64,000 nucleotides of DNA, taken from Candidatus Parcubacteria bacterium (GTDB lineage: Bacteria; Patescibacteriota; Minisyncoccia; Phycocordibacterales; CAIJYI01). The notes below the pieces were generated by a model. That model made no database searches, had not been told where the DNA came from, and saw nothing but the letters and a program-made list of their open reading frames with translations. Numbering within the stretch: position 1 is the stretch's first letter; the number at the start of each line of letters is the position of its first letter. Made by a program: the position numbers and the translations under genes. Positions 1-64,000 of the stretch are shown piece by piece. The DNA lies in assembly GCA_026395595.1 (NCBI GenBank), contig JAPLYL010000002.1, positions 122,111 to 186,110 of the forward strand, given 5' to 3'.

Positions 1-90
1 ATAAAAAAAATATTTTTATCAAGAACAGCCACCATTCTTTTTTCTTTTTTTATAGGTTTAAGTATTATTGTTGGGTCTTTTATCTATAAA

Positions 91-435
91 GTGAATAGAG
101 TGAACGGGTATTGCACGACAGATAGCGGCAGATACTGTTTTGCCGGTAAGATAAAAAAAATTAAAGTTTGTTGTAACGGTCTTAAAATTGAAGTTGATAA
201 GCCTCTTGACGGCACTTTTATGTTTACATCAAGTTCAAAGTTATACATGTGGTGGAATCTCTCTCAGGGTCAATGTGTTATGGGAGATGCTGATCCGGGT
301 GGAACTTGCATCCTTATAGAATCATACTGTGAAGAAGAGGAGGAAGTAGATGGTACCATAAGAATGATAGGAACGACGCTTAAGGGCCCGGCAAAAGGAA
401 CCTGTACTAATAAAACAGGCGGAGTTGGCGCCTAG
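91..435 (+). CDS. hypothetical small Cys-rich protein
   Basis: ATG-initiated 114-aa ORF with several Cys and an acidic EEEEE stretch; I recognise no family. Confidence 0.3.
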   Translation: MNRVNGYCTTDSGRYCFAGKIKKIKVCCNGLKIEVDKPLDGTFMFTSSSKLYMWWNLSQGQCVMGDADPGGTCILIESYCEEEEEVDGTIRMIGTTLKGPAKGTCTNKTGGVGA

Positions 436-489
436 TTTGAAAAAAATAAAACAATTCAACAAAAGAAGCAGATTAACCTGCTTCTTTTA

Positions 490-1293
490 TTAAACTTCGC
501 AAAGTTTTTTCCAATTTTCCAAAAGCATATCTTCCGCCCTGATATTTTCAGGGATTCCAAAGCCTTTCATTCTTTCTTTCAGTTCTGTTTCTTTAAAAAT
601 CGCTTTTAAGTTACCGAAAAGTTGTTTTCTTTTATGCGCGAACCCGGCATGGAGGATTTTAAAAAAGCGTTCCTCTGAAATTCCTTTGAAAAAATCGTGC
701 GAAATGGAATCTATAAGTAATATCGCTGAATCAACCTTTGGTGCTGGCGTAAAACTCCCCGCTTTAACAGTTTTTATATAGGTTGGCGTTCCGTAAGCTT
801 TCACGCTTATGGAGAGAAGGCTTTCCTTTCCGTTTTGTGCGATAATCCTTTCCGCTACTTCTTTTTGTACTAAAAGCACCATTTTTTCAGGCTGTTTTTC
901 TGAAGTAAGGAATTTCCGTATGATAAGTCCCGTGATGTAATACGGGATATTGGCAATAAGTTTATAGGGTTCTTTTGGTGAAAAATTGAAATTCAGTATA
1001 TCCTCATAGATAAGGGAAAGTTGGCTTTTTTCCATTCTATCCCTGAATTTTTCTTGAAGAAGCGGTATAAGTTCCGCGTCTTTTTCAATAGCAATAACTC
1101 GCGCTCCTCTTTTTAATAATTCTTCTGTCAAAATCCCCCTCCCTGGCCCTATTTCAAGAATAGTATCACCAGAAGAAACCAACCCAGCGTCAACAATAGA
1201 GGAGACGATACCTGTGTTGGTAAGAAAGTTTTGACCAAGAGATTTTTTAGCGAAAATCATTGTTAAATTGTTAGATGGTTTATAAAATTCCAA
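490..1293 (-). CDS. rsmA: 16S rRNA (adenine1518/1519-N6)-dimethyltransferase RsmA/KsgA
   Basis: N-terminal KKSLGQNFL motif and a SAM-binding LEIGPGRGILT motif; the real start is probably the internal MIFAKK (~1260). Confidence 0.85.
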   Translation of the reverse strand: MEFYKPSNNLTMIFAKKSLGQNFLTNTGIVSSIVDAGLVSSGDTILEIGPGRGILTEELLKRGARVIAIEKDAELIPLLQEKFRDRMEKSQLSLIYEDILNFNFSPKEPYKLIANIPYYITGLIIRKFLTSEKQPEKMVLLVQKEVAERIIAQNGKESLLSISVKAYGTPTYIKTVKAGSFTPAPKVDSAILLIDSISHDFFKGISEERFFKILHAGFAHKRKQLFGNLKAIFKETELKERMKGFGIPENIRAEDMLLENWKKLCEV

Positions 1294-1347
1294 ATATCCA
1301 ATTTCAAATTTCCAACAAAAACAAAAATGTCAGAATGTTTAAAAACA

Positions 1348-1719
1348 CTACTTTGTGTTAATTTTTGACTTTTTTATTATTGACCTGAAAATAAGTTGGA
1401 GTTCATTAGATTCCTTCCAAAGTATTTTTGCTTCTTTTATGAGATTTGGTTCTGCTTTTGATATCATTCTTAACCAGTGTTTCGTTTCCTTTGCTTCTTT
1501 ATTGCAAATTCCAAGCTTGTGCTCAAAATCTTTTCTTGACTCTGCACAATCAGCTTCGCAGTAATTTGCACCTACACTTGTTCCAGACCTTACTATTTGC
1601 GAAATTAAAGGTCTTGTTATTTCGTTTTTTGGAATTTTTTTACAAAAAACAATCATATTCTCACCAAAACGAGCCGTTCTTTCTTCTAAATCAAAAACCT
1701 TTTTTATTTCTTTCGTCAT
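1348..1719 (-). CDS. four-helix-bundle protein (23S rRNA intervening-sequence protein family)
   Basis: 123 aa with the GTSVGANYCEA and KEAKETKHWL signature typical of the TIGR02436-like family. Confidence 0.65.
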   Translation of the reverse strand: MTKEIKKVFDLEERTARFGENMIVFCKKIPKNEITRPLISQIVRSGTSVGANYCEADCAESRKDFEHKLGICNKEAKETKHWLRMISKAEPNLIKEAKILWKESNELQLIFRSIIKKSKINTK

Positions 1720-1763
1720 TTTGATTTTTATTGGAAATTAGAAATTTGATATTTGAAATTCTT

Positions 1764-3707
1764 TTATAAATATACTATTTTTCCTACCCCAAATTCCCCT
1801 GTCTTTCCTTCTTCTATTTCAACCAATTCCTCCGGTATATCGCTCAAAAATTCTGACGGAACCGTCATATTTCTTGAACCAAAGATTGTTCGTACTGAGG
1901 CATAAGAGAGAAAAAGACGTTTTTTGGCTCTGGTAATAGCCACATAAAAGAGTCGTCGTTCTTCTTCTTTGTGTTCTTGCGATACCCCTGATTCCCCAAA
2001 ACTTCGGTGCGGGAAAAGCCCGTCTTCAAGTCCGGTGATAAAAACCGTTTCAAATTCCAAACCTTTTGCCGCATGTACCGTCATCAAACGAACTCGTACC
2101 CCGTCGCTTTTATGCATAAGCGAATCCTGATCGCTGGCAAGGGCCGCATCTTCCAGAAGTTTTTGTATCCCATCCTCTATAGGGAGCATATCATATTTTG
2201 TTGCAAGGGTAACGAGTTCGTAAAGGTTTTCTATCCTTTCTTGCTCTTCTTCTCCTCCTAAAGACAGCCCGTTTTCCATTCCCATTTCTTTGAGGATATA
2301 TTTTATCGTATCGCTCGGTTTGTTTTTTAGAGCTGTCTCTTTTATTCTTCCGAGAAGCGCTTTAAATTCATATACTTTCTTTTTTGTTGAAGCCGGAAGA
2401 GATTCTGTTTCTCCTGCAAGTATTTTTTTGAGCGTTACTTCCCCTATTCCCCTTGGCGGAACGTTTATAATACGCTTCATATCTATTGCGCCGTCAGGAT
2501 TGAGAGATGCGCGGAGAAAAGAAAGAACATCTTTTACTTCTTTTCTCTCAAAGAATTTTACTCCGAGCACCTGATAAGGAATATCTGCGGAAAGCATAGC
2601 CTCTTCAATCGCGCGTGATTGATAGTTTGCGCGGAAAAGTATCGCTATATCCTGATAAGAAACTCCTTTTTTGGAGAGCTCTTGTATTTTTTCCGCAATA
2701 AAAGAGGCTTCGTTGTTTTCATCGTAGGCTTCGTATATGGATATTTTTTCTCCGCCGGAGCTTTTAGTAAAAAGATTTTTTGGAACGCGTATTTTGTTTT
2801 TTTGAATCACATTATTTGCCGCCGAAAGGATGTTTTGTGTTGATCGGTAGTTTTCTTCCAAGAGTACGACTTTTGCTCCCGGATAATCTTTTTCAAAATG
2901 AAGAATGTTTTTTATATTTGCGCCTCGCCACGAGTATATATTTTGGTCTGCATCCCCCACGACGCAGATGTTGCGTTCTTTTCCGGAAAGAAGCCGTGAA
3001 AGCTCGTATTGTACGGTGTTTGTGTCTTGATATTCATCAATGTGAATATATTGCCAGATGTTTTGATATTTCTCACGGACGGCTTGATTATCACGCAAAA
3101 GCATAAGTGTTTTGAGAAGCAGGTCGTCAAAGTCAAAAGCGCCTTCTTTTCTGGCCTTTTTTTCATAATCCAGCCAAATTTCAGCCACGATGCGCGGGAA
3201 GTATCCGGTATTGGATATTGGATAAAAGGCTTCCGCTGTCATACATTGTCCCTTCTGCTTTGAGATAATGCTTTGGATTTTTTTCGGATCAAATTGTTTC
3301 GGGTCCAAACTTTTCGCCTTAACGGAATCTTTAATGAAATTACGCGAGTCTGTTTGGTCTAAAACCGTAAAATGACGCGGAATTCCCAGTATTTCGTGTT
3401 CGTTACGGAGAATATGAATTCCAAGAGAATGAAAGGTTCCAATAAAAGGAACTTTTTGATAATCGGCATTTTGATCATTCTGAAGAAGCGAATGAATCCG
3501 TTCTTTCATTTCTTGAGCCGCTTTGTTGGTAAAGGTTACGGCGAGAATTTGATTTCCGGGAACACCCCCTTGTATTAAATGAAGAATCCTATGGGTAAGT
3601 GTTTTTGTCTTTCCGGCTCCGGCTCCGGCGATAATCAAAAGAGGTCCATTTTTATGAAGAACCGCTTCTTTTTGCGGTTCATTGAGTCCTAAAGTGTAAT
3701 CTTGCAT
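1764..3707 (-). CDS. ATP-dependent DNA helicase, UvrD/PcrA/Rep family
   Basis: Walker A GAGAGKTKTLTHRI, followed by AVTFTNKAAQEMKERI and the rest of the SF1 helicase motif order; 647 aa. Confidence 0.9.
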   Translation of the reverse strand: MQDYTLGLNEPQKEAVLHKNGPLLIIAGAGAGKTKTLTHRILHLIQGGVPGNQILAVTFTNKAAQEMKERIHSLLQNDQNADYQKVPFIGTFHSLGIHILRNEHEILGIPRHFTVLDQTDSRNFIKDSVKAKSLDPKQFDPKKIQSIISKQKGQCMTAEAFYPISNTGYFPRIVAEIWLDYEKKARKEGAFDFDDLLLKTLMLLRDNQAVREKYQNIWQYIHIDEYQDTNTVQYELSRLLSGKERNICVVGDADQNIYSWRGANIKNILHFEKDYPGAKVVLLEENYRSTQNILSAANNVIQKNKIRVPKNLFTKSSGGEKISIYEAYDENNEASFIAEKIQELSKKGVSYQDIAILFRANYQSRAIEEAMLSADIPYQVLGVKFFERKEVKDVLSFLRASLNPDGAIDMKRIINVPPRGIGEVTLKKILAGETESLPASTKKKVYEFKALLGRIKETALKNKPSDTIKYILKEMGMENGLSLGGEEEQERIENLYELVTLATKYDMLPIEDGIQKLLEDAALASDQDSLMHKSDGVRVRLMTVHAAKGLEFETVFITGLEDGLFPHRSFGESGVSQEHKEEERRLFYVAITRAKKRLFLSYASVRTIFGSRNMTVPSEFLSDIPEELVEIEEGKTGEFGVGKIVYL

Positions 3708-3746
3708 CGCATTATCATATCATAAAGAGTTGATAAATTAAAAAAT

Positions 3747-3777
3747 ACCAATCTTTTTTGAGACTGGTATTTTTTTT
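3747..3777. terminator. rho-independent terminator hairpin
   Basis: AATACCAATC...GACTGGTATT stem flanked by T/A runs, lying between two convergent or serial minus-strand genes. Confidence 0.5.
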
Positions 3778-3788
3778 GGAATGTTCTA

Positions 3789-5003
3789 TCACCCCTTCCC
3801 TCTCTCAAGTATTCGGTATGCGGTGGTATTTCTGTTAAAAAGCGGTTCTAACTTTAATGTTTCACCTTTATTTATATGATCGGCATCTTTCAATACACCC
3901 ATTTTTTGAATTTGTTCTTTGGAAGATCGTTTTATTGCATCATTCAAACCGTCTAAAACAAAATTTTGTTCGCGGGCGGTAATCTTATTGAAAAACGCAT
4001 TTTTTCCGAGGCGAAACTTGAGGATACTGCTTAATGTCCCGTCATTTTCCACTTCGTAAGGTTCCGTTAATTTCTTCATGGAATCTTCAAAAGTTTCTTT
4101 TTTGGGTTCAACTGCTTCAGAAGGAGGGGTTGGTTTTTGGGGGATAGAGACCGACAATGGTTTTTCTGGTATTTTTTCAGGGGATTTTGGTTTTGTCGGA
4201 ATATCTTTTGGTATGTTAAGTTTTGAAAGAATCAAATCAGAAATGGTTTTATCTGTTTCTTTTCTCGGTATATTGGATATTTTGATTTGTACAGGAACTA
4301 TCTTTTTAGGAAGAACAGCTGGTGCATCTTTGTGTAAGATGATCATTTTTTCTAGCTGTTTTTTTATTTCTGCCTCTTTTTTCAGGTCTTTTTCTTCTTT
4401 CTCTTTTTGTGTTTGTTCTGGTATTTGAAGATGGGGTGTTTCTTCTTGGTTATTTTTTTCGGTTTCTGTCGAGGAAGGCAAAGCCTTTTCTGAGATAAAA
4501 GAATGTTCTTTTGTTTCTTCTGGAAGAGGGTATCCTAGTCGTCGTTTAAACTTTTCTATTACTGCGTTTGGCGTATCTGTCGGGAGAATAGCAACCCCGA
4601 GTGATTCTGCCACCTTTTTTGTGTGGTTGGAAATAAACATCAGCACGCCTCTTTCCGCTGAATGGATAATGTCTACTGCTTCTTGCTCTGATTCTGTTTG
4701 TTCTGGAGCTTTGTTTGTTTCCAGTTCTTCTTCTGTTTCTGTTTGTTTGAACGCTATTTTTTCATGGAGATTTTTGAGTTTTGCCAGTATTTCTCCTTCA
4801 GTGAATGTTCCTTGGATTATTTCCGCCGCTTCTTTGGCCAATGCTTCATTTTTTTCTATTTCTTCTGTATCTTCCGTTTGCTTTTGCTTTTCATTTAAAA
4901 GGTTTTGAATATCTTCTATTTCTTTATTTATTTCCACAACAACATCACCCTCGTTGTTCTCAAAGGGTATCACCGGTGTTTGTATGTCGTTGTTTTTTTC
5001 CAT
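3789..5003 (-). CDS. hypothetical protein, E/K-rich low-complexity N-terminus
   Basis: 404-aa ORF with a charged low-complexity N-terminal half and a more ordinary C-terminal domain; it runs in series with the next two ORFs on the same strand. Confidence 0.5.
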   Translation of the reverse strand: MEKNNDIQTPVIPFENNEGDVVVEINKEIEDIQNLLNEKQKQTEDTEEIEKNEALAKEAAEIIQGTFTEGEILAKLKNLHEKIAFKQTETEEELETNKAPEQTESEQEAVDIIHSAERGVLMFISNHTKKVAESLGVAILPTDTPNAVIEKFKRRLGYPLPEETKEHSFISEKALPSSTETEKNNQEETPHLQIPEQTQKEKEEKDLKKEAEIKKQLEKMIILHKDAPAVLPKKIVPVQIKISNIPRKETDKTISDLILSKLNIPKDIPTKPKSPEKIPEKPLSVSIPQKPTPPSEAVEPKKETFEDSMKKLTEPYEVENDGTLSSILKFRLGKNAFFNKITAREQNFVLDGLNDAIKRSSKEQIQKMGVLKDADHINKGETLKLEPLFNRNTTAYRILERGKG

Positions 5004-5042
5004 TTTTCTTTTTTTAGCCTCCTTTTTGATGATAAAAAGTTC

Positions 5043-5393
5043 TTACGGAAGACCTCTTAAATTTTTAGGAACATCATCTTCTTCGGGAAAGTCTGAAGAT
5101 TCGTGGTTAGGAAGTATGGTGACGCCATTTTTATCTTCTTTTTGAATATATTCTTTTTCCACTGTTTTTTTGTCTGTATCGTCTAAAGATTTCAGTGTCT
5201 CTGGTTCTTTTTCAGGTTCCTCTATCTCTATCCCCTTATCCGCGGAAGAAAATTCAGATTGCAGGGAGGTACGATCTTTGCATGAAGGGTCATCGCATTC
5301 TGTTTTTTGCGCTTTTTCAAAAACTATGCCATGTAATAAGTTTTCAGCATCCTCTTTTGAATTTTGTTCTTTTGTTTTTAAAGATAGGTTCAT
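5043..5393 (-). CDS. hypothetical acidic protein
   Basis: 116-aa ORF packed tightly between the neighbouring same-strand ORFs. Confidence 0.35.
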   Translation of the reverse strand: MNLSLKTKEQNSKEDAENLLHGIVFEKAQKTECDDPSCKDRTSLQSEFSSADKGIEIEEPEKEPETLKSLDDTDKKTVEKEYIQKEDKNGVTILPNHESSDFPEEDDVPKNLRGLP

Positions 5394-5404
5394 ACAAGTA
5401 CAAG

Positions 5405-6337
5405 CTATTCTTTTTTTGCTTCATTTTTCCTTATTGTCGGATATATTCTTTGTATAAAAGAGGAAATGGTCTCGTCTTTTTCCGGTTCAATTTCTTCGGA
5501 TAGATTTTTTGTTGCTATTTTTCTTTGTTTTTTTATTTTTGTGATATAATCGCGAAGCCTTCTTTTCCATATATCATTTGTGTTTGGAATACCACCTTTG
5601 TCTCCTTCTTCTGATATTATATCGGTTGCTAACAGTTTTTCCATTGTTTCTCTTGTTCCTGCTGGGGCATTTTCAAAAATACTTCTCATTTGTCCTTCAA
5701 TAATTTTCTTTTGAAAGGTTTCCTCCATGGTATTAGCGGATGAAACAACAGTTGTCTGCTTCTGAATTAAGGTTTGAGGAGAAAATGTTTCTTTTTTGGA
5801 TATGAAACGAGGAAGTACTATCGTTTTTGTGTGAATTTCTATTGGAGTATCGAAACTTTTTATCGGCTCAGTATGTTCTTCAGTAAGAACTTGATTGGGA
5901 AAAACACTTTCGATTTCTGTGGTCATCGGTTTTTTAGGGATAGTAACGGTATTTTTTTCAGAAATCTTTATTTCTTTGGGGATATTTCCTCCCGGATATT
6001 CCCCGAGAAGAAGGGCTTTATCCCATTCGTCCATTTCTTGCGGAACCTCTATTTTTTTGGAAACATTCGTGTCTTTTTTTTGAGCAAACTCTACAAAAGC
6101 AGAGCTGTTCGCTTCAAAATGGTCCCGTACATGAGAAGGAAGCGTTTTTTTGCCCAAAGGAAAGTCACCCTCTCTTCTTATGGCTTCATTTTGTTTATCG
6201 AGAAGCATTGACGGAAGAAAATTGCCACGGTGAGGCGCAAGAGAATTTTCTTCTACTTTTATGATGTCATGTGTTTTTGGTACAGATTGGGGGTCGGCTT
6301 GCGGGACATTTTGTTTTGTTGATGTGGTGTCTTGCAC
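5405..6337 (-). CDS. hypothetical protein
   Basis: 310-aa ORF with no motif I recognise. Confidence 0.45.
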   Translation of the reverse strand: MQDTTSTKQNVPQADPQSVPKTHDIIKVEENSLAPHRGNFLPSMLLDKQNEAIRREGDFPLGKKTLPSHVRDHFEANSSAFVEFAQKKDTNVSKKIEVPQEMDEWDKALLLGEYPGGNIPKEIKISEKNTVTIPKKPMTTEIESVFPNQVLTEEHTEPIKSFDTPIEIHTKTIVLPRFISKKETFSPQTLIQKQTTVVSSANTMEETFQKKIIEGQMRSIFENAPAGTRETMEKLLATDIISEEGDKGGIPNTNDIWKRRLRDYITKIKKQRKIATKNLSEEIEPEKDETISSFIQRIYPTIRKNEAKKE

Positions 6338-6489
6338 AGAGATAATTTTTTAGACTCAATTATTCTTATTCAAAATAATTGAGTATCCTACATTATTCAT
6401 TTTACCCCCAACCCTTGCGAATGACAATGAAATAAGTGTTGAAAAGATTTTAGGGGTATCAATAATAAAAGAATCGCTCTTTTTCCGCC

Positions 6490-6519
6490 GTTGACTTATC
6501 CGGCATTGTTTCCTATACT
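6490..6519 (+). promoter_or_regulatory. candidate sigma70-type promoter (TTGACT-18-TATACT)
   Basis: TTGACT at 6490-6495 and TATACT at 6514-6519, ~220 nt upstream of the LysM/M23 gene. Confidence 0.4.
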
Positions 6520-6739
6520 ATTAATGTGGAAGTAAGGAAGCAAAAGAACAATATAAGGCATTAAATGAGCCTTATTCTCAGACAAACACCGAAACGATTA
6601 ATCTATTTGGCTTATTGCTACTCTCAAACAAGACCCCGACCCTGTTTCAACAGGTTCCTCACAGGAAGTAAAGAATCGGGCGATATATAGCGGTATTTCG
6701 GCTTTTTGCCGAAAAGGGCGCCTGTCTGGTGTTTTTGTC

Positions 6740-7756
6740 GTGTTTGTTATGACTTTTTTCCCGACTTCTTTTGCTTATGCCGGTGTTTTTACTGATTTTA
6801 CTGATTTTTTCGGAAACATACTTCAGCCGGTAAATGCAGACCAGAAAACAGTCAATAGTATTCACAAAAACTCTCAAATAGGAGCCGCTTTGGAAGCGCC
6901 CCTTAATCATGATCTTAATCAGTCTTCTAATGAAGAAATCCCTGTAGAAGTGGATGGTTCTGCTGTTTCCGCTAATCTTTCCGTTACACCCATTACTGTT
7001 AATGATAAGAACACCAATAACACAAATGACCAGATTAGCGTATATGTCGTCCACGAAGGAGACACTTTGTCTCAAATCGCCAAAATGTTTGATGTAAGCC
7101 CGAATACTATCCTTTGGGCGAACGATATTCCCCGAAAAAGTTCTCTCAAAGTGGGGCAAAAACTTGTTATTCTCCCTGTATCCGGTATTCAATATACTGT
7201 TAAAAAAGGAGACACGATAAACAAAATAGCAAAAGCTTTCTCTGCTGATGCTGGCGAAATACGTGATTTTAATGATATACAAGACAGTTCCCTTTCTATT
7301 GGAGACATTATTATCATTCCAAATGGAATGGAAACACCTGCGCCGGTAACAGCTCCGAAAACCATTAAAAAAATACTTACCAATATTTTTTCTCCTGAAC
7401 CAAACATTGAAACAGACGGATATTTTATTCGTCCCGCAAAGGGTGTGAAAACACAAGGAATACATGGACATAATGGTGTTGACTTTAGTGCTCGGTCTGG
7501 CGTTTCCGTTGTCGCGGCCGCTGAAGGCAAAGTACTTATCAGTCTCAGTTCTGGTTATAATGGCGGATATGGAAGCTATATCGTTATCAATCATCCGAAT
7601 GGAACTCAGACACTTTATGGACATTTAAGCGCTAACTTTGTTTCTGCCGGCGATTATGTTTCTCAAGGTCAGCTTATCGGAAACATCGGAAACACAGGAA
7701 AATCAACCGGGCCGCATCTCCATTTTGAAATTCACGGAGCAAAAAATCCATTTTAA
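6740..7756 (+). CDS. LysM-domain peptidoglycan DD-metalloendopeptidase (M23 family)
   Basis: N-terminal hydrophobic signal; two LysM repeats (GDTLSQIAKMF, GDTINKIAKAF); M23 motifs HNGVDF and GNTGKSTGPHLHFEIH. Confidence 0.85.
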   Translation: MFVMTFFPTSFAYAGVFTDFTDFFGNILQPVNADQKTVNSIHKNSQIGAALEAPLNHDLNQSSNEEIPVEVDGSAVSANLSVTPITVNDKNTNNTNDQISVYVVHEGDTLSQIAKMFDVSPNTILWANDIPRKSSLKVGQKLVILPVSGIQYTVKKGDTINKIAKAFSADAGEIRDFNDIQDSSLSIGDIIIIPNGMETPAPVTAPKTIKKILTNIFSPEPNIETDGYFIRPAKGVKTQGIHGHNGVDFSARSGVSVVAAAEGKVLISLSSGYNGGYGSYIVINHPNGTQTLYGHLSANFVSAGDYVSQGQLIGNIGNTGKSTGPHLHFEIHGAKNPF

Positions 7757-7758
7757 AA

Positions 7759-7786
7759 AACCGCTTCAAACGAAGCGGTTTTTTAT
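7759..7786 (+). terminator. rho-independent terminator
   Basis: AACCGCTTC-AAA-CGAAGCGGTT hairpin followed by TTTTT, immediately after the M23 gene stop. Confidence 0.75.
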
Positions 7787-8073
7787 GAGATGGTTTGTTC
7801 TCTTTCTTTCATATTCTTTCTGTTTTTAGTGAAAGACATAATCATAAAAATCGTGGAACCCGGCGTGATGGGGAGCATCTCCAATAATCCGTTTACTCCG
7901 GTCATAACCGCTGTTCCTCTCATATCGTATTGCGCAAGCCAAAAAGTAGTCTTCATAAAGGCAATAAAAATCGCCCCGATAAAAGGCAGGAGAATCCCCG
8001 CAGTATCCACTATAATGGCGCAAACCATCCCGCCGGCAAAAGCCACTCCCGACATTTTTTGATTCCCTTCCAT
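7783..8073 (-). CDS. hypothetical small membrane protein
   Basis: 96 aa with two hydrophobic segments; its extent overlaps the terminator, so I hold this call weakly. Confidence 0.3.
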   Translation of the reverse strand: MEGNQKMSGVAFAGGMVCAIIVDTAGILLPFIGAIFIAFMKTTFWLAQYDMRGTAVMTGVNGLLEMLPITPGSTIFMIMSFTKNRKNMKEREQTIS

Positions 8074-8208
8074 AGGATTTTATTATACAACAAAAGATGG
8101 TAACTCCTCACTTTTTATGTGAATATCAGAATCCGTTTCTCTCTATTCTTCAATACTTTTAATTATGTTTTTCTTGGATACTTTTATTATATGCGAGTTG
8201 TTATACGC

Positions 8209-8421
8209 CACGGTAAGTATTATCCTCTTTTCTTTCAATCGCGACTAATCTAATATCATTATCTTTTTTTGTAAAAATGATTCGCAAATCCCCTATGCGT
8301 ACCCGATAAAAATCTTTTTGTCCTTTCAGTTTTTTTATGCAAGAATTTTTTCCACACAAACCATTACTCGAGCACGTTCATTGGTTTGTAAAATTCGCAG
8401 AATTTTATCAATTCGTTCCAT
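8209..8421 (-). pseudogene. RelE/ParE-family toxin, frameshifted
   Basis: Minus-strand reading gives MERIDKILRILQTNERARVMVCVEKILA*, then in another frame ...KDFYRVRIGDLRIIFTKKDNDIRLVAIERKEDNTYRGV*, which is a RelE/ParE C-terminal signature; the frame break sits at T/A homopolymers around 8331-8350. Confidence 0.5.
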
Positions 8422-8614
8422 GAAGTTTTTTTAATGAGAGAAGCACATCTTTTGCTGATACCCCATTCGGATCTATGGTTGTAAAATCAGCAACTGTTTC
8501 CCATAAACTTTCATCTTCTGCGACTCCGATCGGCGATATTTCGAATATAGGTTGTGAACGACGAGCGACCGTAAAAGAAGCTCCTTTTTTCACTCGAAAA
8601 ATATATTCCTCCAT
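8408..8614 (-). CDS. putative antitoxin (by position upstream of the RelE-like remnant)
   Basis: 68-aa ORF whose stop overlaps the start of the RelE-like reading frame by 12 nt (ATG at 8421); I assign no family. Confidence 0.35.
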   Translation of the reverse strand: MEEYIFRVKKGASFTVARRSQPIFEISPIGVAEDESLWETVADFTTIDPNGVSAKDVLLSLKKLHGTN

Positions 8615-8719
8615 GTTTTCACGAAGTTCTTTAAGTCCGATTATTTACGGTCGTTTTAATTTGAGTGTTTTCATGCAGTAAGTTTATTTTAAGATAAACT
8701 TTGTGTCAAACTACGCTGA

Positions 8720-9358
8720 TCAGTTCTTCTTCTCCCTATACCCCAACGCTTCAGCAAGATGTTTTTCCTGAATATCTTCACTTCCCGCAAGGTCGGCGAT
8801 GGTTCGTGCGAGTTTGATGATACGGTGATAAGCACGCGGTGAAAGCGATATTCTGGTCGCGGCGGAATTGAGGAGATTTTTCTCTTTTTCGCCAAGTGGT
8901 GCAAATTTTTCCAAATCTTTTGCGCTCATTTCGGAGTTGGTATTTATCTTTTTGTCGGCAAACCTTTTTTCTTGAATTTCTCTTGCTTTTAGTACTCTGT
9001 CGCGAATATCTTTAGAGGTTTCCATTCCTTCCGGCACTTTGTCAGAGAGTTTTTTGTAGTCGATTTCGGCGACTGGTAGGAAAATATCTATTCGATCCAT
9101 AATCGGACCAGAAAGTTTACGTTCATATTTGTAAATATCTCCTGCCGAACAAACGCACTCTTTTTTAGTACCTTTAAACCCGCACGGACACGGATTCATC
9201 GCGGCAACCAAAATGAAATTCGCTGGAAAAACTTCCGTCCCCTTCGCTCTTGAAATGCTCACAAATTTTTCTTCCAGCGGTTCGCGCAAGCTCTCTAAAA
9301 CTCGTTTTTCAAACTCAGGGAATTCGTCTAAGGTATATGTCCTACAAAAAACATTCAT
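8720..9358 (-). pseudogene. 3' fragment (C-terminal ~205 aa) of a comM/yifB paralogue
   Basis: The translation is ~90% identical to residues ~130-338 of the 9869..10885 ORF (DEFPEFEKRVLESLREPLEEKFVSISRAKGTEV...LAEALGYREKKN); nucleotide identity is ~85%; it has no N-terminal ATPase part. Confidence 0.7.
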
Positions 9359-9392
9359 TTATATTGTGGGACAACTATTTAGGTTTTTACCA

Positions 9393-9423
9393 TCAAAAAA
9401 ACACTCTTGATTTCTCAAGAGTG
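9393..9423 (-). terminator. rho-independent terminator (perfect 10-bp stem)
   Basis: ACACTCTTGA-TTTC-TCAAGAGTGT followed by a T7 run on the minus strand, downstream of the lipoprotein gene. Confidence 0.7.
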
Positions 9424-9493
9424 TTACGCTGTAATCAGTTTTCTTTATTTCGCGGACAAAGTTTCAGACAAAAACTTATCCCATTCCTTTATG

Positions 9494-9748
9494 TCAACTT
9501 TTTTCTGAGAAAAAAATCGAAATTTTTTCATTCACCTCTTTTTTCATGTTTTCACAAGTAATGGCGTATCCCTGTTGATTATTAGGAATATCTAATTTAT
9601 GGCAACCTTTTTCTCCGTTATGGTTTGTCCAGATGCTATATTCGATCCCGTCTAAATTAATAGAATGTTGATTGTATTCATTTCCATCAGAACAAGCACT
9701 TAATACAAAAATCAAAATTATCACTGGTAATAAAAATAACTTTTTCAT
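9494..9748 (-). CDS. small lipoprotein
   Basis: 84 aa with a signal peptide ending in the lipobox LSAC; it sits between the two comM 3' copies. Confidence 0.55.
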   Translation of the reverse strand: MKKLFLLPVIILIFVLSACSDGNEYNQHSINLDGIEYSIWTNHNGEKGCHKLDIPNNQQGYAITCENMKKEVNEKISIFFSEKS

Positions 9749-9868
9749 TTTTTACCTCTCAATTTTTTAAACAATGGGAAATAAAACTTCAACAAAAGCA
9801 CCAAAAAGTAATATACCCAACCCACATGCAAGTATATAGAATTCTTGATTTTGTGTCAATAGTGTGTT

Positions 9869-11444
9869 TCAGTTCTTCTTCTCCCTATACCCCAACGCTT
9901 CGGCGAGATGTTTATCTTGTATGTTTTCACTTCCTGCCAAGTCGGCGATGGTTCGCGCAAGTTTTATAATCCGATGATACGCGCGCGGTGAAAGACCCAT
10001 GCGGGTTGCGGCGGAATTGAGGAGGTTTTTTTCTTTTTCTCCGAGCGGAGCGAATTTTTCCAAGTCTTTCGCGCTCATTTCGGAATTGGTATTTATACGT
10101 TTGCCTTCAAATCGTTTCGTTTGTGTTTCGCGAGCTTTTAAAACACGGTCGCGAATATTTTTTGAAGTATCGGTTCCCTCCGGCGCTTTGTCGGAAAGTT
10201 TTTTGTAATCAATTTCGGCGACGGGCAAAAAGATATCAATGCGATCCATAATTGGGCCGGAAAGTTTGCGTTCATATTTGTATATGTCGCCGGCCGAGCA
10301 GACGCACTCCTTTTTAGTACCCTTAAATCCGCACGGACAGGGATTCATCGCGGCGACCAAGATGAAATTCGCCGGAAACACTTCTGTCCCCTTCGCGCGA
10401 CTGATTGAAACAAATTTTTCTTCAAGCGGTTCTCGCAAGCTTTCCAAAACTCGTTTTTCAAATTCGGGAAACTCATCTAAAAACAAGACTCCGCGATGTG
10501 CGAGGGTTACTTCGCCCGGTTTTGGAAAAGCTCCGCCTCCGATCAGTGAAACATATGAAGAAGTATGATGCGGAGCGCGAAATGGGGCGGTGGTGACAAG
10601 CGGTTCTTTAAGTGTGCCGGAAATAGAGTGAATCCCCGTTATCTCCAGAGCTTCTTCAAAAGAAAGTTCTGGCAGTAATTGCGAAAAAGCGCGCGCCAGC
10701 ATAGTTTTCCCTGTACCGGGCGGGCCGAACATAAGAACATTATGCTTTCCTGTTGCGGCGATTTCCAAACCTCGTTTTGCGGTTTCTTGCCCCCCGTACG
10801 TCTTCAAAGCCGTATTCACGCAGTGTTTCTCTTTTTTCAACTCTTCCCGGAACATGAGGCGGAATAGCCTTCGAAGCTGTTTCATCTTCAGATGTCATAG
10901 TATTCAGGTGTCTAATGACCTGTAAAAGCGTTTTACATCCAAAAACCGTAATACCCTCAATGATTGAGGCTTCATCTGCATTCTCATATGGCAGAAAAAC
11001 TTCGGTAAAACCTTTTTCTTTTGCTTTTTGAACCAGAGGAAGCGCCCCTTTAATAGGACGCAGTTCCCCGTTTAATCCGAGTTCTCCCAAGAAAAGTTTT
11101 TCTTTGGTATCAAACTTTATTTCTCCGCCGGCTAACAAGTATGTTAATGCGCACGCGAGATCAAAAAGAGTCCCCTCTTTTTTTATATTTGCCGGAGTGA
11201 GAGAAATTATTATTTTCTGATTTTTTGCTTTCGGTGATTTATACCCGGAATTCTTTATTGCTGCGGAAATGCGGTCTTTTGATTCATCAACGGATTTGTC
11301 GGGAAGTCCTACGACGGAAAAAGAGGCCATTCCTTTAGAAATATCCACTTCCACACAGACAATATGAGCGCGCAGTCCGACAGATTGAGCGCTATAACTT
11401 TTTGCGAAACCCATGATACATAAGAAATAAGCAAAAAGAAACAA
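9869..11444 (-). CDS. comM: Mg-chelatase-like AAA+ ATPase ComM/YifB, interrupted by a 1-nt frameshift in a G6/C6 tract (~10791-10796)
   Basis: The 10740..11444 ORF gives the Lon-like N-terminal domain; the 9869..10885 ORF gives Walker A GPPGTGKT and the C-terminal Mg-chelatase domain; the frames join as ...GFEDVRG|QETAKRGLEIAATG, the expected YifB junction. Confidence 0.8.
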
Positions 11445-11499
11445 GAGAAAAGGAAAGTTACCCCCCTATTTTTCTTATTGCTTTTTTCTTTTTTCTCGT

Positions 11500-11862
11500 T
11501 TAATTGTTAATATGCTCTTTACATGTTTCTGCTGCTGGATTTGCTTCCAAACGGTCATCTTCTATTTCTCCTTGGCAAACTCGGCAAATGCCGTACTCCC
11601 CTTTTTCTATTCTTTCAAGAGCCGCTTTTATCTCATTAAAACGGACTTCCAGTTCTGTTTCAACCGCGCTTCTTTCTTCAAATTCTTCAAATTTGTCCGC
11701 GAGAGAATTTTCATCTTCGGTATCAATATCTTGCGTGTCTCCCGGAGTTGCCTCCCAGTCATTCGGATTTGACGGGTTTATTCGTCCGACGCCTTTCAGT
11801 TCTTCTCCAAGTTGTTTCTTTTCCATTAAAAGCGCTTCCTTAAAGTGTTCAATGTTTTTCAT
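11500..11862 (-). CDS. DksA/TraR-family C4 zinc-finger protein
   Basis: C-terminal CRVCQGEIEDDRLEANPAAETCKEH is a CxxC-N17-CxxC finger, preceded by an acidic coiled-coil region. Confidence 0.7.
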   Translation of the reverse strand: MKNIEHFKEALLMEKKQLGEELKGVGRINPSNPNDWEATPGDTQDIDTEDENSLADKFEEFEERSAVETELEVRFNEIKAALERIEKGEYGICRVCQGEIEDDRLEANPAAETCKEHINN

Positions 11863-12015
11863 ATGCGTTTATGATAGCAAATTTTTTTTCTTGCTACAAT
11901 TATTTCTATTTTATCCAAGCTATTCACATCTCCCCCTTATTTTTCTCGTCATTCTACCGCAAAGGTACCCAGTTTTCATAACCGCTTCATTCCTTCAGAA
12001 TTACCCTAAGTTTAC

Positions 12016-12042
12016 TTGACATTACTTTTTATGTTGTATACT
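12016..12042 (+). promoter_or_regulatory. candidate promoter (TTGACA-15-TATACT) with a downstream 14-bp palindrome
   Basis: TTGACA at 12016-12021, TATACT at 12037-12042, and the palindrome GCTTCTGCAGAAGC at 12085-12098 ahead of the 12137 ORF. Confidence 0.35.
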
Positions 12043-12136
12043 GTATAACAACTTAAGTCACTGGTGTGATTTAGGTAAGTAGGCTTCTGCAGAAGCAGAA
12101 ACTATATGTCTTTGTTCTATGAAATAGGAAAAGAAA

Positions 12137-12475
12137 ATGATATTTATAAAAGATTGCGTTACCCGCCAAAAGTTTATTGAGTTAGTTGAATTTAGTCTTG
12201 CGCCAGAGTGTCAGTTCTTAATAGCCGTGAAACCAAAAACGAATATTGTTAATGATCATTTGTTTCAAAATGGTTCTATTATATCCTTTCTGAAGGTTGA
12301 AGAACACATTTTTGAAGATGTTGACGCGCAAGGTTTAGCAACACTTTGGGCCGGATTTTCAGTGAAAATTCTTGTTGAAGACGAGTATTGGGTTAAAAAA
12401 GAAAAAAGATACTACAAGTCAGAAATAACTCCTCCTGAAATTCTAAATAAAGTTGCCGAAATTTTAAGTCGGTAA
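12137..12475 (+). CDS. hypothetical protein
   Basis: 112-aa ATG-initiated ORF with a terminator directly after it. Confidence 0.4.
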   Translation: MIFIKDCVTRQKFIELVEFSLAPECQFLIAVKPKTNIVNDHLFQNGSIISFLKVEEHIFEDVDAQGLATLWAGFSVKILVEDEYWVKKEKRYYKSEITPPEILNKVAEILSR

Positions 12476-12493
12476 ATAGCGATTAATCCTATC

Positions 12494-12526
12494 ACACCCC
12501 TTTGATACTATCAAAGGGGTGTTTTT
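12494..12526. terminator. bidirectional rho-independent terminator
   Basis: ACACCCCTTTGA...TCAAAGGGGTGT hairpin followed by TTTTT, between convergent genes. Confidence 0.7.
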
Positions 12527-12529
12527 CTC

Positions 12530-13807
12530 TTACTTTTTCTTTAACTCCACATCAAGCCGTCGGGAAAGTTCAAAAAGCGTATTGTTATTTGTGGTGATAA
12601 TAAGAGTATTTTGGTCTTTGAACATATAGACAAGAGCGATGCTTTTATCAAAATTGTATAAAACGCGCGTATCTTTGTTTTTTGTGACCAGGTCGCTCCA
12701 TGTTCTTTGTCCGAGTTCGCCTTCTCCAATCGTTCCAAAAAGAGGTTTTAGATCTTGAGCCATGGTCCCTTCCCACCCAAGCATTCCCACAAAAGCGTTG
12801 TCATAATAATCTGTTTTGAGAATAAGAAATGGCTGGTTTCCGTTGAAGGTATGGTATCCAAACATGAAATCATCCTTTATGGTGCGAAGAATTATTTGAG
12901 GAACCGGTATTTCAAGTTTTTCAATAATTTTTTTTGCTGAAATTAAATTTTTCTTTTTAACAAGACCTGTATCGGTTTGAGTCAGGAGGGTTTCCGTAAA
13001 AAAGAGATATTTTACGGTATCAAGCTTTGGTTTTGAAGAAGTTACCTCCTGCTGAATTTCTTGAGAAAGAACTTTTTCATTTTTTTCATCGGTGGAAATT
13101 TCCTGTATTTGTTCCGTACTGATAAGAGGAACCACTTTAACCTCAGTAAGAAGTTGTTCTCCTTTTGATGGCAGGAAAAAAGTGTAATAGACAACTCCGG
13201 CGGTCGCCAAAAAGAAAAGAGTGGAAAGAACGATAAGAGTGATATTTTTTCGTGATTTTGGTGATTCCCTCTCTTCTTTTTTGTATTTGTTTTTTTGTTC
13301 TTCCAAAACCATTCGGACGAGAGAAGTTTTTTGGTCTTTAATCACTCCCGCTACATCTTTTTTGTAGGTACGAAGAGTCGGAATATCTGATGGGTCTACT
13401 TTTGTTTGCGTTTTTATTTCATCAAGCTTCTCTTTAGGCAGAATGGATATTTTTTTTGCGCTTGTGTTTTGTTGTGGAATATCGTCAGTTTTTGTATGAG
13501 ATTCTTTTGTTTTTTCAATCGGCGCAATATCGCTCATATCAATCGTTGGCTCAAGTATTTTGCTTTGTTCTGGAAGATGGGAACCCCTTAAGATATCAAC
13601 AGTTTCTTCAGTCTGTTTTTTTTGAGGTATAGAAGGAATAACTGTTTCCGAAGGTGTTTGCTCTTTTTGCGGCACATCAAAAACGATACCTTCACTGAGT
13701 AACAGTGATGGATTCTTTTGCGGTATATCAAAAGGAATGTTTTTGTCCGCATTTTTCTGCGGGATATTCCCTAAAATTCCCTTTTTTGGAATTTTGTCTT
13801 CATCCAT
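12530..13807 (-). CDS. hypothetical membrane-anchored protein with N-terminal (F)D(I/V)PQK repeats
   Basis: 425 aa; four repeats (NIPFDIPQKNPS, VFDVPQKEQT, SIPQKKQT, DDIPQQNTS); one TM segment (LIVLSTLFFLATAGVVYYTFFL); a C-terminal globular domain. Confidence 0.5.
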   Translation of the reverse strand: MDEDKIPKKGILGNIPQKNADKNIPFDIPQKNPSLLLSEGIVFDVPQKEQTPSETVIPSIPQKKQTEETVDILRGSHLPEQSKILEPTIDMSDIAPIEKTKESHTKTDDIPQQNTSAKKISILPKEKLDEIKTQTKVDPSDIPTLRTYKKDVAGVIKDQKTSLVRMVLEEQKNKYKKEERESPKSRKNITLIVLSTLFFLATAGVVYYTFFLPSKGEQLLTEVKVVPLISTEQIQEISTDEKNEKVLSQEIQQEVTSSKPKLDTVKYLFFTETLLTQTDTGLVKKKNLISAKKIIEKLEIPVPQIILRTIKDDFMFGYHTFNGNQPFLILKTDYYDNAFVGMLGWEGTMAQDLKPLFGTIGEGELGQRTWSDLVTKNKDTRVLYNFDKSIALVYMFKDQNTLIITTNNNTLFELSRRLDVELKKK

Positions 13808-14042
13808 ATGAAATTATGGTTAATAAAACCGATCTGGTTTTATGTCGCGTGATTATATTTTTGAGATGTTTCCTTTTTTTTGATTCTTTAATTTCAACCC
13901 AACCGAAATAACACATCCCTCTTTTATAATATCACTTCCTTTACTTACGCGAAACGGTGGAATTTCTGAAATGTGGACAAGTCGCCATCATATTTTCATT
14001 TTGCAAAAAAAGTCCCGGCTATTTGCCGGGACTTTTTAAAAA

Positions 14043-16268
14043 TTAAGATCTATTCGTACGCGGTGTAAAAGGACGGTCATGTCCGCCTCTGAATGTTCCG
14101 CGGTCTCCTCCAAAAGTTCTTCCCTGAGATCCGCTCGGACCAACACCCGGTGCTGCCGGTTTGACGCCTTTTCTTGCGGCAAATTCCGGATCGGCTTGCT
14201 TGATGGAAAGTTTCATTTTTCCTCGGTCATCAACTTCACGGATCATAACAGTGACTTCCTCCCCTTCTTGTACGACATCGCTTACTTTATTTACTCGGAA
14301 CGGGGCTAACTCCGAAATATGAACGAGCCCCTCGTTGTTTATGCCGAATTGCACGACGGCTCCGATATCATCCAAGACTTTGATGACCTTTCCGGTATAT
14401 TTTTCTCCCGGTTTGTAAACATGAGTCATTCCTTCAATAAATTTCTTTGCTTTTTCCGCTCCGCCGCCTTTTCCGGTGATAAATACCGTACCGTCATCGT
14501 CAATATCTATTTCCGTCCCAGTCGCTTCGCGTATTTTATTGATTATTTTTCCTCCCGGGCCGATAATACCTCCTATTTGTTCGGGAAGAATTTTAACCGT
14601 CAAAATTTTTGGCGCAAAGAGTGAAATATCCGCGCGAGGAGTTGCCAATTCTTTCTCAATGACATCAAGAATCTGAAGGCGAGCGGTTTTTGCCTTTGCA
14701 AAAGATTCCGTAAGAATTTTTACCGGTATGCCGTCTACTTTAACGTCCATCTGTATGGCGGTAATTCCTTCGCGAGTCCCGGCCACTTTCAAGTCCATAT
14801 CTCCGTGGTGATCTTCCGGACCTTGAATGTCCATGAGAATTTTGTAAGTCTTTTCGTCTTCCATCATGAGGCCCATCGCGATGCCGGCAACCGGCGCTTT
14901 GATAGGCACTCCGCCGTCCATAAGCGCCAAGGTTGAACCGCAAACCGAAGCCATAGAGGTTGAACCGTTTGATGCCATAGATTCGGATACGACGCGAATC
15001 GTATACGGGAAAATATCTTTTGTCGGGAGTACGGGGATAAGCGCTTTTTCTGCAAGTGCTCCGTGTCCGATCATTCTTCGGTTCGTTCCGCCCATTCTTC
15101 CTGTTTCACCGCCTGAATACGGAGGAAAATTGTAATGATGCATATACGTCTTCTCTTTTTCAGATCCGTCTATCGTTTGAGAATCTTTTGGCCCACCAAG
15201 AGTCAAGACAGAAAGAACATGCGTTCCTCCGCGATAAAATACGCCGGTACCATGAAGTACGGAAGAAATTCCGCCCGCTTTTGCCGAAAGATTTCGCAGT
15301 TCGTCCATCCCGCGTCCATCCGGTCTGCTGTTGTTTTTTATGGCCTCTTTGTGGAGAAGTTCATTTACTTGGTGGTGGAAATACTCTTTTGCTTTCCCCA
15401 CATCTTCGCCGGGAAGTTTTTCTTCTACTATTTTCCCCCATTCTTCCTCTAATTCATAACCGATTTTGCTTCCGGGGCCGACATAGAGCTTTTCTTTTAA
15501 TGTTTTTCCGACCTCTTCTTCAAAAAGGGCTTTAACGACAGCCGAATGACCAGTTGCGGGAATCAAAACTTTCTTTTTTCCTATTTCCTTCACAATCATT
15601 TTTTGGAAATCTTGGAGATTTTCAAGTTCTTTCTTTGCTTTTTCCAAGGCCTTGCTTGCTGTTTCTTCGTTTATTTCTTTTCCTCCGAGTTCTATCATAT
15701 TGATATTACCGTCTTTTCCGCAGACCGTCATATCCATTTCGTATTCGGGAAGTTCTCGTTCTGTGTTATTCGGATTGACGATAAATTCCGCTACTCCTTT
15801 TTTCTTCCCCAGTCTCAAAGCGGAAACCGGGCCATTGAAAGGAATATCGGAAGTGGCAAGAGCCAAAGAACCGGCAATAACGGAAAGAACATCAGTCTCG
15901 CATTCCCCAAGTGCCAATACCGTAATAACCACCTGTATTTCTTTGCGAATATGCTGGTCAAAGAGCGGTCTGATGGTTCGGTCTACAACGCGTCCGGAAA
16001 GTATGCCTTCGTTTGAGGGCTTCCCTTCTCTTCGCACATAACGGCTTCCAAGAATTTTCCCCGAAGCGTAAAAGCGTTCTTCGTAATCAACGGTGAGGGG
16101 CAGATAATCAATACCTTCTCTTTCGTTGCCTCCGATAACGGCGGTAGCGAGTACGACGGTGTCGTTATATCGCACGATAACCGAGCCATTCGTCTGGTCA
16201 GCAAGGTCAGTAAATTGAGCAATCAACGGTTTCCCCCCTATTTCTACGGAGTATTCTTTGCTTTGCAT
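14043..16268 (-). CDS. pnp: polyribonucleotide nucleotidyltransferase (PNPase) with a Gly/Arg-rich C-terminal tail
   Basis: Two RNase PH-like domains followed by KH and S1 domains; the ~45-aa C-terminal tail is RGG/GR-rich; the likely start is MQSKEY (the ORF track extends to 16319). Confidence 0.9.
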   Translation of the reverse strand: MQSKEYSVEIGGKPLIAQFTDLADQTNGSVIVRYNDTVVLATAVIGGNEREGIDYLPLTVDYEERFYASGKILGSRYVRREGKPSNEGILSGRVVDRTIRPLFDQHIRKEIQVVITVLALGECETDVLSVIAGSLALATSDIPFNGPVSALRLGKKKGVAEFIVNPNNTERELPEYEMDMTVCGKDGNINMIELGGKEINEETASKALEKAKKELENLQDFQKMIVKEIGKKKVLIPATGHSAVVKALFEEEVGKTLKEKLYVGPGSKIGYELEEEWGKIVEEKLPGEDVGKAKEYFHHQVNELLHKEAIKNNSRPDGRGMDELRNLSAKAGGISSVLHGTGVFYRGGTHVLSVLTLGGPKDSQTIDGSEKEKTYMHHYNFPPYSGGETGRMGGTNRRMIGHGALAEKALIPVLPTKDIFPYTIRVVSESMASNGSTSMASVCGSTLALMDGGVPIKAPVAGIAMGLMMEDEKTYKILMDIQGPEDHHGDMDLKVAGTREGITAIQMDVKVDGIPVKILTESFAKAKTARLQILDVIEKELATPRADISLFAPKILTVKILPEQIGGIIGPGGKIINKIREATGTEIDIDDDGTVFITGKGGGAEKAKKFIEGMTHVYKPGEKYTGKVIKVLDDIGAVVQFGINNEGLVHISELAPFRVNKVSDVVQEGEEVTVMIREVDDRGKMKLSIKQADPEFAARKGVKPAAPGVGPSGSQGRTFGGDRGTFRGGHDRPFTPRTNRS

Positions 16269-16469
16269 ATTTTTACGGAGTGGTCGCCAGATTCTAGTAC
16301 TGAAACAGAAAAAACTCATATTTCAATCCTAATATCCGCCGATCACCATTATTTTTGTAATGAATAATGCAAACACTATATCAATGTTTAAAAGAGAAAA
16401 CAAAGTTGACAAAGATATGTAAATGATTTAGATTAATAATCGGATTTGATACAGAGGGAGAAAAAAAAG

Positions 16470-16748
16470 ATGTCATTAGTTGAAATTACCGAAGAACAAC
16501 AAAAAATTTTAGACAAATATGAGTTTGAACGCCTTGCTTCAGAAAGAGACGAGATTACAAAGAAAATTTTTGTGTACAGATTTTTAACTTTTAAACCGAT
16601 GATTTTTGAAGAAGATCCTGAACTTCTGGAAAAACTCAACGAAAAAATTCGTTTAGGTGAATCTCAGCAAAAAGAAGTTGACATAAAACTTGCTGTTCTC
16701 CGTAAAAAACTCGGCATAGAAACACCGACCATCAATACAGAGTTGTAA
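16470..16748 (+). CDS. hypothetical protein
   Basis: ATG at 16470 is preceded by AGGGAG; the ORF track starts earlier, at a TTG (16446). Confidence 0.4.
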   Translation: MSLVEITEEQQKILDKYEFERLASERDEITKKIFVYRFLTFKPMIFEEDPELLEKLNEKIRLGESQQKEVDIKLAVLRKKLGIETPTINTEL

Positions 16749-16756
16749 AAAGCTTA

Positions 16757-16786
16757 AAAACGCCCAGAATCTGGGCGTTTTTTTAT
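16757..16786 (+). terminator. rho-independent terminator
   Basis: AAAACGCCCAG-AAT-CTGGGCGTTTTTTT. Confidence 0.75.
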
Positions 16787-17508
16787 AATTTTTGAAATAA
16801 AAGCTTGAATATTTTTCGCTGAAATTCCGCAATCATAGGATTTTCAATAATAACAGCCGTTTCGGTATTATAATCAACGAAAGCTATTTTATCGCCGTAA
16901 ATAAGCTGGGTTATGTCATATTCAAAAAGGTCAAAACTTTTCGGAATTATTTTTACCGATTTTTCAAACTTTATTTTTTTCCATTTTTTTGAACCTTCAT
17001 TCGTGATGACATACCTTTCCAGTTGTTTTTCATCGCGCAGTTTTGTGTAATTTTCCGAAACATAATATCCTCGTTTTTTCAGTATGGTGGGGGAACTGTA
17101 TCGATAAAACGTATCCCCTTTTTTGAGAGTGGCGACAATATCGTCATAAACCTTTCGTACTCCCTCTGTACCGTCAAGAAAGATGGTAAACGGTCGTTTT
17201 TCTTTTTTGTTGAATTCTGACAACATTTCAGGAAGAGCGCGGTTGAGATCGTTGCCAAGAGAAGATAGCAGAGAAGCAAGTTTTTCCGGCGATGCCGCCA
17301 TAAACAACTTTCTTTTTCCTTTTATGGTTGTGTTTACCAAATTTCGTTCTTGAAGTTTTGGAAGCACTTTATACACTTCCGGACGATACAATTTTGTTGC
17401 GGCGGATATTTGAGAAATAGAAAGATTGCCTTTGTGTAAAAGAGCAAGGTATACAGCGCTTTCTTCTTTTGAAAGTCCTATTTTTTGTAAAATATCATTT
17501 GTTTCCAT
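16783..17508 (-). CDS. TrmB-family transcriptional regulator (HTH)
   Basis: N-terminal wHTH (ILQKIGLSKEESAVYLALLHKGNLSISQISAATKLYRPEVYKVLPKLQERNLV) followed by a TrmB-like C-terminal domain; the likely start is METNDI. Confidence 0.65.
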   Translation of the reverse strand: METNDILQKIGLSKEESAVYLALLHKGNLSISQISAATKLYRPEVYKVLPKLQERNLVNTTIKGKRKLFMAASPEKLASLLSSLGNDLNRALPEMLSEFNKKEKRPFTIFLDGTEGVRKVYDDIVATLKKGDTFYRYSSPTILKKRGYYVSENYTKLRDEKQLERYVITNEGSKKWKKIKFEKSVKIIPKSFDLFEYDITQLIYGDKIAFVDYNTETAVIIENPMIAEFQRKIFKLLFQKL

Positions 17509-17683
17509 GATATGTATTATATTTAATACACATTTTATTGTCAATAATATGGCTTACAATATAATAAAAATAGAAAACAGATAAAAATATCATACAAATG
17601 TGAACAATAAAATAACAAATTTATTTACCGTTGATATATAGTGGAAACAGAACTTCATTGATAACAATATAAAAGGGGTTGCC

Positions 17684-18112
17684 ATGAACGACATCACTCA
17701 AAAAACATTCAGCGTTATTTGCCAAAAATGGGAAGAAAGCGAAAGTGGTTGGGGTTCCAGACCGGACGGATACAGCCTGCATTTGTCTTTTGAAGACAGC
17801 AAAGCTTTTATTGACGGTTATTGGAAAGGAATGCCGGACGAAGTTCCGGACGAATACTCCCGCCCTTGCGGTACTGTTTATAAATGTTTTGTCTCTGAAG
17901 AAGTTTATTTAGAAGTAAAAGCAAGTTCGAATGGGTTGCGGTTTTGGAATGACGACTATCCCGTCGGCGACACCGATGGATGGATGAATGTTCCAAATAC
18001 CCCAGACCTCTCTTCTGATGAGAAGGAAACATTGGTGATGGTTGAAGCGGTAAAAAAACTTCTTTCTTTACCACAAAAAGATTTATTAGAATTGCTTAAA
18101 AAATACCAATAA
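17684..18112 (+). CDS. hypothetical protein
   Basis: 142-aa ORF with no family I recognise. Confidence 0.4.
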   Translation: MNDITQKTFSVICQKWEESESGWGSRPDGYSLHLSFEDSKAFIDGYWKGMPDEVPDEYSRPCGTVYKCFVSEEVYLEVKASSNGLRFWNDDYPVGDTDGWMNVPNTPDLSSDEKETLVMVEAVKKLLSLPQKDLLELLKKYQ

Positions 18113-18143
18113 ATCAAACACTATATAGATAAAAGGTATCTTT

Positions 18144-18770
18144 ATGGACATAAACAAAAATATCACTAATCGTGAACTTTTTTTAAAAAAGTTCAGCCCC
18201 TATTTGAGCGCTTTTGGAATGGAACGCATCTATGATGCTTATAGATTTGCAAAATATGCTCATAAAGAACAGTATCGCACTGATGGTTGCCGATATGTTG
18301 AACACCCTCGCGCTATGGTTAAGATTCTTGCTGATGAGCTCGGTATCGTTAATGATTGGAAGCTTATCGTCACCGCTCTTCTTCATGATGTTTGGGAGGA
18401 CACATGGCTTTTGACCCCAAGTTTGACCAAAAAGATATTCGGCGGAGATATTGCCTTATGGCTTTCTTTTTTAACGAGAGAAAAAGAGCACAGTAAAGAA
18501 GAATTTCCCAGGTATATTGGCAAAATATCGGAATCCGGTATCTGGCAAGTTGTTTTGATTAAGGTCTGCGATCGATTGCATAATTTGCGGACTTTGAAAA
18601 ATCTTGATATTGACCGACAAAAAAGATATTTGCACGAAACTGAAACGTATTTTTATGATCTTGCGAAGGTTCTGATCCAGCTTGCGCCTAAACGTTTAAG
18701 TAAAAAAATGGTACTTCTGGAACAGGCGCTTATTTTTGAAATAAATACCTTGAAAATCGCAAGATCATAA
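18144..18770 (+). CDS. HD-domain protein, RelA/SpoT-like (p)ppGpp hydrolase domain
   Basis: YAHKEQYRTDGCRYVEHPRAMV...LLHDVWEDT matches the HD_4 / small-alarmone-hydrolase motif pattern. Confidence 0.6.
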   Translation: MDINKNITNRELFLKKFSPYLSAFGMERIYDAYRFAKYAHKEQYRTDGCRYVEHPRAMVKILADELGIVNDWKLIVTALLHDVWEDTWLLTPSLTKKIFGGDIALWLSFLTREKEHSKEEFPRYIGKISESGIWQVVLIKVCDRLHNLRTLKNLDIDRQKRYLHETETYFYDLAKVLIQLAPKRLSKKMVLLEQALIFEINTLKIARS

Positions 18771-18799
18771 GGTTTTAAAGACAAAAAGATTTGACCTGA

Positions 18800-18827
18800 A
18801 GACCGCCTTAATCGGCGGTCTTTTTTA
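18800..18827 (+). terminator. rho-independent terminator
   Basis: AGACCGCC-TTAATC-GGCGGTCT followed by TTTTTT. Confidence 0.75.
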
Positions 18828-18889
18828 TTTCTCATTTATATTCGCAGGTATTCCTTGCTCAATTCCCTTTCCTCTATTATTCTTATGAT

Positions 18890-19663
18890 ATGAAAATCAT
18901 CTCTTGGAACATCAATGGTATTCGCGCGACAAATAAGAAGAAGCTTTTTCTTCCTTTTTTGGAACAAGCAAAACCAGACATTCTTTGTCTGCAAGAAACA
19001 AAAGTGACCAAAGAACAACTTCCGGAAGAGTTAGTTACCATACCAGGATATTTCTCGTATTTTGCCTCGCCGGATACCAAGAAGGGGTATAGCGGGGTGG
19101 CTATTTATACCAAAGAAGAGCCGATAAAGATTGAATACGGAATAGGAAATCCCGAATTTGATAAGGAAGGTCGTGTTATTGTGGCCTATTACCCCGAATT
19201 TGTGCTTTTAAACGCATATTTTCCGAACGGCGGAGGAGGAGAAGAACGATTGAAGTATAAAATGGATTTTTATGATGCTTTTCTTTCTTTTATAGACCGT
19301 TTAAGGAAGAATGGACACAAAATTATTTTTTGCGGAGATGTAAATACGGCGCATGAAGAAATAGATCTTGCGCGTCCAAAACAAAATGAAGATAATACCG
19401 GATTTCTTCCCGAGGAACGCGCGTGGATTGATGAGGTCATCTCACACGGTTATACCGACACTTTTCGCAACGAACATCCGACAAAAAAAGATATTTATAC
19501 CTTCTGGGATATGAAGAGTCACGCGCGCGATAGAAATGTCGGTTGGAGAATAGATTATTTTTTTGTTAGCAACAATCTTTTACCGAAAATAAAGTCAACA
19601 CATATTTTATCTAATATTCTCGGTTCTGATCACTGCCCAATTTCGCTCTCAATAGAGCCGTAG
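18890..19663 (+). CDS. xthA: exodeoxyribonuclease III (AP endonuclease)
   Basis: N-terminal MKIISWNINGIRA, the EEP-fold motif order, and C-terminal GSDHCP. Confidence 0.9.
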   Translation: MKIISWNINGIRATNKKKLFLPFLEQAKPDILCLQETKVTKEQLPEELVTIPGYFSYFASPDTKKGYSGVAIYTKEEPIKIEYGIGNPEFDKEGRVIVAYYPEFVLLNAYFPNGGGGEERLKYKMDFYDAFLSFIDRLRKNGHKIIFCGDVNTAHEEIDLARPKQNEDNTGFLPEERAWIDEVISHGYTDTFRNEHPTKKDIYTFWDMKSHARDRNVGWRIDYFFVSNNLLPKIKSTHILSNILGSDHCPISLSIEP

Positions 19664-19689
19664 TTTGTCGTGTCCTTTAAGGAAATTTA

Positions 19690-19708
19690 GTTATCCACAG
19701 TTATCCAC
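19690..19708 (+). promoter_or_regulatory. two tandem perfect DnaA boxes (TTATCCACA g TTATCCACA)
   Basis: Exact matches to the 9-mer consensus at 19690-19698 and 19700-19708, immediately after the xthA stop. Confidence 0.5.
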
Positions 19709-19956
19709 ATTAAAGGACTTGCGTATAAAGGACAAGGAAGTATAATAATAATCAGATAGTGATTCAATAAATAGATAACCAAGGGAACTTATTTGTTCTA
19801 CCGCCTCAACAAAGGCAACCATCTATAAAAACATTATCATAGTCAGTCACATTTGTTCTTTCCTAGGTCACAAAAAATAGAATATACCCCAAGGGCCGCA
19901 CATGCGGCCCTTTATTTATTATTGGTGCTAACCGAGCGGTCTTTTTCGCGACCTTT

Positions 19957-20029
19957 GCTTTATTTTTTAAAAATTATCGTGGAGCAGTACTATTTGTACA
20001 GCTCCGCGATAATTTTTAAAAAATAAAGC
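19957..20029. repeat. 29-bp inverted repeat (1 mismatch) with a 15-bp spacer
   Basis: GCTTTATTTTTTAAAAATTATCGTGGAGC ... GCTCCGCGATAATTTTTAAAAAATAAAGC. Confidence 0.6.
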
Positions 20030-20127
20030 AAATTCTTGCCCTGCCGTAGCTTTAGCGAAGGAGGGTCATCGAAAAATCCTCGCTCTTTGTTTTGTTGTGT
20101 TTACAGGTGATTCTGAACCATAAGCCT

Positions 20128-20267
20128 CTGAATCCAAAAACTCCTTTTTCCCATCCAAATAACCCCTCCCGTCATGCCGGGCTTGACCCGGCATCCACGT
20201 AGTTAAGCGGTATTTCATAGATCCCGGGTCAAGACCGGGATGACGACTGAGAGTTTTTGGATTCAAG
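20128..20267. mobile_element. MITE/REPIN-like element, copy 1 (terminal inverted repeat TGAATCCAAAAACTC plus two inverted core hairpin units)
   Basis: Left end CTGAATCCAAAAACTCC; core units CGTCATGCCGGGCTTGACCCGGCATCCACG and ATCCCGGGTCAAGACCGGGATGACGA; right end GAGTTTTTGGATTCAAG; the ORF track's 20066..20266 ORF lying over it is spurious. Confidence 0.6.
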
Positions 20268-20351
20268 GATAAGCTTTTTTGACTTAAGGCACAATATCAA
20301 TTACTATCTATGTTGGAAACACTGTATTTTTACTGCAAAAAGGAGTAGATT

Positions 20352-20639
20352 ATGCAACTTGCTATAGATATCCTTAAACGAATCAATTTATTTTATGTAA
20401 ACTACGGAAGAAATTCCAACGAAAAAGTTCTTATCACCTATTTTAACATGACACAGGGTCAAAGTGCGGAAAGCGTTCAAAACTCTTTGAACAAATTGTT
20501 TCAAAAGGATTTGATTACGCGAGCATCCTCGGGAGAAAAAGAGGAAATAAGCACTGACATTATCCCAACATCATACACCCTTGGATTATTGGATGATTAT
20601 ACAGTTGAAGAGATTTTCTTTAATAGAATCCAAAAATAA
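20352..20639 (+). CDS. hypothetical protein
   Basis: 95-aa ORF inside the MITE-flanked island, followed by a hairpin terminator (~20663-20692). Confidence 0.4.
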   Translation: MQLAIDILKRINLFYVNYGRNSNEKVLITYFNMTQGQSAESVQNSLNKLFQKDLITRASSGEKEEISTDIIPTSYTLGLLDDYTVEEIFFNRIQK

Positions 20640-20696
20640 GGCTAGGGGCCTTCCGTAAATACAAAAACGCGACCAATCGGCCGCGTTTTTTAACAT

Positions 20697-20960
20697 TTAT
20701 TGATAGATCTCATGCGAACCTATTTTTAATAAAAATACCGTATTTTCTTCCCCGTACTCAAAAATGATTCGAAATTTATAATTTACTGAAAAACTATAAA
20801 AACCAGACAATTGACCGCCAAGTTTATGAACTTTTAACAATTTATGGTTTCCTTGTTCCTTAAAAAGTTCAATTTTTTCAATCGCCTCGTCTTGAAGCGC
20901 TATCGGAAGTGATTTCCATTGGCGGATAAAGAGAGGAGCATAAGCAATATCTAATTCCAT
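20697..20960 (-). CDS. RelE/ParE-superfamily toxin (type II toxin-antitoxin)
   Basis: 87 aa; the C-terminal SFSVNYKFRIIFEYGEENTVFLLKIGSHEIYQ fits the RelE/ParE/YafQ-like pattern; it lies immediately downstream of the RHH antitoxin gene. Confidence 0.7.
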   Translation of the reverse strand: MELDIAYAPLFIRQWKSLPIALQDEAIEKIELFKEQGNHKLLKVHKLGGQLSGFYSFSVNYKFRIIFEYGEENTVFLLKIGSHEIYQ

Positions 20961-20970
20961 AAAAAGTATA

Positions 20971-21192
20971 TTACCCTAGTTGTTGAGAAAGCTCTCTTAT
21001 ATCCCCCCGCATTGCTTTACCTGCGTGAATTTCTTGCTGTGCCTTGAGAACATCGCTTACCGCCTCATCTTCAGCGAGAAGACGGAGCGCTTGTCTTACT
21101 ACCTCGGCTTTATTTGAAGCCCGGCCTTTCTTTACAAAAGAATCAATAAATTCTTCAAGAGCTGGGTTTAATGGAACAGAAAGAGTACTCAT
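20971..21192 (-). CDS. ParD-like ribbon-helix-helix antitoxin
   Basis: 73 aa; MSTLSVPLNPALEEFIDSFVKKGRASNKAEVVRQALRLL is typical of ParD/COG3609 antitoxins; 10-nt gap to the toxin gene. Confidence 0.7.
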   Translation of the reverse strand: MSTLSVPLNPALEEFIDSFVKKGRASNKAEVVRQALRLLAEDEAVSDVLKAQQEIHAGKAMRGDIRELSQQLG

Positions 21193-21262
21193 AGTAATAA
21201 TGTATTATATAATAATATGATACTATCATATTTCATTTTTTTGTTACCGTCAAGTCATAAGA

Positions 21263-21513
21263 CTGTGAATCCAAAAACTCTTCGTTCGTCATCCTCGCGA
21301 ATGCGGGGATCCACGTCGTTAAGTCATACTCTGGAGCACCACAAGAGTATTTCCATTTTTATAGTCGCTTCGCTCCTTATACTACAAGAGTATTTCCATT
21401 TTTATAGTCGCTTCGCTCCTTAAAAATTAGGTCAAAATTAGGTCGCCCCGTATTCGCGAGGATGACGATTTTGGGATATTTTAGTCCAAGGAAACGAGTT
21501 TTTGGATTCACAG
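21263..21513. mobile_element. MITE/REPIN-like element, copy 2 (with an internal 2 x 39-bp tandem repeat)
   Basis: Ends are CTGTGAATCCAAAAACTC / GAGTTTTTGGATTCACAG; cores CGTCATCCTCGCGAATGCGGGGATCCACG and its inverted partner; the direct repeat ACAAGAGTATTTCCATTTTTATAGTCGCTTCGCTCCTTA occurs twice (21332-21413). Confidence 0.6.
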
Positions 21514-21531
21514 ACATTAGTCACAGAAACC

Positions 21532-23223
21532 TTATTTAACCCCGTGTTTCTTGCGTATTTCAGTAAGTTCTTGTTCCTCAGCCTCAGCTTTTGCCTCTTT
21601 CCCTTCTTCTCCAAGTTTTTTAAGCTCTGATTCCGGAAGTTTTATAAGTTCTTGAGTGCGTTTCTCAAGATATTCTGCTGTGTTGAGGTTTGGATCTTCT
21701 AAAACCTCCTCCAGGAGCGCGTGCAGGATAAGTCCAAGTTTTGGTCCGGGTGTTTCATGTGTAACCTCCATTATTCTCGTACCATCAATTTTGAGCATTC
21801 CGACGGAAACAGGTGCACGCATCGCTTCTTCTATCATCGCCTCGTATTTTCGTAAACGATAGGGTTTTTCAACCGGTCTTCCCATTCCAATACGGTCACA
21901 TGCCCTTATTTTCATAAGATCCCACACATTTTCCGGTCCGACATTCGCAACAATCCTTCTTACTGCTGAAAGCGTTATCTTTTCCACATCTGAGAAGAAA
22001 AGATGATATTTTACCAGAGATGAAACCGTATCGGAAAGTTTCACGGGAAACCTTAATCGTTCCATTATCTTCTTTGAAACCCTTCCACCAACGACGTCAT
22101 GCCCGTAAAACGTCCAATTGTCCTTCTCTTTAGACCATCGGCGTGTTTCCGGCTTGGAAATATCGTGCAGCAAAGAGCCTAAACGGATATGAAGAGGCCA
22201 ATTATGCCTCGCCGCATTATCAAGAGCGCGAAGGTTATGTTCCCAGACCGTATAGATATGACTCCCGTTTTGTTCCACACCAATCCCCTTTTCCAGTTCC
22301 GGGACGATAAATCGCAATAAACCAAGCTCATGAGTCAAAACGATACCGCTCATAGTATTCTCCGACATAACTATTTTTACAAATTCATCACGAATTCTTT
22401 CACATGAAACATGTTTCAGATTGTCGGAAAGCTGTTTTATGGCATCTTCCGTCTCTTTTTCTATAGTGAAACCCAGTTGGGTAGCAAAACGAACAGCGCG
22501 CAGTAAACGAAGAGCGTCTTCATTGAAACGGTCTTCCGGTTTCCCTATTGCCCTGACGATTTTGTCCTTTATATCAGATTGTCCTTTATAAAGGTCAACA
22601 ATAATACCCTCTTTTGGGTTGTATGCGAGTGCATTTATCGTAAAATCACGGCGTTTCAGGTCGTCTTCCAGTTTTTTACTGAAAATCACCGCATTCGGAT
22701 GCCTTTTGTCGCTATATTCCGATTCCATTCGGTAAGGCGTAACCTCTATAATAGTTGTTGTTTCATGTGTAACAGGGTTTTCCTCATTTTTTAATGTTTC
22801 ACATGTAACTATTTGATTGACCGCTCGCGCGGCTCGCTGTGGCGTAGGAGTCAGTCTGGGGACTGACGGATGAAAACCTACGGTTTTCATACTTTCCCTT
22901 GTTTCACATGTAACATTTTCGTCACCACCATCTGATGTTTCATGTGTAACGGTCGGTCGGACGTGGTCTCTGACCCCGTCCGGAACATTTGTATTTACCA
23001 CAACCCCCACGGTTCCAAAGGTATTTTCATAGAAGGTTTTCTCAAAAAGCCCGATTATTTCTTCCGGTACGGCATTAGTGGTAACATCCCAATCTTTCGG
23101 TTCCCTTCCCAAAATAAGATCTCTTACACAGCCACCAACCAAATAAGCTTCAAAACCGGCGTCTTGAAGGGTTTCTGTTACACGTGTAACATATAATGGA
23201 ATATGGCTCTGTAAGTCTTTCAT
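21532..23223 (-). CDS. cca: CCA-adding tRNA nucleotidyltransferase (class II, with HD domain) carrying an ~85-aa in-frame insertion
   Basis: LVGGCVRD, RRDFTINA, ERxxxE and a C-terminal HD motif (LLHDISK); the insertion falls between the FGTVGVV and IEVTPYRMESEY blocks. Confidence 0.8.
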   Translation of the reverse strand: MKDLQSHIPLYVTRVTETLQDAGFEAYLVGGCVRDLILGREPKDWDVTTNAVPEEIIGLFEKTFYENTFGTVGVVVNTNVPDGVRDHVRPTVTHETSDGGDENVTCETRESMKTVGFHPSVPRLTPTPQRAARAVNQIVTCETLKNEENPVTHETTTIIEVTPYRMESEYSDKRHPNAVIFSKKLEDDLKRRDFTINALAYNPKEGIIVDLYKGQSDIKDKIVRAIGKPEDRFNEDALRLLRAVRFATQLGFTIEKETEDAIKQLSDNLKHVSCERIRDEFVKIVMSENTMSGIVLTHELGLLRFIVPELEKGIGVEQNGSHIYTVWEHNLRALDNAARHNWPLHIRLGSLLHDISKPETRRWSKEKDNWTFYGHDVVGGRVSKKIMERLRFPVKLSDTVSSLVKYHLFFSDVEKITLSAVRRIVANVGPENVWDLMKIRACDRIGMGRPVEKPYRLRKYEAMIEEAMRAPVSVGMLKIDGTRIMEVTHETPGPKLGLILHALLEEVLEDPNLNTAEYLEKRTQELIKLPESELKKLGEEGKEAKAEAEEQELTEIRKKHGVK

Positions 23224-23283
23224 AAGAGCAATTGTAACAAACTTTTGATATTTTGTGAATTTTAGTGTAGTATACGATTATAA

Positions 23284-23355
23284 GCGCCCGTAGTGAAACG
23301 GATATCACAACGGTCTTCGAAACCGTTAGTCCAGGTTCGAGTCCTGGTGGGCGCA
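23284..23355 (+). tRNA. tRNA-Arg (anticodon TCG)
   Basis: I folded the cloverleaf by hand: acceptor GCGCCCG/TGGGCGC, anticodon loop CTTCGAA, T-loop TTCGAGT, discriminator A; CCA is not encoded. Confidence 0.85.
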
Positions 23356-23418
23356 CAAGAAATATATAAGTATTTTTTCTATTGAAAAAACTTTTATTTT
23401 TCGTATAATAGTGACATT

Positions 23419-23489
23419 GCGGGTATGGTTTAGTGGTAGAACATTTGCTTGCCAAGCAAAAGACGCGGTTTCGATTACCGCTACCCGCA
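23419..23489 (+). tRNA. tRNA-Gly (anticodon GCC)
   Basis: Acceptor GCGGGTA/TACCCGC, anticodon loop TTGCCAA, T-loop TTCGATT. Confidence 0.85.
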
Positions 23490-23496
23490 CAATGAG

Positions 23497-23524
23497 AAAA
23501 TACCGCCATGTGGCGGTATTTTCT
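23497..23524 (+). terminator. rho-independent terminator after the tRNA pair
   Basis: ATACCGCCA-TG-TGGCGGTAT followed by TTTT. Confidence 0.65.
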
Positions 23525-23525
23525 G

Positions 23526-23534
23526 TTATCCACA
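23526..23534 (+). promoter_or_regulatory. perfect DnaA box TTATCCACA
   Basis: Exact 9-mer; a second copy lies in reverse orientation at 23950-23958 (TGTGGATAA). Confidence 0.4.
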
Positions 23535-23567
23535 TAATTAAACTTTCTTTATTTTGTTCATTATTTT

Positions 23568-23891
23568 GTGTATACTAAAGATATGGAAATTAAAACTGAG
23601 TTTGAATCCGCTCTTATTTTACACAACATGCGCGAGTTCGTTATGGACAAACACAAGTTTGATGAATGCATACCGGAAAATATGAAAGAAGACCGAGAAT
23701 ACGGCTTTCTTGTGTCCGGACAGCGCAATTATTGGCTTTTGGGAAAGTTTCCTTTGCATGAAAAACGAGAAGATGGCGTCGTTTCAGCAGATCCGCGCGC
23801 TATTATTAATATCTTTGAAGTAACACATTTCATCGATAACGGACAGATTTGTACGCGAGGAAAATATAAAATACTCCAGATTGTGGGATAA
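23568..23891 (+). CDS. hypothetical protein
   Basis: 107-aa ORF followed by the terminator ACACCC-CTTATC-GGGTGT-TTTT (23915-23937). Confidence 0.4.
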   Translation: MYTKDMEIKTEFESALILHNMREFVMDKHKFDECIPENMKEDREYGFLVSGQRNYWLLGKFPLHEKREDGVVSADPRAIINIFEVTHFIDNGQICTRGKYKILQIVG

Positions 23892-24172
23892 TACTCATCT
23901 ACCATGACTCTTAAACACCCCTTATCGGGTGTTTTTCTATCCCCATAGATATGTAAAACTGTGGATAACTCTGTGTACATGTGTATAAAGGACACTTTTT
24001 TGAACCACTCGCAAGCATTCTTTTTTTGACCTTTTGTCAATAAATGTGGCTTAAAATAACACTATTTGCTTAGGTCATCAAGAGAAAAAGGGTAAAGTAC
24101 AAAAGGGAAAAATAGACGTTTCACATGAAACGTTGTTTTGTGAATTTCCTTTAAAAGGGGTATTATCTTTTT

Positions 24173-24700
24173 ATGTCAAAGACCGAGAAACAAGAAACAG
24201 GGGATATTGGAGAGAAAATAGCGGGACTTTTTTTGAAAACCAAAGGGTTTACCGTTATTGGAACGAATTACCGAAAACCATGGGGAGAAATCGATATTAT
24301 TGTTCAGAAAAAAGGAAAGATTCATTTTATTGAAGTAAAAACCGTAAAAACAAGAGAAAATCAAAACCGATTAGACAAAGGACTTCCCTTAAGGAGGAGC
24401 GGTGAGCGACAAGGAAAGGGGAGTCTTTTGGGAGCGATTATTTTAGGAAAGTTTTTACCGCAGGAAAGATCCTATGCCATCAAAGAAATTTTTGAAGGGG
24501 ACGGTGAAACGAAAGGATATCGCCCCGAGGATAATTTGCACCCATGGAAGCTTCAGCGGCTAAAACGGGCAATTATATCGTATTTGGAAGAAAAAAGGAT
24601 GTCAGAAGAAGACGACTGGCAATTTGACGCCGTTACCGTTCGTTTAAACGAAGAAAGGAAGACTGCTTTGGTTGAGTATTTGGGGGATATTATTCTTTAA
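24173..24700 (+). CDS. YraN-family (UPF0102) endonuclease-like protein with a central insertion
   Basis: GDIGEKIAGLFL...GEIDIIVQKKGKIHFIEVKTVKTR, and the C-terminal WQFDAVTVRL block. Confidence 0.65.
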   Translation: MSKTEKQETGDIGEKIAGLFLKTKGFTVIGTNYRKPWGEIDIIVQKKGKIHFIEVKTVKTRENQNRLDKGLPLRRSGERQGKGSLLGAIILGKFLPQERSYAIKEIFEGDGETKGYRPEDNLHPWKLQRLKRAIISYLEEKRMSEEDDWQFDAVTVRLNEERKTALVEYLGDIIL

Positions 24701-24764
24701 TCTTACTAAATAAATAAATACGTGATTTTTTCATTGGTTTATGGTAGAGTAATCAGGTGAAAGA

Positions 24765-24835
24765 CGGGGCGTAGTATACCGGTAGTACGTCTGCTTTGGG
24801 AGCAGATAGACCGAGTTCGATTCTCGGCGCCCCGA
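24765..24835 (+). tRNA. tRNA-Pro (anticodon TGG)
   Basis: Acceptor CGGGGCG/CGCCCCG, anticodon loop TTTGGGA, T-loop TTCGATT. Confidence 0.85.
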
Positions 24836-24846
24836 CAAAGAAAAAC

Positions 24847-24884
24847 AAAAGGCTGTTTGATTCAAATCAAACAGCCTTTTGTTT
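24847..24884 (+). terminator. rho-independent terminator
   Basis: AAAAGGCTGTTTGATT-CAA-ATCAAACAGCCTTTT. Confidence 0.7.
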
Positions 24885-24990
24885 GACAGAAACTATACTT
24901 CTTGATACTATCGTCGGTGTCACTCCGCGGCACAGTCCGCGGATTTTTGTTTTTTGAAAATCAGTATCACTCTCAAATGAGGAGAAGAAT

Positions 24991-25893
24991 ATGGAAAAAC
25001 AGGGGAATCCTCAGTTTTTTAAAGAAGTACGGTCAAAAGAAGATGCAACGGTAAAATTTATTTTCCGTGCGCCGGAGATCATTGAATTCAGTTATATTAA
25101 TAAAAGCGACGGGAAAGATATTATTTGCGCTCCAACGCAAACCTCATGCAATCTTGGCTGTAAATTTTGTTTTCTTACGGATTTTAAACTTAAGGTTCGC
25201 AATCTTTTACCCGAAGAAATAACCAATCCTGTGGAATACGTTGTGGAAAGGCTTAATTTACTTTCTCGCGAAAAACGAAATTGCGTGCTTTTGATTTCTT
25301 TTATGGGTTGCGGCGAACCTTTGTTGAACCTGACAAATGTTATTACTGCGGCAAAAATGATACGGGAAAAGTATGCGGACCAATACGATGTTGTTCGTTT
25401 TGCGATTGCTACACTGGTACCAAAACCTTCGCTTCTTTTGCGCCTTATTGAAGAAGTGAGAAAAAATGATCTTGCTGTTAAACTTCATTTGTCGCTCCAC
25501 ACGCCTTTTAATGAAAAAAGAAGGGAGCTTATGCCTTCCGCTTCCGGTGTTCAAGAAAGCGTTTTTCTTTTGGGAAAATTTCGAGAAAAAACCGGAAATT
25601 CAGCAGAGATACATTATGCGATGATTAATGGGGTAAACGATCGGGACGAAGATCTCTCCGGACTTATTTCTCTTTTTGGCGGAAAAAATATTCCGATTAA
25701 GTTTTTGATTTACAACGAAAAACCTTCACTGGAGTTAAAAGAATCAACTCGCGTTGCTTTCTTTCGCGAAGAACTTGCCAAACATGGCATCGTTACTGAA
25801 TTTTACATCCCGCCCGGACGGGACGTCGGAAGCAGCTGCGGACAATTTCTCTTAGAATACTACCTAGAATATAATCAGGTCAGTAAAAAATAG
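24991..25893 (+). CDS. rlmN: radical SAM RNA methyltransferase, RlmN/Cfr family (short form)
   Basis: CNLGCKFC (CxxxCxxC), SFMGCGEPLLN, and the C-terminal GRDVGSSCGQF; an SD (GGAG) precedes the ATG. Confidence 0.7.
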   Translation: MEKQGNPQFFKEVRSKEDATVKFIFRAPEIIEFSYINKSDGKDIICAPTQTSCNLGCKFCFLTDFKLKVRNLLPEEITNPVEYVVERLNLLSREKRNCVLLISFMGCGEPLLNLTNVITAAKMIREKYADQYDVVRFAIATLVPKPSLLLRLIEEVRKNDLAVKLHLSLHTPFNEKRRELMPSASGVQESVFLLGKFREKTGNSAEIHYAMINGVNDRDEDLSGLISLFGGKNIPIKFLIYNEKPSLELKESTRVAFFREELAKHGIVTEFYIPPGRDVGSSCGQFLLEYYLEYNQVSKK

Positions 25894-25895
25894 CT

Positions 25896-25930
25896 TTATA
25901 GCCCTCGGAATTTCCCGGGGGCTATTTTTT
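25896..25930 (+). terminator. rho-independent terminator
   Basis: TAGCCCTCGG...CCGGGGGCTA followed by TTTTTTT. Confidence 0.6.
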
Positions 25931-25939
25931 TACAGAAGT

Positions 25940-26275
25940 TTGCAAAAAGAAATTTACATATGTTATCATAGTGGTATGAATACTTACAAAGAAACGCTTG
26001 AAACCGCGAAAAAAATAATAGACGGGCTGGATATTTCCGCCGAAGATAAAGCTTTGCTTCATGAACGAATACCAAAGCTTTCTTTTGATGCGTTGGAAGT
26101 TTTTGTGTGGACGCTTGAAAAGGATCCGTCTGATGTATCCTCTCTTATTCAAAAAACACGACAATGGATGTCTTCTCAAAACGATCCGATTGCTATTCAG
26201 AAGGCGATAGATAAAGATAAAAAAGAACTTGAAGAAGCCATAGCAGCCACAGAAGAAGAGCCTTTAATTATATAA
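25940..26275 (+). CDS. hypothetical protein
   Basis: 111-aa ORF. Confidence 0.4.
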   Translation: MQKEIYICYHSGMNTYKETLETAKKIIDGLDISAEDKALLHERIPKLSFDALEVFVWTLEKDPSDVSSLIQKTRQWMSSQNDPIAIQKAIDKDKKELEEAIAATEEEPLII

Positions 26276-26280
26276 ATTTT

Positions 26281-27258
26281 ATGGAAAAATTTCCTGAAGC
26301 AGAAGAAATAAAAAAAGTTGATTCTCAAGAGGAGAGTGGAGGGAGATATAATTTTCCTCCAGAGGTGTCTCTGAATCCAAATAGCATGCCTTCCGTGGGT
26401 GAAAATAACCCGGAAGCAACAATTGAAGTGCTCCAGACAAACATTGCTTATCAAAATATGATAGGGGAAACCTTAGAGAATCATGCTCTTCGTAAAAACA
26501 TGAGCAGTGAAGAAATAGAAGCTTTGGCGACCGCTATGGTTGAGCAGTATGAGGAAACAAGCATTGAAGCGGAAGAAGCGCAAGTTTCTGAGATATTTGA
26601 GGTAACAGAAGCGGAAAATAAAGAGGAAGTTGCGAAACAAAAAGAGGGAGGCGAGTCATCTATCTTTTCACGGGCCGTAGAAGTAATGAAAGAATACTTG
26701 GTGAAATATCCCAAAGTCGCGAGATTGGCTATGGTGGGGATGTTGGCTTATGAAATGGGAAATAATCCGGCAATGGCTGATGATACTTTTGGGCGGATGA
26801 TATCCTCCGGTACAGAAGGCGCATCACGATACGCCTACTCTCAACAAGCGGGGCAGGAGCGTCTGCAATACAATGCGATGTATGGAGATCAGAGAGCCCG
26901 CTTACAATACCAAGGAGATATGCAAAGAGCGGAACAACAACGTCAAAGAGAATACAGCCAGCTAGATGACGCTATTTTACGGGCGCAATCATCGGAAAAA
27001 TACAAAGGAACCCAAGAACAAGAAAATAAGATTGCCGGTCAGGTATATAAAATAAGAATGCAAATAGAACAACGGTATAGGCAGAATGTTTCCAATGCAC
27101 AAATGAGAGCTCAGGCGACCCAACAAAATACGCAAATAAGAGCGCAGGAAATAGAGATGCAAAATAAAATGAGACAGCAAGAGATTGCCGTAGGCGTCGG
27201 ATCTCAAATCGCAAATCAGGCTATTAATGGAGTTATCCGCGGAGTATTTGGGCGCTAA
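26281..27258 (+). CDS. hypothetical protein, Q-rich coiled-coil C-terminus
   Basis: 325 aa; the C-terminal third is rich in Q/R/E repeats. Confidence 0.45.
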   Translation: MEKFPEAEEIKKVDSQEESGGRYNFPPEVSLNPNSMPSVGENNPEATIEVLQTNIAYQNMIGETLENHALRKNMSSEEIEALATAMVEQYEETSIEAEEAQVSEIFEVTEAENKEEVAKQKEGGESSIFSRAVEVMKEYLVKYPKVARLAMVGMLAYEMGNNPAMADDTFGRMISSGTEGASRYAYSQQAGQERLQYNAMYGDQRARLQYQGDMQRAEQQRQREYSQLDDAILRAQSSEKYKGTQEQENKIAGQVYKIRMQIEQRYRQNVSNAQMRAQATQQNTQIRAQEIEMQNKMRQQEIAVGVGSQIANQAINGVIRGVFGR

Positions 27259-27275
27259 AATCTCACTAACTTATC

Positions 27276-27313
27276 CAAAAAACAAGACTCAATCTTTCGG
27301 GTCTTGTTTTTTT
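27276..27313 (+). terminator. rho-independent terminator
   Basis: CAAGAC-TCAATCTTTCGG-GTCTTG followed by a T7 run. Confidence 0.6.
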
Positions 27314-27516
27314 ATGGTTGTTATGTTGGATTTTGTTATACACACCCTGTTTTTTTGGAAGGAGAGTATAATAAAAGAATAAGAGAAGGAAGGAGTACTA
27401 TAAAATTATATCCCGCAGATACTCTCTAGAATGAGAATCCTATGCGCAGCGGGTTTTTTGGTGACTCCGCGTTGTTTGGTGGGTTATACAAGAAGAGAAT
27501 AAAAAATTATTAGTTT

Positions 27517-29673
27517 TTGAAGGAAATTATGCAACCAAAAACAAAATCGCTTGTTGTGGTAAAAAGAGATGGATCAAAAGTTGCGTTTGATAGCGAAAAG
27601 ATATTTCAGGCGATATTGAAAGCCGGCATTGCGACCAATGATTTTGGTGAGAAAAAAGCGCGCGCCATTTCCGAGGGAGTTTCTCATTTTTTAAGCAAAT
27701 CCAGAAAAGAAGAACTTCCCATTGAGGAAATACAGGATGTTATTGAATTTGCGATTATGAATGCCGGATTTTATAAGACGGCCCGCGCGTATATTACTTA
27801 CCGAGATTCTCGTGCCCGCGAAAGAGATAAAGAAAAGACCTTTGTTGAGGTGGAAAAAACCATTACCGAGTATTTGAACAAAGCGGACTGGAGAGTGAAT
27901 GCGAATGCGAATCAGGGATATTCTCTCGGCGGGCTCATTTTGAACGCTTCTGGAAAAATTATTGCAAATTATTGGCTTTCTTCCGTTTATCCGAGAGAGA
28001 TCGGCGAATCACACAGAGAGGGGGATATGCATATCCACGATCTTGATATGTTTTCAGGATATTGCGCCGGATGGAGCTTGCGTGCTCTTATTGAAGAAGG
28101 TTTTAACGGGGTGCCTGGAAAAGTAGAATCTGATCCTCCGAAACATTTGGAAACAGTGGTGGCGCAGATGGTGAATTTCTTGGGAACTCTTCAAAATGAA
28201 TGGGCGGGAGCGCAGGCGTTTTCTTCTTTTGATACCTACATGGCTCCCTTTGTCCGAAAAGATGCTTTAAGTTATAAAGAAGTAAAACAATCGGTACAGC
28301 AATTTGTTTTTAACTTGAATGTTCCGTCACGTTGGGGGACACAGACCCCTTTCACTAATATCACGCTTGATTGGGTGTGTCCGGAAGATATGAAGAAAAA
28401 ACAACCGATTATCGGCGGCGAAATTATGAATTTCACTTATGGTGATTGTCAGAAAGAAATGGATATGGTGAACAAAGCCTTTATTGAAGTTATGACTTCC
28501 GGCGACAGAAACGGACGTGTCTTTACTTTCCCGATTCCTACCTACAACATTACGAAAGATTTTGACTGGGATAATGAAAATGCGCAAGCTCTGTTTGAAA
28601 TGGCAGCAAAATTCGGAACGCCCTATTTCCAGAATTTTCTGAATTCTACTCTGAAACCGAGCGATGTTCGGAGTATGTGTTGCCGACTCCAGCTTGATCT
28701 TCGTGAACTTCGTGCCAGAGGAGGAGGGCTTTTTGGTTCTGCGGAAATGACCGGTTCTATTGGCGTAGTTACCATTAATCTTCCGAGAATTGGCTATATT
28801 TCTGACACAAAAGAACAGTTCTTTTCCCGTCTTGGCAAATTGATGGATTTGGCAAAAAATTCATTGGAATTGAAAAGAAAAGTGGTCGGCGATAATATAG
28901 AAAGAGGGTTGTTGCCGTATACCAAAAGATATTTGCCGAATTTACATGCTCATTTCAGCACGATTGGCTTGAATGGAATGAATGAAGCGGTACGAAATTT
29001 TCTTGGAAAAGATATTGATATTTCTACCAAGGAGGGAAGAGAATTCGCTCTTGAAATTTTAGATTTTATGCGCAATCGTTTGGCTGACTTCCAAGAAGAA
29101 ACGGGGAATATGTATAATCTTGAAGCGACTCCTGCGGAAGGAACAACCTATCGTTTTGCAAAAGAAGATCAGAAGCGTTTCCCTGGAATTATTCAAGCGG
29201 GAACAAGAGAGGCTCCTTACTACACCAATTCCTCCCATCTTCATGTCGGACACACCGATAATCCGCTTGATGCGCTAGATCACCAAGATGAATTGCAGAC
29301 AAAATATACGGGGGGCACAGTTCTTCATCTTTTTTTGGGAGAAAGATTACGCGACTGGAAGACGGCAAGAAATTTCGTGAAAAAAGTCGCCGAAAATTAT
29401 CGTTTACCGTATTTCACTCTGACTCCGACGTTCTCTGTTTGCCCGACCCATGGTTATCTGAATGGCGAAGTGCCGAAATGTCCAACGTGCGATGCTGAAT
29501 GTGAAGTTTGGTCGCGTATTATGGGATATCATCGCCCGGTTTCACAATGGAATCACGGAAAAAAGAGCGAGTACGCGGAAAGAAAAGAATATATTCCGCC
29601 GACTATAGCGCATAAACCAGACGTTTGCTTACCGAAGGTTGTAAAGGGTAAGAAAGCGGAGATGGCGAAGTAA
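27517..29673 (+). CDS. nrdD: anaerobic ribonucleoside-triphosphate reductase (class III RNR)
   Basis: N-terminal ATP-cone (VVKRDGSKVAFDSEKI); C-terminal Zn ribbon CPTCDAEC with the glycyl-radical region SRIMGYHRPV. Confidence 0.9.
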   Translation: MKEIMQPKTKSLVVVKRDGSKVAFDSEKIFQAILKAGIATNDFGEKKARAISEGVSHFLSKSRKEELPIEEIQDVIEFAIMNAGFYKTARAYITYRDSRARERDKEKTFVEVEKTITEYLNKADWRVNANANQGYSLGGLILNASGKIIANYWLSSVYPREIGESHREGDMHIHDLDMFSGYCAGWSLRALIEEGFNGVPGKVESDPPKHLETVVAQMVNFLGTLQNEWAGAQAFSSFDTYMAPFVRKDALSYKEVKQSVQQFVFNLNVPSRWGTQTPFTNITLDWVCPEDMKKKQPIIGGEIMNFTYGDCQKEMDMVNKAFIEVMTSGDRNGRVFTFPIPTYNITKDFDWDNENAQALFEMAAKFGTPYFQNFLNSTLKPSDVRSMCCRLQLDLRELRARGGGLFGSAEMTGSIGVVTINLPRIGYISDTKEQFFSRLGKLMDLAKNSLELKRKVVGDNIERGLLPYTKRYLPNLHAHFSTIGLNGMNEAVRNFLGKDIDISTKEGREFALEILDFMRNRLADFQEETGNMYNLEATPAEGTTYRFAKEDQKRFPGIIQAGTREAPYYTNSSHLHVGHTDNPLDALDHQDELQTKYTGGTVLHLFLGERLRDWKTARNFVKKVAENYRLPYFTLTPTFSVCPTHGYLNGEVPKCPTCDAECEVWSRIMGYHRPVSQWNHGKKSEYAERKEYIPPTIAHKPDVCLPKVVKGKKAEMAK

Positions 29674-29737
29674 AAACTTTTAGTCCGCCAACCGGCGGAT
29701 AAGGTTTCAGCTTTTAGCTTTAGATCATTGCAAAAAA

Positions 29738-29776
29738 ATAACTGCCCCGACATTCGTCGGGGCAGTTTTTGTTTTT
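29738..29776. terminator. bidirectional terminator
   Basis: AACTGCCCCGAC-ATTC-GTCGGGGCAGTT followed by TTTTT. Confidence 0.7.
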
Positions 29777-30185
29777 ATCCAAGCAGGAGGTTGGCTAAAA
29801 AGATAACTACGTTTGCAAAGTGAAACTGTCTTTCTTTTGTGGTGTGTTCAAGTTTAAGTTCTTCGAACCAGCCGCCTTGATCAAGCACTTTTTTAAGAAA
29901 AACGCTTACTGAGGGGTATGTTTTTATGTATTCCGGCGTTTGTTCTTCGTATTTGTGTGATTCTTTGCGAGCATAGCATAGATTTGGTTTTTTGATTGGA
30001 ACCGCTCCCGAAACCCTCATGTGGGTTAAAAGAACATGTTCAAAGACAACTTTTACCGGAGATTCATAGTAACTGTCCCCGAGAATGGTCTCTGACGGCT
30101 CAAGGTCTTTCTCCTCGTCTTTCAAAAAGTTTTCGTAAAGTGTTCTATATTGTTCCAGTGTAAGGTACGGTATTTTCTTCGGCAC
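29775..30185 (-). CDS. hypothetical protein (antisense, between nrdD and nrdG)
   Basis: 136-aa ORF on the opposite strand. Confidence 0.4.
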   Translation of the reverse strand: MPKKIPYLTLEQYRTLYENFLKDEEKDLEPSETILGDSYYESPVKVVFEHVLLTHMRVSGAVPIKKPNLCYARKESHKYEEQTPEYIKTYPSVSVFLKKVLDQGGWFEELKLEHTTKERQFHFANVVIFLANLLLG

Positions 30186-30280
30186 TGCTTTCTCCTGTTG
30201 TTAAAGTCTGTTCACTACTGTATATCACCATAAGTGATTTGTCAATAAAAGAATCCTTATCATTGAGGTATACTATTCTT

Positions 30281-30973
30281 ATGCTCATCGGAGGATTTCA
30301 AAAATTGACACTTCTGGATTATCCGGAAAAAACAGCCGCGATGATATTTACGCGTGGGTGTACTTTTTTGTGCCCGTTTTGTCATAATCCCGAGCTTATT
30401 TATGCCGATCAAGATACGGAAAATGTAACAGAAGAAGAAGTTTTGGATTATCTGAAAAAGAAGAAAAAAATGATTGATGGCTTGGTGATCACCGGAGGGG
30501 AACCGACCATTCATAAAGATTTGGGTGATTTTATAAAAAAAGTTCGCGATATCGGCATGGTTGTGAAACTGGATACGAACGGGACTTCTCCGGAAACAGT
30601 GGAAAGGTTTCTCAAAGAAAAGATAGTAGATTACTTCGCGATGGATTTGAAACATACGTGGGAGAAATATAATCTGATCGGGCGCTCAAAAAAAGAGGAA
30701 ATGATTGATGACGTGAAAAAAACCTTTTCTCTTATCCAGAATTCCGGCCTGCCCCATGAGTTTCGTACCACTGTTTTTCCGGGGTGTCACAGTGAGGAAG
30801 ATTTTTTCACAATGGCGGGTTACTTATTACCTGGTGAAACGTATTTTTTGCAGAATATCCGCTACGGAAAAACACTGGAAAAGAATTTAGACAAAAGTAA
30901 GAAACTGAATGTTTCTCATGTTGTTTCCAAATTGAAAGAAAAGTTCCCATGGCTTATAATTGAAGAGAGGTAA
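30281..30973 (+). CDS. nrdG: anaerobic RNR activating protein (radical SAM)
   Basis: GCTFLCPFCHN (CxxxCxxC) near the N-terminus; the likely start is MLIGGF (the ORF track begins earlier, at 30239). Confidence 0.85.
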   Translation: MLIGGFQKLTLLDYPEKTAAMIFTRGCTFLCPFCHNPELIYADQDTENVTEEEVLDYLKKKKKMIDGLVITGGEPTIHKDLGDFIKKVRDIGMVVKLDTNGTSPETVERFLKEKIVDYFAMDLKHTWEKYNLIGRSKKEEMIDDVKKTFSLIQNSGLPHEFRTTVFPGCHSEEDFFTMAGYLLPGETYFLQNIRYGKTLEKNLDKSKKLNVSHVVSKLKEKFPWLIIEER

Positions 30974-31035
30974 TGTTAAATTGTTATGTGAGATACTAAA
31001 ATTTTAAATGCTTAACCATTTAATAAATAAAATAC

Positions 31036-31293
31036 ATGATGGGATACTACAATTATGATTTTTATCCGCGCCACAACGGCTTTGAAATAGTTATTGCTGT
31101 ATTGTGCTGGATAGCGGTTGTTTCGTTTGTAATCTTTTTGGTGAAACGATTCGGAATGTGCCACGGGCGACGTTGTGGACACATGGGTGGGTTTCATGGT
31201 GGCTCCGCCTTGGACATCTTGAAAGAACGATATGCAAAAGGAGAAATCGACAAAAAAGAGTTTGAGTCAATGAAAAAAGAAATTGAGGGCTAG
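31036..31293 (+). CDS. SHOCT-domain membrane protein
   Basis: TM segment followed by the C-terminal LKERYAKGEIDKKEFESMKKEI SHOCT motif. Confidence 0.6.
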   Translation: MMGYYNYDFYPRHNGFEIVIAVLCWIAVVSFVIFLVKRFGMCHGRRCGHMGGFHGGSALDILKERYAKGEIDKKEFESMKKEIEG

Positions 31294-31317
31294 TTTCACA
31301 AAAATAATATATAAAAA

Positions 31318-31344
31318 GACTCGCAAAAATAGCGAGTCTTTTTG
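31318..31344. terminator. rho-independent terminator
   Basis: AGACTCGC-AAAAATA-GCGAGTCT followed by TTTT. Confidence 0.65.
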
Positions 31345-31352
31345 TTATAATG

Positions 31353-31423
31353 TCGGGCTGCCGGGAATCGAACCCGGTCTATATCCACCCCATGGACACG
31401 TACTACCGGTATACTACAGCCCG
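31353..31423 (-). tRNA. tRNA-Pro (anticodon GGG)
   Basis: Minus-strand fold: acceptor CGGGCTG/CAGCCCG, anticodon loop ATGGGGT, T-loop TTCGATT; its D-arm is identical to that of tRNA-Pro(TGG). Confidence 0.8.
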
Positions 31424-31618
31424 CCTTCACTAAGACTACGTCGGGCGATGCCCGCTTTCCTTTACTCTATCAGAAATTTCGTCTTTTGGAAATAAGTGTT
31501 TGTTTGCAAAAAAGCAGTTTCTTTGTTATATTATCCAAGTACTCAGCTTTGTCAGTGGGCTTTGCTCGCCGTAGCTTCAGCGGAGTCTGTCTTCGCCAAA
31601 AGCTATGGCAAAGTAAAA

Positions 31619-31689
31619 GCGGGTATAATTTAATGGTAGAATGGCACTCTTCCAAAGTGCATACCGGAGTTCGATTCTCCGTACCCGCA
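31619..31689 (+). tRNA. tRNA-Gly (anticodon TCC)
   Basis: Acceptor GCGGGTA/TACCCGC, anticodon loop CTTCCAA, T-loop TTCGATT. Confidence 0.85.
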
Positions 31690-31706
31690 CCAGAAAAACC
31701 GACCAC

Positions 31707-32936
31707 ATGGCCGGTTTTTTGCTTGTTGCTTCTATTTTTGTTATTCTTATCTATATGAAAGAAAATTTTGAAGAGGCATTGCGAAGTTTAAGCGAGGATA
31801 TAAAACAGGAAGACGAGAAGAAGGCAAATAAAGATTTGCAAAAATACAGCAGTAAAAATATTCTTATGAAAGAGACGGCTGGTGTCGTGTATGAAATTCA
31901 AAAAGAGAAACAGCACGTTATAGATGAACTCCACCAAAAAATTCAAGATGTAGAAAACGATAAAGAAGTTAGCGGTTTTACGGAAGGAGAACCGCGTTTC
32001 GTTGAATGGAATAAACGGGCTCATCGCGCTATGGTCGTTCTTCCTTCCGGCAAACGTACGCCGGCTACTGTCGGGGAACTTGTAACTGACGGGGAGTGGA
32101 ATCTTTCCTATACTCTTTCCGGTGAAATACCGAGGGATATCAGAAAACGTTTTATCACGGCGGAGGCACGGAGGAAAATTCACAATTTGGCAGATGAACA
32201 GATTATTGAAACAGAAAAAGAAAGAGGGCTAAATCCCGTATTCAACCACTTGAAGGAGAACGAAAAAAGCGGAGCAAAAGAAATGAAAGACGGATTTATT
32301 GCCGAAAAGCTTGTTGCGACGTATTTTGAAAAGAACATTCTTGATCATGATCTCCCTATGAAATTTGAAAGAGCCGATGTTCTTGAGGATTTGCAGGAAA
32401 GGATAGATTTCAAGATTTATCGTCCAGATCGTATTCGGGGCGTAGGGACAACAACAGGAGTGCAGTTGACGATAGATACTACGTATCAGACACAAAATCG
32501 CAAAAAAGGAGATATAGAGAAAGTAAAACTTGAAAATAAATCGGACGTTGATGATATTGTGCTTGTTACTTTACCTTTAGACCATCTTCGTCAAAAATTT
32601 TCCACATGGAAAAACAATGAAATGCGACCAGGCGGACCCATGAAAACATGGGGAGATAAGGAGAAGAAAGAAATATTCAGAGGTGTTTTGTATGGAATTT
32701 TTCCGGAAAAGGAGATATCCGGTATGTGGGAAAGCGTAATCAGTGATGCGTCGGAAACGGATTTGAAAATAAACGAAGTGATTGAGCAAATTTCAAAAAT
32801 TAGCACTGAAAAAAAATCTCAAAAACAAACGAATAAAACAGAGATTACTACAAAAAAAACTTCCGATGAGGGCGGACAGGAAAATCTGGATAAATTTGCG
32901 AATAAATACGGTAGGTGGTTCGGTAAGAAAAAGTAG
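31707..32936 (+). CDS. hypothetical protein with N-terminal TM anchor
   Basis: The ORF track starts at 31641, inside the tRNA; a plausible start is MAGFLLVASIFVILIY (31707), or MKEN (31756). Confidence 0.45.
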   Translation: MAGFLLVASIFVILIYMKENFEEALRSLSEDIKQEDEKKANKDLQKYSSKNILMKETAGVVYEIQKEKQHVIDELHQKIQDVENDKEVSGFTEGEPRFVEWNKRAHRAMVVLPSGKRTPATVGELVTDGEWNLSYTLSGEIPRDIRKRFITAEARRKIHNLADEQIIETEKERGLNPVFNHLKENEKSGAKEMKDGFIAEKLVATYFEKNILDHDLPMKFERADVLEDLQERIDFKIYRPDRIRGVGTTTGVQLTIDTTYQTQNRKKGDIEKVKLENKSDVDDIVLVTLPLDHLRQKFSTWKNNEMRPGGPMKTWGDKEKKEIFRGVLYGIFPEKEISGMWESVISDASETDLKINEVIEQISKISTEKKSQKQTNKTEITTKKTSDEGGQENLDKFANKYGRWFGKKK

Positions 32937-33012
32937 TATTTTTTGTTAGGATTTGGTATGGTTTATTTACCAAAGGTTAGTAAGTATATGCTTGCCCTGC
33001 GTAGCTTTTAGC

Positions 33013-33094
33013 GAAGCATGGGCCCGGGTGGCGAAATTGGTAGACGCGTACGCTTCAGGTGCGTATGTCGCAAGACATGGAGGTTCAAGTCCTC
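33013..33094 (+). tRNA. tRNA-Leu (anticodon CAG), class II
   Basis: Acceptor GCCCGGG/CCCGGGC, anticodon loop TTCAGGT, long variable arm TGTCGCAAGACAT, T-loop TTCAAGT. Confidence 0.85.
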
Positions 33095-33101
33095 TCCCGG
33101 G

Positions 33102-33429
33102 CACAAAAAATCATCCGCTTCTGCGGATTTTTTGTGCCCGGGAAGGGAGTGCCCTGCGGCACTCGCGGGAGGATTTGAAGATGTTGAACTTGTCGCAACG
33201 AGTCGAGGCCGGTGAGGAATGGGCTGGGCCCCGTTCCGCAAGACCTTTTGAGAATTTTTGTGAGCGGTGAGCGCGACCTAAATTTTTACGACCATGGGGG
33301 AGATAAAAATGGAAGTACTCTTGCGGTGAAACAAAAAGTCCAAAAGGTGTACTGCGCCAGTAGGGCGAAGTGAGACGTGAAACATGTACCGTTCCTGTAA
33401 GGAAAAAGTCCTCTCCCGGGCACAAAAAA
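33102..33429. repeat. GC-rich ~300-bp non-coding insert bounded by 23-nt direct repeats of the tRNA-Leu 3' end
   Basis: AGTCCTCTCCCGGGCACAAAAAA at 33079-33101 and again at 33407-33429, each followed by a terminator hairpin; the insert begins with GCCCGGG, the tRNA 5' acceptor sequence. Confidence 0.5.
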
Positions 33430-33511
33430 GACCAACAAAAGGTCTTTTTTATTTGTATTTATTGATGATCTGTCAAGGTAACCCTCTCTCTGTTTTTCGG
33501 TTATACTATTT

Positions 33512-34648
33512 ATGATGAACAACAAAGCTCAACCGGTGAAACTCCGTACGTGGATAGAGATAGATACGCGTGCAGCCACTCAAAACTATAAGGTTTTTCG
33601 GGGTATTATTAAACCGAAGACGAAACTGATGGCCGTCGTGAAATCCAATGCGTATGGAAACGAACTCATCGGTTTTTCCAAGATGCAGGACAAATTTGGG
33701 GCTGATGCATTTGGTGTGGACTCTATTACTGAAGGACTCGCCTTACGCGAGGCGGGAGTGGTGAAACCGATACTGGTTTTGGGGTATACGATCCACGAAA
33801 ACGTCCGCATTGCCTCAGAAAAGAACATCAGTATTACGCTTTCCAGTTTTGAAGCGCTTTCTTTGTTGATAAAAGAAAAAATACCGGTTACTGTCCATAT
33901 AAAAATAGACAGCGGTATGCACCGGCAAGGATTTTTTCCGAAAGACGCAAAAAAACTCGCCGATATTCTTTCGAAGAATAAGCACATAAAAGTAGAGGGA
34001 ATGTATACTCATTTTGCCAATGCAAAAAATCCGAGCTTTTCTGGAGATACCGACCAACAAGCGATGGAATTCAAACAAACTGCGGATATTTTTGAAAAAG
34101 CGGGATTTCATTTTATAAAACACGCGAGCGCGACATCAGGCGCTTTGCTTTTTCCTGAATATCACTTTGATATGGTACGTATCGGCATTGGTTTGTCCGG
34201 TTTGTGGCCGGCAAAGGAAGTGGAACGGGTGCTGGAGAAAAAAATAAAACTGACGCCGATACTTTCTTGGAAGACCGTCGTTGCCGAAACAAAAACCATT
34301 CCGAAAGGGGAGAGAATCGGATATAACTTCACGGAAACTTTTTCCCAAGATGCGAAGATTGTTATTTGCCCGATTGGTTATTGGCACGGATTTCCGAGGT
34401 CTCTTTCTTCTATTGGTCATGTACTCGTTGCTGGAAAGCGTGCAAGGGTACTCGGACGGGTTTCTATGGATATGATCACTGTTGATGTGAGCGATATAAA
34501 AAACATAAAAATAGGAGATGAGGTTATTCTTATCGGAAAAACAAGCAAAGAAGAAATTACCGCCGATGAATTCGCCGCTTATTCCGATACCTCAAGTTAC
34601 GAGATTGTAACAAGGATCAATCCAAAGATACAAAGAGTGTTTTTATAA
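33512..34648 (+). CDS. alr: alanine racemase
   Basis: PLP-lysine motif AVVKSNAYGNE and fold-type III domain order; 378 aa. Confidence 0.9.
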   Translation: MMNNKAQPVKLRTWIEIDTRAATQNYKVFRGIIKPKTKLMAVVKSNAYGNELIGFSKMQDKFGADAFGVDSITEGLALREAGVVKPILVLGYTIHENVRIASEKNISITLSSFEALSLLIKEKIPVTVHIKIDSGMHRQGFFPKDAKKLADILSKNKHIKVEGMYTHFANAKNPSFSGDTDQQAMEFKQTADIFEKAGFHFIKHASATSGALLFPEYHFDMVRIGIGLSGLWPAKEVERVLEKKIKLTPILSWKTVVAETKTIPKGERIGYNFTETFSQDAKIVICPIGYWHGFPRSLSSIGHVLVAGKRARVLGRVSMDMITVDVSDIKNIKIGDEVILIGKTSKEEITADEFAAYSDTSSYEIVTRINPKIQRVFL

Positions 34649-34663
34649 GATTATCAAAAAACA

Positions 34664-34706
34664 AAAACTCCTCCGATCGTCATCGGAGGAGTTTTTGTTT
34701 TTTTGA
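34664..34706. terminator. bidirectional terminator
   Basis: AACTCCTCCGAT-CGTCAT-CGGAGGAGTT flanked by A and T runs. Confidence 0.7.
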
Positions 34707-34717
34707 TAGAGGTAGAT

Positions 34718-34990
34718 TTACTTTACCGCATCTTTGAGAGCTTTTGCTGCGCGGAATTTCGGGACGGTCATAGCGGCGACCTGAATCAATTCTCCTGTTT
34801 TTGGGTTTCTTGCAGTGCGAGCTTTGCGAGCTTTTACGGCAAAAATTCCGAGACCGGCAATGGAGACATCTTGGCCTTTCTTGAGGCTTCCGATAATGGT
34901 GGCGATAACGGTTTCCACTACGTCCTCAGCTTGTTTCTTCGTGGTTCCGAGAACTGCGTGTACCGCTTCAATTATGTCTTGTTTGTTCAT
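34718..34990 (-). CDS. hup: HU-family DNA-binding protein
   Basis: MNKQDIIEAV...GFGTF-like arm (AGLGIFAVKARKARTARNPKTGE); the likely start is the internal MNKQ. Confidence 0.85.
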   Translation of the reverse strand: MNKQDIIEAVHAVLGTTKKQAEDVVETVIATIIGSLKKGQDVSIAGLGIFAVKARKARTARNPKTGELIQVAAMTVPKFRAAKALKDAVK

Positions 34991-35124
34991 AGTTATTATT
35001 CTTTTACTTTTAATGACGTCTACTTGATACATTACGATATCAGTATCAAATTGATCGACTAAATGTTCTTGCATTCATTATATATTATAGGGTTTTTTAT
35101 GCAATAGAGCCGTAGAATGGTAAT

Positions 35125-35248
35125 AATTTTCAATTTACAATTTTTAATTTTCAATCAATTTTCAAATGTGACAAACGTCTGTGTTTGAAAATTTTTTCAT
35201 TGAAACATTGTAAATTCATTGAAAATTAAAAATTGTAAATTGAAAATT
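35125..35248. repeat. large AT-rich palindrome (31-bp perfect arms, ~62-bp spacer)
   Basis: AATTTTCAATTTACAATTTTTAATTTTCAAT at 35125-35155 and its reverse complement at 35218-35248. Confidence 0.6.
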
Positions 35249-35315
35249 TTTTTAAAAAAACAACCCTTCCTTTTCAAGAAAGAGCTGTTTTTTTTGGCTA
35301 GTTTTAAAGGTTTTT

Positions 35316-36839
35316 CTACCTCGCGTATTCTATCACCCTTGATTCTCTTATCACATTCACTTTGATTTCTCCCGGATATTTGAGCTCGTTTTCAATGCGA
35401 ACAGCAATCTCTCGGGCGAGTTTTTTGGACTCAAGATCAGTCACTGCTTCGGGGAAAACAAACACTCTTATCTCGCGCCCGGCTTGAAGAGCGTAGGCTT
35501 TTTCCACACCCCCAAATGACGTGGCAATTTTTTCCAGTTCTTCAAGACGCTTGATATAATTTTCAACAGAGTCGCGACGCGCACCTGGACGGCCTCCTGA
35601 AATAGCATCGGCAACCTGAACCAAAATAGATTCAACGGTTTCGTAAGGATACTCTTCGTGGTGCGCTTCCATCGCCTTGATGATCTTTTCATTCGCTCCG
35701 AACTTCTGAAGAATTCTTCTTCCGATGTCTACGTGCGTTCCTTGAATTTCATGGTCAACCGCTTTTCCGATGTCATGAAGAAGAGCGCCAGCTTTGGCGA
35801 TTTGAATATCTGCGCCGAGTTCTGTTGCGAGCATGCCGGCGATGTGCGCCATCTCAACCGAGTGACGCAAAACATTTTGTCCGTAGCTGGTTCGGAAATG
35901 GAGTCGTCCCAAAATGGAAACGATGCGCGGATCAAGATTGAAGACCCCGCACTCGTACACCGCTTTTTCTCCTTGATCTTTAATGATCTTGTTTATTTCA
36001 TTTTTCGCTTTTTCTACCATCTCCTCAATCTTTACCGGCTGGATGCGTCCGTCGGCAATGAGATTTTCAAGAGCGAGTTTGGCGATATTTCTTCGTACCG
36101 GATCAAAAGCGGAAATAGTGATGGAACCGGGAGTATCATCAACGATAAGTTCTACTCCGGCAGATCTTTCAAAAGCGCGGATGTTTCGTCCTTCTTTTCC
36201 GATTATTTTCCCTTTGATTTCATCGGAAGGAATAGTGACCGCGGTCGTCAACACATCTGAAGCGACGGAATTTCCCAAACGATGAATGGCTGTGGTAAGA
36301 ATTTCTCTCGCCTTTCTTTCCAGTTTTTCATTTCCGGTGTGTTCCAGTTTTTGCATGCGGACGAGAATATCTTCCTCATTTTGTTTCTCAACTTTTACCA
36401 TGAGTTCCTCCTTTGCTTCCTCTGGAGAAAGTTTGGCAATGCGGGAAAGATCTTTTTCCACTCCTTTTTTCAGGTCTTCGGATTCTTCCCGTATTCTTTT
36501 GATCTCTACGACTTTTTGTTTGAGAGATTCAACCTCACGATCAATATCCTGTTGGCGTCTATCCAACAGTTCTTCTTTTTTGATAAAGCGATCTTCCGTT
36601 TTTTGGAGGATCTCTTTTTTCTCTTTCTCTTCTTTTTTTATCTCTTCAACCTTACGGGCCGCTTCTTTTTCCGCTTGCGCTGTGATTTTCTGAGCCTCTT
36701 CCTTTGCGGAAAGAAGCATTTGTTTAATCTGGATCTCCATGGAACCCTTTTTCCCGAGGGAAACCAGAAGACGCAGATAGTACCCGAAAGCCACCCCCGC
36801 GAAGGTTATGACAATGAGCAATAAAATTTGTAATGACAT
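35316..36839 (-). CDS. rny: ribonuclease Y
   Basis: N-terminal TM, coiled coil, KH domain (GKIIGKEGRNIRAFE) and HD domain (LLHDIGKA). Confidence 0.9.
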   Translation of the reverse strand: MSLQILLLIVITFAGVAFGYYLRLLVSLGKKGSMEIQIKQMLLSAKEEAQKITAQAEKEAARKVEEIKKEEKEKKEILQKTEDRFIKKEELLDRRQQDIDREVESLKQKVVEIKRIREESEDLKKGVEKDLSRIAKLSPEEAKEELMVKVEKQNEEDILVRMQKLEHTGNEKLERKAREILTTAIHRLGNSVASDVLTTAVTIPSDEIKGKIIGKEGRNIRAFERSAGVELIVDDTPGSITISAFDPVRRNIAKLALENLIADGRIQPVKIEEMVEKAKNEINKIIKDQGEKAVYECGVFNLDPRIVSILGRLHFRTSYGQNVLRHSVEMAHIAGMLATELGADIQIAKAGALLHDIGKAVDHEIQGTHVDIGRRILQKFGANEKIIKAMEAHHEEYPYETVESILVQVADAISGGRPGARRDSVENYIKRLEELEKIATSFGGVEKAYALQAGREIRVFVFPEAVTDLESKKLAREIAVRIENELKYPGEIKVNVIRESRVIEYAR

Positions 36840-37106
36840 TTTGGGTGTTTCGCTGTACGCAAAAACCCCTACCAGTTAGGCGTTTCCCTAAAAAATATAG
36901 ATAAAGATAGATATTTTCGTGTTTGAGAGCGCATAATCAAGATAATTTGGGTTTTCTTTAAACGAAACCGGAACCATCATCCTTTGACAACGGTATTTAA
37001 CTCATAACGATACCCGTAATAATAGCAGAAGAGGGTCAAAAAGTCCACCGCCGATAGACGGAGAATAAAGCAACAAGAAAAAAGAAAAAAGGGAACGGCC
37101 GACTGC

Positions 37107-37222
37107 CGGGCTGGGGTTGTACCCCAGCCCGAAACGTTTGAATGACATAGTAAAGTTTGTTTAAAAAAAGAACCTCGTCTGGTCACACAAACGTTCCGGA
37201 ATGGGGTACAACCCCGTTCCGG
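37107..37222. repeat. two inverted copies of a GC-rich hairpin motif (GGGGTTGTACCCCA core) in the rny-clpP intergenic region
   Basis: GGGCTGGGGTTGTACCCCAGCCC at 37107-37129 and CCGGAATGGGGTACAACCCCGTTCCGG at 37196-37222, both followed by ...AACGTTTG. Confidence 0.45.
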
Positions 37223-37273
37223 CGGTACGTCGTCGTCCCCTTTTTCTTGTCGCTTTTTGCTTAATTCTTTTTC

Positions 37274-37855
37274 TTACGCTTTCGGTTTCATGACTGCGTC
37301 AACCAATCCATAGTCTTTTGCTTCTTCAGCACTCATATAATAGTCGCGGTCGGAGTCTTTGTTGAGTTGAATAGTCGTCTTTTTGGTGTTTTTGGCGAGG
37401 ATTCTATTCAAATTTTCTTTGGTTTTGAGAATGTGACGGGCGGTGATCTCAATATCAGAAGCTTGCCCTTCTGCTCCCCCCATAACCTGATGGATCATGA
37501 TTTCCGCATTCGGGAGAGCAAAACGCTTGCCTTTGGCACCAGAAGAAAGAAGTACGGCCCCCATGGAAGCGGCAATACCGACACAGATGGTTGCGACATC
37601 GGGTTTGATGTGTTCCATTGTGTCATAAATGGCGAGACCGGCGGTTACGGAACCTCCGGGGCTATTGATGTAGAGGGAAATATCTTTCTTCGGGTCTTCC
37701 GCTTCAAGGAAAAGAAGCTGAGCGATCACGATATTTGCGGTGTAATCATCAATCGGACCCGCGAGGAAGACGATACGCTCGCGAAGAAGCCGAGAGTAGA
37801 TATCATAAGCGCGTTCGCCGAATTGTGATTTTTCAATTACTGTAGGTATGAGCAT
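37274..37855 (-). CDS. clpP: ATP-dependent Clp protease proteolytic subunit
   Basis: [14 protein letters not shown], catalytic Ser (AASMGA) and His (MIHQ) motifs. Confidence 0.9.
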
Positions 37856-37872
37856 AGATTTATTTTTTTTTA

Positions 37873-37948
37873 TTCGTCATTCCCTTGAAAAAGGGAATCC
37901 ATGTTTGGTGATATAACTTTGGATCCCCGTATCCGCGAGGATGACGAA
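37873..37948. repeat. MITE core-only copy (two inverted hairpin units, no outer terminal inverted repeats)
   Basis: TTCGTCATTCCCTTGAAAAAGGGAATCCATG ... GGATCCCCGTATCCGCGAGGATGACGAA. Confidence 0.5.
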
Positions 37949-38053
37949 ATGTTATGAATAACAAAAATAGCATACCATAAGAAAGATTTGTTGACAATAG
38001 CTGTTAAAATAGGTATATTTATGGCAGATACGTTCCATTTGAAAGGAGGATAT

Positions 38054-38239
38054 ATGGTTATCTGGTACGCTTTGTTGGCGCTTGTCTCCGTTGGTTTTTT
38101 GATCGCGGCTTGCATTGTGGAAGCTGAACAAGGGTTTTATCGCGCGATTCCTTTAGGTCTTATCGGTTTCGCCGGAATTATTCATGCCTTCTATTTATAT
38201 AGCATGTATTTGCTTTCCGTTTACATGGCCATAAATTAA
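38054..38239 (+). CDS. small two-TM membrane protein
   Basis: ATG at 38054 preceded by AGGAGGA; 61 aa, hydrophobic. Confidence 0.4.
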   Translation: MVIWYALLALVSVGFLIAACIVEAEQGFYRAIPLGLIGFAGIIHAFYLYSMYLLSVYMAIN

Positions 38240-38249
38240 ATGGTTATGA

Positions 38250-38281
38250 CAACCCCGTCCTTTCAAAAGGGCGGGGTTTTT
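38250..38281 (+). terminator. rho-independent terminator
   Basis: AACCCCGTCC...GGGCGGGGTT followed by TTT. Confidence 0.6.
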
Positions 38282-38375
38282 GACAAAAAAAACGAGCAGT
38301 GGTAGTGTACCAACAGATTTGGTCGGTTTTTTGAAAGACCAATTTTGTTTAACTATCAAAAGAGGGCTTTGAAAT

Positions 38376-39593
38376 ATGGATAAAACTTCTGAAAGATCTC
38401 TTGAGCTCCACCAAGAACTCGGGGGAAAAATAGAAACAGGGTTGAAAAAAAAGATAAGAAATCCGAAAGATCTTTCTTTGTTATATACACCCGGGGTTGC
38501 TGCTGCCTGTACGGCTATTGGGAATGATAAAAAACTTTCCCGTGTCCTGACAATAAAAAAGAATACGGTTGCCATTGTTTCTGACGGTTCAGCCATTCTC
38601 GGTCTTGGAAATCTCGGACCGGAAGCGGCATTACCCGTTATGGAGGGGAAAGCGGTACTTTTCAAACAGCTCGGCGGAGTGGATGCTTTTCCTCTCTGTA
38701 TTGATGCCTATGAAACGGAAGATATTGTGAGGTTGGTAAAACAAATAGCGCCAACCTTCGGTGGTATTAACTTAGAAGACATTTCCGCTCCGCGATGCTT
38801 TGCTATAGAACAGCGTTTGAGAGAAGAACTGGATATCCCCGTGATGCACGATGATCAGTGGGGAACGGCGACCATTGTTCTTGCCTGTTTGATTAATGCG
38901 GTAAAATTGCGCGGACTTGATAGAGAAGAGGCGGAAGTGGTGGTGAACGGCGCCGGTGCGGCAGGTATTGCGGTTACAAAACTGCTTCTGGCGTATGGTT
39001 TTAAGAATATCGTTATTGTTGATACGAAGGGCGCCATATATCAAGGACGAAAAGATTTACTCCTCTTGTGCGAAAACAATCGAGAAAAATATCTTATCGC
39101 CAGTAGAACTAATCGATTCTATGAATGTGGGGATTTATCTGAGGTAATCGGCGATACGGATATTTTTATCGGCGTTTCCGGCCCGAACATCCTTACTGAG
39201 GATATGGTTCTTCATATGAATAAAGATCCGATTATTTTTGCGTTAGCTAATCCTATCCCCGAAATCATGCCTGATGTAGCCCATAAAGCTAGGGCGTTTA
39301 TTGTTGCAACGGGAAGTTCTGAATTTCCGAACCAATGCAATAATTGCTTGGTGTTTCCGGGAGTCTTTCGTGGAGCGCTGGATTATGGGGTGAAAAAAAT
39401 CACGGAAGAAATGCTTATTTGTGTTGCGAAAGCCATTGCCGGGATGGTAAAACATCCGAAGAAAGAAAACATCCTTCCTCATGCTTTAGACCGAAGAGTT
39501 CCCGTTATTATAGCACAGGCCATCGGTGAATACTTCAAGAAATCGGAATCATCTTTTTGTCCCCCCGTTATCGGTTGGGAATGCGTCTCTTAA
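38376..39593 (+). CDS. NAD(P)-dependent malic enzyme (short form)
   Basis: YTPGVAAAC, GLGNLG and GAGAAG Rossmann motifs; 405 aa. Confidence 0.85.
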   Translation: MDKTSERSLELHQELGGKIETGLKKKIRNPKDLSLLYTPGVAAACTAIGNDKKLSRVLTIKKNTVAIVSDGSAILGLGNLGPEAALPVMEGKAVLFKQLGGVDAFPLCIDAYETEDIVRLVKQIAPTFGGINLEDISAPRCFAIEQRLREELDIPVMHDDQWGTATIVLACLINAVKLRGLDREEAEVVVNGAGAAGIAVTKLLLAYGFKNIVIVDTKGAIYQGRKDLLLLCENNREKYLIASRTNRFYECGDLSEVIGDTDIFIGVSGPNILTEDMVLHMNKDPIIFALANPIPEIMPDVAHKARAFIVATGSSEFPNQCNNCLVFPGVFRGALDYGVKKITEEMLICVAKAIAGMVKHPKKENILPHALDRRVPVIIAQAIGEYFKKSESSFCPPVIGWECVS

Positions 39594-39619
39594 TATTTTT
39601 TAAGTAAGGAGAAAAACCA

Positions 39620-39760
39620 TGCCATTTGGCCCCTTAATTGTTCGTTTATTGATTGCTCTCGGAGCGATGTTCTACGGCTTTCATAAAGTCGGCCCGCCAA
39701 CTTCTTCAAACTCAAATACAACGAAGAAAAAATGGCTCCAAAAAAGCAATAAGCAATAAG
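39620..39760 (+). CDS. possible small hydrophobic peptide (46 aa)
   Basis: ATG ORF reading MPFGPLIVRLLIALGAMFYGF..., shorter than the ORF-track threshold and followed by a strong terminator; speculative. Confidence 0.25.
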
Positions 39761-39774
39761 AAAAAAGTATACAA

Positions 39775-39804
39775 AAACCCGAACGCTATGCGTTCGGGTT
39801 TTTC
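39775..39804. terminator. rho-independent terminator flanked by inverted heptamer repeats
   Basis: CCCGAACGC-TAT-GCGTTCGGG followed by TTTT; GCAATAAGCAATAAG lies upstream and CTTATTGCTTATTGCTTATTGC downstream. Confidence 0.7.
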
Positions 39805-39811
39805 TTTATTC

Positions 39812-40879
39812 TTATTGCTTATTGCTTATTGCTTTTTCCTTTTCCGGTGTTTCCAGAAATTCCAAAACTTTCTCGTTGGTCATAACCATTTCTACATACG
39901 ATCTCGTCCTGTCTTGATCGGCATCCGCGTAGTGTTCCATGATATGTTCCACTTCCTTGGTAACGAGGTCTTTTTCGGGGGAGAGTTTTTCTGTTTCTGC
40001 TATTTTATCAATGATGAGCTGGGTTTTTGCACGAGCTTCTGCGTCTTTCTCCCATTCTTTTCGCATATCTTCCTCTGTCTTTTTCAAGTGCTTCAGGTAA
40101 TCTTCAAATTTGATTCCCATTTGTGAAACATCGTGTTTGAACTGCGCGATCATTCTGTTTTGTTCGCTTTGAATGAGGACATCGGGAAGTTCAGCTTTGG
40201 TTTCTTCACTGATTGCTTTGATGATTTCCATTCTTCTTTTTTCTTTTGCTTGCTGTTCCTTTTCTTTCGTCATATTATCTCTCAGAAGTTTTTTGAGATC
40301 GTCAACGGTTTTGAAATCACCGAGGGATTTCAAAAATTCTTCGTGCATTGGAGGCAGATCTGCGTCTTTGACTTCCTGTACCTCCGCATTTTCTCCTTCC
40401 ACTCTTTCTACTTTTGGAGCGCGCTGTTTTCTGATGTTTAAAATAACTTTTTCAACCTCTTCTTCTGATACTACCGTTTCAATGCTTTCTTTTGTAAACT
40501 TTCCGGCGAGTTTTTTGTAGTCAGGAAGTTCAATTTCCGGAAGAACCGCAACAACGATTTTGAACTCAAAAGGGTTTCCTTTGGCGAGTTTGGTAATACT
40601 GATGGTCGGATGCCCGATAGCGTCAATTTTATTGACCATGATAATCTCTGGGAATTTTGATTCAATGGCTATTTCCGCCATTTCTTCCAAAATGGTCATT
40701 TCTCCCGCTGAACTCTCTATAACTTTTCCGGGAACATGACCTTTTCTGAATCCCGGTAAATCGGCGTGTTCACCTAAATGGGAAAGAGCCTTACCTCTGA
40801 AAGATTCAAATTCTTCGGCGTCTATGGTGCCCATGATTTCAACCAGGGACTTCGGTAATTTTTTAATTTCAGTTTTCAT
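39812..40879 (-). CDS. tig: trigger factor
   Basis: N-terminal ribosome-binding motif GFRKGHVPGKV, then PPIase-like and C-terminal domains; the likely start is MKTEIKK. Confidence 0.8.
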   Translation of the reverse strand: MKTEIKKLPKSLVEIMGTIDAEEFESFRGKALSHLGEHADLPGFRKGHVPGKVIESSAGEMTILEEMAEIAIESKFPEIIMVNKIDAIGHPTISITKLAKGNPFEFKIVVAVLPEIELPDYKKLAGKFTKESIETVVSEEEVEKVILNIRKQRAPKVERVEGENAEVQEVKDADLPPMHEEFLKSLGDFKTVDDLKKLLRDNMTKEKEQQAKEKRRMEIIKAISEETKAELPDVLIQSEQNRMIAQFKHDVSQMGIKFEDYLKHLKKTEEDMRKEWEKDAEARAKTQLIIDKIAETEKLSPEKDLVTKEVEHIMEHYADADQDRTRSYVEMVMTNEKVLEFLETPEKEKAISNKQ

Positions 40880-41010
40880 GCCCATAAGCATAGAGGTTTT
40901 TGAAGGAAATGTCAAAAAAAATGACGTGTTTCCATCTTTCTTCCGAGCTTGGGACGACGTTCGGGAAGCGATAATAGAAAAACGGCTCGCGTGAACGCGA
41001 GCCGTTGTAT

Positions 41011-41655
41011 TTATTCAGGAATGTCTTGCGATAATTCCAAAATTCCGGTGTTATCGAAATAAGGGGTCCTGAGCCCTTGTTCCCAACTCCAACCATAGTA
41101 CGCTGCGCGAATCATTTTTCCGATATCGCCGTGGGTAACCATAAGCACGTTTTCGTGCGGGTGACGTGTCTGAATTTCTTTCAATACGATTTTTGCTCGC
41201 GCTAATGTCGCAGGAAAATCCTCGGAGCCTTCCGCATCCAAAAAATAGTCCACTTTTTCGGTCTTTAAAATTTTTGTTGCATATTTTGGAACATCTGAGA
41301 TCGGTTTTCCTGTGAGGATCCCAAAATCTCTCTCAATAAGACCTTGATGGTAATTTACACCGGCAATATGTAAATGTCCGGCGATAATCCAAGCTGTTTG
41401 GTGTGTTCTCGGTAATGGGGAACAGTAAATTACTTTTATTTCACACCCTTCAAGCTTTTTAGCCACTTTCTTCGCTTGTTCTCTTCCAAGTTCTGTTAGT
41501 GATGTGTCGCGATGGCCGTTTAAAATCCCCGCAACGTTGTCGGTATCTTGTCCGTGGCGGACAAGAAAAATTTTACCCGGCGACTGCTTAAAAAGTTTTT
41601 CGAACCACGTTTTGATGACAAATAACCGTTGATTCATATTTTTCCCTCGAGTCAT
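41011..41655 (-). CDS. histidine phosphatase family protein (phosphoglycerate-mutase-like)
   Basis: IFLVRHGQDTDN catalytic RHG motif and the C-terminal HGD block. Confidence 0.7.
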   Translation of the reverse strand: MTRGKNMNQRLFVIKTWFEKLFKQSPGKIFLVRHGQDTDNVAGILNGHRDTSLTELGREQAKKVAKKLEGCEIKVIYCSPLPRTHQTAWIIAGHLHIAGVNYHQGLIERDFGILTGKPISDVPKYATKILKTEKVDYFLDAEGSEDFPATLARAKIVLKEIQTRHPHENVLMVTHGDIGKMIRAAYYGWSWEQGLRTPYFDNTGILELSQDIPE

Positions 41656-41760
41656 TTTTTCCTATATCAGTATATCATAAATTAAAACCTTTGTCAAAAA
41701 AACCTCGGCTACATTCAACCAGTTACTGCAACACTCACACCAGGACATCAAAAAAGGACG

Positions 41761-42008
41761 TTAAAAGATTTACCGAAAGTAAAAATAGGAATAAGTCGGC
41801 AAATAGCGATTCCTAAGAAATTTTATGATGCCATGAAGTTGGAACCCGGGGATTATATGGAAATAGAGTTTTGCGGTGATAAGCTTACCTTGACGCCAAA
41901 AATGTTTATCGAAAAGCGAATCGCGGAGGGTTTGAAAGATAAAAAAGAGGGAAGAATAACCGGACCATTCAGAAATGCGAAGGAGGCGCTTAAGGCACTT
42001 GATTTGTA
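41761..42008 (+). CDS. AbrB/MazE/SpoVT-like swapped-hairpin domain ORF without a canonical start codon
   Basis: Translation reads LKDLPKVKIGISRQIAIPKKFYDAMKLEPGDYMEIEFCGDKLTLTPK...; there is no in-frame ATG/GTG/TTG before the domain, and the first ATG would remove the N-terminal strand. Confidence 0.3.
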
Positions 42009-42043
42009 ACTGCAAACAAAAACATCTCAATGTTGGGATGGTT

Positions 42044-42172
42044 TTTTTATATCTTGAATCCGAGGACTCCATTTCTCTATTCAAAAACCCTATTCGTCAT
42101 CCCGTGTCGCGACACGGGATCCATGTAATGAGTGCTAACGACGTGGATACCGGGTCAAGCCCGGTATGACGA
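42044..42172. repeat. degenerate MITE copy (partial left terminal repeat plus two core hairpin units)
   Basis: CTTGAATCCGAGG...; TCGTCATCCCGTGTCGCGACACGGGATCCATG and CGACGTGGATACCGGGTCAAGCCCGGTATGACGA. Confidence 0.5.
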
Positions 42173-42248
42173 ACCTTACGCGATCCGGCGCCTCGCGAAG
42201 AGATTGCTTAAATCGTTCCGAAAAAGCGGACTGGATCATGTAATCGCT

Positions 42249-42596
42249 TTATATCGACTGCAATTCTTTATCTATTGAATTGAGATCTGTGGCATTGAGG
42301 TCTGCCTCAATGGAAGTGACTTCATCAGAGGAACTTTGGCTGTTCAGTGTGTCAATCATGGTATCTGGCTCGGTCGCTGATTGTTCTAAAGCAATAGTGT
42401 TGTCATCCGGCAACAGTTGTTCGTCCTTTGGGGCGGTTATTTGCGGTTGAATTCTCGTACTCCAGACGTATACGCCTCCGACGAGAAGAAGGAGTACAAT
42501 GATTATTGCGCCAATAAGAGCTCCCATCGGTTTGCTTTCTTTTGGCTGAATCACCGGGGATCCTTGCGGGGCTGGTGTGATATTTTCGTTTTCCAT
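42249..42596 (-). CDS. hypothetical membrane-anchored acidic protein
   Basis: 115 aa with one TM (ALIGAIIIVLLLLVGGVYVW) and an acidic S/T-rich tail. Confidence 0.4.
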   Translation of the reverse strand: MENENITPAPQGSPVIQPKESKPMGALIGAIIIVLLLLVGGVYVWSTRIQPQITAPKDEQLLPDDNTIALEQSATEPDTMIDTLNSQSSSDEVTSIEADLNATDLNSIDKELQSI

Positions 42597-42629
42597 AGTA
42601 TGTTAAAGATGTAAAAAATAATAAAGGAA

Positions 42630-43403
42630 CTAATTTGTCGATGTCGCGCTTGTTGGAGTCTTCTCTGTTTTTTTAACGCCTTCCTTTCCCTTTAAATCCG
42701 TGATGGTTTGAACGAGAGCTTGGTGGGCAGCTTTTAAGGAATCATTCACGACACGAACTTGTTCTTTTATCTTTGGAAGAGTTTGACTCACTATGTTTTT
42801 TGCCTCATTTGCATCAGTCGCTGCGGCTGCTTGCGTTCCAATATCGGCAATGGCGGTTTTTGCGGTTTCAAGACTGGTTTTTGCTTCCGCGATTTTTTGT
42901 TTTGCCGTTATCAGAGAAGCATCAGCTGTTGCGGTATCTATTTTATTCGCCTTCATTTTGACAATACGGGCATTTATGCGTTCGGCAAGTTTTTCAAGCC
43001 GTGTAACCGCTTCTTCAAGGCGTTTTATCGTTTTTTCGCCCCATTGTTTCATTAGCACTATCTTTCTGTTTTCAACCGTATTTCTGAGTTCGTCTCTTTT
43101 ATTTTGTATCTCCTGTCGAGCGGTTTGCATTTGCTGTTTGATTTCACCCTTGGTTGAAGAGGCAGTCTCTCTTATGCTCTCTATTTTTGCTTTTAATTCG
43201 CCTTTTGCCACGGAAGTTGATTCCTGAACTTTGTTTCTGATGGTTTTGATCTCCGATTGCGCCGCTTCTCTTATTTGTTTTGGCTTCGCCGTTGTTACGG
43301 TGTTCGGAGCGGCCGGTTCTGTTACGGTTGTTTGCGCAAAAGTCATCTGTGTTCCTATGACGGCAACCAGAGCTAGAGCCGCAAGTTTTGATATATTTTT
43401 CAT
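42630..43403 (-). CDS. secreted coiled-coil protein
   Basis: Signal peptide MKNISKLAALALVAVIGTQMTFA, then heptad-rich sequence; the likely start is MKNISK. Confidence 0.5.
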   Translation of the reverse strand: MKNISKLAALALVAVIGTQMTFAQTTVTEPAAPNTVTTAKPKQIREAAQSEIKTIRNKVQESTSVAKGELKAKIESIRETASSTKGEIKQQMQTARQEIQNKRDELRNTVENRKIVLMKQWGEKTIKRLEEAVTRLEKLAERINARIVKMKANKIDTATADASLITAKQKIAEAKTSLETAKTAIADIGTQAAAATDANEAKNIVSQTLPKIKEQVRVVNDSLKAAHQALVQTITDLKGKEGVKKTEKTPTSATSTN

Positions 43404-43504
43404 TTTTTTTGAAAAAAATTTTCTAATAATCTTATGTATAGTATATACCAAAACTCCCCATCGCGTGCGACGGGGAGTTGTTGATAACTGTGTTTTTTTC
43501 GGGA

Positions 43505-45505
43505 TTATAAGAATTTAACGAGAAGCAAAGCAACAATGTTGATGATTTTTATCATCGGATTGATAGCAGGCCCGGCGGTATCTTTGTAAGGATCCCCGAC
43601 GGTATCTCCCGTAACGGCGGCCTTGTGCGCTTCAGAACCTTTGCCACCGAAGTTTCCCTCTTCAATGTATTTCTTGGAGTTATCCCAAGCGGCACCTCCT
43701 GTCGTCATGGAAATTCCGACGAAGAGTCCGGTAATGATAGCTCCGACGAGTAATCCGGCGAGAGAGGCAGCTCCGAGGAAATATCCGACGAGAATAGGAA
43801 CGATCACGGGAATCAACGCGGGCACGATCATTTCTTTGATGGCCGCTTTGGTAACGATGTCAACGCATTTTGAGTATTCCGGTTTTGCGGTTCCCTGCAT
43901 AATGCCTTTGATTTCGTGGAATTGTCGGCGAACTTCTTCAACGACGGCTTTCGCAGCGTTTCCGACGGCTGACATGGCGATGCTTGCGAAGAGATAAGGC
44001 AAAAGTCCTCCGATTAAAAGACCGACGAGCACTTTCGGGTCTGAAAGATCAAAAACTGATGAAATACCCCTTTCTCTCAAGGCTTCGGTGTAGGCGGCGA
44101 ACAAAACCATGGCGGCAAGTCCGGCGGAAGCGATAGCGTATCCTTTTGTAACGGCTTTGGTGGTGTTTCCAACCGCATCAAGCGCGTCAGTAACATGACG
44201 GACGGATTTGTCCAAACCTGACATTTCTGCGATTCCTCCGGCATTGTCGGTGATTGGGCCGAAAGCGTCAATGGCGACGACGATACCTGTAAGGGAGAGC
44301 ATGCTCATGACGGCGAGAGCAATACCGTAGAGACCGGCGAGGTTGAAAGCAACCAATATAGCGACGACGATAACGAGAATCGGCATAGCGGTTGACTGCA
44401 TTCCTACCGCTAAACCTTTAATGATATTGGTTCCGTGTCCGGTAGTGCTGGCTTCAGCAATGCTTTTGACTGGAGAGTAATTGCTGGCGGTATAGTATTC
44501 AGTGATTAAAACGACGGCTCCCGTAACGACGAGTCCGATAAGGGAAGCGAAGTACAGATTCATAACGGAGTAAATTCCGTTGCCGGTCATAAGGATAGTG
44601 GTAACCGGATAGAAAGCGGCTGCGGACAAAACACCGGTAACGATCAAACTTTTGTAAAGCGCGCCCATGATGTTCTGAGATTTTCCGAGTTTTGCGAACC
44701 ACGTACCGATGATGGTGGTAAAAATAGAAACGGCTCCAATCGCGAGAGGATAGACGATAGCATTTCCGAAATTCGCGAAGACCGCTCCGCCGAGCAAAAT
44801 GATGGCGATAGCTGAGACGGCATACGTTTCAAAGAGGTCAGCAGCCATTCCGGCACAATCTCCGACATTATCCCCGACATTATCGGCAATAACTCCAGGA
44901 TTACGAGGATCATCTTCCGGAATTCCGGCTTCAATTTTTCCGACCATGTCGGTGCCGACGTCTGCTCCTTTGGTGAAAATACCTCCTCCGAGACGGGCAA
45001 AAACGGAAATGAGAGAAGCGCCGAAACCGAGACCGATAAGAGCATTAACATCTTTAGTGACGAAATAGAAACCGGCAACAGAGAGAAGTCCGAGACCGAC
45101 GACAAAAAGTCCGGTAACCGTACCTCCTTCAAAAGCGAGGGTTAAAGCGGGTCCCATACCCTTTTTTGCCGCTTCTGCGGTGCGAACATTCGCGCGAACG
45201 GAAACATTCATGCCGATAAAACCGGCAAGAGCGGAAAATACTGCGCCGACAATGAAGGCGAAGACCGTATTATTGGAAAATCCGGTGGCAACCATGATGG
45301 CGACCACCACAAGGGCGACCATTCCGACGGTCTGGTACTGGCGGGAAAGGTAAGCCGAGGCTCCTTCCTGAATAGCCGAAGCGATTTCCTGCATTTTGGA
45401 ATTTCCTGCAGGTTGCTTCATAATCTTGTAAATAAGGAACGCTCCGTAAACGAGAGCGACAACACCCGAAATAAGGGCATATATCAAAATTTGATTCTCC
45501 GACAT
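43505..45505 (-). CDS. hppA: membrane-bound H+/Na+-translocating pyrophosphatase
   Basis: GDNVGDCAG, the DxxGNTTKA-like block ([20 protein letters not shown]) and 14-16 predicted TM segments; 666 aa. Confidence 0.9.
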
Positions 45506-45720
45506 ACGTTAAATTAAATTTACTATTAGTAATTGAATAATTTTCAAACTATACTATGTTTCAGCGAAAAAAACAAGGAAGAACGCGGTATCTCATCACG
45601 CACTTGTCGCCCGACGGGGTCAGAGACCCGGTCCGGCGTAGGAGATATAAAACGTGCAAACATCCGAGTTTTTGATATTATGATTTTATGCTCTGCTTAT
45701 AAAAGAGGATGGTTAAAGAA

Positions 45721-45860
45721 CTTGAATCCGAAAACCCACTATCGTCATACCGGACTTGATCCGGTATCCACGTCGTTAATGCGCATTACATGGATCCCGT
45801 GTCTCGGCACGGGACGACGAACGGGTTTTTACGCAAAAAAATGGGGTTTTTGGATTCAGG
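45721..45860. mobile_element. MITE/REPIN-like element, copy 3
   Basis: CTTGAATCCGAAAACCCAC ... CGTCATACCGGACTTGATCCGGTATCCACG ... ATCCCGTGTCTCGGCACGGGACGACGA ... GGGGTTTTTGGATTCAGG; the ORF track's 45533..45871 ORF is spurious. Confidence 0.6.
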
Positions 45861-45880
45861 TTAAAGAATAATATACATAT

Positions 45881-46255
45881 ATGAAACAAGAAATAATCAC
45901 ACAACTTCATAAAAATTTTGAGGATTACGCGCAAAAGACCAAAAACGGATTTGAATTTTGGTATGCTCGCGATTTACAGATTTTGCTCGGCTATAATGAA
46001 TGGAGAAATTTTCAAAAAGTCATTGAAAAAGCGAAAATCGCTTGTAAAAATACCGGTTTATCGGTTGATGACCATTTTGTTGACGCCAACAAAATGGTCG
46101 GTGTCGGATCGGGGGCAAAGAGAGAAATAGACGACATTTCTCTCACTCGCCACGCTTGTTACTTCATTGCTCAAAACGGTGACCCGAGAAAAGAAGAAAT
46201 CGCTTTCGCTATGGCATATTTTTCCGTTCAAATGAGAAAACAAGGAAGTCATTGA
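45881..46255 (+). CDS. DinD/Bro-N-like protein, N-terminal fragment (probably truncated)
   Basis: FEFWYARDLQILLGYNEWRNFQKVIEKAKIACKNTGLSVDDHFVDANKMVGVGSGAKREIDDISLTRHACYFIAQNGDPRKEEIAFAMAYF resembles E. coli DinD, but the ORF stops at 124 aa and similarity continues in another frame. Confidence 0.55.
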   Translation: MKQEIITQLHKNFEDYAQKTKNGFEFWYARDLQILLGYNEWRNFQKVIEKAKIACKNTGLSVDDHFVDANKMVGVGSGAKREIDDISLTRHACYFIAQNGDPRKEEIAFAMAYFSVQMRKQGSH

Positions 46256-46416
46256 AAAAAGAATTGCAGAAAGGGTCTATTCTGGCTACAATTTTCGTGT
46301 TTGAGGCACTGGTAGGACGTCCCACATTTAGATTTTAAAGAATTTGCAAAAAATTTGCAAGTTTTTTTCTTTTGTGTATAATAAAGATACTTTAGACATA
46401 AGTTTAAGCAAAATAT

Positions 46417-47670
46417 ATGCAAATTTCACTTATAGAATTTTCAGTAGAAAACTTCAGCGTTTTTAAAGAAAAGGCAACACTTTCTATGGTGGCGCGGAAA
46501 AATGATAACCATACATTTGAATCAAATGGTGAAAACCTACTGAAAACCTCTTTTATTTATGGTCCGAATGCCTCAGGAAAAACCTCTCTTTTGGACGCTT
46601 TTGTGAATTTGAAAACGGGAATTTTGTTTTCTTCCAATATGAAAGAAAATTCAGAGTTGCCCTATAATCCGTTTTTGGCATCGGAAAACACCAAAACAAA
46701 GCCAGTTTGGTTTGAGTTGGTTTTTTCTGCACTTGGGGATCATGCCGGAATATATAGATATTCCTTCTCTTTCTTGCCGGATCATATTGTTACGGAGAAT
46801 TTTACTAAAATATCTATAACTGGGGTAGAGGAACAACTTATTTCGCGAACGGGGCAAGATATAATACTTTCGGGTTGGGGAGATGACGTACAAATTTTGC
46901 GTGACAAAGCGCGTAAGGAAACACTTTTCTTGTCTGTTGCGGCACAATTCAATAATAAACTTGCCCTAAGTTTTGTGGAGGCGTTAAAAAATGTGAATAT
47001 CATTTCAGGCGTTACTTATGCAACCTATCAGCAATTCACTATAAAAAAATTCAAAGATGATCCGCTATACAAAGAAAGTATTTTAAAATACTTAAAAACT
47101 GCCGACTTTTGTATTTCCGGCGGTCGAACAAAAGAAATTGACATTCCATCTTTAGAAAACGTTAAAGATGAGCCAGATATGTTTTCTGCGGTTAAACGAA
47201 TGATAAAACACACCGCTTTGTTTTTCGAGCATCCTGTGTTTGGTAAAAACAACGAACCGGTCGGTGTGTTCGAGCTGTCTCTTGAAGAAGAGTCAACCGG
47301 TACACAAAATTTTCTTTCTATGCTTGGACCAATCATTAACACTCTTGAAACAGGTAAAGTTCTTGCCATAGACGAATTTGATAACAGCTTGCATCCGCTT
47401 TTGACAAAATTTATTGTCGATCTTTTTGAATCATCTGAGACAAATAAACACAACGCTCAACTTGTCGTAACGACACACGACACAAGTTTACTTTCGTATC
47501 GCGATGATTTTATCAAAGATCAATTTTGGTTTACCGATAAAGATGAATTTGGTTCAGCTCGGCTGTTTTCTCTTGCTGAATTTGATATAAGAAATGATAC
47601 TGAATTTGCGAAAAAATATCTGGAAGGTCGATTTGGCGCTCTGCCGTTTATCGGTTCCGTAAAAAAGTAA
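46417..47670 (+). CDS. AAA_21/ABC-type ATPase (OLD / AbiLi / AriA-like)
   Basis: Walker A GPNASGKTS near the N-terminus, Walker B/D-loop LAIDEFDNSLHP, and H-loop VVTTHD. Confidence 0.75.
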   Translation: MQISLIEFSVENFSVFKEKATLSMVARKNDNHTFESNGENLLKTSFIYGPNASGKTSLLDAFVNLKTGILFSSNMKENSELPYNPFLASENTKTKPVWFELVFSALGDHAGIYRYSFSFLPDHIVTENFTKISITGVEEQLISRTGQDIILSGWGDDVQILRDKARKETLFLSVAAQFNNKLALSFVEALKNVNIISGVTYATYQQFTIKKFKDDPLYKESILKYLKTADFCISGGRTKEIDIPSLENVKDEPDMFSAVKRMIKHTALFFEHPVFGKNNEPVGVFELSLEEESTGTQNFLSMLGPIINTLETGKVLAIDEFDNSLHPLLTKFIVDLFESSETNKHNAQLVVTTHDTSLLSYRDDFIKDQFWFTDKDEFGSARLFSLAEFDIRNDTEFAKKYLEGRFGALPFIGSVKK

Positions 47671-47674
47671 AGGA

Positions 47675-48298
47675 ATGTCTGTTTTTCAACGCAAACGCGA
47701 TACCCGTAAGATTCGCAAAGTAATTCGGATATACACGGAAGGTACAAAAACGGAGCCGAATTATTTCGGCTCGATAAAAGATGAATTGCGAATATCTGAA
47801 ATAGATATTCAAATTCAAGGGGTGCGAGGATTTAACAATCATACTTTACCGCTCGTTGGGTCGGTGATTGAAAGAAAAAAAGAGGAAGAAAAAAATAACG
47901 ATTTTGAAACGGAATGGTGGGTTGTTTTTGATAAAGATGATTTTCCTGATTTTAATAGTGCTATTGATTTGGCACAAAAACACGGCATTAACGTTGTCTA
48001 TTCCAACGAGTGTTTTGAATTATGGTTTATTCTCCATTTTGAGTTTTTGCAGACTTCTCTCGGAAGGAATAATTTTGAACCAAAGTTATCAAAGTTGCTC
48101 GGCAGAAAATATGAAAAGAAGAGTTCGGATATTTACGATCTGATAAAAGATAAAGAATCCAACGCGATTCGTTACGCAAAAAAGCTGGAAAAAATGCATG
48201 ATGATGAAAAAGTGAGTTCTCCGGAACAAAGAGTTCCATCAACTTTAGTCTATAAACTGGTCGAAAGATTACGATCACTAAAAACCGAAAGAGAATAG
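47675..48298 (+). CDS. RloB-like (Toprim-like) protein
   Basis: N-terminal IYTEGTKTEPNYF matches the RloB signature (CEGxTExxYF); starts 5 nt after the ATPase stop. Confidence 0.7.
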   Translation: MSVFQRKRDTRKIRKVIRIYTEGTKTEPNYFGSIKDELRISEIDIQIQGVRGFNNHTLPLVGSVIERKKEEEKNNDFETEWWVVFDKDDFPDFNSAIDLAQKHGINVVYSNECFELWFILHFEFLQTSLGRNNFEPKLSKLLGRKYEKKSSDIYDLIKDKESNAIRYAKKLEKMHDDEKVSSPEQRVPSTLVYKLVERLRSLKTERE

Positions 48299-48302
48299 TT
48301 TT

Positions 48303-48887
48303 ATGACCGCCAAAACCACAAATCGCCATATTAAAATTGTTAATAAAGCAAAGCAAAAAATCAAAGAACTTCTTGAAGATCCGAATTGTGTTTGGAGAAC
48401 CATGAGAATACTTAAGGGGCACACAACGGGATTATCCGAACAAGAAATCCTTGATATTTTGTCGAATCTTGGAGCAACGAGTTCTGTCGGAGAAAAAGGT
48501 GAAAAAATATGGAAGTTACATTCCCGTGGCGATAATGATACCCACAAACAAAAAAAGCAATCTCGAAATAAAATTATTTCTCACTCTGACTATTGGAAAA
48601 ATATTTGGTCCCAATGTTCCAAAATTAAATTCAGATACGTTATAATTTCCATGTTGTTAGTTTCTGCATATCTGGGTTACATAAAATTTTCTCCCGAGGT
48701 AAGCACTCCTCTTGGTAAATTTGCATTTAACACAAGCGAATCAAATAAAGTTCTTAGTTCGTCGGTTTTATCTGCTGATATAAACCCAAAAAAATGGACG
48801 TTTCTGTTTTTGGGTTGGTCTCAAGTATTGATTACCGTAAACCCTTATTCAATGTTCAAAAGAAATGGGAAGGATACAAAGGATTAA
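48303..48887 (+). CDS. hypothetical protein, predicted wHTH N-terminus plus one TM
   Basis: Starts 5 nt after the RloB stop; TM segment FRYVIISMLLVSAYLGYIKF. Confidence 0.45.
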   Translation: MTAKTTNRHIKIVNKAKQKIKELLEDPNCVWRTMRILKGHTTGLSEQEILDILSNLGATSSVGEKGEKIWKLHSRGDNDTHKQKKQSRNKIISHSDYWKNIWSQCSKIKFRYVIISMLLVSAYLGYIKFSPEVSTPLGKFAFNTSESNKVLSSSVLSADINPKKWTFLFLGWSQVLITVNPYSMFKRNGKDTKD

Positions 48888-49147
48888 ATACAACAAAAGA
48901 ACAAGCTATACTCTTTAATTCTGGAGATACTGGGTCAGGAAAAATTTGGGCAGATTTGGAAAGTACGCATCTGTATGACGGAAAAAATGTTAAAATCACG
49001 TGCGTTTTTGGAGGAGAATGGGCTCAAAGAATTGAAGTCCTTGGAGAAAAAGAACATGGAACCCGCGAATTAACTTTTTCGGGAATCATTAATGGTGATT
49101 TGTCACAAGGAAATCTCCCCGTGTTAGAAGATTGTAAGTTGTATTAA
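48794..49147 (+). CDS. hypothetical protein (overlaps the previous ORF by 94 nt in the +2 frame)
   Basis: Its ATG follows an A7 run directly; the translation is plausible and beta-rich; the start is uncertain. Confidence 0.35.
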   Translation: MDVSVFGLVSSIDYRKPLFNVQKKWEGYKGLNTTKEQAILFNSGDTGSGKIWADLESTHLYDGKNVKITCVFGGEWAQRIEVLGEKEHGTRELTFSGIINGDLSQGNLPVLEDCKLY

Positions 49148-49156
49148 TCACACAAT

Positions 49157-49384
49157 GTGAGTAAAAGCGGTGAGCATGTTGTCGCGATTCAGTCTAAAAT
49201 CAAAAAAGAAAAAAATTACTGTATGTTGTTCTCGAAATTTTTTGAGGCCAAAAGCTTGAAAAAAATGCTGATCGAGTCGTTCCAGCAGATCCACTCAAAG
49301 ATTATTTGGAATACGTGCGATAGTAGGAAAGAGAGAGTTGACACAAACAAACCCGCCAAACCTTACGGTTTGGGCGGGGGATAA
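49157..49384 (+). CDS. hypothetical small protein
   Basis: 75-aa ORF, the last in this same-strand cluster. Confidence 0.3.
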   Translation: MSKSGEHVVAIQSKIKKEKNYCMLFSKFFEAKSLKKMLIESFQQIHSKIIWNTCDSRKERVDTNKPAKPYGLGGG

Positions 49385-49491
49385 ATACAATCCTAATATC
49401 CCATAGGCGAGGGTAACTTGCATTACGTATACAATACGTATCCGTAGCACCTATTAGTCAAGCTCTTCCGCTGTGGACAAGTGCATAAAAA

Positions 49492-49522
49492 CAACTCCGC
49501 AAAGTTTGCGGAGTTATTTTTT
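49492..49522. terminator. bidirectional terminator
   Basis: AACTCCGCAAA-GTT-TGCGGAGTT followed by TTTTTT. Confidence 0.7.
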
Positions 49523-49529
49523 ATCTTTC

Positions 49530-50873
49530 TTATTCTTCCGTTTTTTCCTCTTTTTTCTTTTTGGTTTTCTTCGGTTCTTCTTTTGCCGTTTCGGCGGAGG
49601 CGGATTCCACTTCTCCTTTCAGTACTTCTTCTACCACCTCTTTTTCCGTGATGACTTCTTCGGTTGGGGTTTCATTTATTGATTCTTCAAATTCTTTCAC
49701 TTCCTTCTCTTCTTCCAGTTCTTTTTCTTCCTCCTCTACTGCTTCTTCCGTTTCTTTGGTGGAATGAATGTCTATTTTCCAGCCGGTCAATTTGGCGGCC
49801 AGTCTCGCGTTTTGACCTCCTTTTCCGATAGCGAGGGAAAGCTGGTCTTCGGCGACGATGACTGAGGCACGCTTTTCTTCGGGGCGGAGTTCTACGGAGA
49901 GGATTTTGGCGGGAGCGAGAGAATCGGAGATGAATTTCTTTGCATCTTCCGACCATTCTATAATATCTATCTTTTCTCCTCCGAGTTCGCTCATGACGGT
50001 GGTTACTCGGACGCCTCTTTGTCCGACACAGGAACCGATCGGGTCAATGTGCTCATCGTTTGAATACACGGCGATTTTTGCGCGTGAACCCGGTTCGCGG
50101 GCGATATTTTTGATCTCAACGACCCCACTCATGACTTCTGGCGCTTCCATCTTGAAAAATTCTTCAATGAGTTTTGGGTGGGTGCGGGAAAGGCGGAGGT
50201 TTATTCCTCTCGGTGTGTCTTCAACGCGATAAAGAAAGGCTTTGATGCGCTCTCCTTGGCGATATTTTTCACGGGAGATCTGTTCTTCGTAAGGAAGAAT
50301 AGCGGTCGTTTTTCCGAGGTCTACGAAGATATTCCCCTTTTCAATTCTTTGAACCATTCCGTTGACGACTTCTCCTTCTTTTTTGCCGAATTCGTCCATC
50401 GTCGTGCTTTTCTCCGCTTCACGGATTTTCTGAATAATGACCTGTTTTGCGGTTTGTGCGGCAATGCGTCCGAAATCTTCTTTGGTTTCAAGAGGGAAGA
50501 CGAGTTCTTCTTCAACGGCGGCATCGCGTTTGATTTTCTTGGCATCTTCAAGAAGAATATGGTGTTCGCTGTTGAAGCGAGTACGAAGGTCGTTTTCGTC
50601 TTTTTCTTCCTCAATCGGTTCACCATTTTCATCAAGCGGAGCCGGCATTTTAACGATGGATTCGTCAACGATGACCTTTACCTGCGAGAAATCGGTCGCT
50701 CCTGTGTCCAAATCAAATTTGGCGCGGACGATTTGCCCCTTTTTACCGTATTCTTTTTTGTAGGCGGCAGCGAGAGACATTTCTATCGCTTCCAAGATCT
50801 TTTCTTTGGAAATGCCTTTTTCTTCCTCCATTTGCTCAAGTGCCGAGCGGAGCGTTTTAAGATCAAATAACAT
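49530..50873 (-). CDS. nusA: transcription termination/antitermination factor NusA
   Basis: N-terminal domain, then S1 and two KH domains, and an acidic/K-rich C-terminal tail. Confidence 0.9.
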   Translation of the reverse strand: MLFDLKTLRSALEQMEEEKGISKEKILEAIEMSLAAAYKKEYGKKGQIVRAKFDLDTGATDFSQVKVIVDESIVKMPAPLDENGEPIEEEKDENDLRTRFNSEHHILLEDAKKIKRDAAVEEELVFPLETKEDFGRIAAQTAKQVIIQKIREAEKSTTMDEFGKKEGEVVNGMVQRIEKGNIFVDLGKTTAILPYEEQISREKYRQGERIKAFLYRVEDTPRGINLRLSRTHPKLIEEFFKMEAPEVMSGVVEIKNIAREPGSRAKIAVYSNDEHIDPIGSCVGQRGVRVTTVMSELGGEKIDIIEWSEDAKKFISDSLAPAKILSVELRPEEKRASVIVAEDQLSLAIGKGGQNARLAAKLTGWKIDIHSTKETEEAVEEEEKELEEEKEVKEFEESINETPTEEVITEKEVVEEVLKGEVESASAETAKEEPKKTKKKKEEKTEE

Positions 50874-51019
50874 ATATTTGTTGTTACACTTATAATTTTG
50901 ACAATTTTGTTAAAAAAATGAGCCCGTACGGGACGGACTCAAGGTATGAATATATAGTACTCTGTGATGCCATTTTGTCAAGGAACATGCTTGTCAACAG
51001 TTATCCACTGTTTATCATA

Positions 51020-51048
51020 TTGACGAATACATGACAGGAAGTATAATA
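51020..51048 (+). promoter_or_regulatory. near-consensus sigma70 promoter TTGACG-17-TATAAT
   Basis: TTGACG at 51020-51025 and TATAAT at 51043-51048; the DnaA-box-like TTATCCACT at 51001-51009 lies just upstream; AGGAGA SD and ATG at 51055. Confidence 0.5.
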
Positions 51049-51054
51049 GGAGAC

Positions 51055-51795
51055 ATGCACCCCATACAACAAAAGATACTCTCTCTGGCGAAGAGTCAAA
51101 ATATCGCCGGGCTTACACTGCGGAAGATTGGCGAACTTATCAGTGAGCCGGACGCTCCGCAAAAGATCAAACACCATATTGATAAACTGAAAGAAAAAGG
51201 ATTATTGCTTTCTGGAGAAGGTGGCAAGCATCTGAAACCCGCTTCTGGTGGAATAGACAAAATGTCCAGTCTTGTATCTCTGCCGATACTCGGCTCTGCG
51301 AACTGCGGGGAAGCAACGATGTATGCCGACGGGGCGATTGAAGGCTATCTGAAAGTATCGCTTCGCATTTTGGGAGAAAAATTCAGAAATAAATTGGATG
51401 ACCTCTTTGTTTTGCGCGCTTCCGGAAATTCCATGAATCGCGCGAATGTTCACGGTAAAACCATTGACGATGGCGATTATGTTATCGCGGAAAGAATTCA
51501 TGAAGCGCCGAAAAGCGGGGAATATATCGTCTCCATTATTGAAGGTTTGGCGAATATCAAAAAATTCCTGATTGATACCAAAAACGAGCATATTATTCTC
51601 GCTCCCGAATCAAGTTTGGATTTTTCACCGATTTATATACATAAAGAAGACTATTCCGGCTATTTTGTTGGTGGCCGAGTAGTAGATGTCATCAAAAAAC
51701 CGGATGAATTCATGGATTCCTCTGCTGGCGATATCCTCAAATACGGCAAACCGATACGAGAGGTAGATTACTCAAGCAAGAAAAAGAAAAAATAA
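51055..51795 (+). CDS. LexA-like repressor (wHTH plus S24 peptidase domain)
   Basis: N-terminal HTH; C-terminal LRASGNSM (catalytic Ser) and ...KK (Lys) S24 motifs; the ORF track's start at 51031 would contain the -10 element. Confidence 0.7.
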   Translation: MHPIQQKILSLAKSQNIAGLTLRKIGELISEPDAPQKIKHHIDKLKEKGLLLSGEGGKHLKPASGGIDKMSSLVSLPILGSANCGEATMYADGAIEGYLKVSLRILGEKFRNKLDDLFVLRASGNSMNRANVHGKTIDDGDYVIAERIHEAPKSGEYIVSIIEGLANIKKFLIDTKNEHIILAPESSLDFSPIYIHKEDYSGYFVGGRVVDVIKKPDEFMDSSAGDILKYGKPIREVDYSSKKKKK

Positions 51796-52895
51796 TGGAA
51801 ACGAACAAGAAAGTTTCTTTAAATAGTAATTTTACGGAATTTTTACTGTATACTACTCCAAACCATAAGGTAAAGGTTGAAATTTTCTTGCGTGATGAAA
51901 ATATCTGGCTGACGCAAAAATTAATTGCACGGCTTTTTGATTGTTCTTCTGATAATGTTTCTTTTCACTTGAAAAACATTTTTGAAAGCGGTGAATTGCT
52001 GGAAAATTCAGTTACCGAGGAATTCTCGGTAACTGCCGGTGATGGTAAAAAGTATAAGACAAAACATTATAATTTAGATGCGATTATTTCGGTAGGGTAT
52101 CGAGTAAATTCCGCCAATGCGACTCAGTTTCGTATCTGGGCGACCGAACGCTTGAAAGAATATATTATCAAGGGGTTTACTATGGACGATGAACGCTTGA
52201 AAAACCCAAATACGATCTTTGGTAAGGATTATTTTGAAGAACAACTGGCAAGAATTAGAAATATCCGATCTAGCGAAAGACGAATGTATCAGAAAGTTAC
52301 CGATATCTATGCTGAATGTAGCGCTGATTATTCTCCAAATAGCGATATAACGAAAGAATTTTTTGCAACAATTCAAAACAAACTTCATTTTGCAATAACC
52401 GGTAAAACTGCCGCGGAAATTATTTATGAAAGAGTAAAAAATGAAAAACCGAATATCGGACTTACTTCGTGGAAAAACTCTCCAAAAGGAAGAATCCGAG
52501 AAACCGATGTTATCATTGCCAAAAATTACTTAAACGAAAAAGAACTTGACCACCTGAATAGAATTGTCACTATGTACCTTGATTTTGCGGAAATGCAAGC
52601 GAAACGAGGCATTCTTATGAGAATGAAAGATTGGACATCAAAACTGGATGCATTTCTGAAGTTTAACGAGCAGGAAATTTTATCCAACGCAGGAAAAATC
52701 AGCCATGAAGTTGCTGAAGCTTTAGCTCTTGAAGAATACGAAAAATACAGGATAGAACAGGATAAAAATTATATTTCTGATTTTGACAGAGAAGTGAAGA
52801 AAATTTTAGATGTAAAGAAAAAACATGCCAAATTTTCGGAAAGTGATAATTTTTTTGATAAAAATGTTGTAAAAGATAAAAATGAAGGAAATTAA
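51795..52895 (+). CDS. RhuM-family (virulence protein RhuM-like) protein
   Basis: HYNLDAIISVGYRVNSANATQFRIWATERLKEY is the RhuM core signature; its start overlaps the LexA-like stop (ATAATGG). Confidence 0.7.
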   Translation: METNKKVSLNSNFTEFLLYTTPNHKVKVEIFLRDENIWLTQKLIARLFDCSSDNVSFHLKNIFESGELLENSVTEEFSVTAGDGKKYKTKHYNLDAIISVGYRVNSANATQFRIWATERLKEYIIKGFTMDDERLKNPNTIFGKDYFEEQLARIRNIRSSERRMYQKVTDIYAECSADYSPNSDITKEFFATIQNKLHFAITGKTAAEIIYERVKNEKPNIGLTSWKNSPKGRIRETDVIIAKNYLNEKELDHLNRIVTMYLDFAEMQAKRGILMRMKDWTSKLDAFLKFNEQEILSNAGKISHEVAEALALEEYEKYRIEQDKNYISDFDREVKKILDVKKKHAKFSESDNFFDKNVVKDKNEGN

Positions 52896-53012
52896 CAAAA
52901 TTAAACAACTTAAAAATGTTATTAAAGATGCAATAGACGAGCGTTTTAATACAGTGATAAGGTAGAAGTTAAACTGGAAGAGATCATAAATAAAGCTGTA
53001 CTTGAATATGAA

Positions 53013-53315
53013 ATGCTTCTTACTGAAGATGTAAAGCAGGTACTTAAAAATAATTATAAAATAGACTTTTATAACCGTGGATATCTTGGTGATAAAATAA
53101 AAATTTACGAAGCCACCGTTGGGAAAAATGAGTTCAGTAAATTATTGTGGAAAATTAATATGATACGTAATGATTTGAGTCACACACGTATTGATAAACT
53201 TTTTTATAAAAAGCAGGATCTATCTCTAAGAGAAACAAAAGAGGTTTTACTTACTGATTTATTTACTCAAATGATAAACCACGGTGAACCATCCTTAAAA
53301 GTGAATTCAAAATAA
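53013..53315 (+). CDS. hypothetical protein
   Basis: 100-aa ORF. Confidence 0.35.
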   Translation: MLLTEDVKQVLKNNYKIDFYNRGYLGDKIKIYEATVGKNEFSKLLWKINMIRNDLSHTRIDKLFYKKQDLSLRETKEVLLTDLFTQMINHGEPSLKVNSK

Positions 53316-53319
53316 TTTT

Positions 53320-54141
53320 ATGCACAACAATTTAAAAAACCTTGCTATTTTTGAAGGGAATCATATTCGCCGGCTGTGGGACGGGGAAAAAGAACTGTGG
53401 TATTTTTCAATTATCGATGTGATTCAAGTTTTAACAGAAAGCCCGAGACCAAGAAAATACTGGAATGCTTTAAAAACAAAGTTAAAAAACGAAGGAAGTC
53501 AGTTGTCCCAGAAAGTGGGACAACTGAAAATGGAATCTCTTGACGGAAAAATGTACCTTACTGATGTGGCGGATACAGAAACGCTTTTACGACTTATCCA
53601 ATCAACGCCTTCTCCAAAAGCTGAGCCATTTAAGCTTTGGTTGGCAAAGGTTGGATATGAAAGAATGAGGGAAATGGGCGATCCGGAAATAGCGCTTAAC
53701 CGAAGCCGTGTCTATTGGAGAGAGCAGGGGAGAAGTGAAAAATGGATTGAACAAAGAATGACAGGACAAGAAACGAGAAATAAACTCACTGATTACTGGA
53801 GCGAGCACAAAGTAAAGAAAGGCGAAGAATTTGCCATATTGACGAACATCATACATCAAGAATGGAGCGACATATCAGTAAAAGAACACAAAGGACTGAA
53901 AGGTTTAAAAACACAAAATCTTCGTGATCATATGAGTGAAGAAGAATTGATTTTTACCGCGCTGGCTGAACTTTCCACAAGAAGAATTGCAGAAACAGAT
54001 AAGGCCGAAGGATTGGAAGAAAACAAAATTCCGGCAAAAAAAGGCGGAAAAATCGCAAAAGACGCGCGCCTCACTTTAGAAGAAAAAACAGGGAGCAGCG
54101 TCATCACTGGTAAAAACTTTTTGTTGCCATCTAAAAAATAA
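53320..54141 (+). CDS. Bro-N/DinD-like domain protein (antirepressor-like)
   Basis: NHIRRLWDGEKELWYFSIIDVIQVLTESPRPRKYW...AEPFKLWLAKVGYE is Bro-N-like; 273 aa. Confidence 0.55.
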   Translation: MHNNLKNLAIFEGNHIRRLWDGEKELWYFSIIDVIQVLTESPRPRKYWNALKTKLKNEGSQLSQKVGQLKMESLDGKMYLTDVADTETLLRLIQSTPSPKAEPFKLWLAKVGYERMREMGDPEIALNRSRVYWREQGRSEKWIEQRMTGQETRNKLTDYWSEHKVKKGEEFAILTNIIHQEWSDISVKEHKGLKGLKTQNLRDHMSEEELIFTALAELSTRRIAETDKAEGLEENKIPAKKGGKIAKDARLTLEEKTGSSVITGKNFLLPSKK

Positions 54142-54252
54142 ATTTTATACAATCTTTAAAACAACCATCTGTGAAAAAATTCTCGGATAAAAACCTTCTT
54201 TTTGGTTCAGATGTCCGGTTTTATCGGGCATCTGAACAACGTATGTGTCGTT

Positions 54253-54279
54253 CAGTTGGTCACAAAATGTGACCAACTG
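54253..54279. terminator. perfect 12-bp-stem hairpin between convergent genes
   Basis: CAGTTGGTCACA-AAA-TGTGACCAACTG. Confidence 0.4.
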
Positions 54280-54481
54280 AAATTTATGTCTATAAACGTT
54301 GTAATTTTTTATATAATACCATTTCTAAAAAACTACTTTATATTTTAAATCAATCGTGCTAACCGAAATTACTACCCAAGGTCTCTCCTTTCCCCGTCGT
54401 TTCGCTTCGCTACACTCCTCCTTAAGGAAAGACCTTTGTCCGTAATTTCTTGAAATGTTAATGAGTTTTTTAGAAATGGTA

Positions 54482-56581
54482 TTAGATAAGAATAATTCTT
54501 GCATCCAGTACACAGGCACCGTTTCCTTGAGAGAAAACTTTGAGAGGGTTGATATCCACTTCTGAAATCTCAGGGAAATCAATAACGAGGGAAGAAAGTC
54601 TTCCTAACATTTCAACGAGAGTATCCACATCAAGAGGATCTTGTCCGCGAACTCCGTCAAATATCTTTTGCGCTTTAAGGGAACGAACCATTCTCCATGC
54701 GTCATCTTCGGTGATAGGCGCCAATCCAAAAGTAACATCCTGCAAAACTTCCACGTATATTCCGCCGAATCCGACCATAACCGCTTCGCCAAGAGCAGGA
54801 TCTCGTTTTGCTCCCAAAATAATTTCAAACCCACGTCTTTCCGCCATTTCCTCCATAAGAACCCCTTCAATCTTCGCATTCGGAAACTTTTCAAGAACAT
54901 CATGAATAATACGATCGTATTCTTTTCCTGCATCTTCTGGAGGAACGTTGATACGAACCCCCCCTGCCTCGCTTTTGTGTAAAATATCTTCGGAAGCGAT
55001 TTTCATGACAAGTGTCTTTCCAATCTTTTTGGCTTTCAAGAGAGCGTCTTCCCTATCTCTTGCGAATTCAGTAGCAAAAACAGGAAACCCATAGGCGGAA
55101 AAAACCTGCAAAGCTTCATATTCAAAAAGCCATTTTCTTCCTTTCTCTCGAGCCTTTTTTAAAATCATGCTCACCGCCTCGCGGTCTACGTTTTCAAACA
55201 AAAATCGTTTCGGATCTTCTCTGTTAAAATAATCAGAATACAAGGCGAGTTTAGATAATGCATTTGCGGATTCCTCCGGATACTCAATCGTAGCCACACC
55301 ACCTTCGCGTAAAACTTCAATTCCTTTTTCAACAGAAGTTCCTCCCATAAAACAAGCGATGATAGGCTTACCGGTTTGTTTTTTTGCTTGTACGATAGCG
55401 TGTGCCGTTTCTTCAACTTCGGTCATGGTTTGGTGTGTCAAAATAGCAAGCGCCATATCTATGTCAGGGTCTGACATAACAGCATCAAGAGATTTTCGAT
55501 ATCGCAGAGCATCGGCATCTCCAACCACATCTACCGGATTTCCGACGCCGGCTGTTTTAGGAAGAAATTCGGCAAGTGCTGTTCGCGTTTCTTTTGAAAA
55601 TTCTCCAACAATAAGCCCGCGAAGGGCTGCTTCATCGGTAGCGAGAACGCCAGGACCGCCGGCATTAGTTACGATACCAATTCTTTTTCCTTTCGGAATC
55701 GGATTTCGGGAAAATGCTTTTATGTAGTCAAACAATTCAGAAACTTTATCCGCGCGAATAATCCCCGCCTGTAAGAAGAAGGCTTTGTATGATTCCTCTG
55801 CCCCCGCCAAAGCTCCCGTATGAGAAGCACTCGCTCCCGCACCGGCATTGGTTCTTCCTGCTTTAAGTGCAATAATCGGTTTTCTTTTTCCCTCATGCCG
55901 AGCCTTCTGTATAATTTCAATAATTTCGTGAGGATGAGTCAAGTCTTCCAGATACATAGCGATAACGGCAGTTTCGGAATCGTTCAGAAGGAATTCAATC
56001 ATTTCCCTTTCGCTCACCTGAGCTTTATTTCCAATGCTGACGAATTTGGAAAATCCTATGCCAAGTTTTTCAGCATAATCTAAAACAGCAACACACAAAG
56101 CACCGCTCTGAGAAAAAAATCCGACGGAACCGGCTTTCGGCATAACACGAGCAAAAGAAGCATTCATGCGTATACCGGGATTGATGACGCCGAGGCAATT
56201 CGGACCGACAAGAGTTATTCCGTGTTCATTACAAAAAGAAGCAAGTTCATTTTCAGATTGCGCATCTCCCGTTTCTTTGTATCCTGCCGTAATAACAATA
56301 GCCGCCTTTATTCCCAGTTTTTCCGCTTCTTTCAAGGAAATCATGACATCGGAAGGATGGACGACAAATATACCAAGATCAATCGGTTTTCCGATAGAGG
56401 ATACCGTTCCGTAACAAGTGCGGCCGAGAATAACATCGGTCTTTGGATTCACCGGAAAGATTTCTCCTTGGTATCCTTGTTCAATAAGATTTTTTAAAAC
56501 GCCGTAACCGACATGTGTTTCTCTGCGAGACGCCCCGATAACGGCAATGGATTTCGGATCAAAAACAGAATCAAAATTCAT
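54482..56581 (-). CDS. acetate--CoA ligase [ADP-forming], fused alpha/beta
   Basis: N-terminal CoA-binding domain (SIAVIGASRRETHVGYGV), succinyl-CoA-synthetase-like domains and a C-terminal ATP-grasp; 699 aa. Confidence 0.85.
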   Translation of the reverse strand: MNFDSVFDPKSIAVIGASRRETHVGYGVLKNLIEQGYQGEIFPVNPKTDVILGRTCYGTVSSIGKPIDLGIFVVHPSDVMISLKEAEKLGIKAAIVITAGYKETGDAQSENELASFCNEHGITLVGPNCLGVINPGIRMNASFARVMPKAGSVGFFSQSGALCVAVLDYAEKLGIGFSKFVSIGNKAQVSEREMIEFLLNDSETAVIAMYLEDLTHPHEIIEIIQKARHEGKRKPIIALKAGRTNAGAGASASHTGALAGAEESYKAFFLQAGIIRADKVSELFDYIKAFSRNPIPKGKRIGIVTNAGGPGVLATDEAALRGLIVGEFSKETRTALAEFLPKTAGVGNPVDVVGDADALRYRKSLDAVMSDPDIDMALAILTHQTMTEVEETAHAIVQAKKQTGKPIIACFMGGTSVEKGIEVLREGGVATIEYPEESANALSKLALYSDYFNREDPKRFLFENVDREAVSMILKKAREKGRKWLFEYEALQVFSAYGFPVFATEFARDREDALLKAKKIGKTLVMKIASEDILHKSEAGGVRINVPPEDAGKEYDRIIHDVLEKFPNAKIEGVLMEEMAERRGFEIILGAKRDPALGEAVMVGFGGIYVEVLQDVTFGLAPITEDDAWRMVRSLKAQKIFDGVRGQDPLDVDTLVEMLGRLSSLVIDFPEISEVDINPLKVFSQGNGACVLDARIILI

Positions 56582-56585
56582 AATA

Positions 56586-56692
56586 ATTAGCTTTTAGCTT
56601 TTAGGTTTTAGGTTTTAGCTTAACAAGCAAAGTCGTCATCGTTTTTAGCTAAAAGCTAAAACCTAACAGCTAAAACCTCGTTTGTTATTTTA
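56586..56692. repeat. palindromic block built from TTTTAGC/TTTTAGG heptamer repeats
   Basis: TTAGCTTTTAGCTTTTAGGTTTTAGGTTTTAGCTT ... AGCTAAAAGCTAAAACCTAACAGCTAAAACCT. Confidence 0.55.
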
Positions 56693-56734
56693 TGAAGAAT
56701 TATTTCTTCTATGATACCATGCCAAACGAATAAG

Positions 56735-58438
56735 TTATACCATTTTCAATCTTTGCGTCACTCTTTCTTTTCCCATGACTTTCATAACGGAATGCAAATC
56801 AGGCGTATTGGTTTTTCCCGTCAAAAGAACTCGGAAAATTTTTGCGACATCGCCTACTTGCCCCTTGTATTTTTCCGGTTCAAGCTTGTACGCTTTTGCC
56901 CCATCGGCATATCCGAGTTTTCTTCCAATATCTTTTACTTTTTCAAACCATTCATCTTTCGTATCATTTTCATTATAGGTTTCAAGAAAAGCATTTACGA
57001 TTGACTCGCGATCGTCTTTTGCTGTACCAAAAAGTTCTTCAGATACCGGTTCTTTTTCTCCGAAAATTGAATCAAAGAAATACCCAATTTCAGCATACAA
57101 ATCAGACCATGCACCGATATCCTTTCTTGGACGTGGAGCTCCTTCTCTTTCTATATTCAACGCATCTTTTGTATAGTCGGGATTTCTTTCCATTTCCTCC
57201 GCGAGTTTTTGATTATACTGTTTTGCCCATACAAGTCCTCGATCATATATTTCAGAAGCCTGCAGGTGCGAAACGATTTCCTTACTCACATCATTCAATT
57301 TTACAAAATCAAGCAATGGTCCATTGGAACGAGAGAGGCGTTCAAACGTCAAATGAAATTCACGATTATCTTTTCCCTGATTTTCTTTTCTCCAATCTTC
57401 AAAATCTGAGTTCGCGAGATTCAAAAGATATTCAACGACTGCTTCAGGGAGAAATCCTTCTTCCTGATACAACATCGCATTTGCTTCCGGATCTTTTCGT
57501 TTACTCAACTTTCGCTTCTTGGAAGCATCTTCCATTTTTTGTATCGGAGCGAGGTGTCCATATTCGGGGGGTTTCCATCCGAGCGCTTCAAATAATTCAA
57601 GATGCAAAGGAACAGATGAAAGCCATTCGTCTCCGCGGAGCACATGCGTCGTCCCCATGAAATGATCATCAATAACATGAGCTAAATGGTAACGAGGAAG
57701 ACCGGTTGCGGGAACAAAAATTTTCTTATCAATATCATTTTCCGATAATTCCAAATCTCCTTTCAAAAGATCGTGAACTTTAACCTTATTTTCAAAATTT
57801 CCGTCTGAACGCAGTCGGATAACATACGGCGTTCCCTTGGCTAATTCCGCTTCCACTTCTTCAGGAGAAGCATCACGCCATTTCGCCCACTTTCCATAAT
57901 AACCCGGGCGGATACCGTCCTTCATTTGTTGTTCTCCAAGAGTTTTTGTTTCTTCACTCGTACAAAAACAGGGGTACGCTTTTCCTTGTTCAACCAATTT
58001 TTTAGCAAAAGTTTGATACAGTTTCGCGCGTGCGCTTTGCGTATACGGCCCGTAATCTCCTTTCTCTTCTCCTGAGATAGTCATTCCCTCATCAACGGGA
58101 ATGTTAAAAAAATAAAGAGACTTCACAATAACCTCAGTCGTTTCCGGTTGAGAACGAGCTTCGTCGGTATCTTCAATACGAAGATAAAAAACTCCGTTTG
58201 TCTGATGGGCAAATCGTTCTGAAATGAGCGACGCATATACGCCACCCAAATGCATAAGACCGGTAGGGCTCGGCCCAAGACGTGTCACCATCGCCCCCTC
58301 CGGTAATTTTCGCGGAGGATATTTTTCTTTCCATTCTTCTTCATCCGGAAGTTCACCCGGAAAAAGCTTTGTAACAACATGTTCTGGAAGTATGTGGCTC
58401 TCTTGTTTTTGATTCATGGTCTCATTTATTGTTTTCAT
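56735..58438 (-). CDS. gltX: glutamate--tRNA ligase, with N- and C-terminal extensions
   Basis: RLGPSPTGLMHLGG (HIGH-like), KLSKR (KMSKS), and class I Rossmann fold order. Confidence 0.85.
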   Translation of the reverse strand: MKTINETMNQKQESHILPEHVVTKLFPGELPDEEEWKEKYPPRKLPEGAMVTRLGPSPTGLMHLGGVYASLISERFAHQTNGVFYLRIEDTDEARSQPETTEVIVKSLYFFNIPVDEGMTISGEEKGDYGPYTQSARAKLYQTFAKKLVEQGKAYPCFCTSEETKTLGEQQMKDGIRPGYYGKWAKWRDASPEEVEAELAKGTPYVIRLRSDGNFENKVKVHDLLKGDLELSENDIDKKIFVPATGLPRYHLAHVIDDHFMGTTHVLRGDEWLSSVPLHLELFEALGWKPPEYGHLAPIQKMEDASKKRKLSKRKDPEANAMLYQEEGFLPEAVVEYLLNLANSDFEDWRKENQGKDNREFHLTFERLSRSNGPLLDFVKLNDVSKEIVSHLQASEIYDRGLVWAKQYNQKLAEEMERNPDYTKDALNIEREGAPRPRKDIGAWSDLYAEIGYFFDSIFGEKEPVSEELFGTAKDDRESIVNAFLETYNENDTKDEWFEKVKDIGRKLGYADGAKAYKLEPEKYKGQVGDVAKIFRVLLTGKTNTPDLHSVMKVMGKERVTQRLKMV

Positions 58439-58558
58439 GATTATATACTATATATTACGGCATTTTTTGTTTTTTACAAATGAAAATTCTGCTATGAAAA
58501 TTAAAAATAACGTGGTATTATCCGTTCAGAATGTTGTTTCAACAGAGGAGTACCAAAA

Positions 58559-58747
58559 GTGTCTCAAGTTATCATATGCATCAGTTTACTTTTGCTTGCC
58601 GTTTGTTCAGCCTTCAAAAGCAACATCGCCAAATACCGAAAAGATTTTAAAAAAGCCTCATTTTATGCGTTCTTGGTTTACGCATCCATGTTCTTCATCG
58701 GGATGATGATAGCCCCCGTCGTCATTCAGATTTATTCCCTTTTATAA
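58559..58747 (+). CDS. possible small two-TM membrane protein
   Basis: 62 aa, hydrophobic; a competing overlapping ORF runs 58416..58706. Confidence 0.3.
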   Translation: MSQVIICISLLLLAVCSAFKSNIAKYRKDFKKASFYAFLVYASMFFIGMMIAPVVIQIYSLL

Positions 58748-58885
58748 TTCACCAAACCAAACCCCGCGAGCGCAAAGCGCTTTTGCGGGGTTTCTTGCCA
58801 AATCGTTAAAAGTGTGATATATTACTCCACGTAACAAGTTCTTCTACATTTTTCACAAAACACTATTTTTTGCGAGGCAATAAAA

Positions 58886-59638
58886 ATGACTATGACACTT
58901 TCCGACCGCATTCTTTCCAGACAAAGAAAATGGTATATCCAACCTCTTGACCCCGGGTCAAGCGAAAAAATTTATCGACTTCTCAAGAATGCCAAGTCGG
59001 TAAGGTCAACAGAAACCACCGGATGCCCGAAGGAAAATGGGTATCAATTGAGAGAGGCCGATAGAAAAACCGTGCAGTCTCTCATGGAAGAAACATCTAT
59101 CAAAGGACTCAACTCGGAAGGAACAGACTTCGGTGTAAATTTTTTCGTCTATGTCAAAAACAGCGACGACAAATTTCCCAGATTCTGTTTTGCTTCCACA
59201 AGCGCCATGCGCGCAGAAAATGGAAAAAAACATAAAAAAAGAGAAGGTATCGGGCCGGTTCAGTTAAAAGCCATTCCGTCAGCAAAAATTACCGGAAAAA
59301 AAGAACCCTCTTTTATAATCCCGAGAGTAGATCAAGAAAAGAATGAAGAAGAACTAATCCCCTTCCCTCGTTCTAAACGAAATTCGCTCTATCGTATAAC
59401 CACGCACCACAAAAGAATGATCTCTCTTTTAGAAGAAGAACTTTCTCAAGCGGGCGAAGACATCAAACCAATTCCAAATTTGAGCGAAGGAAACGAGAGT
59501 GTCTGGAATGTTTCTCCGGAGGTTGTCCTGAAATTGAAAATTCATACAAGACTCAAGTTCCTCCATTTTAGAATATGGAAAAAGGACAGCAGTGGAAATT
59601 ACCTTCTCGTCGGCCAATACCCGCGTCAAGTAAAATAA
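58886..59638 (+). CDS. hypothetical protein
   Basis: 250-aa ORF followed by the terminator ATCCGGCGA-ATTACT-CGCCGGAT-TTTTT (59645-59673). Confidence 0.45.
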   Translation: MTMTLSDRILSRQRKWYIQPLDPGSSEKIYRLLKNAKSVRSTETTGCPKENGYQLREADRKTVQSLMEETSIKGLNSEGTDFGVNFFVYVKNSDDKFPRFCFASTSAMRAENGKKHKKREGIGPVQLKAIPSAKITGKKEPSFIIPRVDQEKNEEELIPFPRSKRNSLYRITTHHKRMISLLEEELSQAGEDIKPIPNLSEGNESVWNVSPEVVLKLKIHTRLKFLHFRIWKKDSSGNYLLVGQYPRQVK

Positions 59639-59708
59639 AGAACTATCCGGCGAATTACTCGCCGGATTTTTTATTGCTCCTCTCTCCTATATTCGGTATA
59701 ATTCACCC

Positions 59709-61148
59709 ATGAAAACAGAAAAAAATGAACCATTCCGTTTGGCGCTTTCCTATGATGATGTCCTTCTCGTACCGCATTATTCTGATATTCCCTCCCGTAA
59801 GCAGATAGACCTCACGACCTTGTTCTCCAAAAGAATACATCTGAACATCCCCATCGTCAGTGCCAATATGGACACAGTAACGGGAGCGGAAATGGCCATT
59901 CATATGGCTCGGCAAGGCGGTATGGGAATTATCCATCGTTTTCAAAGTGCCGAAGAAGAAGCGAATGAAGTCCGTCTCGTGAAGCGCTCAGAAAATATCT
60001 TTATCCCCGATCCGATTACCATAGGAAAAGAAGCCACCCTTCGGGAAGCACTCACACTCATGGAGAGAAATCATGTAACCGGAGTCATCGTTATTTCCTC
60101 CGACCGAAGCATTGAAGGAATCCTTACGGCGAGAGACGTTCGTTTCAAAACAGATCTCAACGTTTCCATCAAAAATCTCATGACACCAAAGGAAAAGGTT
60201 ATCATCGCCAAACAAAACATCTCAAGCGAAGAAGCCCTCAAAATTCTTGATAAAAACAAAATTGAAAAACTGCCTCTCGTTGACGCAAAAGGAAAACTCT
60301 GCGGTCTTATCACGGCGACGGATTACAAAAAAACAAAAGAAAACCCGCGAGCATCCAAAGACAAAAGTGGGAGGCTCTTGGTCGGTGCCGCCATCGGAGT
60401 AAGAGACGGAATGGAAAGAGCTGAACTCTTAGTAAAAGCGGGGGCAGATGCGCTTATCATAGACATCGCTCACGGTCATCACAGTACCTGCATAGACTTG
60501 GTTAAAAAACTAAAAAAGAAATTCCCTTCTGTTGATATCGTTGCCGGAAATGTTGCTACCGCAGAAGGAACGCTTGCTTTAATAAAAGCAGGTGCGGATG
60601 CGGTAAAAGTCGGTATCGGCCCGGGAGCAGCCTGTTCTACGAGAATTGTCGCGGGAGCAGGAGTTCCTCAACTTACCGCAGTCATGGAAAGCGTTGCCGT
60701 CGCTCAAAAATTCAAAGTACCCATCATTGCCGACGGAGGAATAAAAAATTCCGGAGACCTAGCGAAAGCCATTGCCACAGGAGCAGGAACAGCAATGGTA
60801 GGAAATCTTTTTTCCGGGTGTAAGGAATCTCCCGGAGAATACTACATTGAAGGAGGTGAAGCATTCAAAATTTACCGTGGACTCGCTTCCCGCGACGCTT
60901 CCGCCGATATGGCCATCCGAGGAGGCGGAGATGTGGAAAAACAAAACCGCACACCGGAAGGTATCGGATATCGCGTAACGTTCAAAGGAGAAGTCCGAAA
61001 AATTCTCGCAGGATTGATAGATGGACTCCAGTCAGGAATGAGCTATACCGGAGCAAAAAACCTAAAAGAATTTTATCAAAAAGCAGAATTCGTCCGCATC
61101 ACCGATGCAGGAATGAGAGAAAGCAAACCGAGAAGCCATCAGGTTTAA
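59709..61148 (+). CDS. guaB: IMP dehydrogenase
   Basis: Catalytic loop [11 protein letters not shown], a CBS pair and GGIKNSGD; 479 aa. Confidence 0.9.
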
Positions 61149-61156
61149 AAAAACAA

Positions 61157-61193
61157 AAAAGCGTCCCGAATTTCGGAACGCTTTTTTGTTTTT
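61157..61193. terminator. bidirectional terminator
   Basis: AGCGTCCCGAA-TTT-CGGAACGCT flanked by A and T runs. Confidence 0.65.
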
Positions 61194-61198
61194 TTACA

Positions 61199-63295
61199 TT
61201 AAAATGGCACAATATCCAACGTCGTCTTCCTCGCCGAACAATCAACACTCACCCCCGGCGGACTAGAAGGACTTCCACAAGTCCAATTCCAGTAGATCTC
61301 CCCTCCCACCGTACTCTTCGTCACTTCAGTGGCACTTCCTACATAACATCTCGCACCAACCGAAGGAGCCATAAATGAAGGAATGCCGTTCGCACTTCCG
61401 CATCTGCCGTTCTGAGAACGGGATGCCGTACAAGTGAGAGAACCGCAGGTCCAAGTAGCGGAAGAACCCGGTGCAGGAAATGCGACTGCAGGGGCACCTA
61501 CGGTGGAACCGCAAGCGTTTCCGGTGTAAGAGGTATTGGCTTCGGTGTAATTCTTTGCCGCCGTACCACAGGTGATTACCGGACAGGGTTTTGTTCCCGA
61601 AACCGTTGCTCTGTTGTGTCCGCAACCATCACTCTGAGGTACCTTAGCGGTCGTGCAGGTGGTGGAAGTATCGGTGGGAGTCCAGACGGGTTCGCAGTTC
61701 GCGATGCAGGTTCCACCACTTCTATGGAAGTTGGTTGAACAGTGGTATTGGCACTGAGGAGCGGTGTCACTGGTGGAGAAAGTATATTGGGTCGTATTGT
61801 TCGTTACGGTAGCATCTCCCGGGTAGAGAGTGGTGTTTGGAGGGAGAGTGCCTTGGCAGGAGAAGACAGACACGGCGGTACTGGTAACGGTAGCGGAACG
61901 AGTGATAGTGCTTCCGTTGTTTCCCGTACACGTAAGCGTGTAGGTTCTCCTTCCCTCAGGAGCAAGGAAAGGTGAAGTTCCTGAAATGAGAGTATTGGGG
62001 GTTATAGCTCCAACTCCGTTGTTTACCGAACAGGAAGTGACGTAGGAAGAAGCAACGTAGTAGTTAAAGTTAGCTCCTACTGCTCCGGTAACAGAAGTTC
62101 CATAAGTGGAAGCGGTCAGTGATTTTACCTTAAACTCTGCGGTGGGGGTTCCTGAGATGACGAGAGAGATGGGAGTCCAGGGTGAGCAGGCTCCGTTTTG
62201 ATCGCAAGCAACAGCAGAAATGCCTTTAGTGCCGGTAGTCGTCCATGGATGTATTCCTGTTGCTGTTGTGCCTGAGGTGTACGTGTGGGCATTGTTGACG
62301 TGGCCGAAAAGTTGATCCACATCATCACCTGTTCCACCGACTCCGTCGCTGTTTACGGTGGTGTCCCAGTCTATGCCATAAGCGAGTTTATCTCCCGCGT
62401 CTGCATCGGTTCCGATGAGAGTGAAGGATTGATTGTTGTTGACGAGGTAGTTGTTGGCGGAGTTTGAAGTGAAGGTTATGGAGGGCGGGTTGTTGGCGGG
62501 GACGGGGGCGAGGGCGGTGAGGGTGAAGTCTATTTGCTGGGCGGGGACGGAGAGGACATAATCTGAAGGACCAACAGAAGCATATATCAAACAAGAAATA
62601 GAATCATAACAATTAGTAAAACCAGTTCTCATGGGAACACTCGTAAAATAATTAAAAATATTTATGTCTGCGTTTCTGACTTGAGATAGATACTTGTAAT
62701 AAAATTTTCCAGAGGTTTCTGAAAAATTAACCGAAGCGGTTATAGCGCCCGGACCAGTAACTGTACATATTCCGTTTAAACAGGAAAGATTTGAAGTAGA
62801 ACCAAGAGAAGAGATTGGCGGGGTTATGGAAAGCGGAATATAAATATCGATAAGACCATTTCCAAGAGGAGCGACTACTCTGTTTACTTTAAAATTATCC
62901 ATTACCGGATTTGCCGGGGCCGCAGCGTTATCAATCCATGTTCCGATTGGGGTATCCATGGAAGAACCTGTACCATTCCAAAAAATATCAGAATCAACAT
63001 ACGGTATTTTTTCAAACATAAGCCTTGTTCCTACGTTTACGGTTGAATCATCTTCAATAACAGCTTTTGTGTCAACATTAACAATTTGAGCATGATAAGT
63101 AACCGTTCCGGTAACGCCGGACAGTCCAAGTGCCCACCCAGAAAGACCATCGCAAGCAGCAGAACCCCCACAATTCCAGTAGTAGTACAGATCCGGTATG
63201 CTTCCCATAGTCCAAATAGTACTCTTTGCTTCCACTCCCCTCACGTTTATCATTCCAAAAAGAGCCAAAACAATGACGAGTAAAAATGTTCTCAT
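61199..63295 (-). CDS. large secreted Cys/Thr/Gly-rich protein (possible surface or adhesin-like)
   Basis: Signal peptide MRTFLLVIVLALFGMINVRGVEA; 698 aa with >30 Cys and T/S/G-rich low complexity. Confidence 0.5.
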   Translation of the reverse strand: MRTFLLVIVLALFGMINVRGVEAKSTIWTMGSIPDLYYYWNCGGSAACDGLSGWALGLSGVTGTVTYHAQIVNVDTKAVIEDDSTVNVGTRLMFEKIPYVDSDIFWNGTGSSMDTPIGTWIDNAAAPANPVMDNFKVNRVVAPLGNGLIDIYIPLSITPPISSLGSTSNLSCLNGICTVTGPGAITASVNFSETSGKFYYKYLSQVRNADINIFNYFTSVPMRTGFTNCYDSISCLIYASVGPSDYVLSVPAQQIDFTLTALAPVPANNPPSITFTSNSANNYLVNNNQSFTLIGTDADAGDKLAYGIDWDTTVNSDGVGGTGDDVDQLFGHVNNAHTYTSGTTATGIHPWTTTGTKGISAVACDQNGACSPWTPISLVISGTPTAEFKVKSLTASTYGTSVTGAVGANFNYYVASSYVTSCSVNNGVGAITPNTLISGTSPFLAPEGRRTYTLTCTGNNGSTITRSATVTSTAVSVFSCQGTLPPNTTLYPGDATVTNNTTQYTFSTSDTAPQCQYHCSTNFHRSGGTCIANCEPVWTPTDTSTTCTTAKVPQSDGCGHNRATVSGTKPCPVITCGTAAKNYTEANTSYTGNACGSTVGAPAVAFPAPGSSATWTCGSLTCTASRSQNGRCGSANGIPSFMAPSVGARCYVGSATEVTKSTVGGEIYWNWTCGSPSSPPGVSVDCSARKTTLDIVPF

Positions 63296-64000
63296 GATGT
63301 TTGAATCTTTTTCTTACGAATAATGAGTATTGAAAGAACAACAAATAAAAGAACCCCCGTACCGATTACCATCTTCATCGTAGTGCTCATCGGTTTCGGA
63401 CAATCCGTCCCAATTTTATCGCATTCATACTTCATCGTCACTTGGTCAACCAATTTGTCATCCTGATAGAGTTTTGCTTCAAGAGAAAAGTTTTTGTAGG
63501 TCTTTGACGGTTTGAAAGTATCTTTAACGGCCATCATCGCTCCGGATACCGCCCCGTTGTAGGTGTAAGAATGGATAAGGTTGTTGTTTTCATCTTTGAG
63601 ATCAAGGATAAGTTTGTTGTTCTGGACGGTAGCCGTTCCGGAGTTGTGAACGCAGGAAAAAACAGTATTCTCTGTATCTTGTTCCAGAGGATAGGCTGTT
63701 ATGGAAGGAAAATTAAGGCGCACCTTATCAACACCGTCTCTGACGTAACGGATATCCAAGATGGATTTTGTATCTTGATATTTTGCTTCCGCGACGAGAA
63801 GATGTACGGTGTGAGTTCTGTTGGTATCAGTATAAGAAAGAGTTTTAGTCTCTTTGGCATTAAGAATAACATCTTCCTCTTTTGTGTTGAGAAGATTCTC
63901 TTCTGTTTGGGCATCCCAACCATACAATTTCCACGTCACTCGGACAATCTGTGATTCATTGGTTCCGTTTACGAGTTCGGCTGTTACAGGAATATCTTTA
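63292..64000 (-). CDS. hypothetical membrane-anchored protein (5' end beyond the window)
   Basis: The frame stays open to the window edge; C-terminal TM segment VIGTGVLLFVVLSILII; its stop overlaps the start of the 61199..63295 gene (ATGA). Confidence 0.45.
   Translation of the reverse strand, partial: KDIPVTAELVNGTNESQIVRVTWKLYGWDAQTEENLLNTKEEDVILNAKETKTLSYTDTNRTHTVHLLVAEAKYQDTKSILDIRYVRDGVDKVRLNFPSITAYPLEQDTENTVFSCVHNSGTATVQNNKLILDLKDENNNLIHSYTYNGAVSGAMMAVKDTFKPSKTYKNFSLEAKLYQDDKLVDQVTMKYECDKIGTDCPKPMSTTMKMVIGTGVLLFVVLSILIIRKKKIQTS

Follow-up and report, generated by a model that had tools for sequence, protein, structure and literature searches.

Comparison with Pfam, PADLOC and related genomes identified the locus under study, in the metagenome-assembled genome (MAG) of a Candidatus Parcubacteria bacterium, as an ordinary two-gene candidate anti-phage module of the AbiL/RloAB type. 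The functional unit is likely to be this pair of genes, horizontally acquired into a low-GC accessory block; the gene that follows, ORF3/4, would be unrelated to it and ORF5 would be untranslated (Table 1). The original prediction had made the same core call, an ABC/AAA_21 ATPase with an RloB partner in the AbiL class, and both the Pfam and the PADLOC matches agree with it. It had also proposed an extended or new five-gene variant. That reading is unsupported, because the pair alone is conserved, ORF3 and ORF4 are one broken gene, and ORF5 is weakly coding. The locus is one further AbiL/RloAB-type pair, from the candidate phyla radiation (CPR), and leaves existing knowledge unchanged. In what follows, the window is the whole 64-kb stretch of DNA that was analysed.

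Table 1. Features of the locus and its borders, with positions counted along the window
Feature	Position	Strand	Remarks
Dispersed repeat of ~130 nt, MITE-like or REP-like	45742-45871		Also at 20128-20267 and, inverted and 80% identical, at 42042-42172
Truncated DinD-like (Bro-N / PDC-S13) fragment	45881-46255	+	N-terminal 121 residues only
Sigma-70-like promoter candidate	46354-46382	+	TTGCAA, 16-17 nt spacer, TATAAT; ~35 nt before the ATPase start codon
ATPase gene	46417-47670	+	417 aa; AbiLi/RloA-type ABC ATPase, AAA_21 family; proposed sensor or regulator
RloB/AbiLii gene	47675-48298	+	207 aa; Toprim-like putative nuclease; proposed effector
ORF3+ORF4, one frameshifted gene	48303-49147	+	ORF3 48303-48887; ORF4 48794-49147
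A7 homopolymer run, frameshift site	48788-48794	+	
ORF5	49157-49384	+	75 aa from a GTG start; unlikely to be a gene
GC-rich hairpin inside ORF5	49349-49373	-	11 bp, CCCGCCAAACC/GGTTTGGCGGG; T-tract on the minus strand; resembles a minus-strand terminator
Bidirectional terminator-like hairpin	49493-49515		Common to the plus-strand block and convergent nusA

The ATPase and RloB pair

An ORF check returned the five predicted reading frames at their positions, all on the plus strand. The gaps on either side of the RloB gene had been given as 5 nt, and we measured 4 nt for each (47671-47674 and 48299-48302). HMM searches then placed the first two proteins in the expected families. The ATPase matched Pfam AAA_21 (8.4e-24, 85.6 bits, cut-off 27) and the PADLOC AbiLi model PDLC02335 (3.8e-84, covering residues 3-415). 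Its partner matched Pfam RloB over profile positions 3-195 of 195 (6.6e-42, 144.3 bits, cut-off 31.5) and the PADLOC AbiLii model PDLC02337 (6.9e-27). The locus agrees with the PADLOC definition of AbiL, both models being matched by adjacent genes in the same direction, 4 nt apart. In the NCBI annotation of the MAG, the two products appear as "ATP-binding protein" (MCX6735743.1) and "RloB family protein".

Judged by its motifs, the first protein is an ABC-type, Rad50/SMC-like ATPase of the AAA_21 family. The GPNASGKTS, LAIDEFDN and TTHD motifs that had been claimed for it were all present. In an alignment of 11 homologues (A5), G49-x-NASGK55 (Walker A), the signature-like E292-S-x-G-T296, D319-E320 (Walker B), D322 and H354 were invariant, so that Walker A, signature, Walker B, D-loop and H-loop are all intact. 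In the second protein, the predicted RloB hallmark TEGxTExxYF reads TEGTKTEPNYF, and the acidic residues E22/E27 and D86-x-D88 were conserved across 19 homologues. More than 60 RloB cluster representatives were over 50% identical to it, and all those with an organism name belonged to Patescibacteria. RloB has been related to OLD_TOPRIM by HHpred, and a logic of AAA-neutralised TOPRIM toxins has been described (PMC10440598). Searches of PDB sequences returned no close solved relative of either protein.

Conservation and genomic setting of the pair

Across bacterial phyla, the two genes were almost always adjacent. The ATPase lay directly upstream of RloB, on the same strand, in 77 of the 80 GTDB loci that carry an RloB homologue, and the remaining 3 were cut by contig ends. 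No gene was conserved further downstream: 31 downstream ORFs comprised 29 singletons and one pair. Similarity to ORF3, ORF4 or ORF5 was found in 0/80 GTDB loci and in 0/9 loci of closer relatives. The ATPase and RloB are the whole conserved unit, without a conserved downstream gene. The taxonomic distribution of the pair was patchy, and it was found on 75 plasmids, some of them enterobacterial and of 3.5-3.9 kb, where the annotated features beneath the match were the ATPase and RloB genes themselves. Lactococcus was absent from the best 25 of the 75 plasmid tblastn matches, and it was not one of the ten genera that the tally of these matches names.

In close CPR relatives, at 60-75% identity, the pair stood alone at three loci (L002, L006/7 and L009/10), while at three others (L003, L004/5 and L008) it was enclosed by hsdM and hsdS in a type I restriction-modification (R-M) operon. 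This arrangement could mean that the present pair is a decayed or orphaned R-M accessory in the strict RloAB sense, dependent on Hsd proteins, for instance as an anti-restriction guard, and by itself either non-functional or a toxin-antitoxin addiction module. The 3 of 6 close relatives with an embedded pair favour such an origin, as does the first description of RloB in type I R-M operons (PMC10440598, PMC13064643), and PARIS is known to sense the anti-restriction protein Ocr (PMC11464382). However, tblastn with CPR HsdM, HsdS and HsdR found no hsd genes in the window, and such genes occurred within 7 kb in only 3/80 GTDB loci. Usually the pair stands alone, on small plasmids as well, and the catalytic motifs are all intact here. 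We therefore regard the orphaned-accessory explanation as unlikely.

The surroundings had been described as typical of a defence island. The block has a GC content of 0.363, lower than that of the genes on its two sides, hppA (0.496) and nusA (0.461; 49530-50873, minus strand, the neighbour named in the original prediction), and it is accompanied by other defence-candidate genes, namely the truncated DinD/PDC-S13 fragment, another PDC-S13 gene that is full-length, and a LexA-like protein with RhuM/PDC-S05. The truncation of the DinD neighbour was borne out: NCBIfam PRK11525 was matched at positions 1-121 of 288, and the fragment, which is missing from the NCBI protein set for the MAG, shares 49% identity with residues 5-116 of E. 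coli DinD. No C-terminal part of a DinD-like protein was found nearby. We also considered insertion of a cassette into dinD, and rejected it as the missing C-terminus was not found beyond the cassette.

A housekeeping or repair ABC ATPase of the RecF/SMC/Rad50 kind, working with an accessory nuclease and having no immune role, is barely credible. Weak SMC_N and RecF matches do occur at the Walker A region, but they span just ~20-30 residues and lie far under the family cut-offs, while the best full-length match is AbiLi. The patchy distribution, the plasmid carriage and the low local GC also argue against a housekeeping role.

The downstream reading frames

Three separate small genes had been predicted downstream of the pair. 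As read from the sequence, ORF3 and ORF4 are instead the halves of one gene, encoding a single-pass membrane protein of ~281 aa and frameshifted at the A7 run. One added A at this run restores ...INPKK-MDVSVF..., which fits the family motif K-x-L-D-x-S-V-F, and the codon-usage signal changes frame at the same place. Exhaustive phmmer with the conceptual fusion returned 14 distant homologues, all of them intact and aligned in single stretches that cross the junction, which is also crossed in our alignment of the family (A1) and by single tblastn HSPs on intact ORFs. A Logan contig, assembled independently, has the same sequence at the A7 run; the frameshift may have arisen in assembly, though the two assemblies agree. 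The NCBI "hypothetical proteins" NTZ13_01555 and NTZ13_01560 are the two halves, and their annotation should be corrected to one broken gene.

In the fused protein, the N-terminal region is an orphan, a TM helix lies near residues 111-130, and the C-terminal domain, conserved and rich in beta structure, carries two invariant Cys. Its family is very rare and unannotated; the members cross the membrane once, have hypervariable N-terminal domains and share a conserved C-terminal domain that probably lies outside the cytoplasm. The family comprised 16 cluster representatives among 1.84 billion, the two ORFs of the window included, and was found by exhaustive phmmer alone; word-indexed homology searches with the fusion and the family profile gave almost nothing. 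Scans with the C-terminal domain found none in GTDB genomes or viral contigs and 3 short contigs only in metagenomes. The part shared by the family had no Pfam match. A winged helix-turn-helix had been assigned to the N-terminus of ORF3, and we found no support for it: there was no Pfam match, and the AF2 model of the fusion, all-helical in this region, is of low confidence (pLDDT 66.5) and not decisive. Foldseek with this model gave nothing significant, the best hit being 3f1z at E 0.42. A tRNA_anti-like OB-fold (PF12869) was considered for the C-terminal domain. The protein of the window had no match to it, and the idea was dropped because the Pfam matches in two homologues (P0123 and P0130) concern N-terminal domains, not the shared C-terminal one.

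ORF5 is probably non-coding, untranslated 3' sequence. It had no family match in Pfam, PADLOC or NCBIfam and is absent from the NCBI annotation. Its codon log-odds, 0.06 at the full 75 aa and -0.02 in a 53-aa form, fall short of the lowest value among training genes, 0.149, and its GC3 was 0.53 as compared with ~0.3 in neighbouring genes. The block had been said to end at a terminator. This does not hold for the hairpin inside ORF5, whose T-tract is on the minus strand; the T-tailed terminator-like site of the plus strand is the second hairpin, at 49493-49515. A small RNA between the two minus-strand terminators (49374-49492) was considered and rejected, with no Rfam match and a folding z-score of only -1.8. 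At the other end, the promoter candidate has 10/12 consensus matches and is suggestive only, since such sites were no commoner in our scan of this region than in shuffled sequence.

ORF3/4 is probably co-transcribed with the pair, because it starts 4 nt after the RloB stop. The block could be an extended AbiL variant of five genes, in reality three or four, to which ORF3/4 and ORF5 would add components such as a sensor or effector located in the membrane. The shared strand, the 4-nt gaps and the lack of an obvious internal promoter or terminator are compatible with this, and 2 of 7 loci of the ORF3/4 family have neighbours that resemble restriction endonucleases (matching Eco29kI at 4.6e-56 and, weakly, HNH), a hint of residence in defence islands. 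Yet none of the 7 loci with ORF3/4 homologues that we inspected carried AbiLi or AbiLii similarity, the downstream ORFs were never found together with the pair in its GTDB and close-relative loci, and here ORF3/4 is frameshifted and the coding signal of ORF5 is poor. Lacking co-conservation, the extended variant is largely refuted, and we hold it to be highly improbable. ORF3/4 is outside the conserved AbiL module. Its presence in the same transcription unit would be a matter of chance, the product being a rare, unrelated, membrane-anchored protein. Since some family members adjoin restriction-endonuclease-like genes, and this one AbiL, the family might serve in defence, either alone, as a new gene for defence or superinfection exclusion, or, specifically in the Parcubacteria lineage, as a membrane partner to AbiL; we consider this quite doubtful.

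Proposed mechanism and known systems

PARIS and OLD, characterised systems in which the ABC and Toprim parts are split or fused, suggest a mechanism for the pair: an oligomer of the ATPase would keep the RloB nuclease inactive and would sense infection. A phage cue would then release or activate RloB, which would cleave nucleic acid and so abort the infection.

The fused class 1 proteins of the OLD family, such as P2 Old and GajA of Gabija, a system that acts by DNA nicking, are single polypeptides. Membership of these groups was rejected, as there are two separate ORFs here, with no helicase gene nearby as UvrD-like partner. The solved structures closest to the ATPase by sequence profile were PtuA of Septu and retron-associated PtuA (9n69, 2.5e-6; 8ee4, 2.1e-5), a similarity limited to ~80 residues around the signature and Walker B; the partner of PtuA is the HNH nuclease PtuB, not RloB. 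RloA and RloB, the restriction-linked ORFs, belong to type I R-M loci of Campylobacter jejuni. The present pair resembles them in its RloB Pfam family and upstream ATPase, and its CPR relatives likewise occur between hsdM and hsdS, whereas here the pair stands alone in a window free of hsd genes. Within the CPR clade, the pair alternates between standalone and R-M-embedded positions, and the clade is therefore a reasonable comparative set for PARIS-like guarding of restriction systems by RloAB/AbiL. Whether AbiL/RloAB work in this manner was a question raised in a 2026 review (PMC13064643).

With AbiL of Lactococcus lactis (AbiLi/AbiLii), the system that PADLOC and DefenseFinder model, the pair shares the two-gene operon in which an AAA_21 ABC-type ATPase precedes a Toprim-like protein of the RloB family. 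The difference lies in the host, here a Patescibacteria MAG; CPR hosts are uncultured. AbiL has been grouped with the ABC-plus-TOPRIM systems (PMC11464382) and is also covered in PMC13064643. Membership of PARIS (AriA/AriB) was rejected: the effector is RloB and not DUF4435, with neither a PF14491 nor a PADLOC AriB match, and the AriA models reach the ATPase via the generic AAA_21 region only (7.6e-27 versus 3.8e-84 for AbiLi). In PARIS, the sensor ATPase sequesters a nuclease that, once released, acts as a tRNase, its target being tRNA (PMC11464382, PMC12409363). With its split ABC ATPase and Toprim-type effector, PARIS is the best mechanistic template for the pair described here.

Gene calls and family of the core pair

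The original prediction described an ATPase gene, an RloB gene and three small ORFs (ORF3 to ORF5) on one strand, and proposed them as an extended or new five-gene anti-phage variant. As an observation of the locus it was largely correct. All five ORFs were present where it had placed them, and the motifs GPNASGKTS, LAIDEFDN, TTHD and TEGTKTEPNYF were all found in the translations; the gaps among the first three genes were 4 nt each, rather than the 5 nt claimed. NCBI annotates the ATPase as "ATP-binding protein" (MCX6735743.1), its partner as "RloB family protein", ORF3 as hypothetical protein NTZ13_01555 and, of ORF4, no more than the C-terminal 63 aa (NTZ13_01560); ORF5 and a DinD-like fragment are both absent from that annotation.

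Features of the locus and its surroundings (window positions)
Feature	Position	Strand	Remarks
Dispersed repeat, ~130 nt	45742-45871		copies at 42042-42172 and 20128-20267
DinD-like fragment, N-terminal third	45881-46255		Bro-N 1.1e-9; PRK11525 1-121 of 288; PADLOC PDC-S13 1-121 of 281
ATPase ORF	46417-47670	+	417 aa
RloB ORF	47675-48298	+	207 aa
ORF3	48303-48887	+	194 aa
ORF4	48794-49147	+	117 aa
ORF5	49157-49384	+	75 aa, GTG start
Hairpin at 3' end of ORF5	49349-49373		T-tract on -
Bidirectional terminator	49493-49515		common to nusA
nusA	49530-50873	-	
LexA-like S24 peptidase	51031-51795		stop overlaps RhuM start
RhuM	51795-52895		PADLOC PDC-S05, 1e-147
100-aa ORF	53013-53315		R-N-D-L-S-H, HEPN-like R-x4-H motif; no family match
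Full-length DinD-like PDC-S13 gene	53320-54141		4.6e-121

The AbiL-class identity that had been claimed held up in HMM comparisons. The best PADLOC match of the ATPase was AbiLi (3.8e-84); it matched Pfam AAA_21 at 8.4e-24, and AriA models reached it at 7.6e-27 through the generic AAA_21 region only. The RloB protein matched Pfam RloB end to end (6.6e-42) and PADLOC AbiLii (6.9e-27), and no DUF4435/AriB match was found in it with Pfam or PADLOC models. Across 11 aligned ATPases (32-65% identity), Walker A G49-x-NASGK55, the signature-like ES-x-GT (292-296), Walker B D319-E320, D322 and the H-loop H354 were invariant. The blocks conserved in 19 RloB homologues, EG-x-x-TE(27)-x-x-Y, W82-x-x-F-D86-x-D88 and SN111E112-x-FE115LW-x-x-LH121, are consistent with what would be a Toprim Glu plus DxD arrangement. 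A PDB sequence search with both proteins returned no closely related solved structure; those nearest to the ATPase were Septu and retron PtuA-type ATPases, similar over ~80 residues. The locus is very probably of the two-gene AbiL type, and its core pair is already recognisable by standard tools.

Conservation of the pair and of its neighbours

Close RloB relatives (60-75% identity) were all from Patescibacteria where the organism was named, and in every such context inspected the ATPase lay 4-5 nt upstream of RloB. Some pairs stood alone, with an unrelated gene on their 3' side, namely YchF (L002), a GIY-YIG fragment (L006/7) or DUF2231 (L009). In three other loci (L003, L004/5, L008) the pair lay within a type I R-M operon, with hsdM on one side and hsdS on the other, which is the classical "restriction-linked ORF" arrangement. 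These operons (L003 3001-12207, L004/L005 2979-12627 and L008 2-7155; 62-70% identity) read hsdM, ATPase, RloB, hsdS, one or two unknown genes, hsdR, and in L003 the RloB stop is overlapped by the hsdS start. No hsd genes were found across the window. That this CPR clade alternates between standalone and R-M-embedded positions is a modest addition of the analysis.

Scanning GTDB representative genomes with an RloB pattern gave at least 582 relatives in many phyla, and the 80 best loci were examined. An AbiLi-type ATPase lay directly upstream on the same strand in 77, the remaining 3 being cut by contig ends, and hsd genes occurred within 7 kb in 3. None of the 80 had anything similar to ORF3/4, to ORF5 or to the DinD fragment, which speaks against an extended or new variant. 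RloB was also found on 75 plasmids. Small plasmids with an RloB match (hits H8-H18 and H23; e.g. NZ_CP070130.1, 3681 bp) were of 3.5-3.9 kb and came from E. coli, Salmonella and Klebsiella; the features annotated beneath the match were an ATP-binding protein and an RloB family protein. In the 80 GTDB loci, same-strand ORFs starting within 300 nt 3' of RloB (n=31) were singletons, except for two that formed one pair (29 and two, respectively). ATPase adjacency, variable downstream genes and plasmid carriage therefore indicate that the conserved, mobile unit is the two-gene pair.

Genes downstream and genomic surroundings

ORF3 and ORF4, taken as separate small genes in the original prediction, are the halves of one broken gene. 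They overlap by 94 nt, and one A added to an A7 run (48788-48794) fuses ORF3 residues 1-163 to ORF4 (...INPKK-MDVSVF...) in a protein of 281 aa. Exhaustive phmmer with this fusion against 1.84 billion representatives yielded 16 proteins, that is, the window's own two ORFs and 14 distant homologues (177-370 aa, E-values 8e-28 to 2e-4). Single aligned stretches of these crossed residue 163/164 (e.g. query 89-281, 93-280, 145-279), and tblastn gave single HSPs over the junction, in intact ORFs, at five loci. Codon-usage log-odds were 0.165 for ORF3 residues 1-163 and 0.28 for ORF4 (~0.15 for abiLi and abiLii); the ORF3 tail (residues 164-194) scored -0.05 in its own frame versus +0.15 in that of ORF4. 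The A7 run may be a true mutation, a slippage-prone site or an assembly error. It is supported by two assemblies, which may share reads, positions 44624-49779 being identical in a Logan contig (SRR20698640).

The fused gene falls in a very rare family that is un-modelled, no Pfam model having been found for the part its members share. Its alignment (A1) shows an H-x-x-Y-W motif and a TM helix (...AYLGY...), as well as S-P-E-x-S-x-x-x-G-x-F followed by L-D-x-S-V-F-x-L-V and by a conserved C-terminal domain of ~120 aa with two invariant Cys. Members P0123-P0136 are membrane proteins with a single TM segment, whose N-terminal domains vary greatly, being PF12869 OB-like in some and Gly-rich (GGRGGDGG) in others; PF12869 was rejected as the shared domain, its matches in two members lying in these N-terminal domains. 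The AF2 model of the fusion was weak (pLDDT 66.5), with two helices and five strands predicted C-terminally, and had no significant PDB structure match. In seven homologue loci inspected, all short (L011, L013, L014, L015, L097-L099), no AbiLi/AbiLii similarity was found; in two of the seven the neighbouring gene was restriction-endonuclease-like, an Eco29kI-type endonuclease in one and a weak HNH protein in the other. The corrected gene model and the rare family are likewise modest additions.

ORF5 had no family matches, a GC3 of 0.53 (~0.3 in neighbouring genes) and a codon score below every training gene, and was treated as non-coding. The plus-strand unit most likely ends at the hairpin in ORF5 or at the bidirectional terminator. 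Downstream of nusA, 49349-49515 contains two terminator-like hairpins with minus-strand T-tracts, ~120 nt apart. Their spacer (49374-49492) had no Rfam match and folded only weakly (z -1.8); an unannotated small RNA may lie there, or the hairpins could be just a tandem terminator.

GC was 0.363 in the block 45881-49400 (hppA 0.496, nusA 0.461, whole window 0.405), which fits horizontal acquisition. The predicted truncated DinD gene and flanking nusA were both confirmed. The DinD fragment is 49% identical to E. coli DinD residues 5-116, and no C-terminal remainder was found nearby. Just past its stop (46240-46310), a different frame encodes EVIEKRIAERVYSGYNFRV up to a stop of its own, and may be a candidate frameshifted continuation of the decayed gene. 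Of the proposed MITE, the repeat itself stood, with two further copies; its class is MITE-like or REP-like. Copies share 70-80% identity and are partly palindromic, the 20.1-kb copy matching in both orientations. Across nusA lies a second accessory cluster (51031-54141), whose LexA-like, RhuM and full-length PDC-S13 genes agree with the defence-island-like neighbourhood proposed. Elsewhere, two direct repeats that share a spacing of 1149 nt (300 nt, 81%, 8720-9019 and 9869-10168; 71 nt, 87%, 9261-9331 and 10410-10480) may mark tandem paralogous genes, and 21338-21422 holds two tandem 42-nt copies (98% identity), to which an inverted copy at 33275-33323 is related.

Mode of action and related systems

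The analysis shows that the ATPase and RloB belong to these families, have their motifs intact and form an obligate pair. As to mechanism, we hold with about even confidence that the ATPase would act as a sensor restraining the putative Toprim nuclease (RloB), which infection would release. Ernits et al. 2023 related RloB to OLD_TOPRIM by HHpred and described TOPRIM toxins neutralised by AAA ATPases (PMC10440598), and a 2026 review regards a PARIS-like working of AbiL/RloAB as still undetermined (PMC13064643). In PARIS, AriB is sequestered by an AriA hexamer and, once a phage protein is sensed, released as a tRNase (PMC11464382, PMC12409363); P2 OLD is an abortive tRNase according to a 2026 preprint (10.64898/2026.07.10.737580). 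Burman et al. 2024 place AbiL alongside PARIS, OLD, Gabija and MADS among ABC ATPase plus TOPRIM systems (PMC11464382).

Follow-up and report, generated by a model that had tools for sequence, protein, structure and literature searches.

A LexA-type repressor gene heading a predicted operon of toxin and defence candidates in a Parcubacteria genome

LexA repressors are known to share operons with effector genes, as in E. coli lexA-dinF, pseudomonad lexA-sulA and the lexA2-imuA-imuB-dnaE2 cassettes, and toxin-antitoxin genes regulated by LexA include yafNO, dinJ-yafQ, hokE and tisB. A MazF or PemK gene that overlaps the gene of a tail-bearing DNA-binding protein is the classic antitoxin layout. 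To our knowledge, the regulation of stress responses and phage defence is almost unknown in the CPR/Patescibacteria, which are uncultured and have tiny genomes. The locus analysed here lies in a 64,000-nucleotide stretch of a Candidatus Parcubacteria contig (the window). Of the two readings offered in an earlier note, a remnant or a stand-alone module under a LexA/CI-like S24 regulator, the second held: the regulator has an intact catalytic dyad, a strong promoter precedes it, and RhuM and Bro-N/DinD-like genes follow. On balance, the locus is probably an autoregulated LexA-like operon, itself probably damage-inducible, that acts as a landing site for defence and toxin cargo, and not a prophage remnant. 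The locus itself is a decayed, mosaic example and does not amount to a new system.

With the LexA/SOS autoregulatory loop the locus shares the winged helix-turn-helix (wHTH) plus S24 architecture, the Ser/Lys dyad, the scissile X-Gly bond, operator-like repeats over its own promoter, and an effector gene in the repressor's predicted operon. The repressor differs from LexA in lying under the equivalog threshold, in an extra 30-aa C-terminal tail and in a Cys-Gly site, as in UmuD, in place of Ala-Gly; the family's control region repeatedly carries DnaA boxes, and the cargo consists of defence and toxin candidates and not of repair or division genes. The direct and inverted TGTCAA repeats differ from the motifs listed in PMC8565304. 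Most relatives also resemble type II toxin-antitoxin systems (MazEF/PemIK), in that MazF/PemK overlaps the stop of an upstream, putatively autoregulated DNA-binding protein with a disordered acidic tail, but there a complete LexA-type autoprotease takes the place of a small MazE/PemI as putative antitoxin, and the window has RhuM, found elsewhere without an antitoxin, in place of MazF. The cargo gave strong HMM matches to the PADLOC candidates PDC-S05 (RhuM), PDC-S13 (DinD/Bro-N-DinD-like) and PDC-S22 (KilA-N), which are defined as single genes in defence islands, whereas here they belong to one predicted operon under an S24 repressor.

The S24 gene (51055-51795, plus strand) encodes 246 aa; the mechanical open reading frame opens earlier, at 51031, and the start was set at 51055 because the homologues all begin with MH. 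The protein carries a wHTH with the invariant helix SPQKIKHH and a 30-aa low-confidence tail, predicted to be disordered in the AF2 model and ending in KKKKK. Its catalytic dyad, set beforehand as a refutation test of the earlier reading, is intact: Ser126 (GNSM) and Lys169 (NIKK), together with the Cys84-Gly85 site (N83-C84-G85), are invariant in 25 family sequences and align to LexA Ser119/Lys156 and A84-G85, respectively. LexA chains were the best match of the family profile, with the recognition helix, cleavage site, Ser and Lys all aligned; the helix fell on LexA residues 38-55, and Pfam LexA_DNA_bind was not detected. Full-length LexA structures were also the best fold matches of the AF2 model (pLDDT 78.6), over both domains and approximately 225 columns, with CI ranking lower. 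Against TIGR00498 (LexA equivalog) the protein scored 53.9 bits, below the cut-off of 110.95, and it is therefore named LexA-type or LexA-like and not LexA. Profile and modelled fold place it with LexA and not with phage CI.

Promoter regions were compared between 83 non-identical S24 loci and 487 control promoters. The window promoter, TTGACG-16 nt-TATAAT (51020-51047, plus strand; TTGACG at 51020-25, TATAAT at 51042-47), is the best match in the region (11/12) and is kept in the relatives L001 and L011; the earlier note had identified it correctly, with a spacer of 17 instead of 16 nt. The AGGAGA taken there for a Shine-Dalgarno (SD) sequence is present at 51048-53, 1 nt from the ATG, reads AGTAGA in L001 and AATAGA in L011, and is probably non-functional. 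As the -10 element ends 7 nt before the ATG (6-8 nt in the window clade, at most 12 nt in 25 of 73 family promoters), a leaderless transcript is likelier than SD-dependent initiation, and the spacing suggests that the operon mRNA is leaderless. Two TGTCAA repeats, putative operator half-sites, lie upstream on the plus strand. Read on the minus strand, repeat 1 (50976-50981) is also a -35 (TTGACA), belonging to a promoter-like site directed towards nusA; repeat 2 (50992-50997) follows 16 nt past it and lies 27 nt ahead of the inverted copy constituted by the -35 TTGACG, 27 nt being a recurrent direct-to-inverted spacing (9 loci). A partial copy, ATGACA (51031-36), is located in the promoter spacer. 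TGTCAA/TTGACA was enriched 31-fold upstream of the gene, and at least two copies were present at 60/83 S24 loci against 7/487 control promoters. Clusters of at least three copies occurred nowhere else in about 730 kb (90 loci with flanks) except at L054, where the cluster lies in the S24 operon's own upstream promoter, and the other promoters of the window contained no further operator cluster. We infer that the repeats are an operator in the S24 gene's own promoter and that the gene is autoregulated; as TGTCAA is the reverse complement of the -35 consensus, the signal could in part reflect promoter architecture and not an operator.

A DnaA-box-like site, TTATCCACT (51001-51009, plus strand), lies between the repeats and the -35. 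It had been placed 11 nt from the -35; the distance is 10 nt, and the site itself is real and recurrent in the family. Exact boxes (TTATCCACA or TTWTNCACA) were found in 15/83 S24 promoters against 3/487 controls and are enriched approximately 80-fold upstream of family members, the window site matching TTATCCACA at 8/9 positions with a mismatch at the last. Promoter and DnaA-box-like site are more than chance, since both are conserved upstream of the S24 gene across the 83 loci. Upstream of the homologues, where the earlier note had proposed to look for an operator by alignment, the conserved TGTCAA/TTGACA repeats were found; the palindrome AACAGT-N5-ACTGTT (50997-51013, around the DnaA-like box), considered as an operator, was dropped, being confined to L001 besides the window. 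No Cheo-type box (GAAC-N4-GTTC) was found upstream of any family member, and no E. coli-type LexA box in the window.

All four open reading frames of the earlier note were present, and their domains were confirmed by a Pfam search (Peptidase_S24 1.9e-10, Virulence_RhuM 4e-112, Bro-N 1.4e-8). The claimed overlap of the S24 stop with the RhuM start was likewise borne out, TAA and ATG having one base in common (aaaTAATGg). The locus is flanked by nusA, acs, gltX, H+-PPase and IMPDH genes. Downstream, two hairpins at 54205-54237 and 54251-54281 (plus strand), between the convergent Bro-N and acs genes, are the probable operon end (54205-54281).

The RhuM gene (51795-52895, plus strand; 366 aa) matched PF13310 at 4e-112 and the PDC-S05 model PDLC04851 at 1e-147. 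The homologues closest to it (83-87% identity) are solitary genes, adjoined neither by S24 nor by any other obvious antitoxin gene, and homologues at 75-90% identity are spread across phyla in varied contexts. RhuM is a low-GC, horizontally acquired insertion between the S24 and Bro-N/DinD-like genes, and it is internally deleted in L011, whose S24 protein is 95% identical to that of the window. With its nearest homologues lacking an S24 neighbour, the S24-RhuM pairing may be an insertion accident without regulatory meaning. The AF2 model of RhuM was poor (pLDDT 48) because the 30 aligned sequences are 74-88% identical, and a PDB sequence search returned no match for RhuM or for the Bro-N protein. 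For one unrelated representative of PDC-S05/RhuM, resistance of E. coli to T7, T5 and T4 has been reported (bioRxiv 10.1101/2024.09.26.614923).

The Bro-N/DinD-like gene (53320-54141, plus strand; 273 aa) begins 4 nt after the HEPN-like reading frame and is the most recurrent cargo of the window's clade. Its product matched the PDC-S13 model PDLC04920 at 5e-121, and the same model matched the DinD of L017 at 4e-10. E. coli DinD is a LexA-controlled modulator of RecA filaments (PMC6590174, PMC4849656), and dinD is a LexA-box gene (PMC6590174). The window protein has the same length as E. coli DinD (273 aa), belongs to the same PADLOC group and is weakly similar to it towards the C-terminus (23% identity over 147 aa, E = 5e-4), and true DinD equivalogs (NF008573, cut-off 242 bits) fill the cargo position in L017 (378 bits) and L002 (370 bits). 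Unlike DinD, it begins with a Bro-N domain and had no match in NCBIfam, and so lies below the DinD model. The Bro-N/DinD-like gene is the older cargo, with RhuM and the HEPN-like gene inserted later.

Across the Patescibacteria, 1611 homologues of the S24 protein were found at 50-93% identity in varied chromosomal contexts. Family members occur as long forms (about 245 aa, with the C-terminal tail) and as tail-less short forms. PemK/MazF, the cargo being assigned by MazF similarity, followed immediately downstream of 35 of the 42 long forms and of none of the 37 short forms (Fisher 8e-16, uncorrected for phylogeny), nearly always with a 4-nt overlap with the S24 gene; it is absent from the window. 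Other occupants of this position are RhuM (window, L001, L004, L029), the two DinD equivalogs, KilA-N (L012; PDC-S22 match 7e-125) and Bro-N (L102). Dispersal of the genes in relatives had been named as evidence against the module, and the outcome was divided: S24, RhuM and Bro-N stand together in the nearest relatives only (L001, and decayed in L011), while RhuM's nearest homologues have no adjacent S24 and most S24 relatives have PemK/MazF instead. The end of the tail has a net charge of -4 to +1 (acidic/aromatic) in PemK-linked proteins and of +3 to +7 (basic) in the window clade, where, as the sequences indicate, PemK was lost and the tail end turned basic. Two further readings were rejected. 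A single MAG appeared to hold both a long and a short form, but L058 is a 92%-identical copy of L052 truncated by the contig end. Short forms had seemed to head mutagenesis cassettes (imuA/imuB/dnaE2, dinB), whereas Pfam gave methylases, UDG, a ClpB-like ATPase and others, without a pattern.

In the preferred explanation, the S24 protein is a resident, autoregulated LexA-type repressor of the Parcubacteria genome, which would bind as a dimer to the TGTCAA/TTGACA repeats on both sides of the -35 and within it, and would shut off a leaderless operon of S24, RhuM, the dead HEPN-like gene and the Bro-N/DinD-like gene. If the Ser126/Lys169 dyad cut the protein at Cys84-Gly85, repression would be lifted and the cargo would then be expressed; by analogy with LexA, the presumed trigger would be RecA-ssDNA filaments formed after DNA damage or phage attack. 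The DnaA box probably feeds replication status into the control region. The position after the repressor gene collects genes that are candidates for toxin or phage-defence functions, in relatives mostly a translationally coupled MazF/PemK.

An origin from phage had been suggested in the earlier note, and the locus could be what is left of an immunity region from a prophage or satellite, a CI-like repressor with Bro-N antirepressor-type genes, after decay of the remaining element. Phage immunity regions often contain S24 repressors as well as Bro-N and KilA-N domains, the S24 protein matches phrog_4 (repressor) and the Bro-N protein phrog_15286, the cargo is low in GC, and beyond nusA there is a second low-GC insertion (AbiL and a Bro-N fragment). 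Temperate-phage immunity modules (CI-type S24 with a Bro/Ant antirepressor) likewise have an S24 repressor beside Bro-N/KilA-N, and RecA-triggered derepression would be expected here too. The regulator, however, is LexA-type and not CI-type, with a DNA-binding domain that appears to be of the LexA kind, and the gene is chromosomal, with a host-like GC of 0.43 against 0.28-0.39 for the cargo genes; S24 and operator are conserved at many unrelated chromosomal locations that lack integrase and structural genes. The open reading frames annotated around the locus included no phage genes, and its borders contained no tRNA or Rfam family, no integrase and no att-like repeats. A search of 2.9 million viral contigs returned two full-length matches to the S24 family, both distant and short-form, and none to the long form. 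The prophage reading of the earlier note was abandoned as highly improbable.

A strict toxin-antitoxin module, in which the S24 tail binds and neutralises RhuM while the protein represses the operon, and self-cleavage or degradation frees the toxin, would account for the translational coupling of S24 and RhuM by a 1-nt overlap, for a disordered tail of the kind typical of antitoxin C-termini, and for the tail core DSS..DILKYGKPI, still conserved in the window clade; RhuM has been proposed as a toxin domain (PMC3710099), and in relatives the tail-bearing S24 protein is the only candidate antitoxin for the coupled MazF/PemK. Yet the solitary state of RhuM's nearest homologues, as expected of the single-gene PDC-S05, means that RhuM may not require neutralisation, clade members without RhuM (L012, L013, L100, L102) conserve the tail just as well, and the tail end switched charge when PemK was lost, so that we regard such a module as unlikely. 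Equally doubtful is adjacency without common function, with S24 as an SOS repressor of unlinked repair genes and the cargo as independent insertions, with their own expression, at a permissive site. The mobility of RhuM would fit this, as would the differing cargo of close relatives (L100 and L013 have none) and promoter-like sites within the operon, which occur at about chance frequency and may include internal promoters for the RhuM or Bro-N gene. Against it are the very short overlaps and gaps (1 nt at S24-RhuM, 4 nt before Bro-N, and in L102 12 nt from S24 to Bro-N), the recurrence across lineages of MazF, RhuM, DinD/Bro-N and KilA-N genes in the same orientation downstream of S24, and virtually never upstream of it, and the presence in the cargo position of DinD, a classical E. 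coli LexA target.

A landing-site operon under a LexA-type repressor would predict how operator and promoter are arranged for a widespread regulator of the CPR/Patescibacteria and link the RhuM, DinD/Bro-N and KilA-N candidates to DNA-damage signalling; the rule that the gene directly after S24 is a toxin or defence candidate could be used to find new effectors. In PemK-bearing relatives, the acidic, aromatic tail is the sole candidate antitoxin, the gene layout would tie toxin release to DNA damage, and these loci would allow a test of whether a self-cleaving repressor can serve as antitoxin; a literature search found nothing on a LexA-like antitoxin of MazF. More tentatively, and with the balance of our judgement somewhat against it, an SOS-type repressor may be fused to an antitoxin tail across the Patescibacteria, acting both as a RecA-cleavable transcriptional switch and as the protein that neutralises a co-translated MazF RNase, with replication status entering through the DnaA boxes, the window being a derived state whose toxin position was re-used by the RhuM and DinD-like candidates. 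LexA and a toxin would then have been combined into a damage or replication checkpoint, or into a trigger of abortive infection.

The 100-aa reading frame had been listed as a small unknown protein, and HMM searches had been proposed for it. Pfam gave no match and a word-based search returned only the query itself; an exhaustive HMMER search was needed and recovered homologues of an Rx4H (HEPN-like) family of 143-238 aa. Homology extends upstream to about 52962, beyond the start at 53013. The window copy (52882-53315, plus strand) is a disrupted remnant, frameshifted and internally deleted relative to P0122, consisting of a 27-aa N-terminal fragment (52882-52965) and the 100-aa frame (53013-53315) in another frame, and the segment is absent from L001. 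Matches of the family to HEPN models were weak (CARF-HEPN E ~1e-4, HepS E = 0.54); the R..H motif (IRNDLSH) is invariant in 28 homologues.

The locus holds a LexA-type repressor operon, mosaic and partly decayed, that gathers defence or toxin cargo; the observation made in the earlier note was confirmed and its overall interpretation, a prophage remnant or stand-alone SOS-responsive module, was partly supported. Four plus-strand ORFs (domains by Pfam), as the note had described, lie between nusA (49530-50873, minus strand) and the gene for an ADP-forming acetyl-CoA synthetase (54482-56581, minus strand), and encode the S24 protein (246 aa, 51055-51795; Peptidase_S24, 1.9e-10), RhuM (51795-52895; Virulence_RhuM, 4e-112), a 100-aa product (53013-53315) and a Bro-N protein (273 aa, 53320-54141; Bro-N, 1.4e-8). 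The reported overlap of the S24 stop with the RhuM start was found as one shared base. GC content of the S24 gene (0.43) was at the level of the flanking housekeeping genes, and that of the cargo was lower (RhuM, 0.35-0.37; 100-aa ORF, 0.28-0.30; Bro-N gene, 0.36-0.39).

The S24 protein is LexA-type and a resident regulator. A search of 5.8 billion proteins returned 1611 homologues, the best 120 of which were 222-279 aa long, save one 178-aa fragment, and 49-93% identical, with named sources nearly all Patescibacteria/Parcubacteria. The helix SPQKIKHH, N83-C84-G85, G124-x-S126 and N167-I-K169 were invariant in a 25-sequence alignment, including the Ser/Lys dyad (S126 and K169) that the note had expected of a catalytic S24 protein. 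The best PDB matches of the family profile were LexA chains, with the recognition helix, the A84-G85 site, Ser119 and Lys156 all aligned; where LexA has A84-G85 the family has Cys-Gly, as does UmuD. E. coli LexA stops at family position 217, whereas S24 residues 218-246 form an additional tail. The AF2 model (pLDDT 78.6) combined a winged HTH of three helices with an S24 barrel, pLDDT falling below 50 in the tail, and Foldseek ranked full-length LexA of Thermotoga and E. coli at the top over both domains, with CI of lambda and 186 placed lower. The score against the TIGR00498 equivalog was 53.9, below the cut-off of 110.95, and the protein was therefore named LexA-type, not LexA.

For analysis of the control region, 90 S24 loci were gathered and the 130 nt preceding the S24 start were compared in 83 non-identical loci, using 487 upstream regions of other long ORFs from the same loci as controls. 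TGTCAA/TTGACA occurred at 15.3 per kb (165 copies) in S24 upstream regions versus 0.49 per kb elsewhere in these loci, and at least two copies were present in 60/83 S24 loci versus 7/487 controls. Typically, one to three direct TGTCAA copies (half-site consensus T-GTCAA-G/C) preceded an inverted copy, which doubles as the -35 element; the commonest spacings were 9 or 17 nt between direct copies and 10 or 27 nt between the last of these and the inverted copy. The window conformed to this layout, with direct copies at 50976 and 50992, an inverted TTGAC at 51020 (27 nt beyond the 50992 copy) and a partial ATGACA at 51031 within the promoter spacer. No other cluster of at least three copies was present in the intergenic DNA of the 64-kb window, and the lone cluster elsewhere in approximately 730 kb of loci (in L054, a homologous locus) was in the upstream promoter of its S24 operon. 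Because the S24 gene alone is common to these regions and the recognition helix is invariant, we infer that the repeats are the best candidate operator of the S24 protein, which would occlude the -35 there; this reading is tempered by the motif also being the reverse complement of the -35 consensus.

The exact DnaA box TTATCCACA was found in 15/83 S24 loci versus 3/487 control promoters, and a box with at most one mismatch in 36/83 S24 upstream regions, a count made for the S24 side alone. The DnaA-box-like site of the note, TTATCCACT, was located at 51001-51009, one nucleotide off its given distance from the -35, and thus belongs to a recurring feature of these regions. Boxes varied in place and orientation (between repeats, in the 5' UTR or upstream), which suggests a separate factor, presumably DnaA. 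A palindrome around the window's site was rejected as unconserved.

The best sigma-70-like match of the region was TTGACG (51020), 16 nt, TATAAT (51047), at 11/12; the promoter elements noted earlier were thus present, with a spacer one off from the claim. The AGGAGA previously read as an SD sits 1 nt before the S24 ATG, and the two closest relatives have AGTAGA and AATAGA instead. The end of the -10 lies 7 nt from the ATG, a distance of always 6-8 nt in the window's clade (its nearest S24 relatives) and at most 12 nt in 25/73 family promoters; a leaderless transcript is thus probable, and the 'SD' is probably there by chance. On the minus strand, upstream of the nusA start (50873), promoter-like TTGACA (50981), 16 nt, TACTAT (50954) lies within 50919-50981 and is followed by a GC-rich hairpin and T-run (50941-50919). 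The hairpin, also kept in the clade member L001, is a candidate terminator or attenuator in the nusA leader. Since the -35 of this site coincides with the first TGTCAA repeat, nusA transcription might be affected by the S24 protein as well.

The 100-aa ORF, taken earlier for a small unknown protein, is a remnant of a longer gene. A word-indexed search returned nothing beyond the ORF itself, and an exhaustive HMMER search gave 47 homologous proteins, mostly of 143-238 aa, aligned at their C-terminal halves. Alignment to the closest, P0122 (159 aa, 60% identity), continued into in-frame sequence upstream of the ORF's ATG, and the P0122 N-terminus MDKVKQLKSLLNTTTDDKFNRLIP matched a 27-aa ORF in another frame (52882-52965; MKEINKIKQLKNVIKDAIDERFNTVI), with approximately 20 residues missing between the two pieces; the window copy therefore reads as a frameshifted, internally deleted gene remnant. 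Family members share an invariant R-x4-H (IRNDxSHNR) and a Tyr. No Pfam family was found for the homologues, and the remaining matches were weak (CARF-HEPN models, E about 1e-4; HepS, E = 0.54), leaving the family HEPN-like, short of established.

Within the clade, the S24 gene is followed in the window by RhuM, the HEPN-like remnant and Bro-N, in L011 (S24 identity 95%) by a RhuM remnant fused to Bro-N, in L001 (93%) by RhuM and Bro-N, in L100/L101 (75%) by no cargo gene, in L102 (73%) by Bro-N after a 12-nt gap, and in L012 (72%) by KilA-N (a match to the PADLOC defence candidate PDC-S22) and Bro-N; L013 (66%) has no operon cargo, the next plus-strand ORF being 222 nt on and unclassified. 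From these gene orders in seven loci, Bro-N is the older and commonest cargo, RhuM was inserted later between S24 and Bro-N, and a segment of ~490 bp (52816-53304) went in at a still later time. PADLOC candidates were matched by the window RhuM (PDC-S05, 1e-147) and Bro-N protein (PDC-S13, 5e-121), and the DinD of L017, a further S24 locus, likewise falls within PDC-S13.

Of more interest than the window locus is the broader pattern of a tail-bearing LexA-like protein coupled to MazF across Patescibacteria, with DnaA boxes and a putative TGTCAA operator. Long forms (at least 240 aa, with tail) and tail-less short forms (205-230 aa) were counted in dereplicated loci whose downstream sequence was long enough. 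A PemK/MazF gene (92-123 aa) came next in 35/42 long-form loci, nearly always with a 4-nt ATGA overlap, versus 0/37 short-form loci (Fisher p = 8e-16, loci counted without phylogenetic correction). PemK-linked tails were acidic and aromatic at the end (..EEvDYYENL), and their last 12 residues carried a net charge of -4 to +1. MazF toxins normally require a neighbouring antitoxin, and no conserved small gene besides PemK/MazF was present in PemK-bearing loci; the tail-bearing repressor would therefore be the sole candidate antitoxin there. A literature search, whose coverage excluded a 2017 Patescibacteria SOS-network study, found no publication on such a repressor as MazF antitoxin. PemK was absent from the window's clade (0/7 loci), whose aligned members share a modified tail in which a DSS..D(I/V)LKYGKPI core is conserved and the end, rich in lysine, has a net charge of +3 to +7.

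Short-form source genomes were labelled Yanofskybacteria, Chitinophagaceae, Acidobacteria and Nitrospirales. Members with 42-46% identity came from genomes assigned to Chitinophagaceae (L069, L070, L073, L075, L077), Acidobacteria (L081-L083, L086) and Nitrospirales (L090), and paired upstream TGTCAA repeats were kept in the Chitinophagaceae set, the Nitrospirales and part of the Acidobacteria set; either regulator and operator spread horizontally or the contigs were mis-binned. If in Bacteroidetes, the short-form family would be distinct from the 'non-canonical LexA' (CI-type, PMC8565304). The position behind S24 is also occupied by DinD equivalogs (NF008573, cut-off 242 bits) in L002, after PemK (370 bits), and in L017 (378 bits). 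RhuM or RhuM-Fic genes lie downstream of S24 in L004 (6750-7736), L029 (6120-7133) and L034 (4059-4937), in unrelated Patescibacteria; they are of differing subfamilies, one Fic-fused, and two follow PemK.

Three other explanations were weighed. A strict toxin-antitoxin pair of the S24 protein and RhuM would take the latter as toxin, and RhuM is a proposed toxin domain, frequently Doc-fused (PMC3710099). RhuM itself is highly conserved (74-88% identity across sources labelled Parcubacteria, Saccharimonadales, Peregrinibacteria, WOR-1 and Proteobacteria), and its nearest homologues outside the clade adjoin AbiJ/GmrSD/methylase or unrelated genes and no S24 gene; S24 and RhuM thus came together recently and locally, and do not make up a conserved two-gene system. 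Even so, RhuM subfamilies reached the post-S24 position more than once, and RhuM genes seem to land repeatedly in the S24 operon, a recurrence that speaks against the second alternative, adjacency without shared function. A prophage remnant was suggested by the pairing of an S24 repressor with Bro-N and RhuM genes; among 2.9 million viral contigs the S24 protein had two relatives only, full-length, distant and short-form, and this near-absence, together with host-like S24 GC and lower cargo GC, makes a prophage origin of the regulator unlikely.

For the preferred LexA-type operon, conserved motifs suggest that a dimer on the TGTCAA repeats would repress its own leaderless transcript. DNA damage or phage replication would generate RecA filaments and, judging from the conserved site, dyad and LexA-like fold, Cys84-Gly85 cleavage, upon which RhuM and the Bro-N/DinD-like protein would be made. 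By family annotation, RhuM may be an effector, defensive or toxic, and the DinD-like protein may act on RecA or DNA; E. coli dinD has a LexA box (PMC6590174), DinD aids removal of RecA filaments (PMC4849656), and one PDC-S05/RhuM gene lowered T7 and T5 plating ~1000-fold in E. coli (bioRxiv 10.1101/2024.09.26.614923). DnaA binding, to which box enrichment points, could provide a replication-status input. In PemK-bearing relatives the S24 protein probably also neutralises the toxin via its tail, a function that seems lost or changed in the window.

A ~190-nt element (54300-54495) with 43-bp terminal inverted repeats (54306-54348 and 54450-54492) forms a long hairpin with imperfect pairing (-55.4 kcal/mol, z = -7.4). 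Its core (54357-54454) also turns up in L001 (2679-2768, 2511-2563) and L012 (1160-1224), at unrelated positions. No Rfam family matched the element, which is a MITE-like repeat or else a structured RNA. Beyond nusA, a second low-GC (0.34-0.38) insertion (45881-49147) contains a 124-aa Bro-N fragment, AbiLi (46417-47670), AbiLii/RloB (47675-48298), plus two unknown ORFs. L011 lacks this insertion, H+-PPase abutting nusA there, and L001 has other cargo and a transposase in its place; nusA is thus bordered on both sides by variable defence-type regions. Further exact DnaA boxes, at 19691-19709 (tandem pair, 19691 and 19701), 23526 and 23960, lie within or close to a stretch poor in ORFs (about 19664-21531) and a tRNA cluster (23284-24836), with no dnaA gene identified nearby; the 563-aa ORF at 21532-23223 encodes a CCA-adding/poly(A) polymerase-type enzyme.
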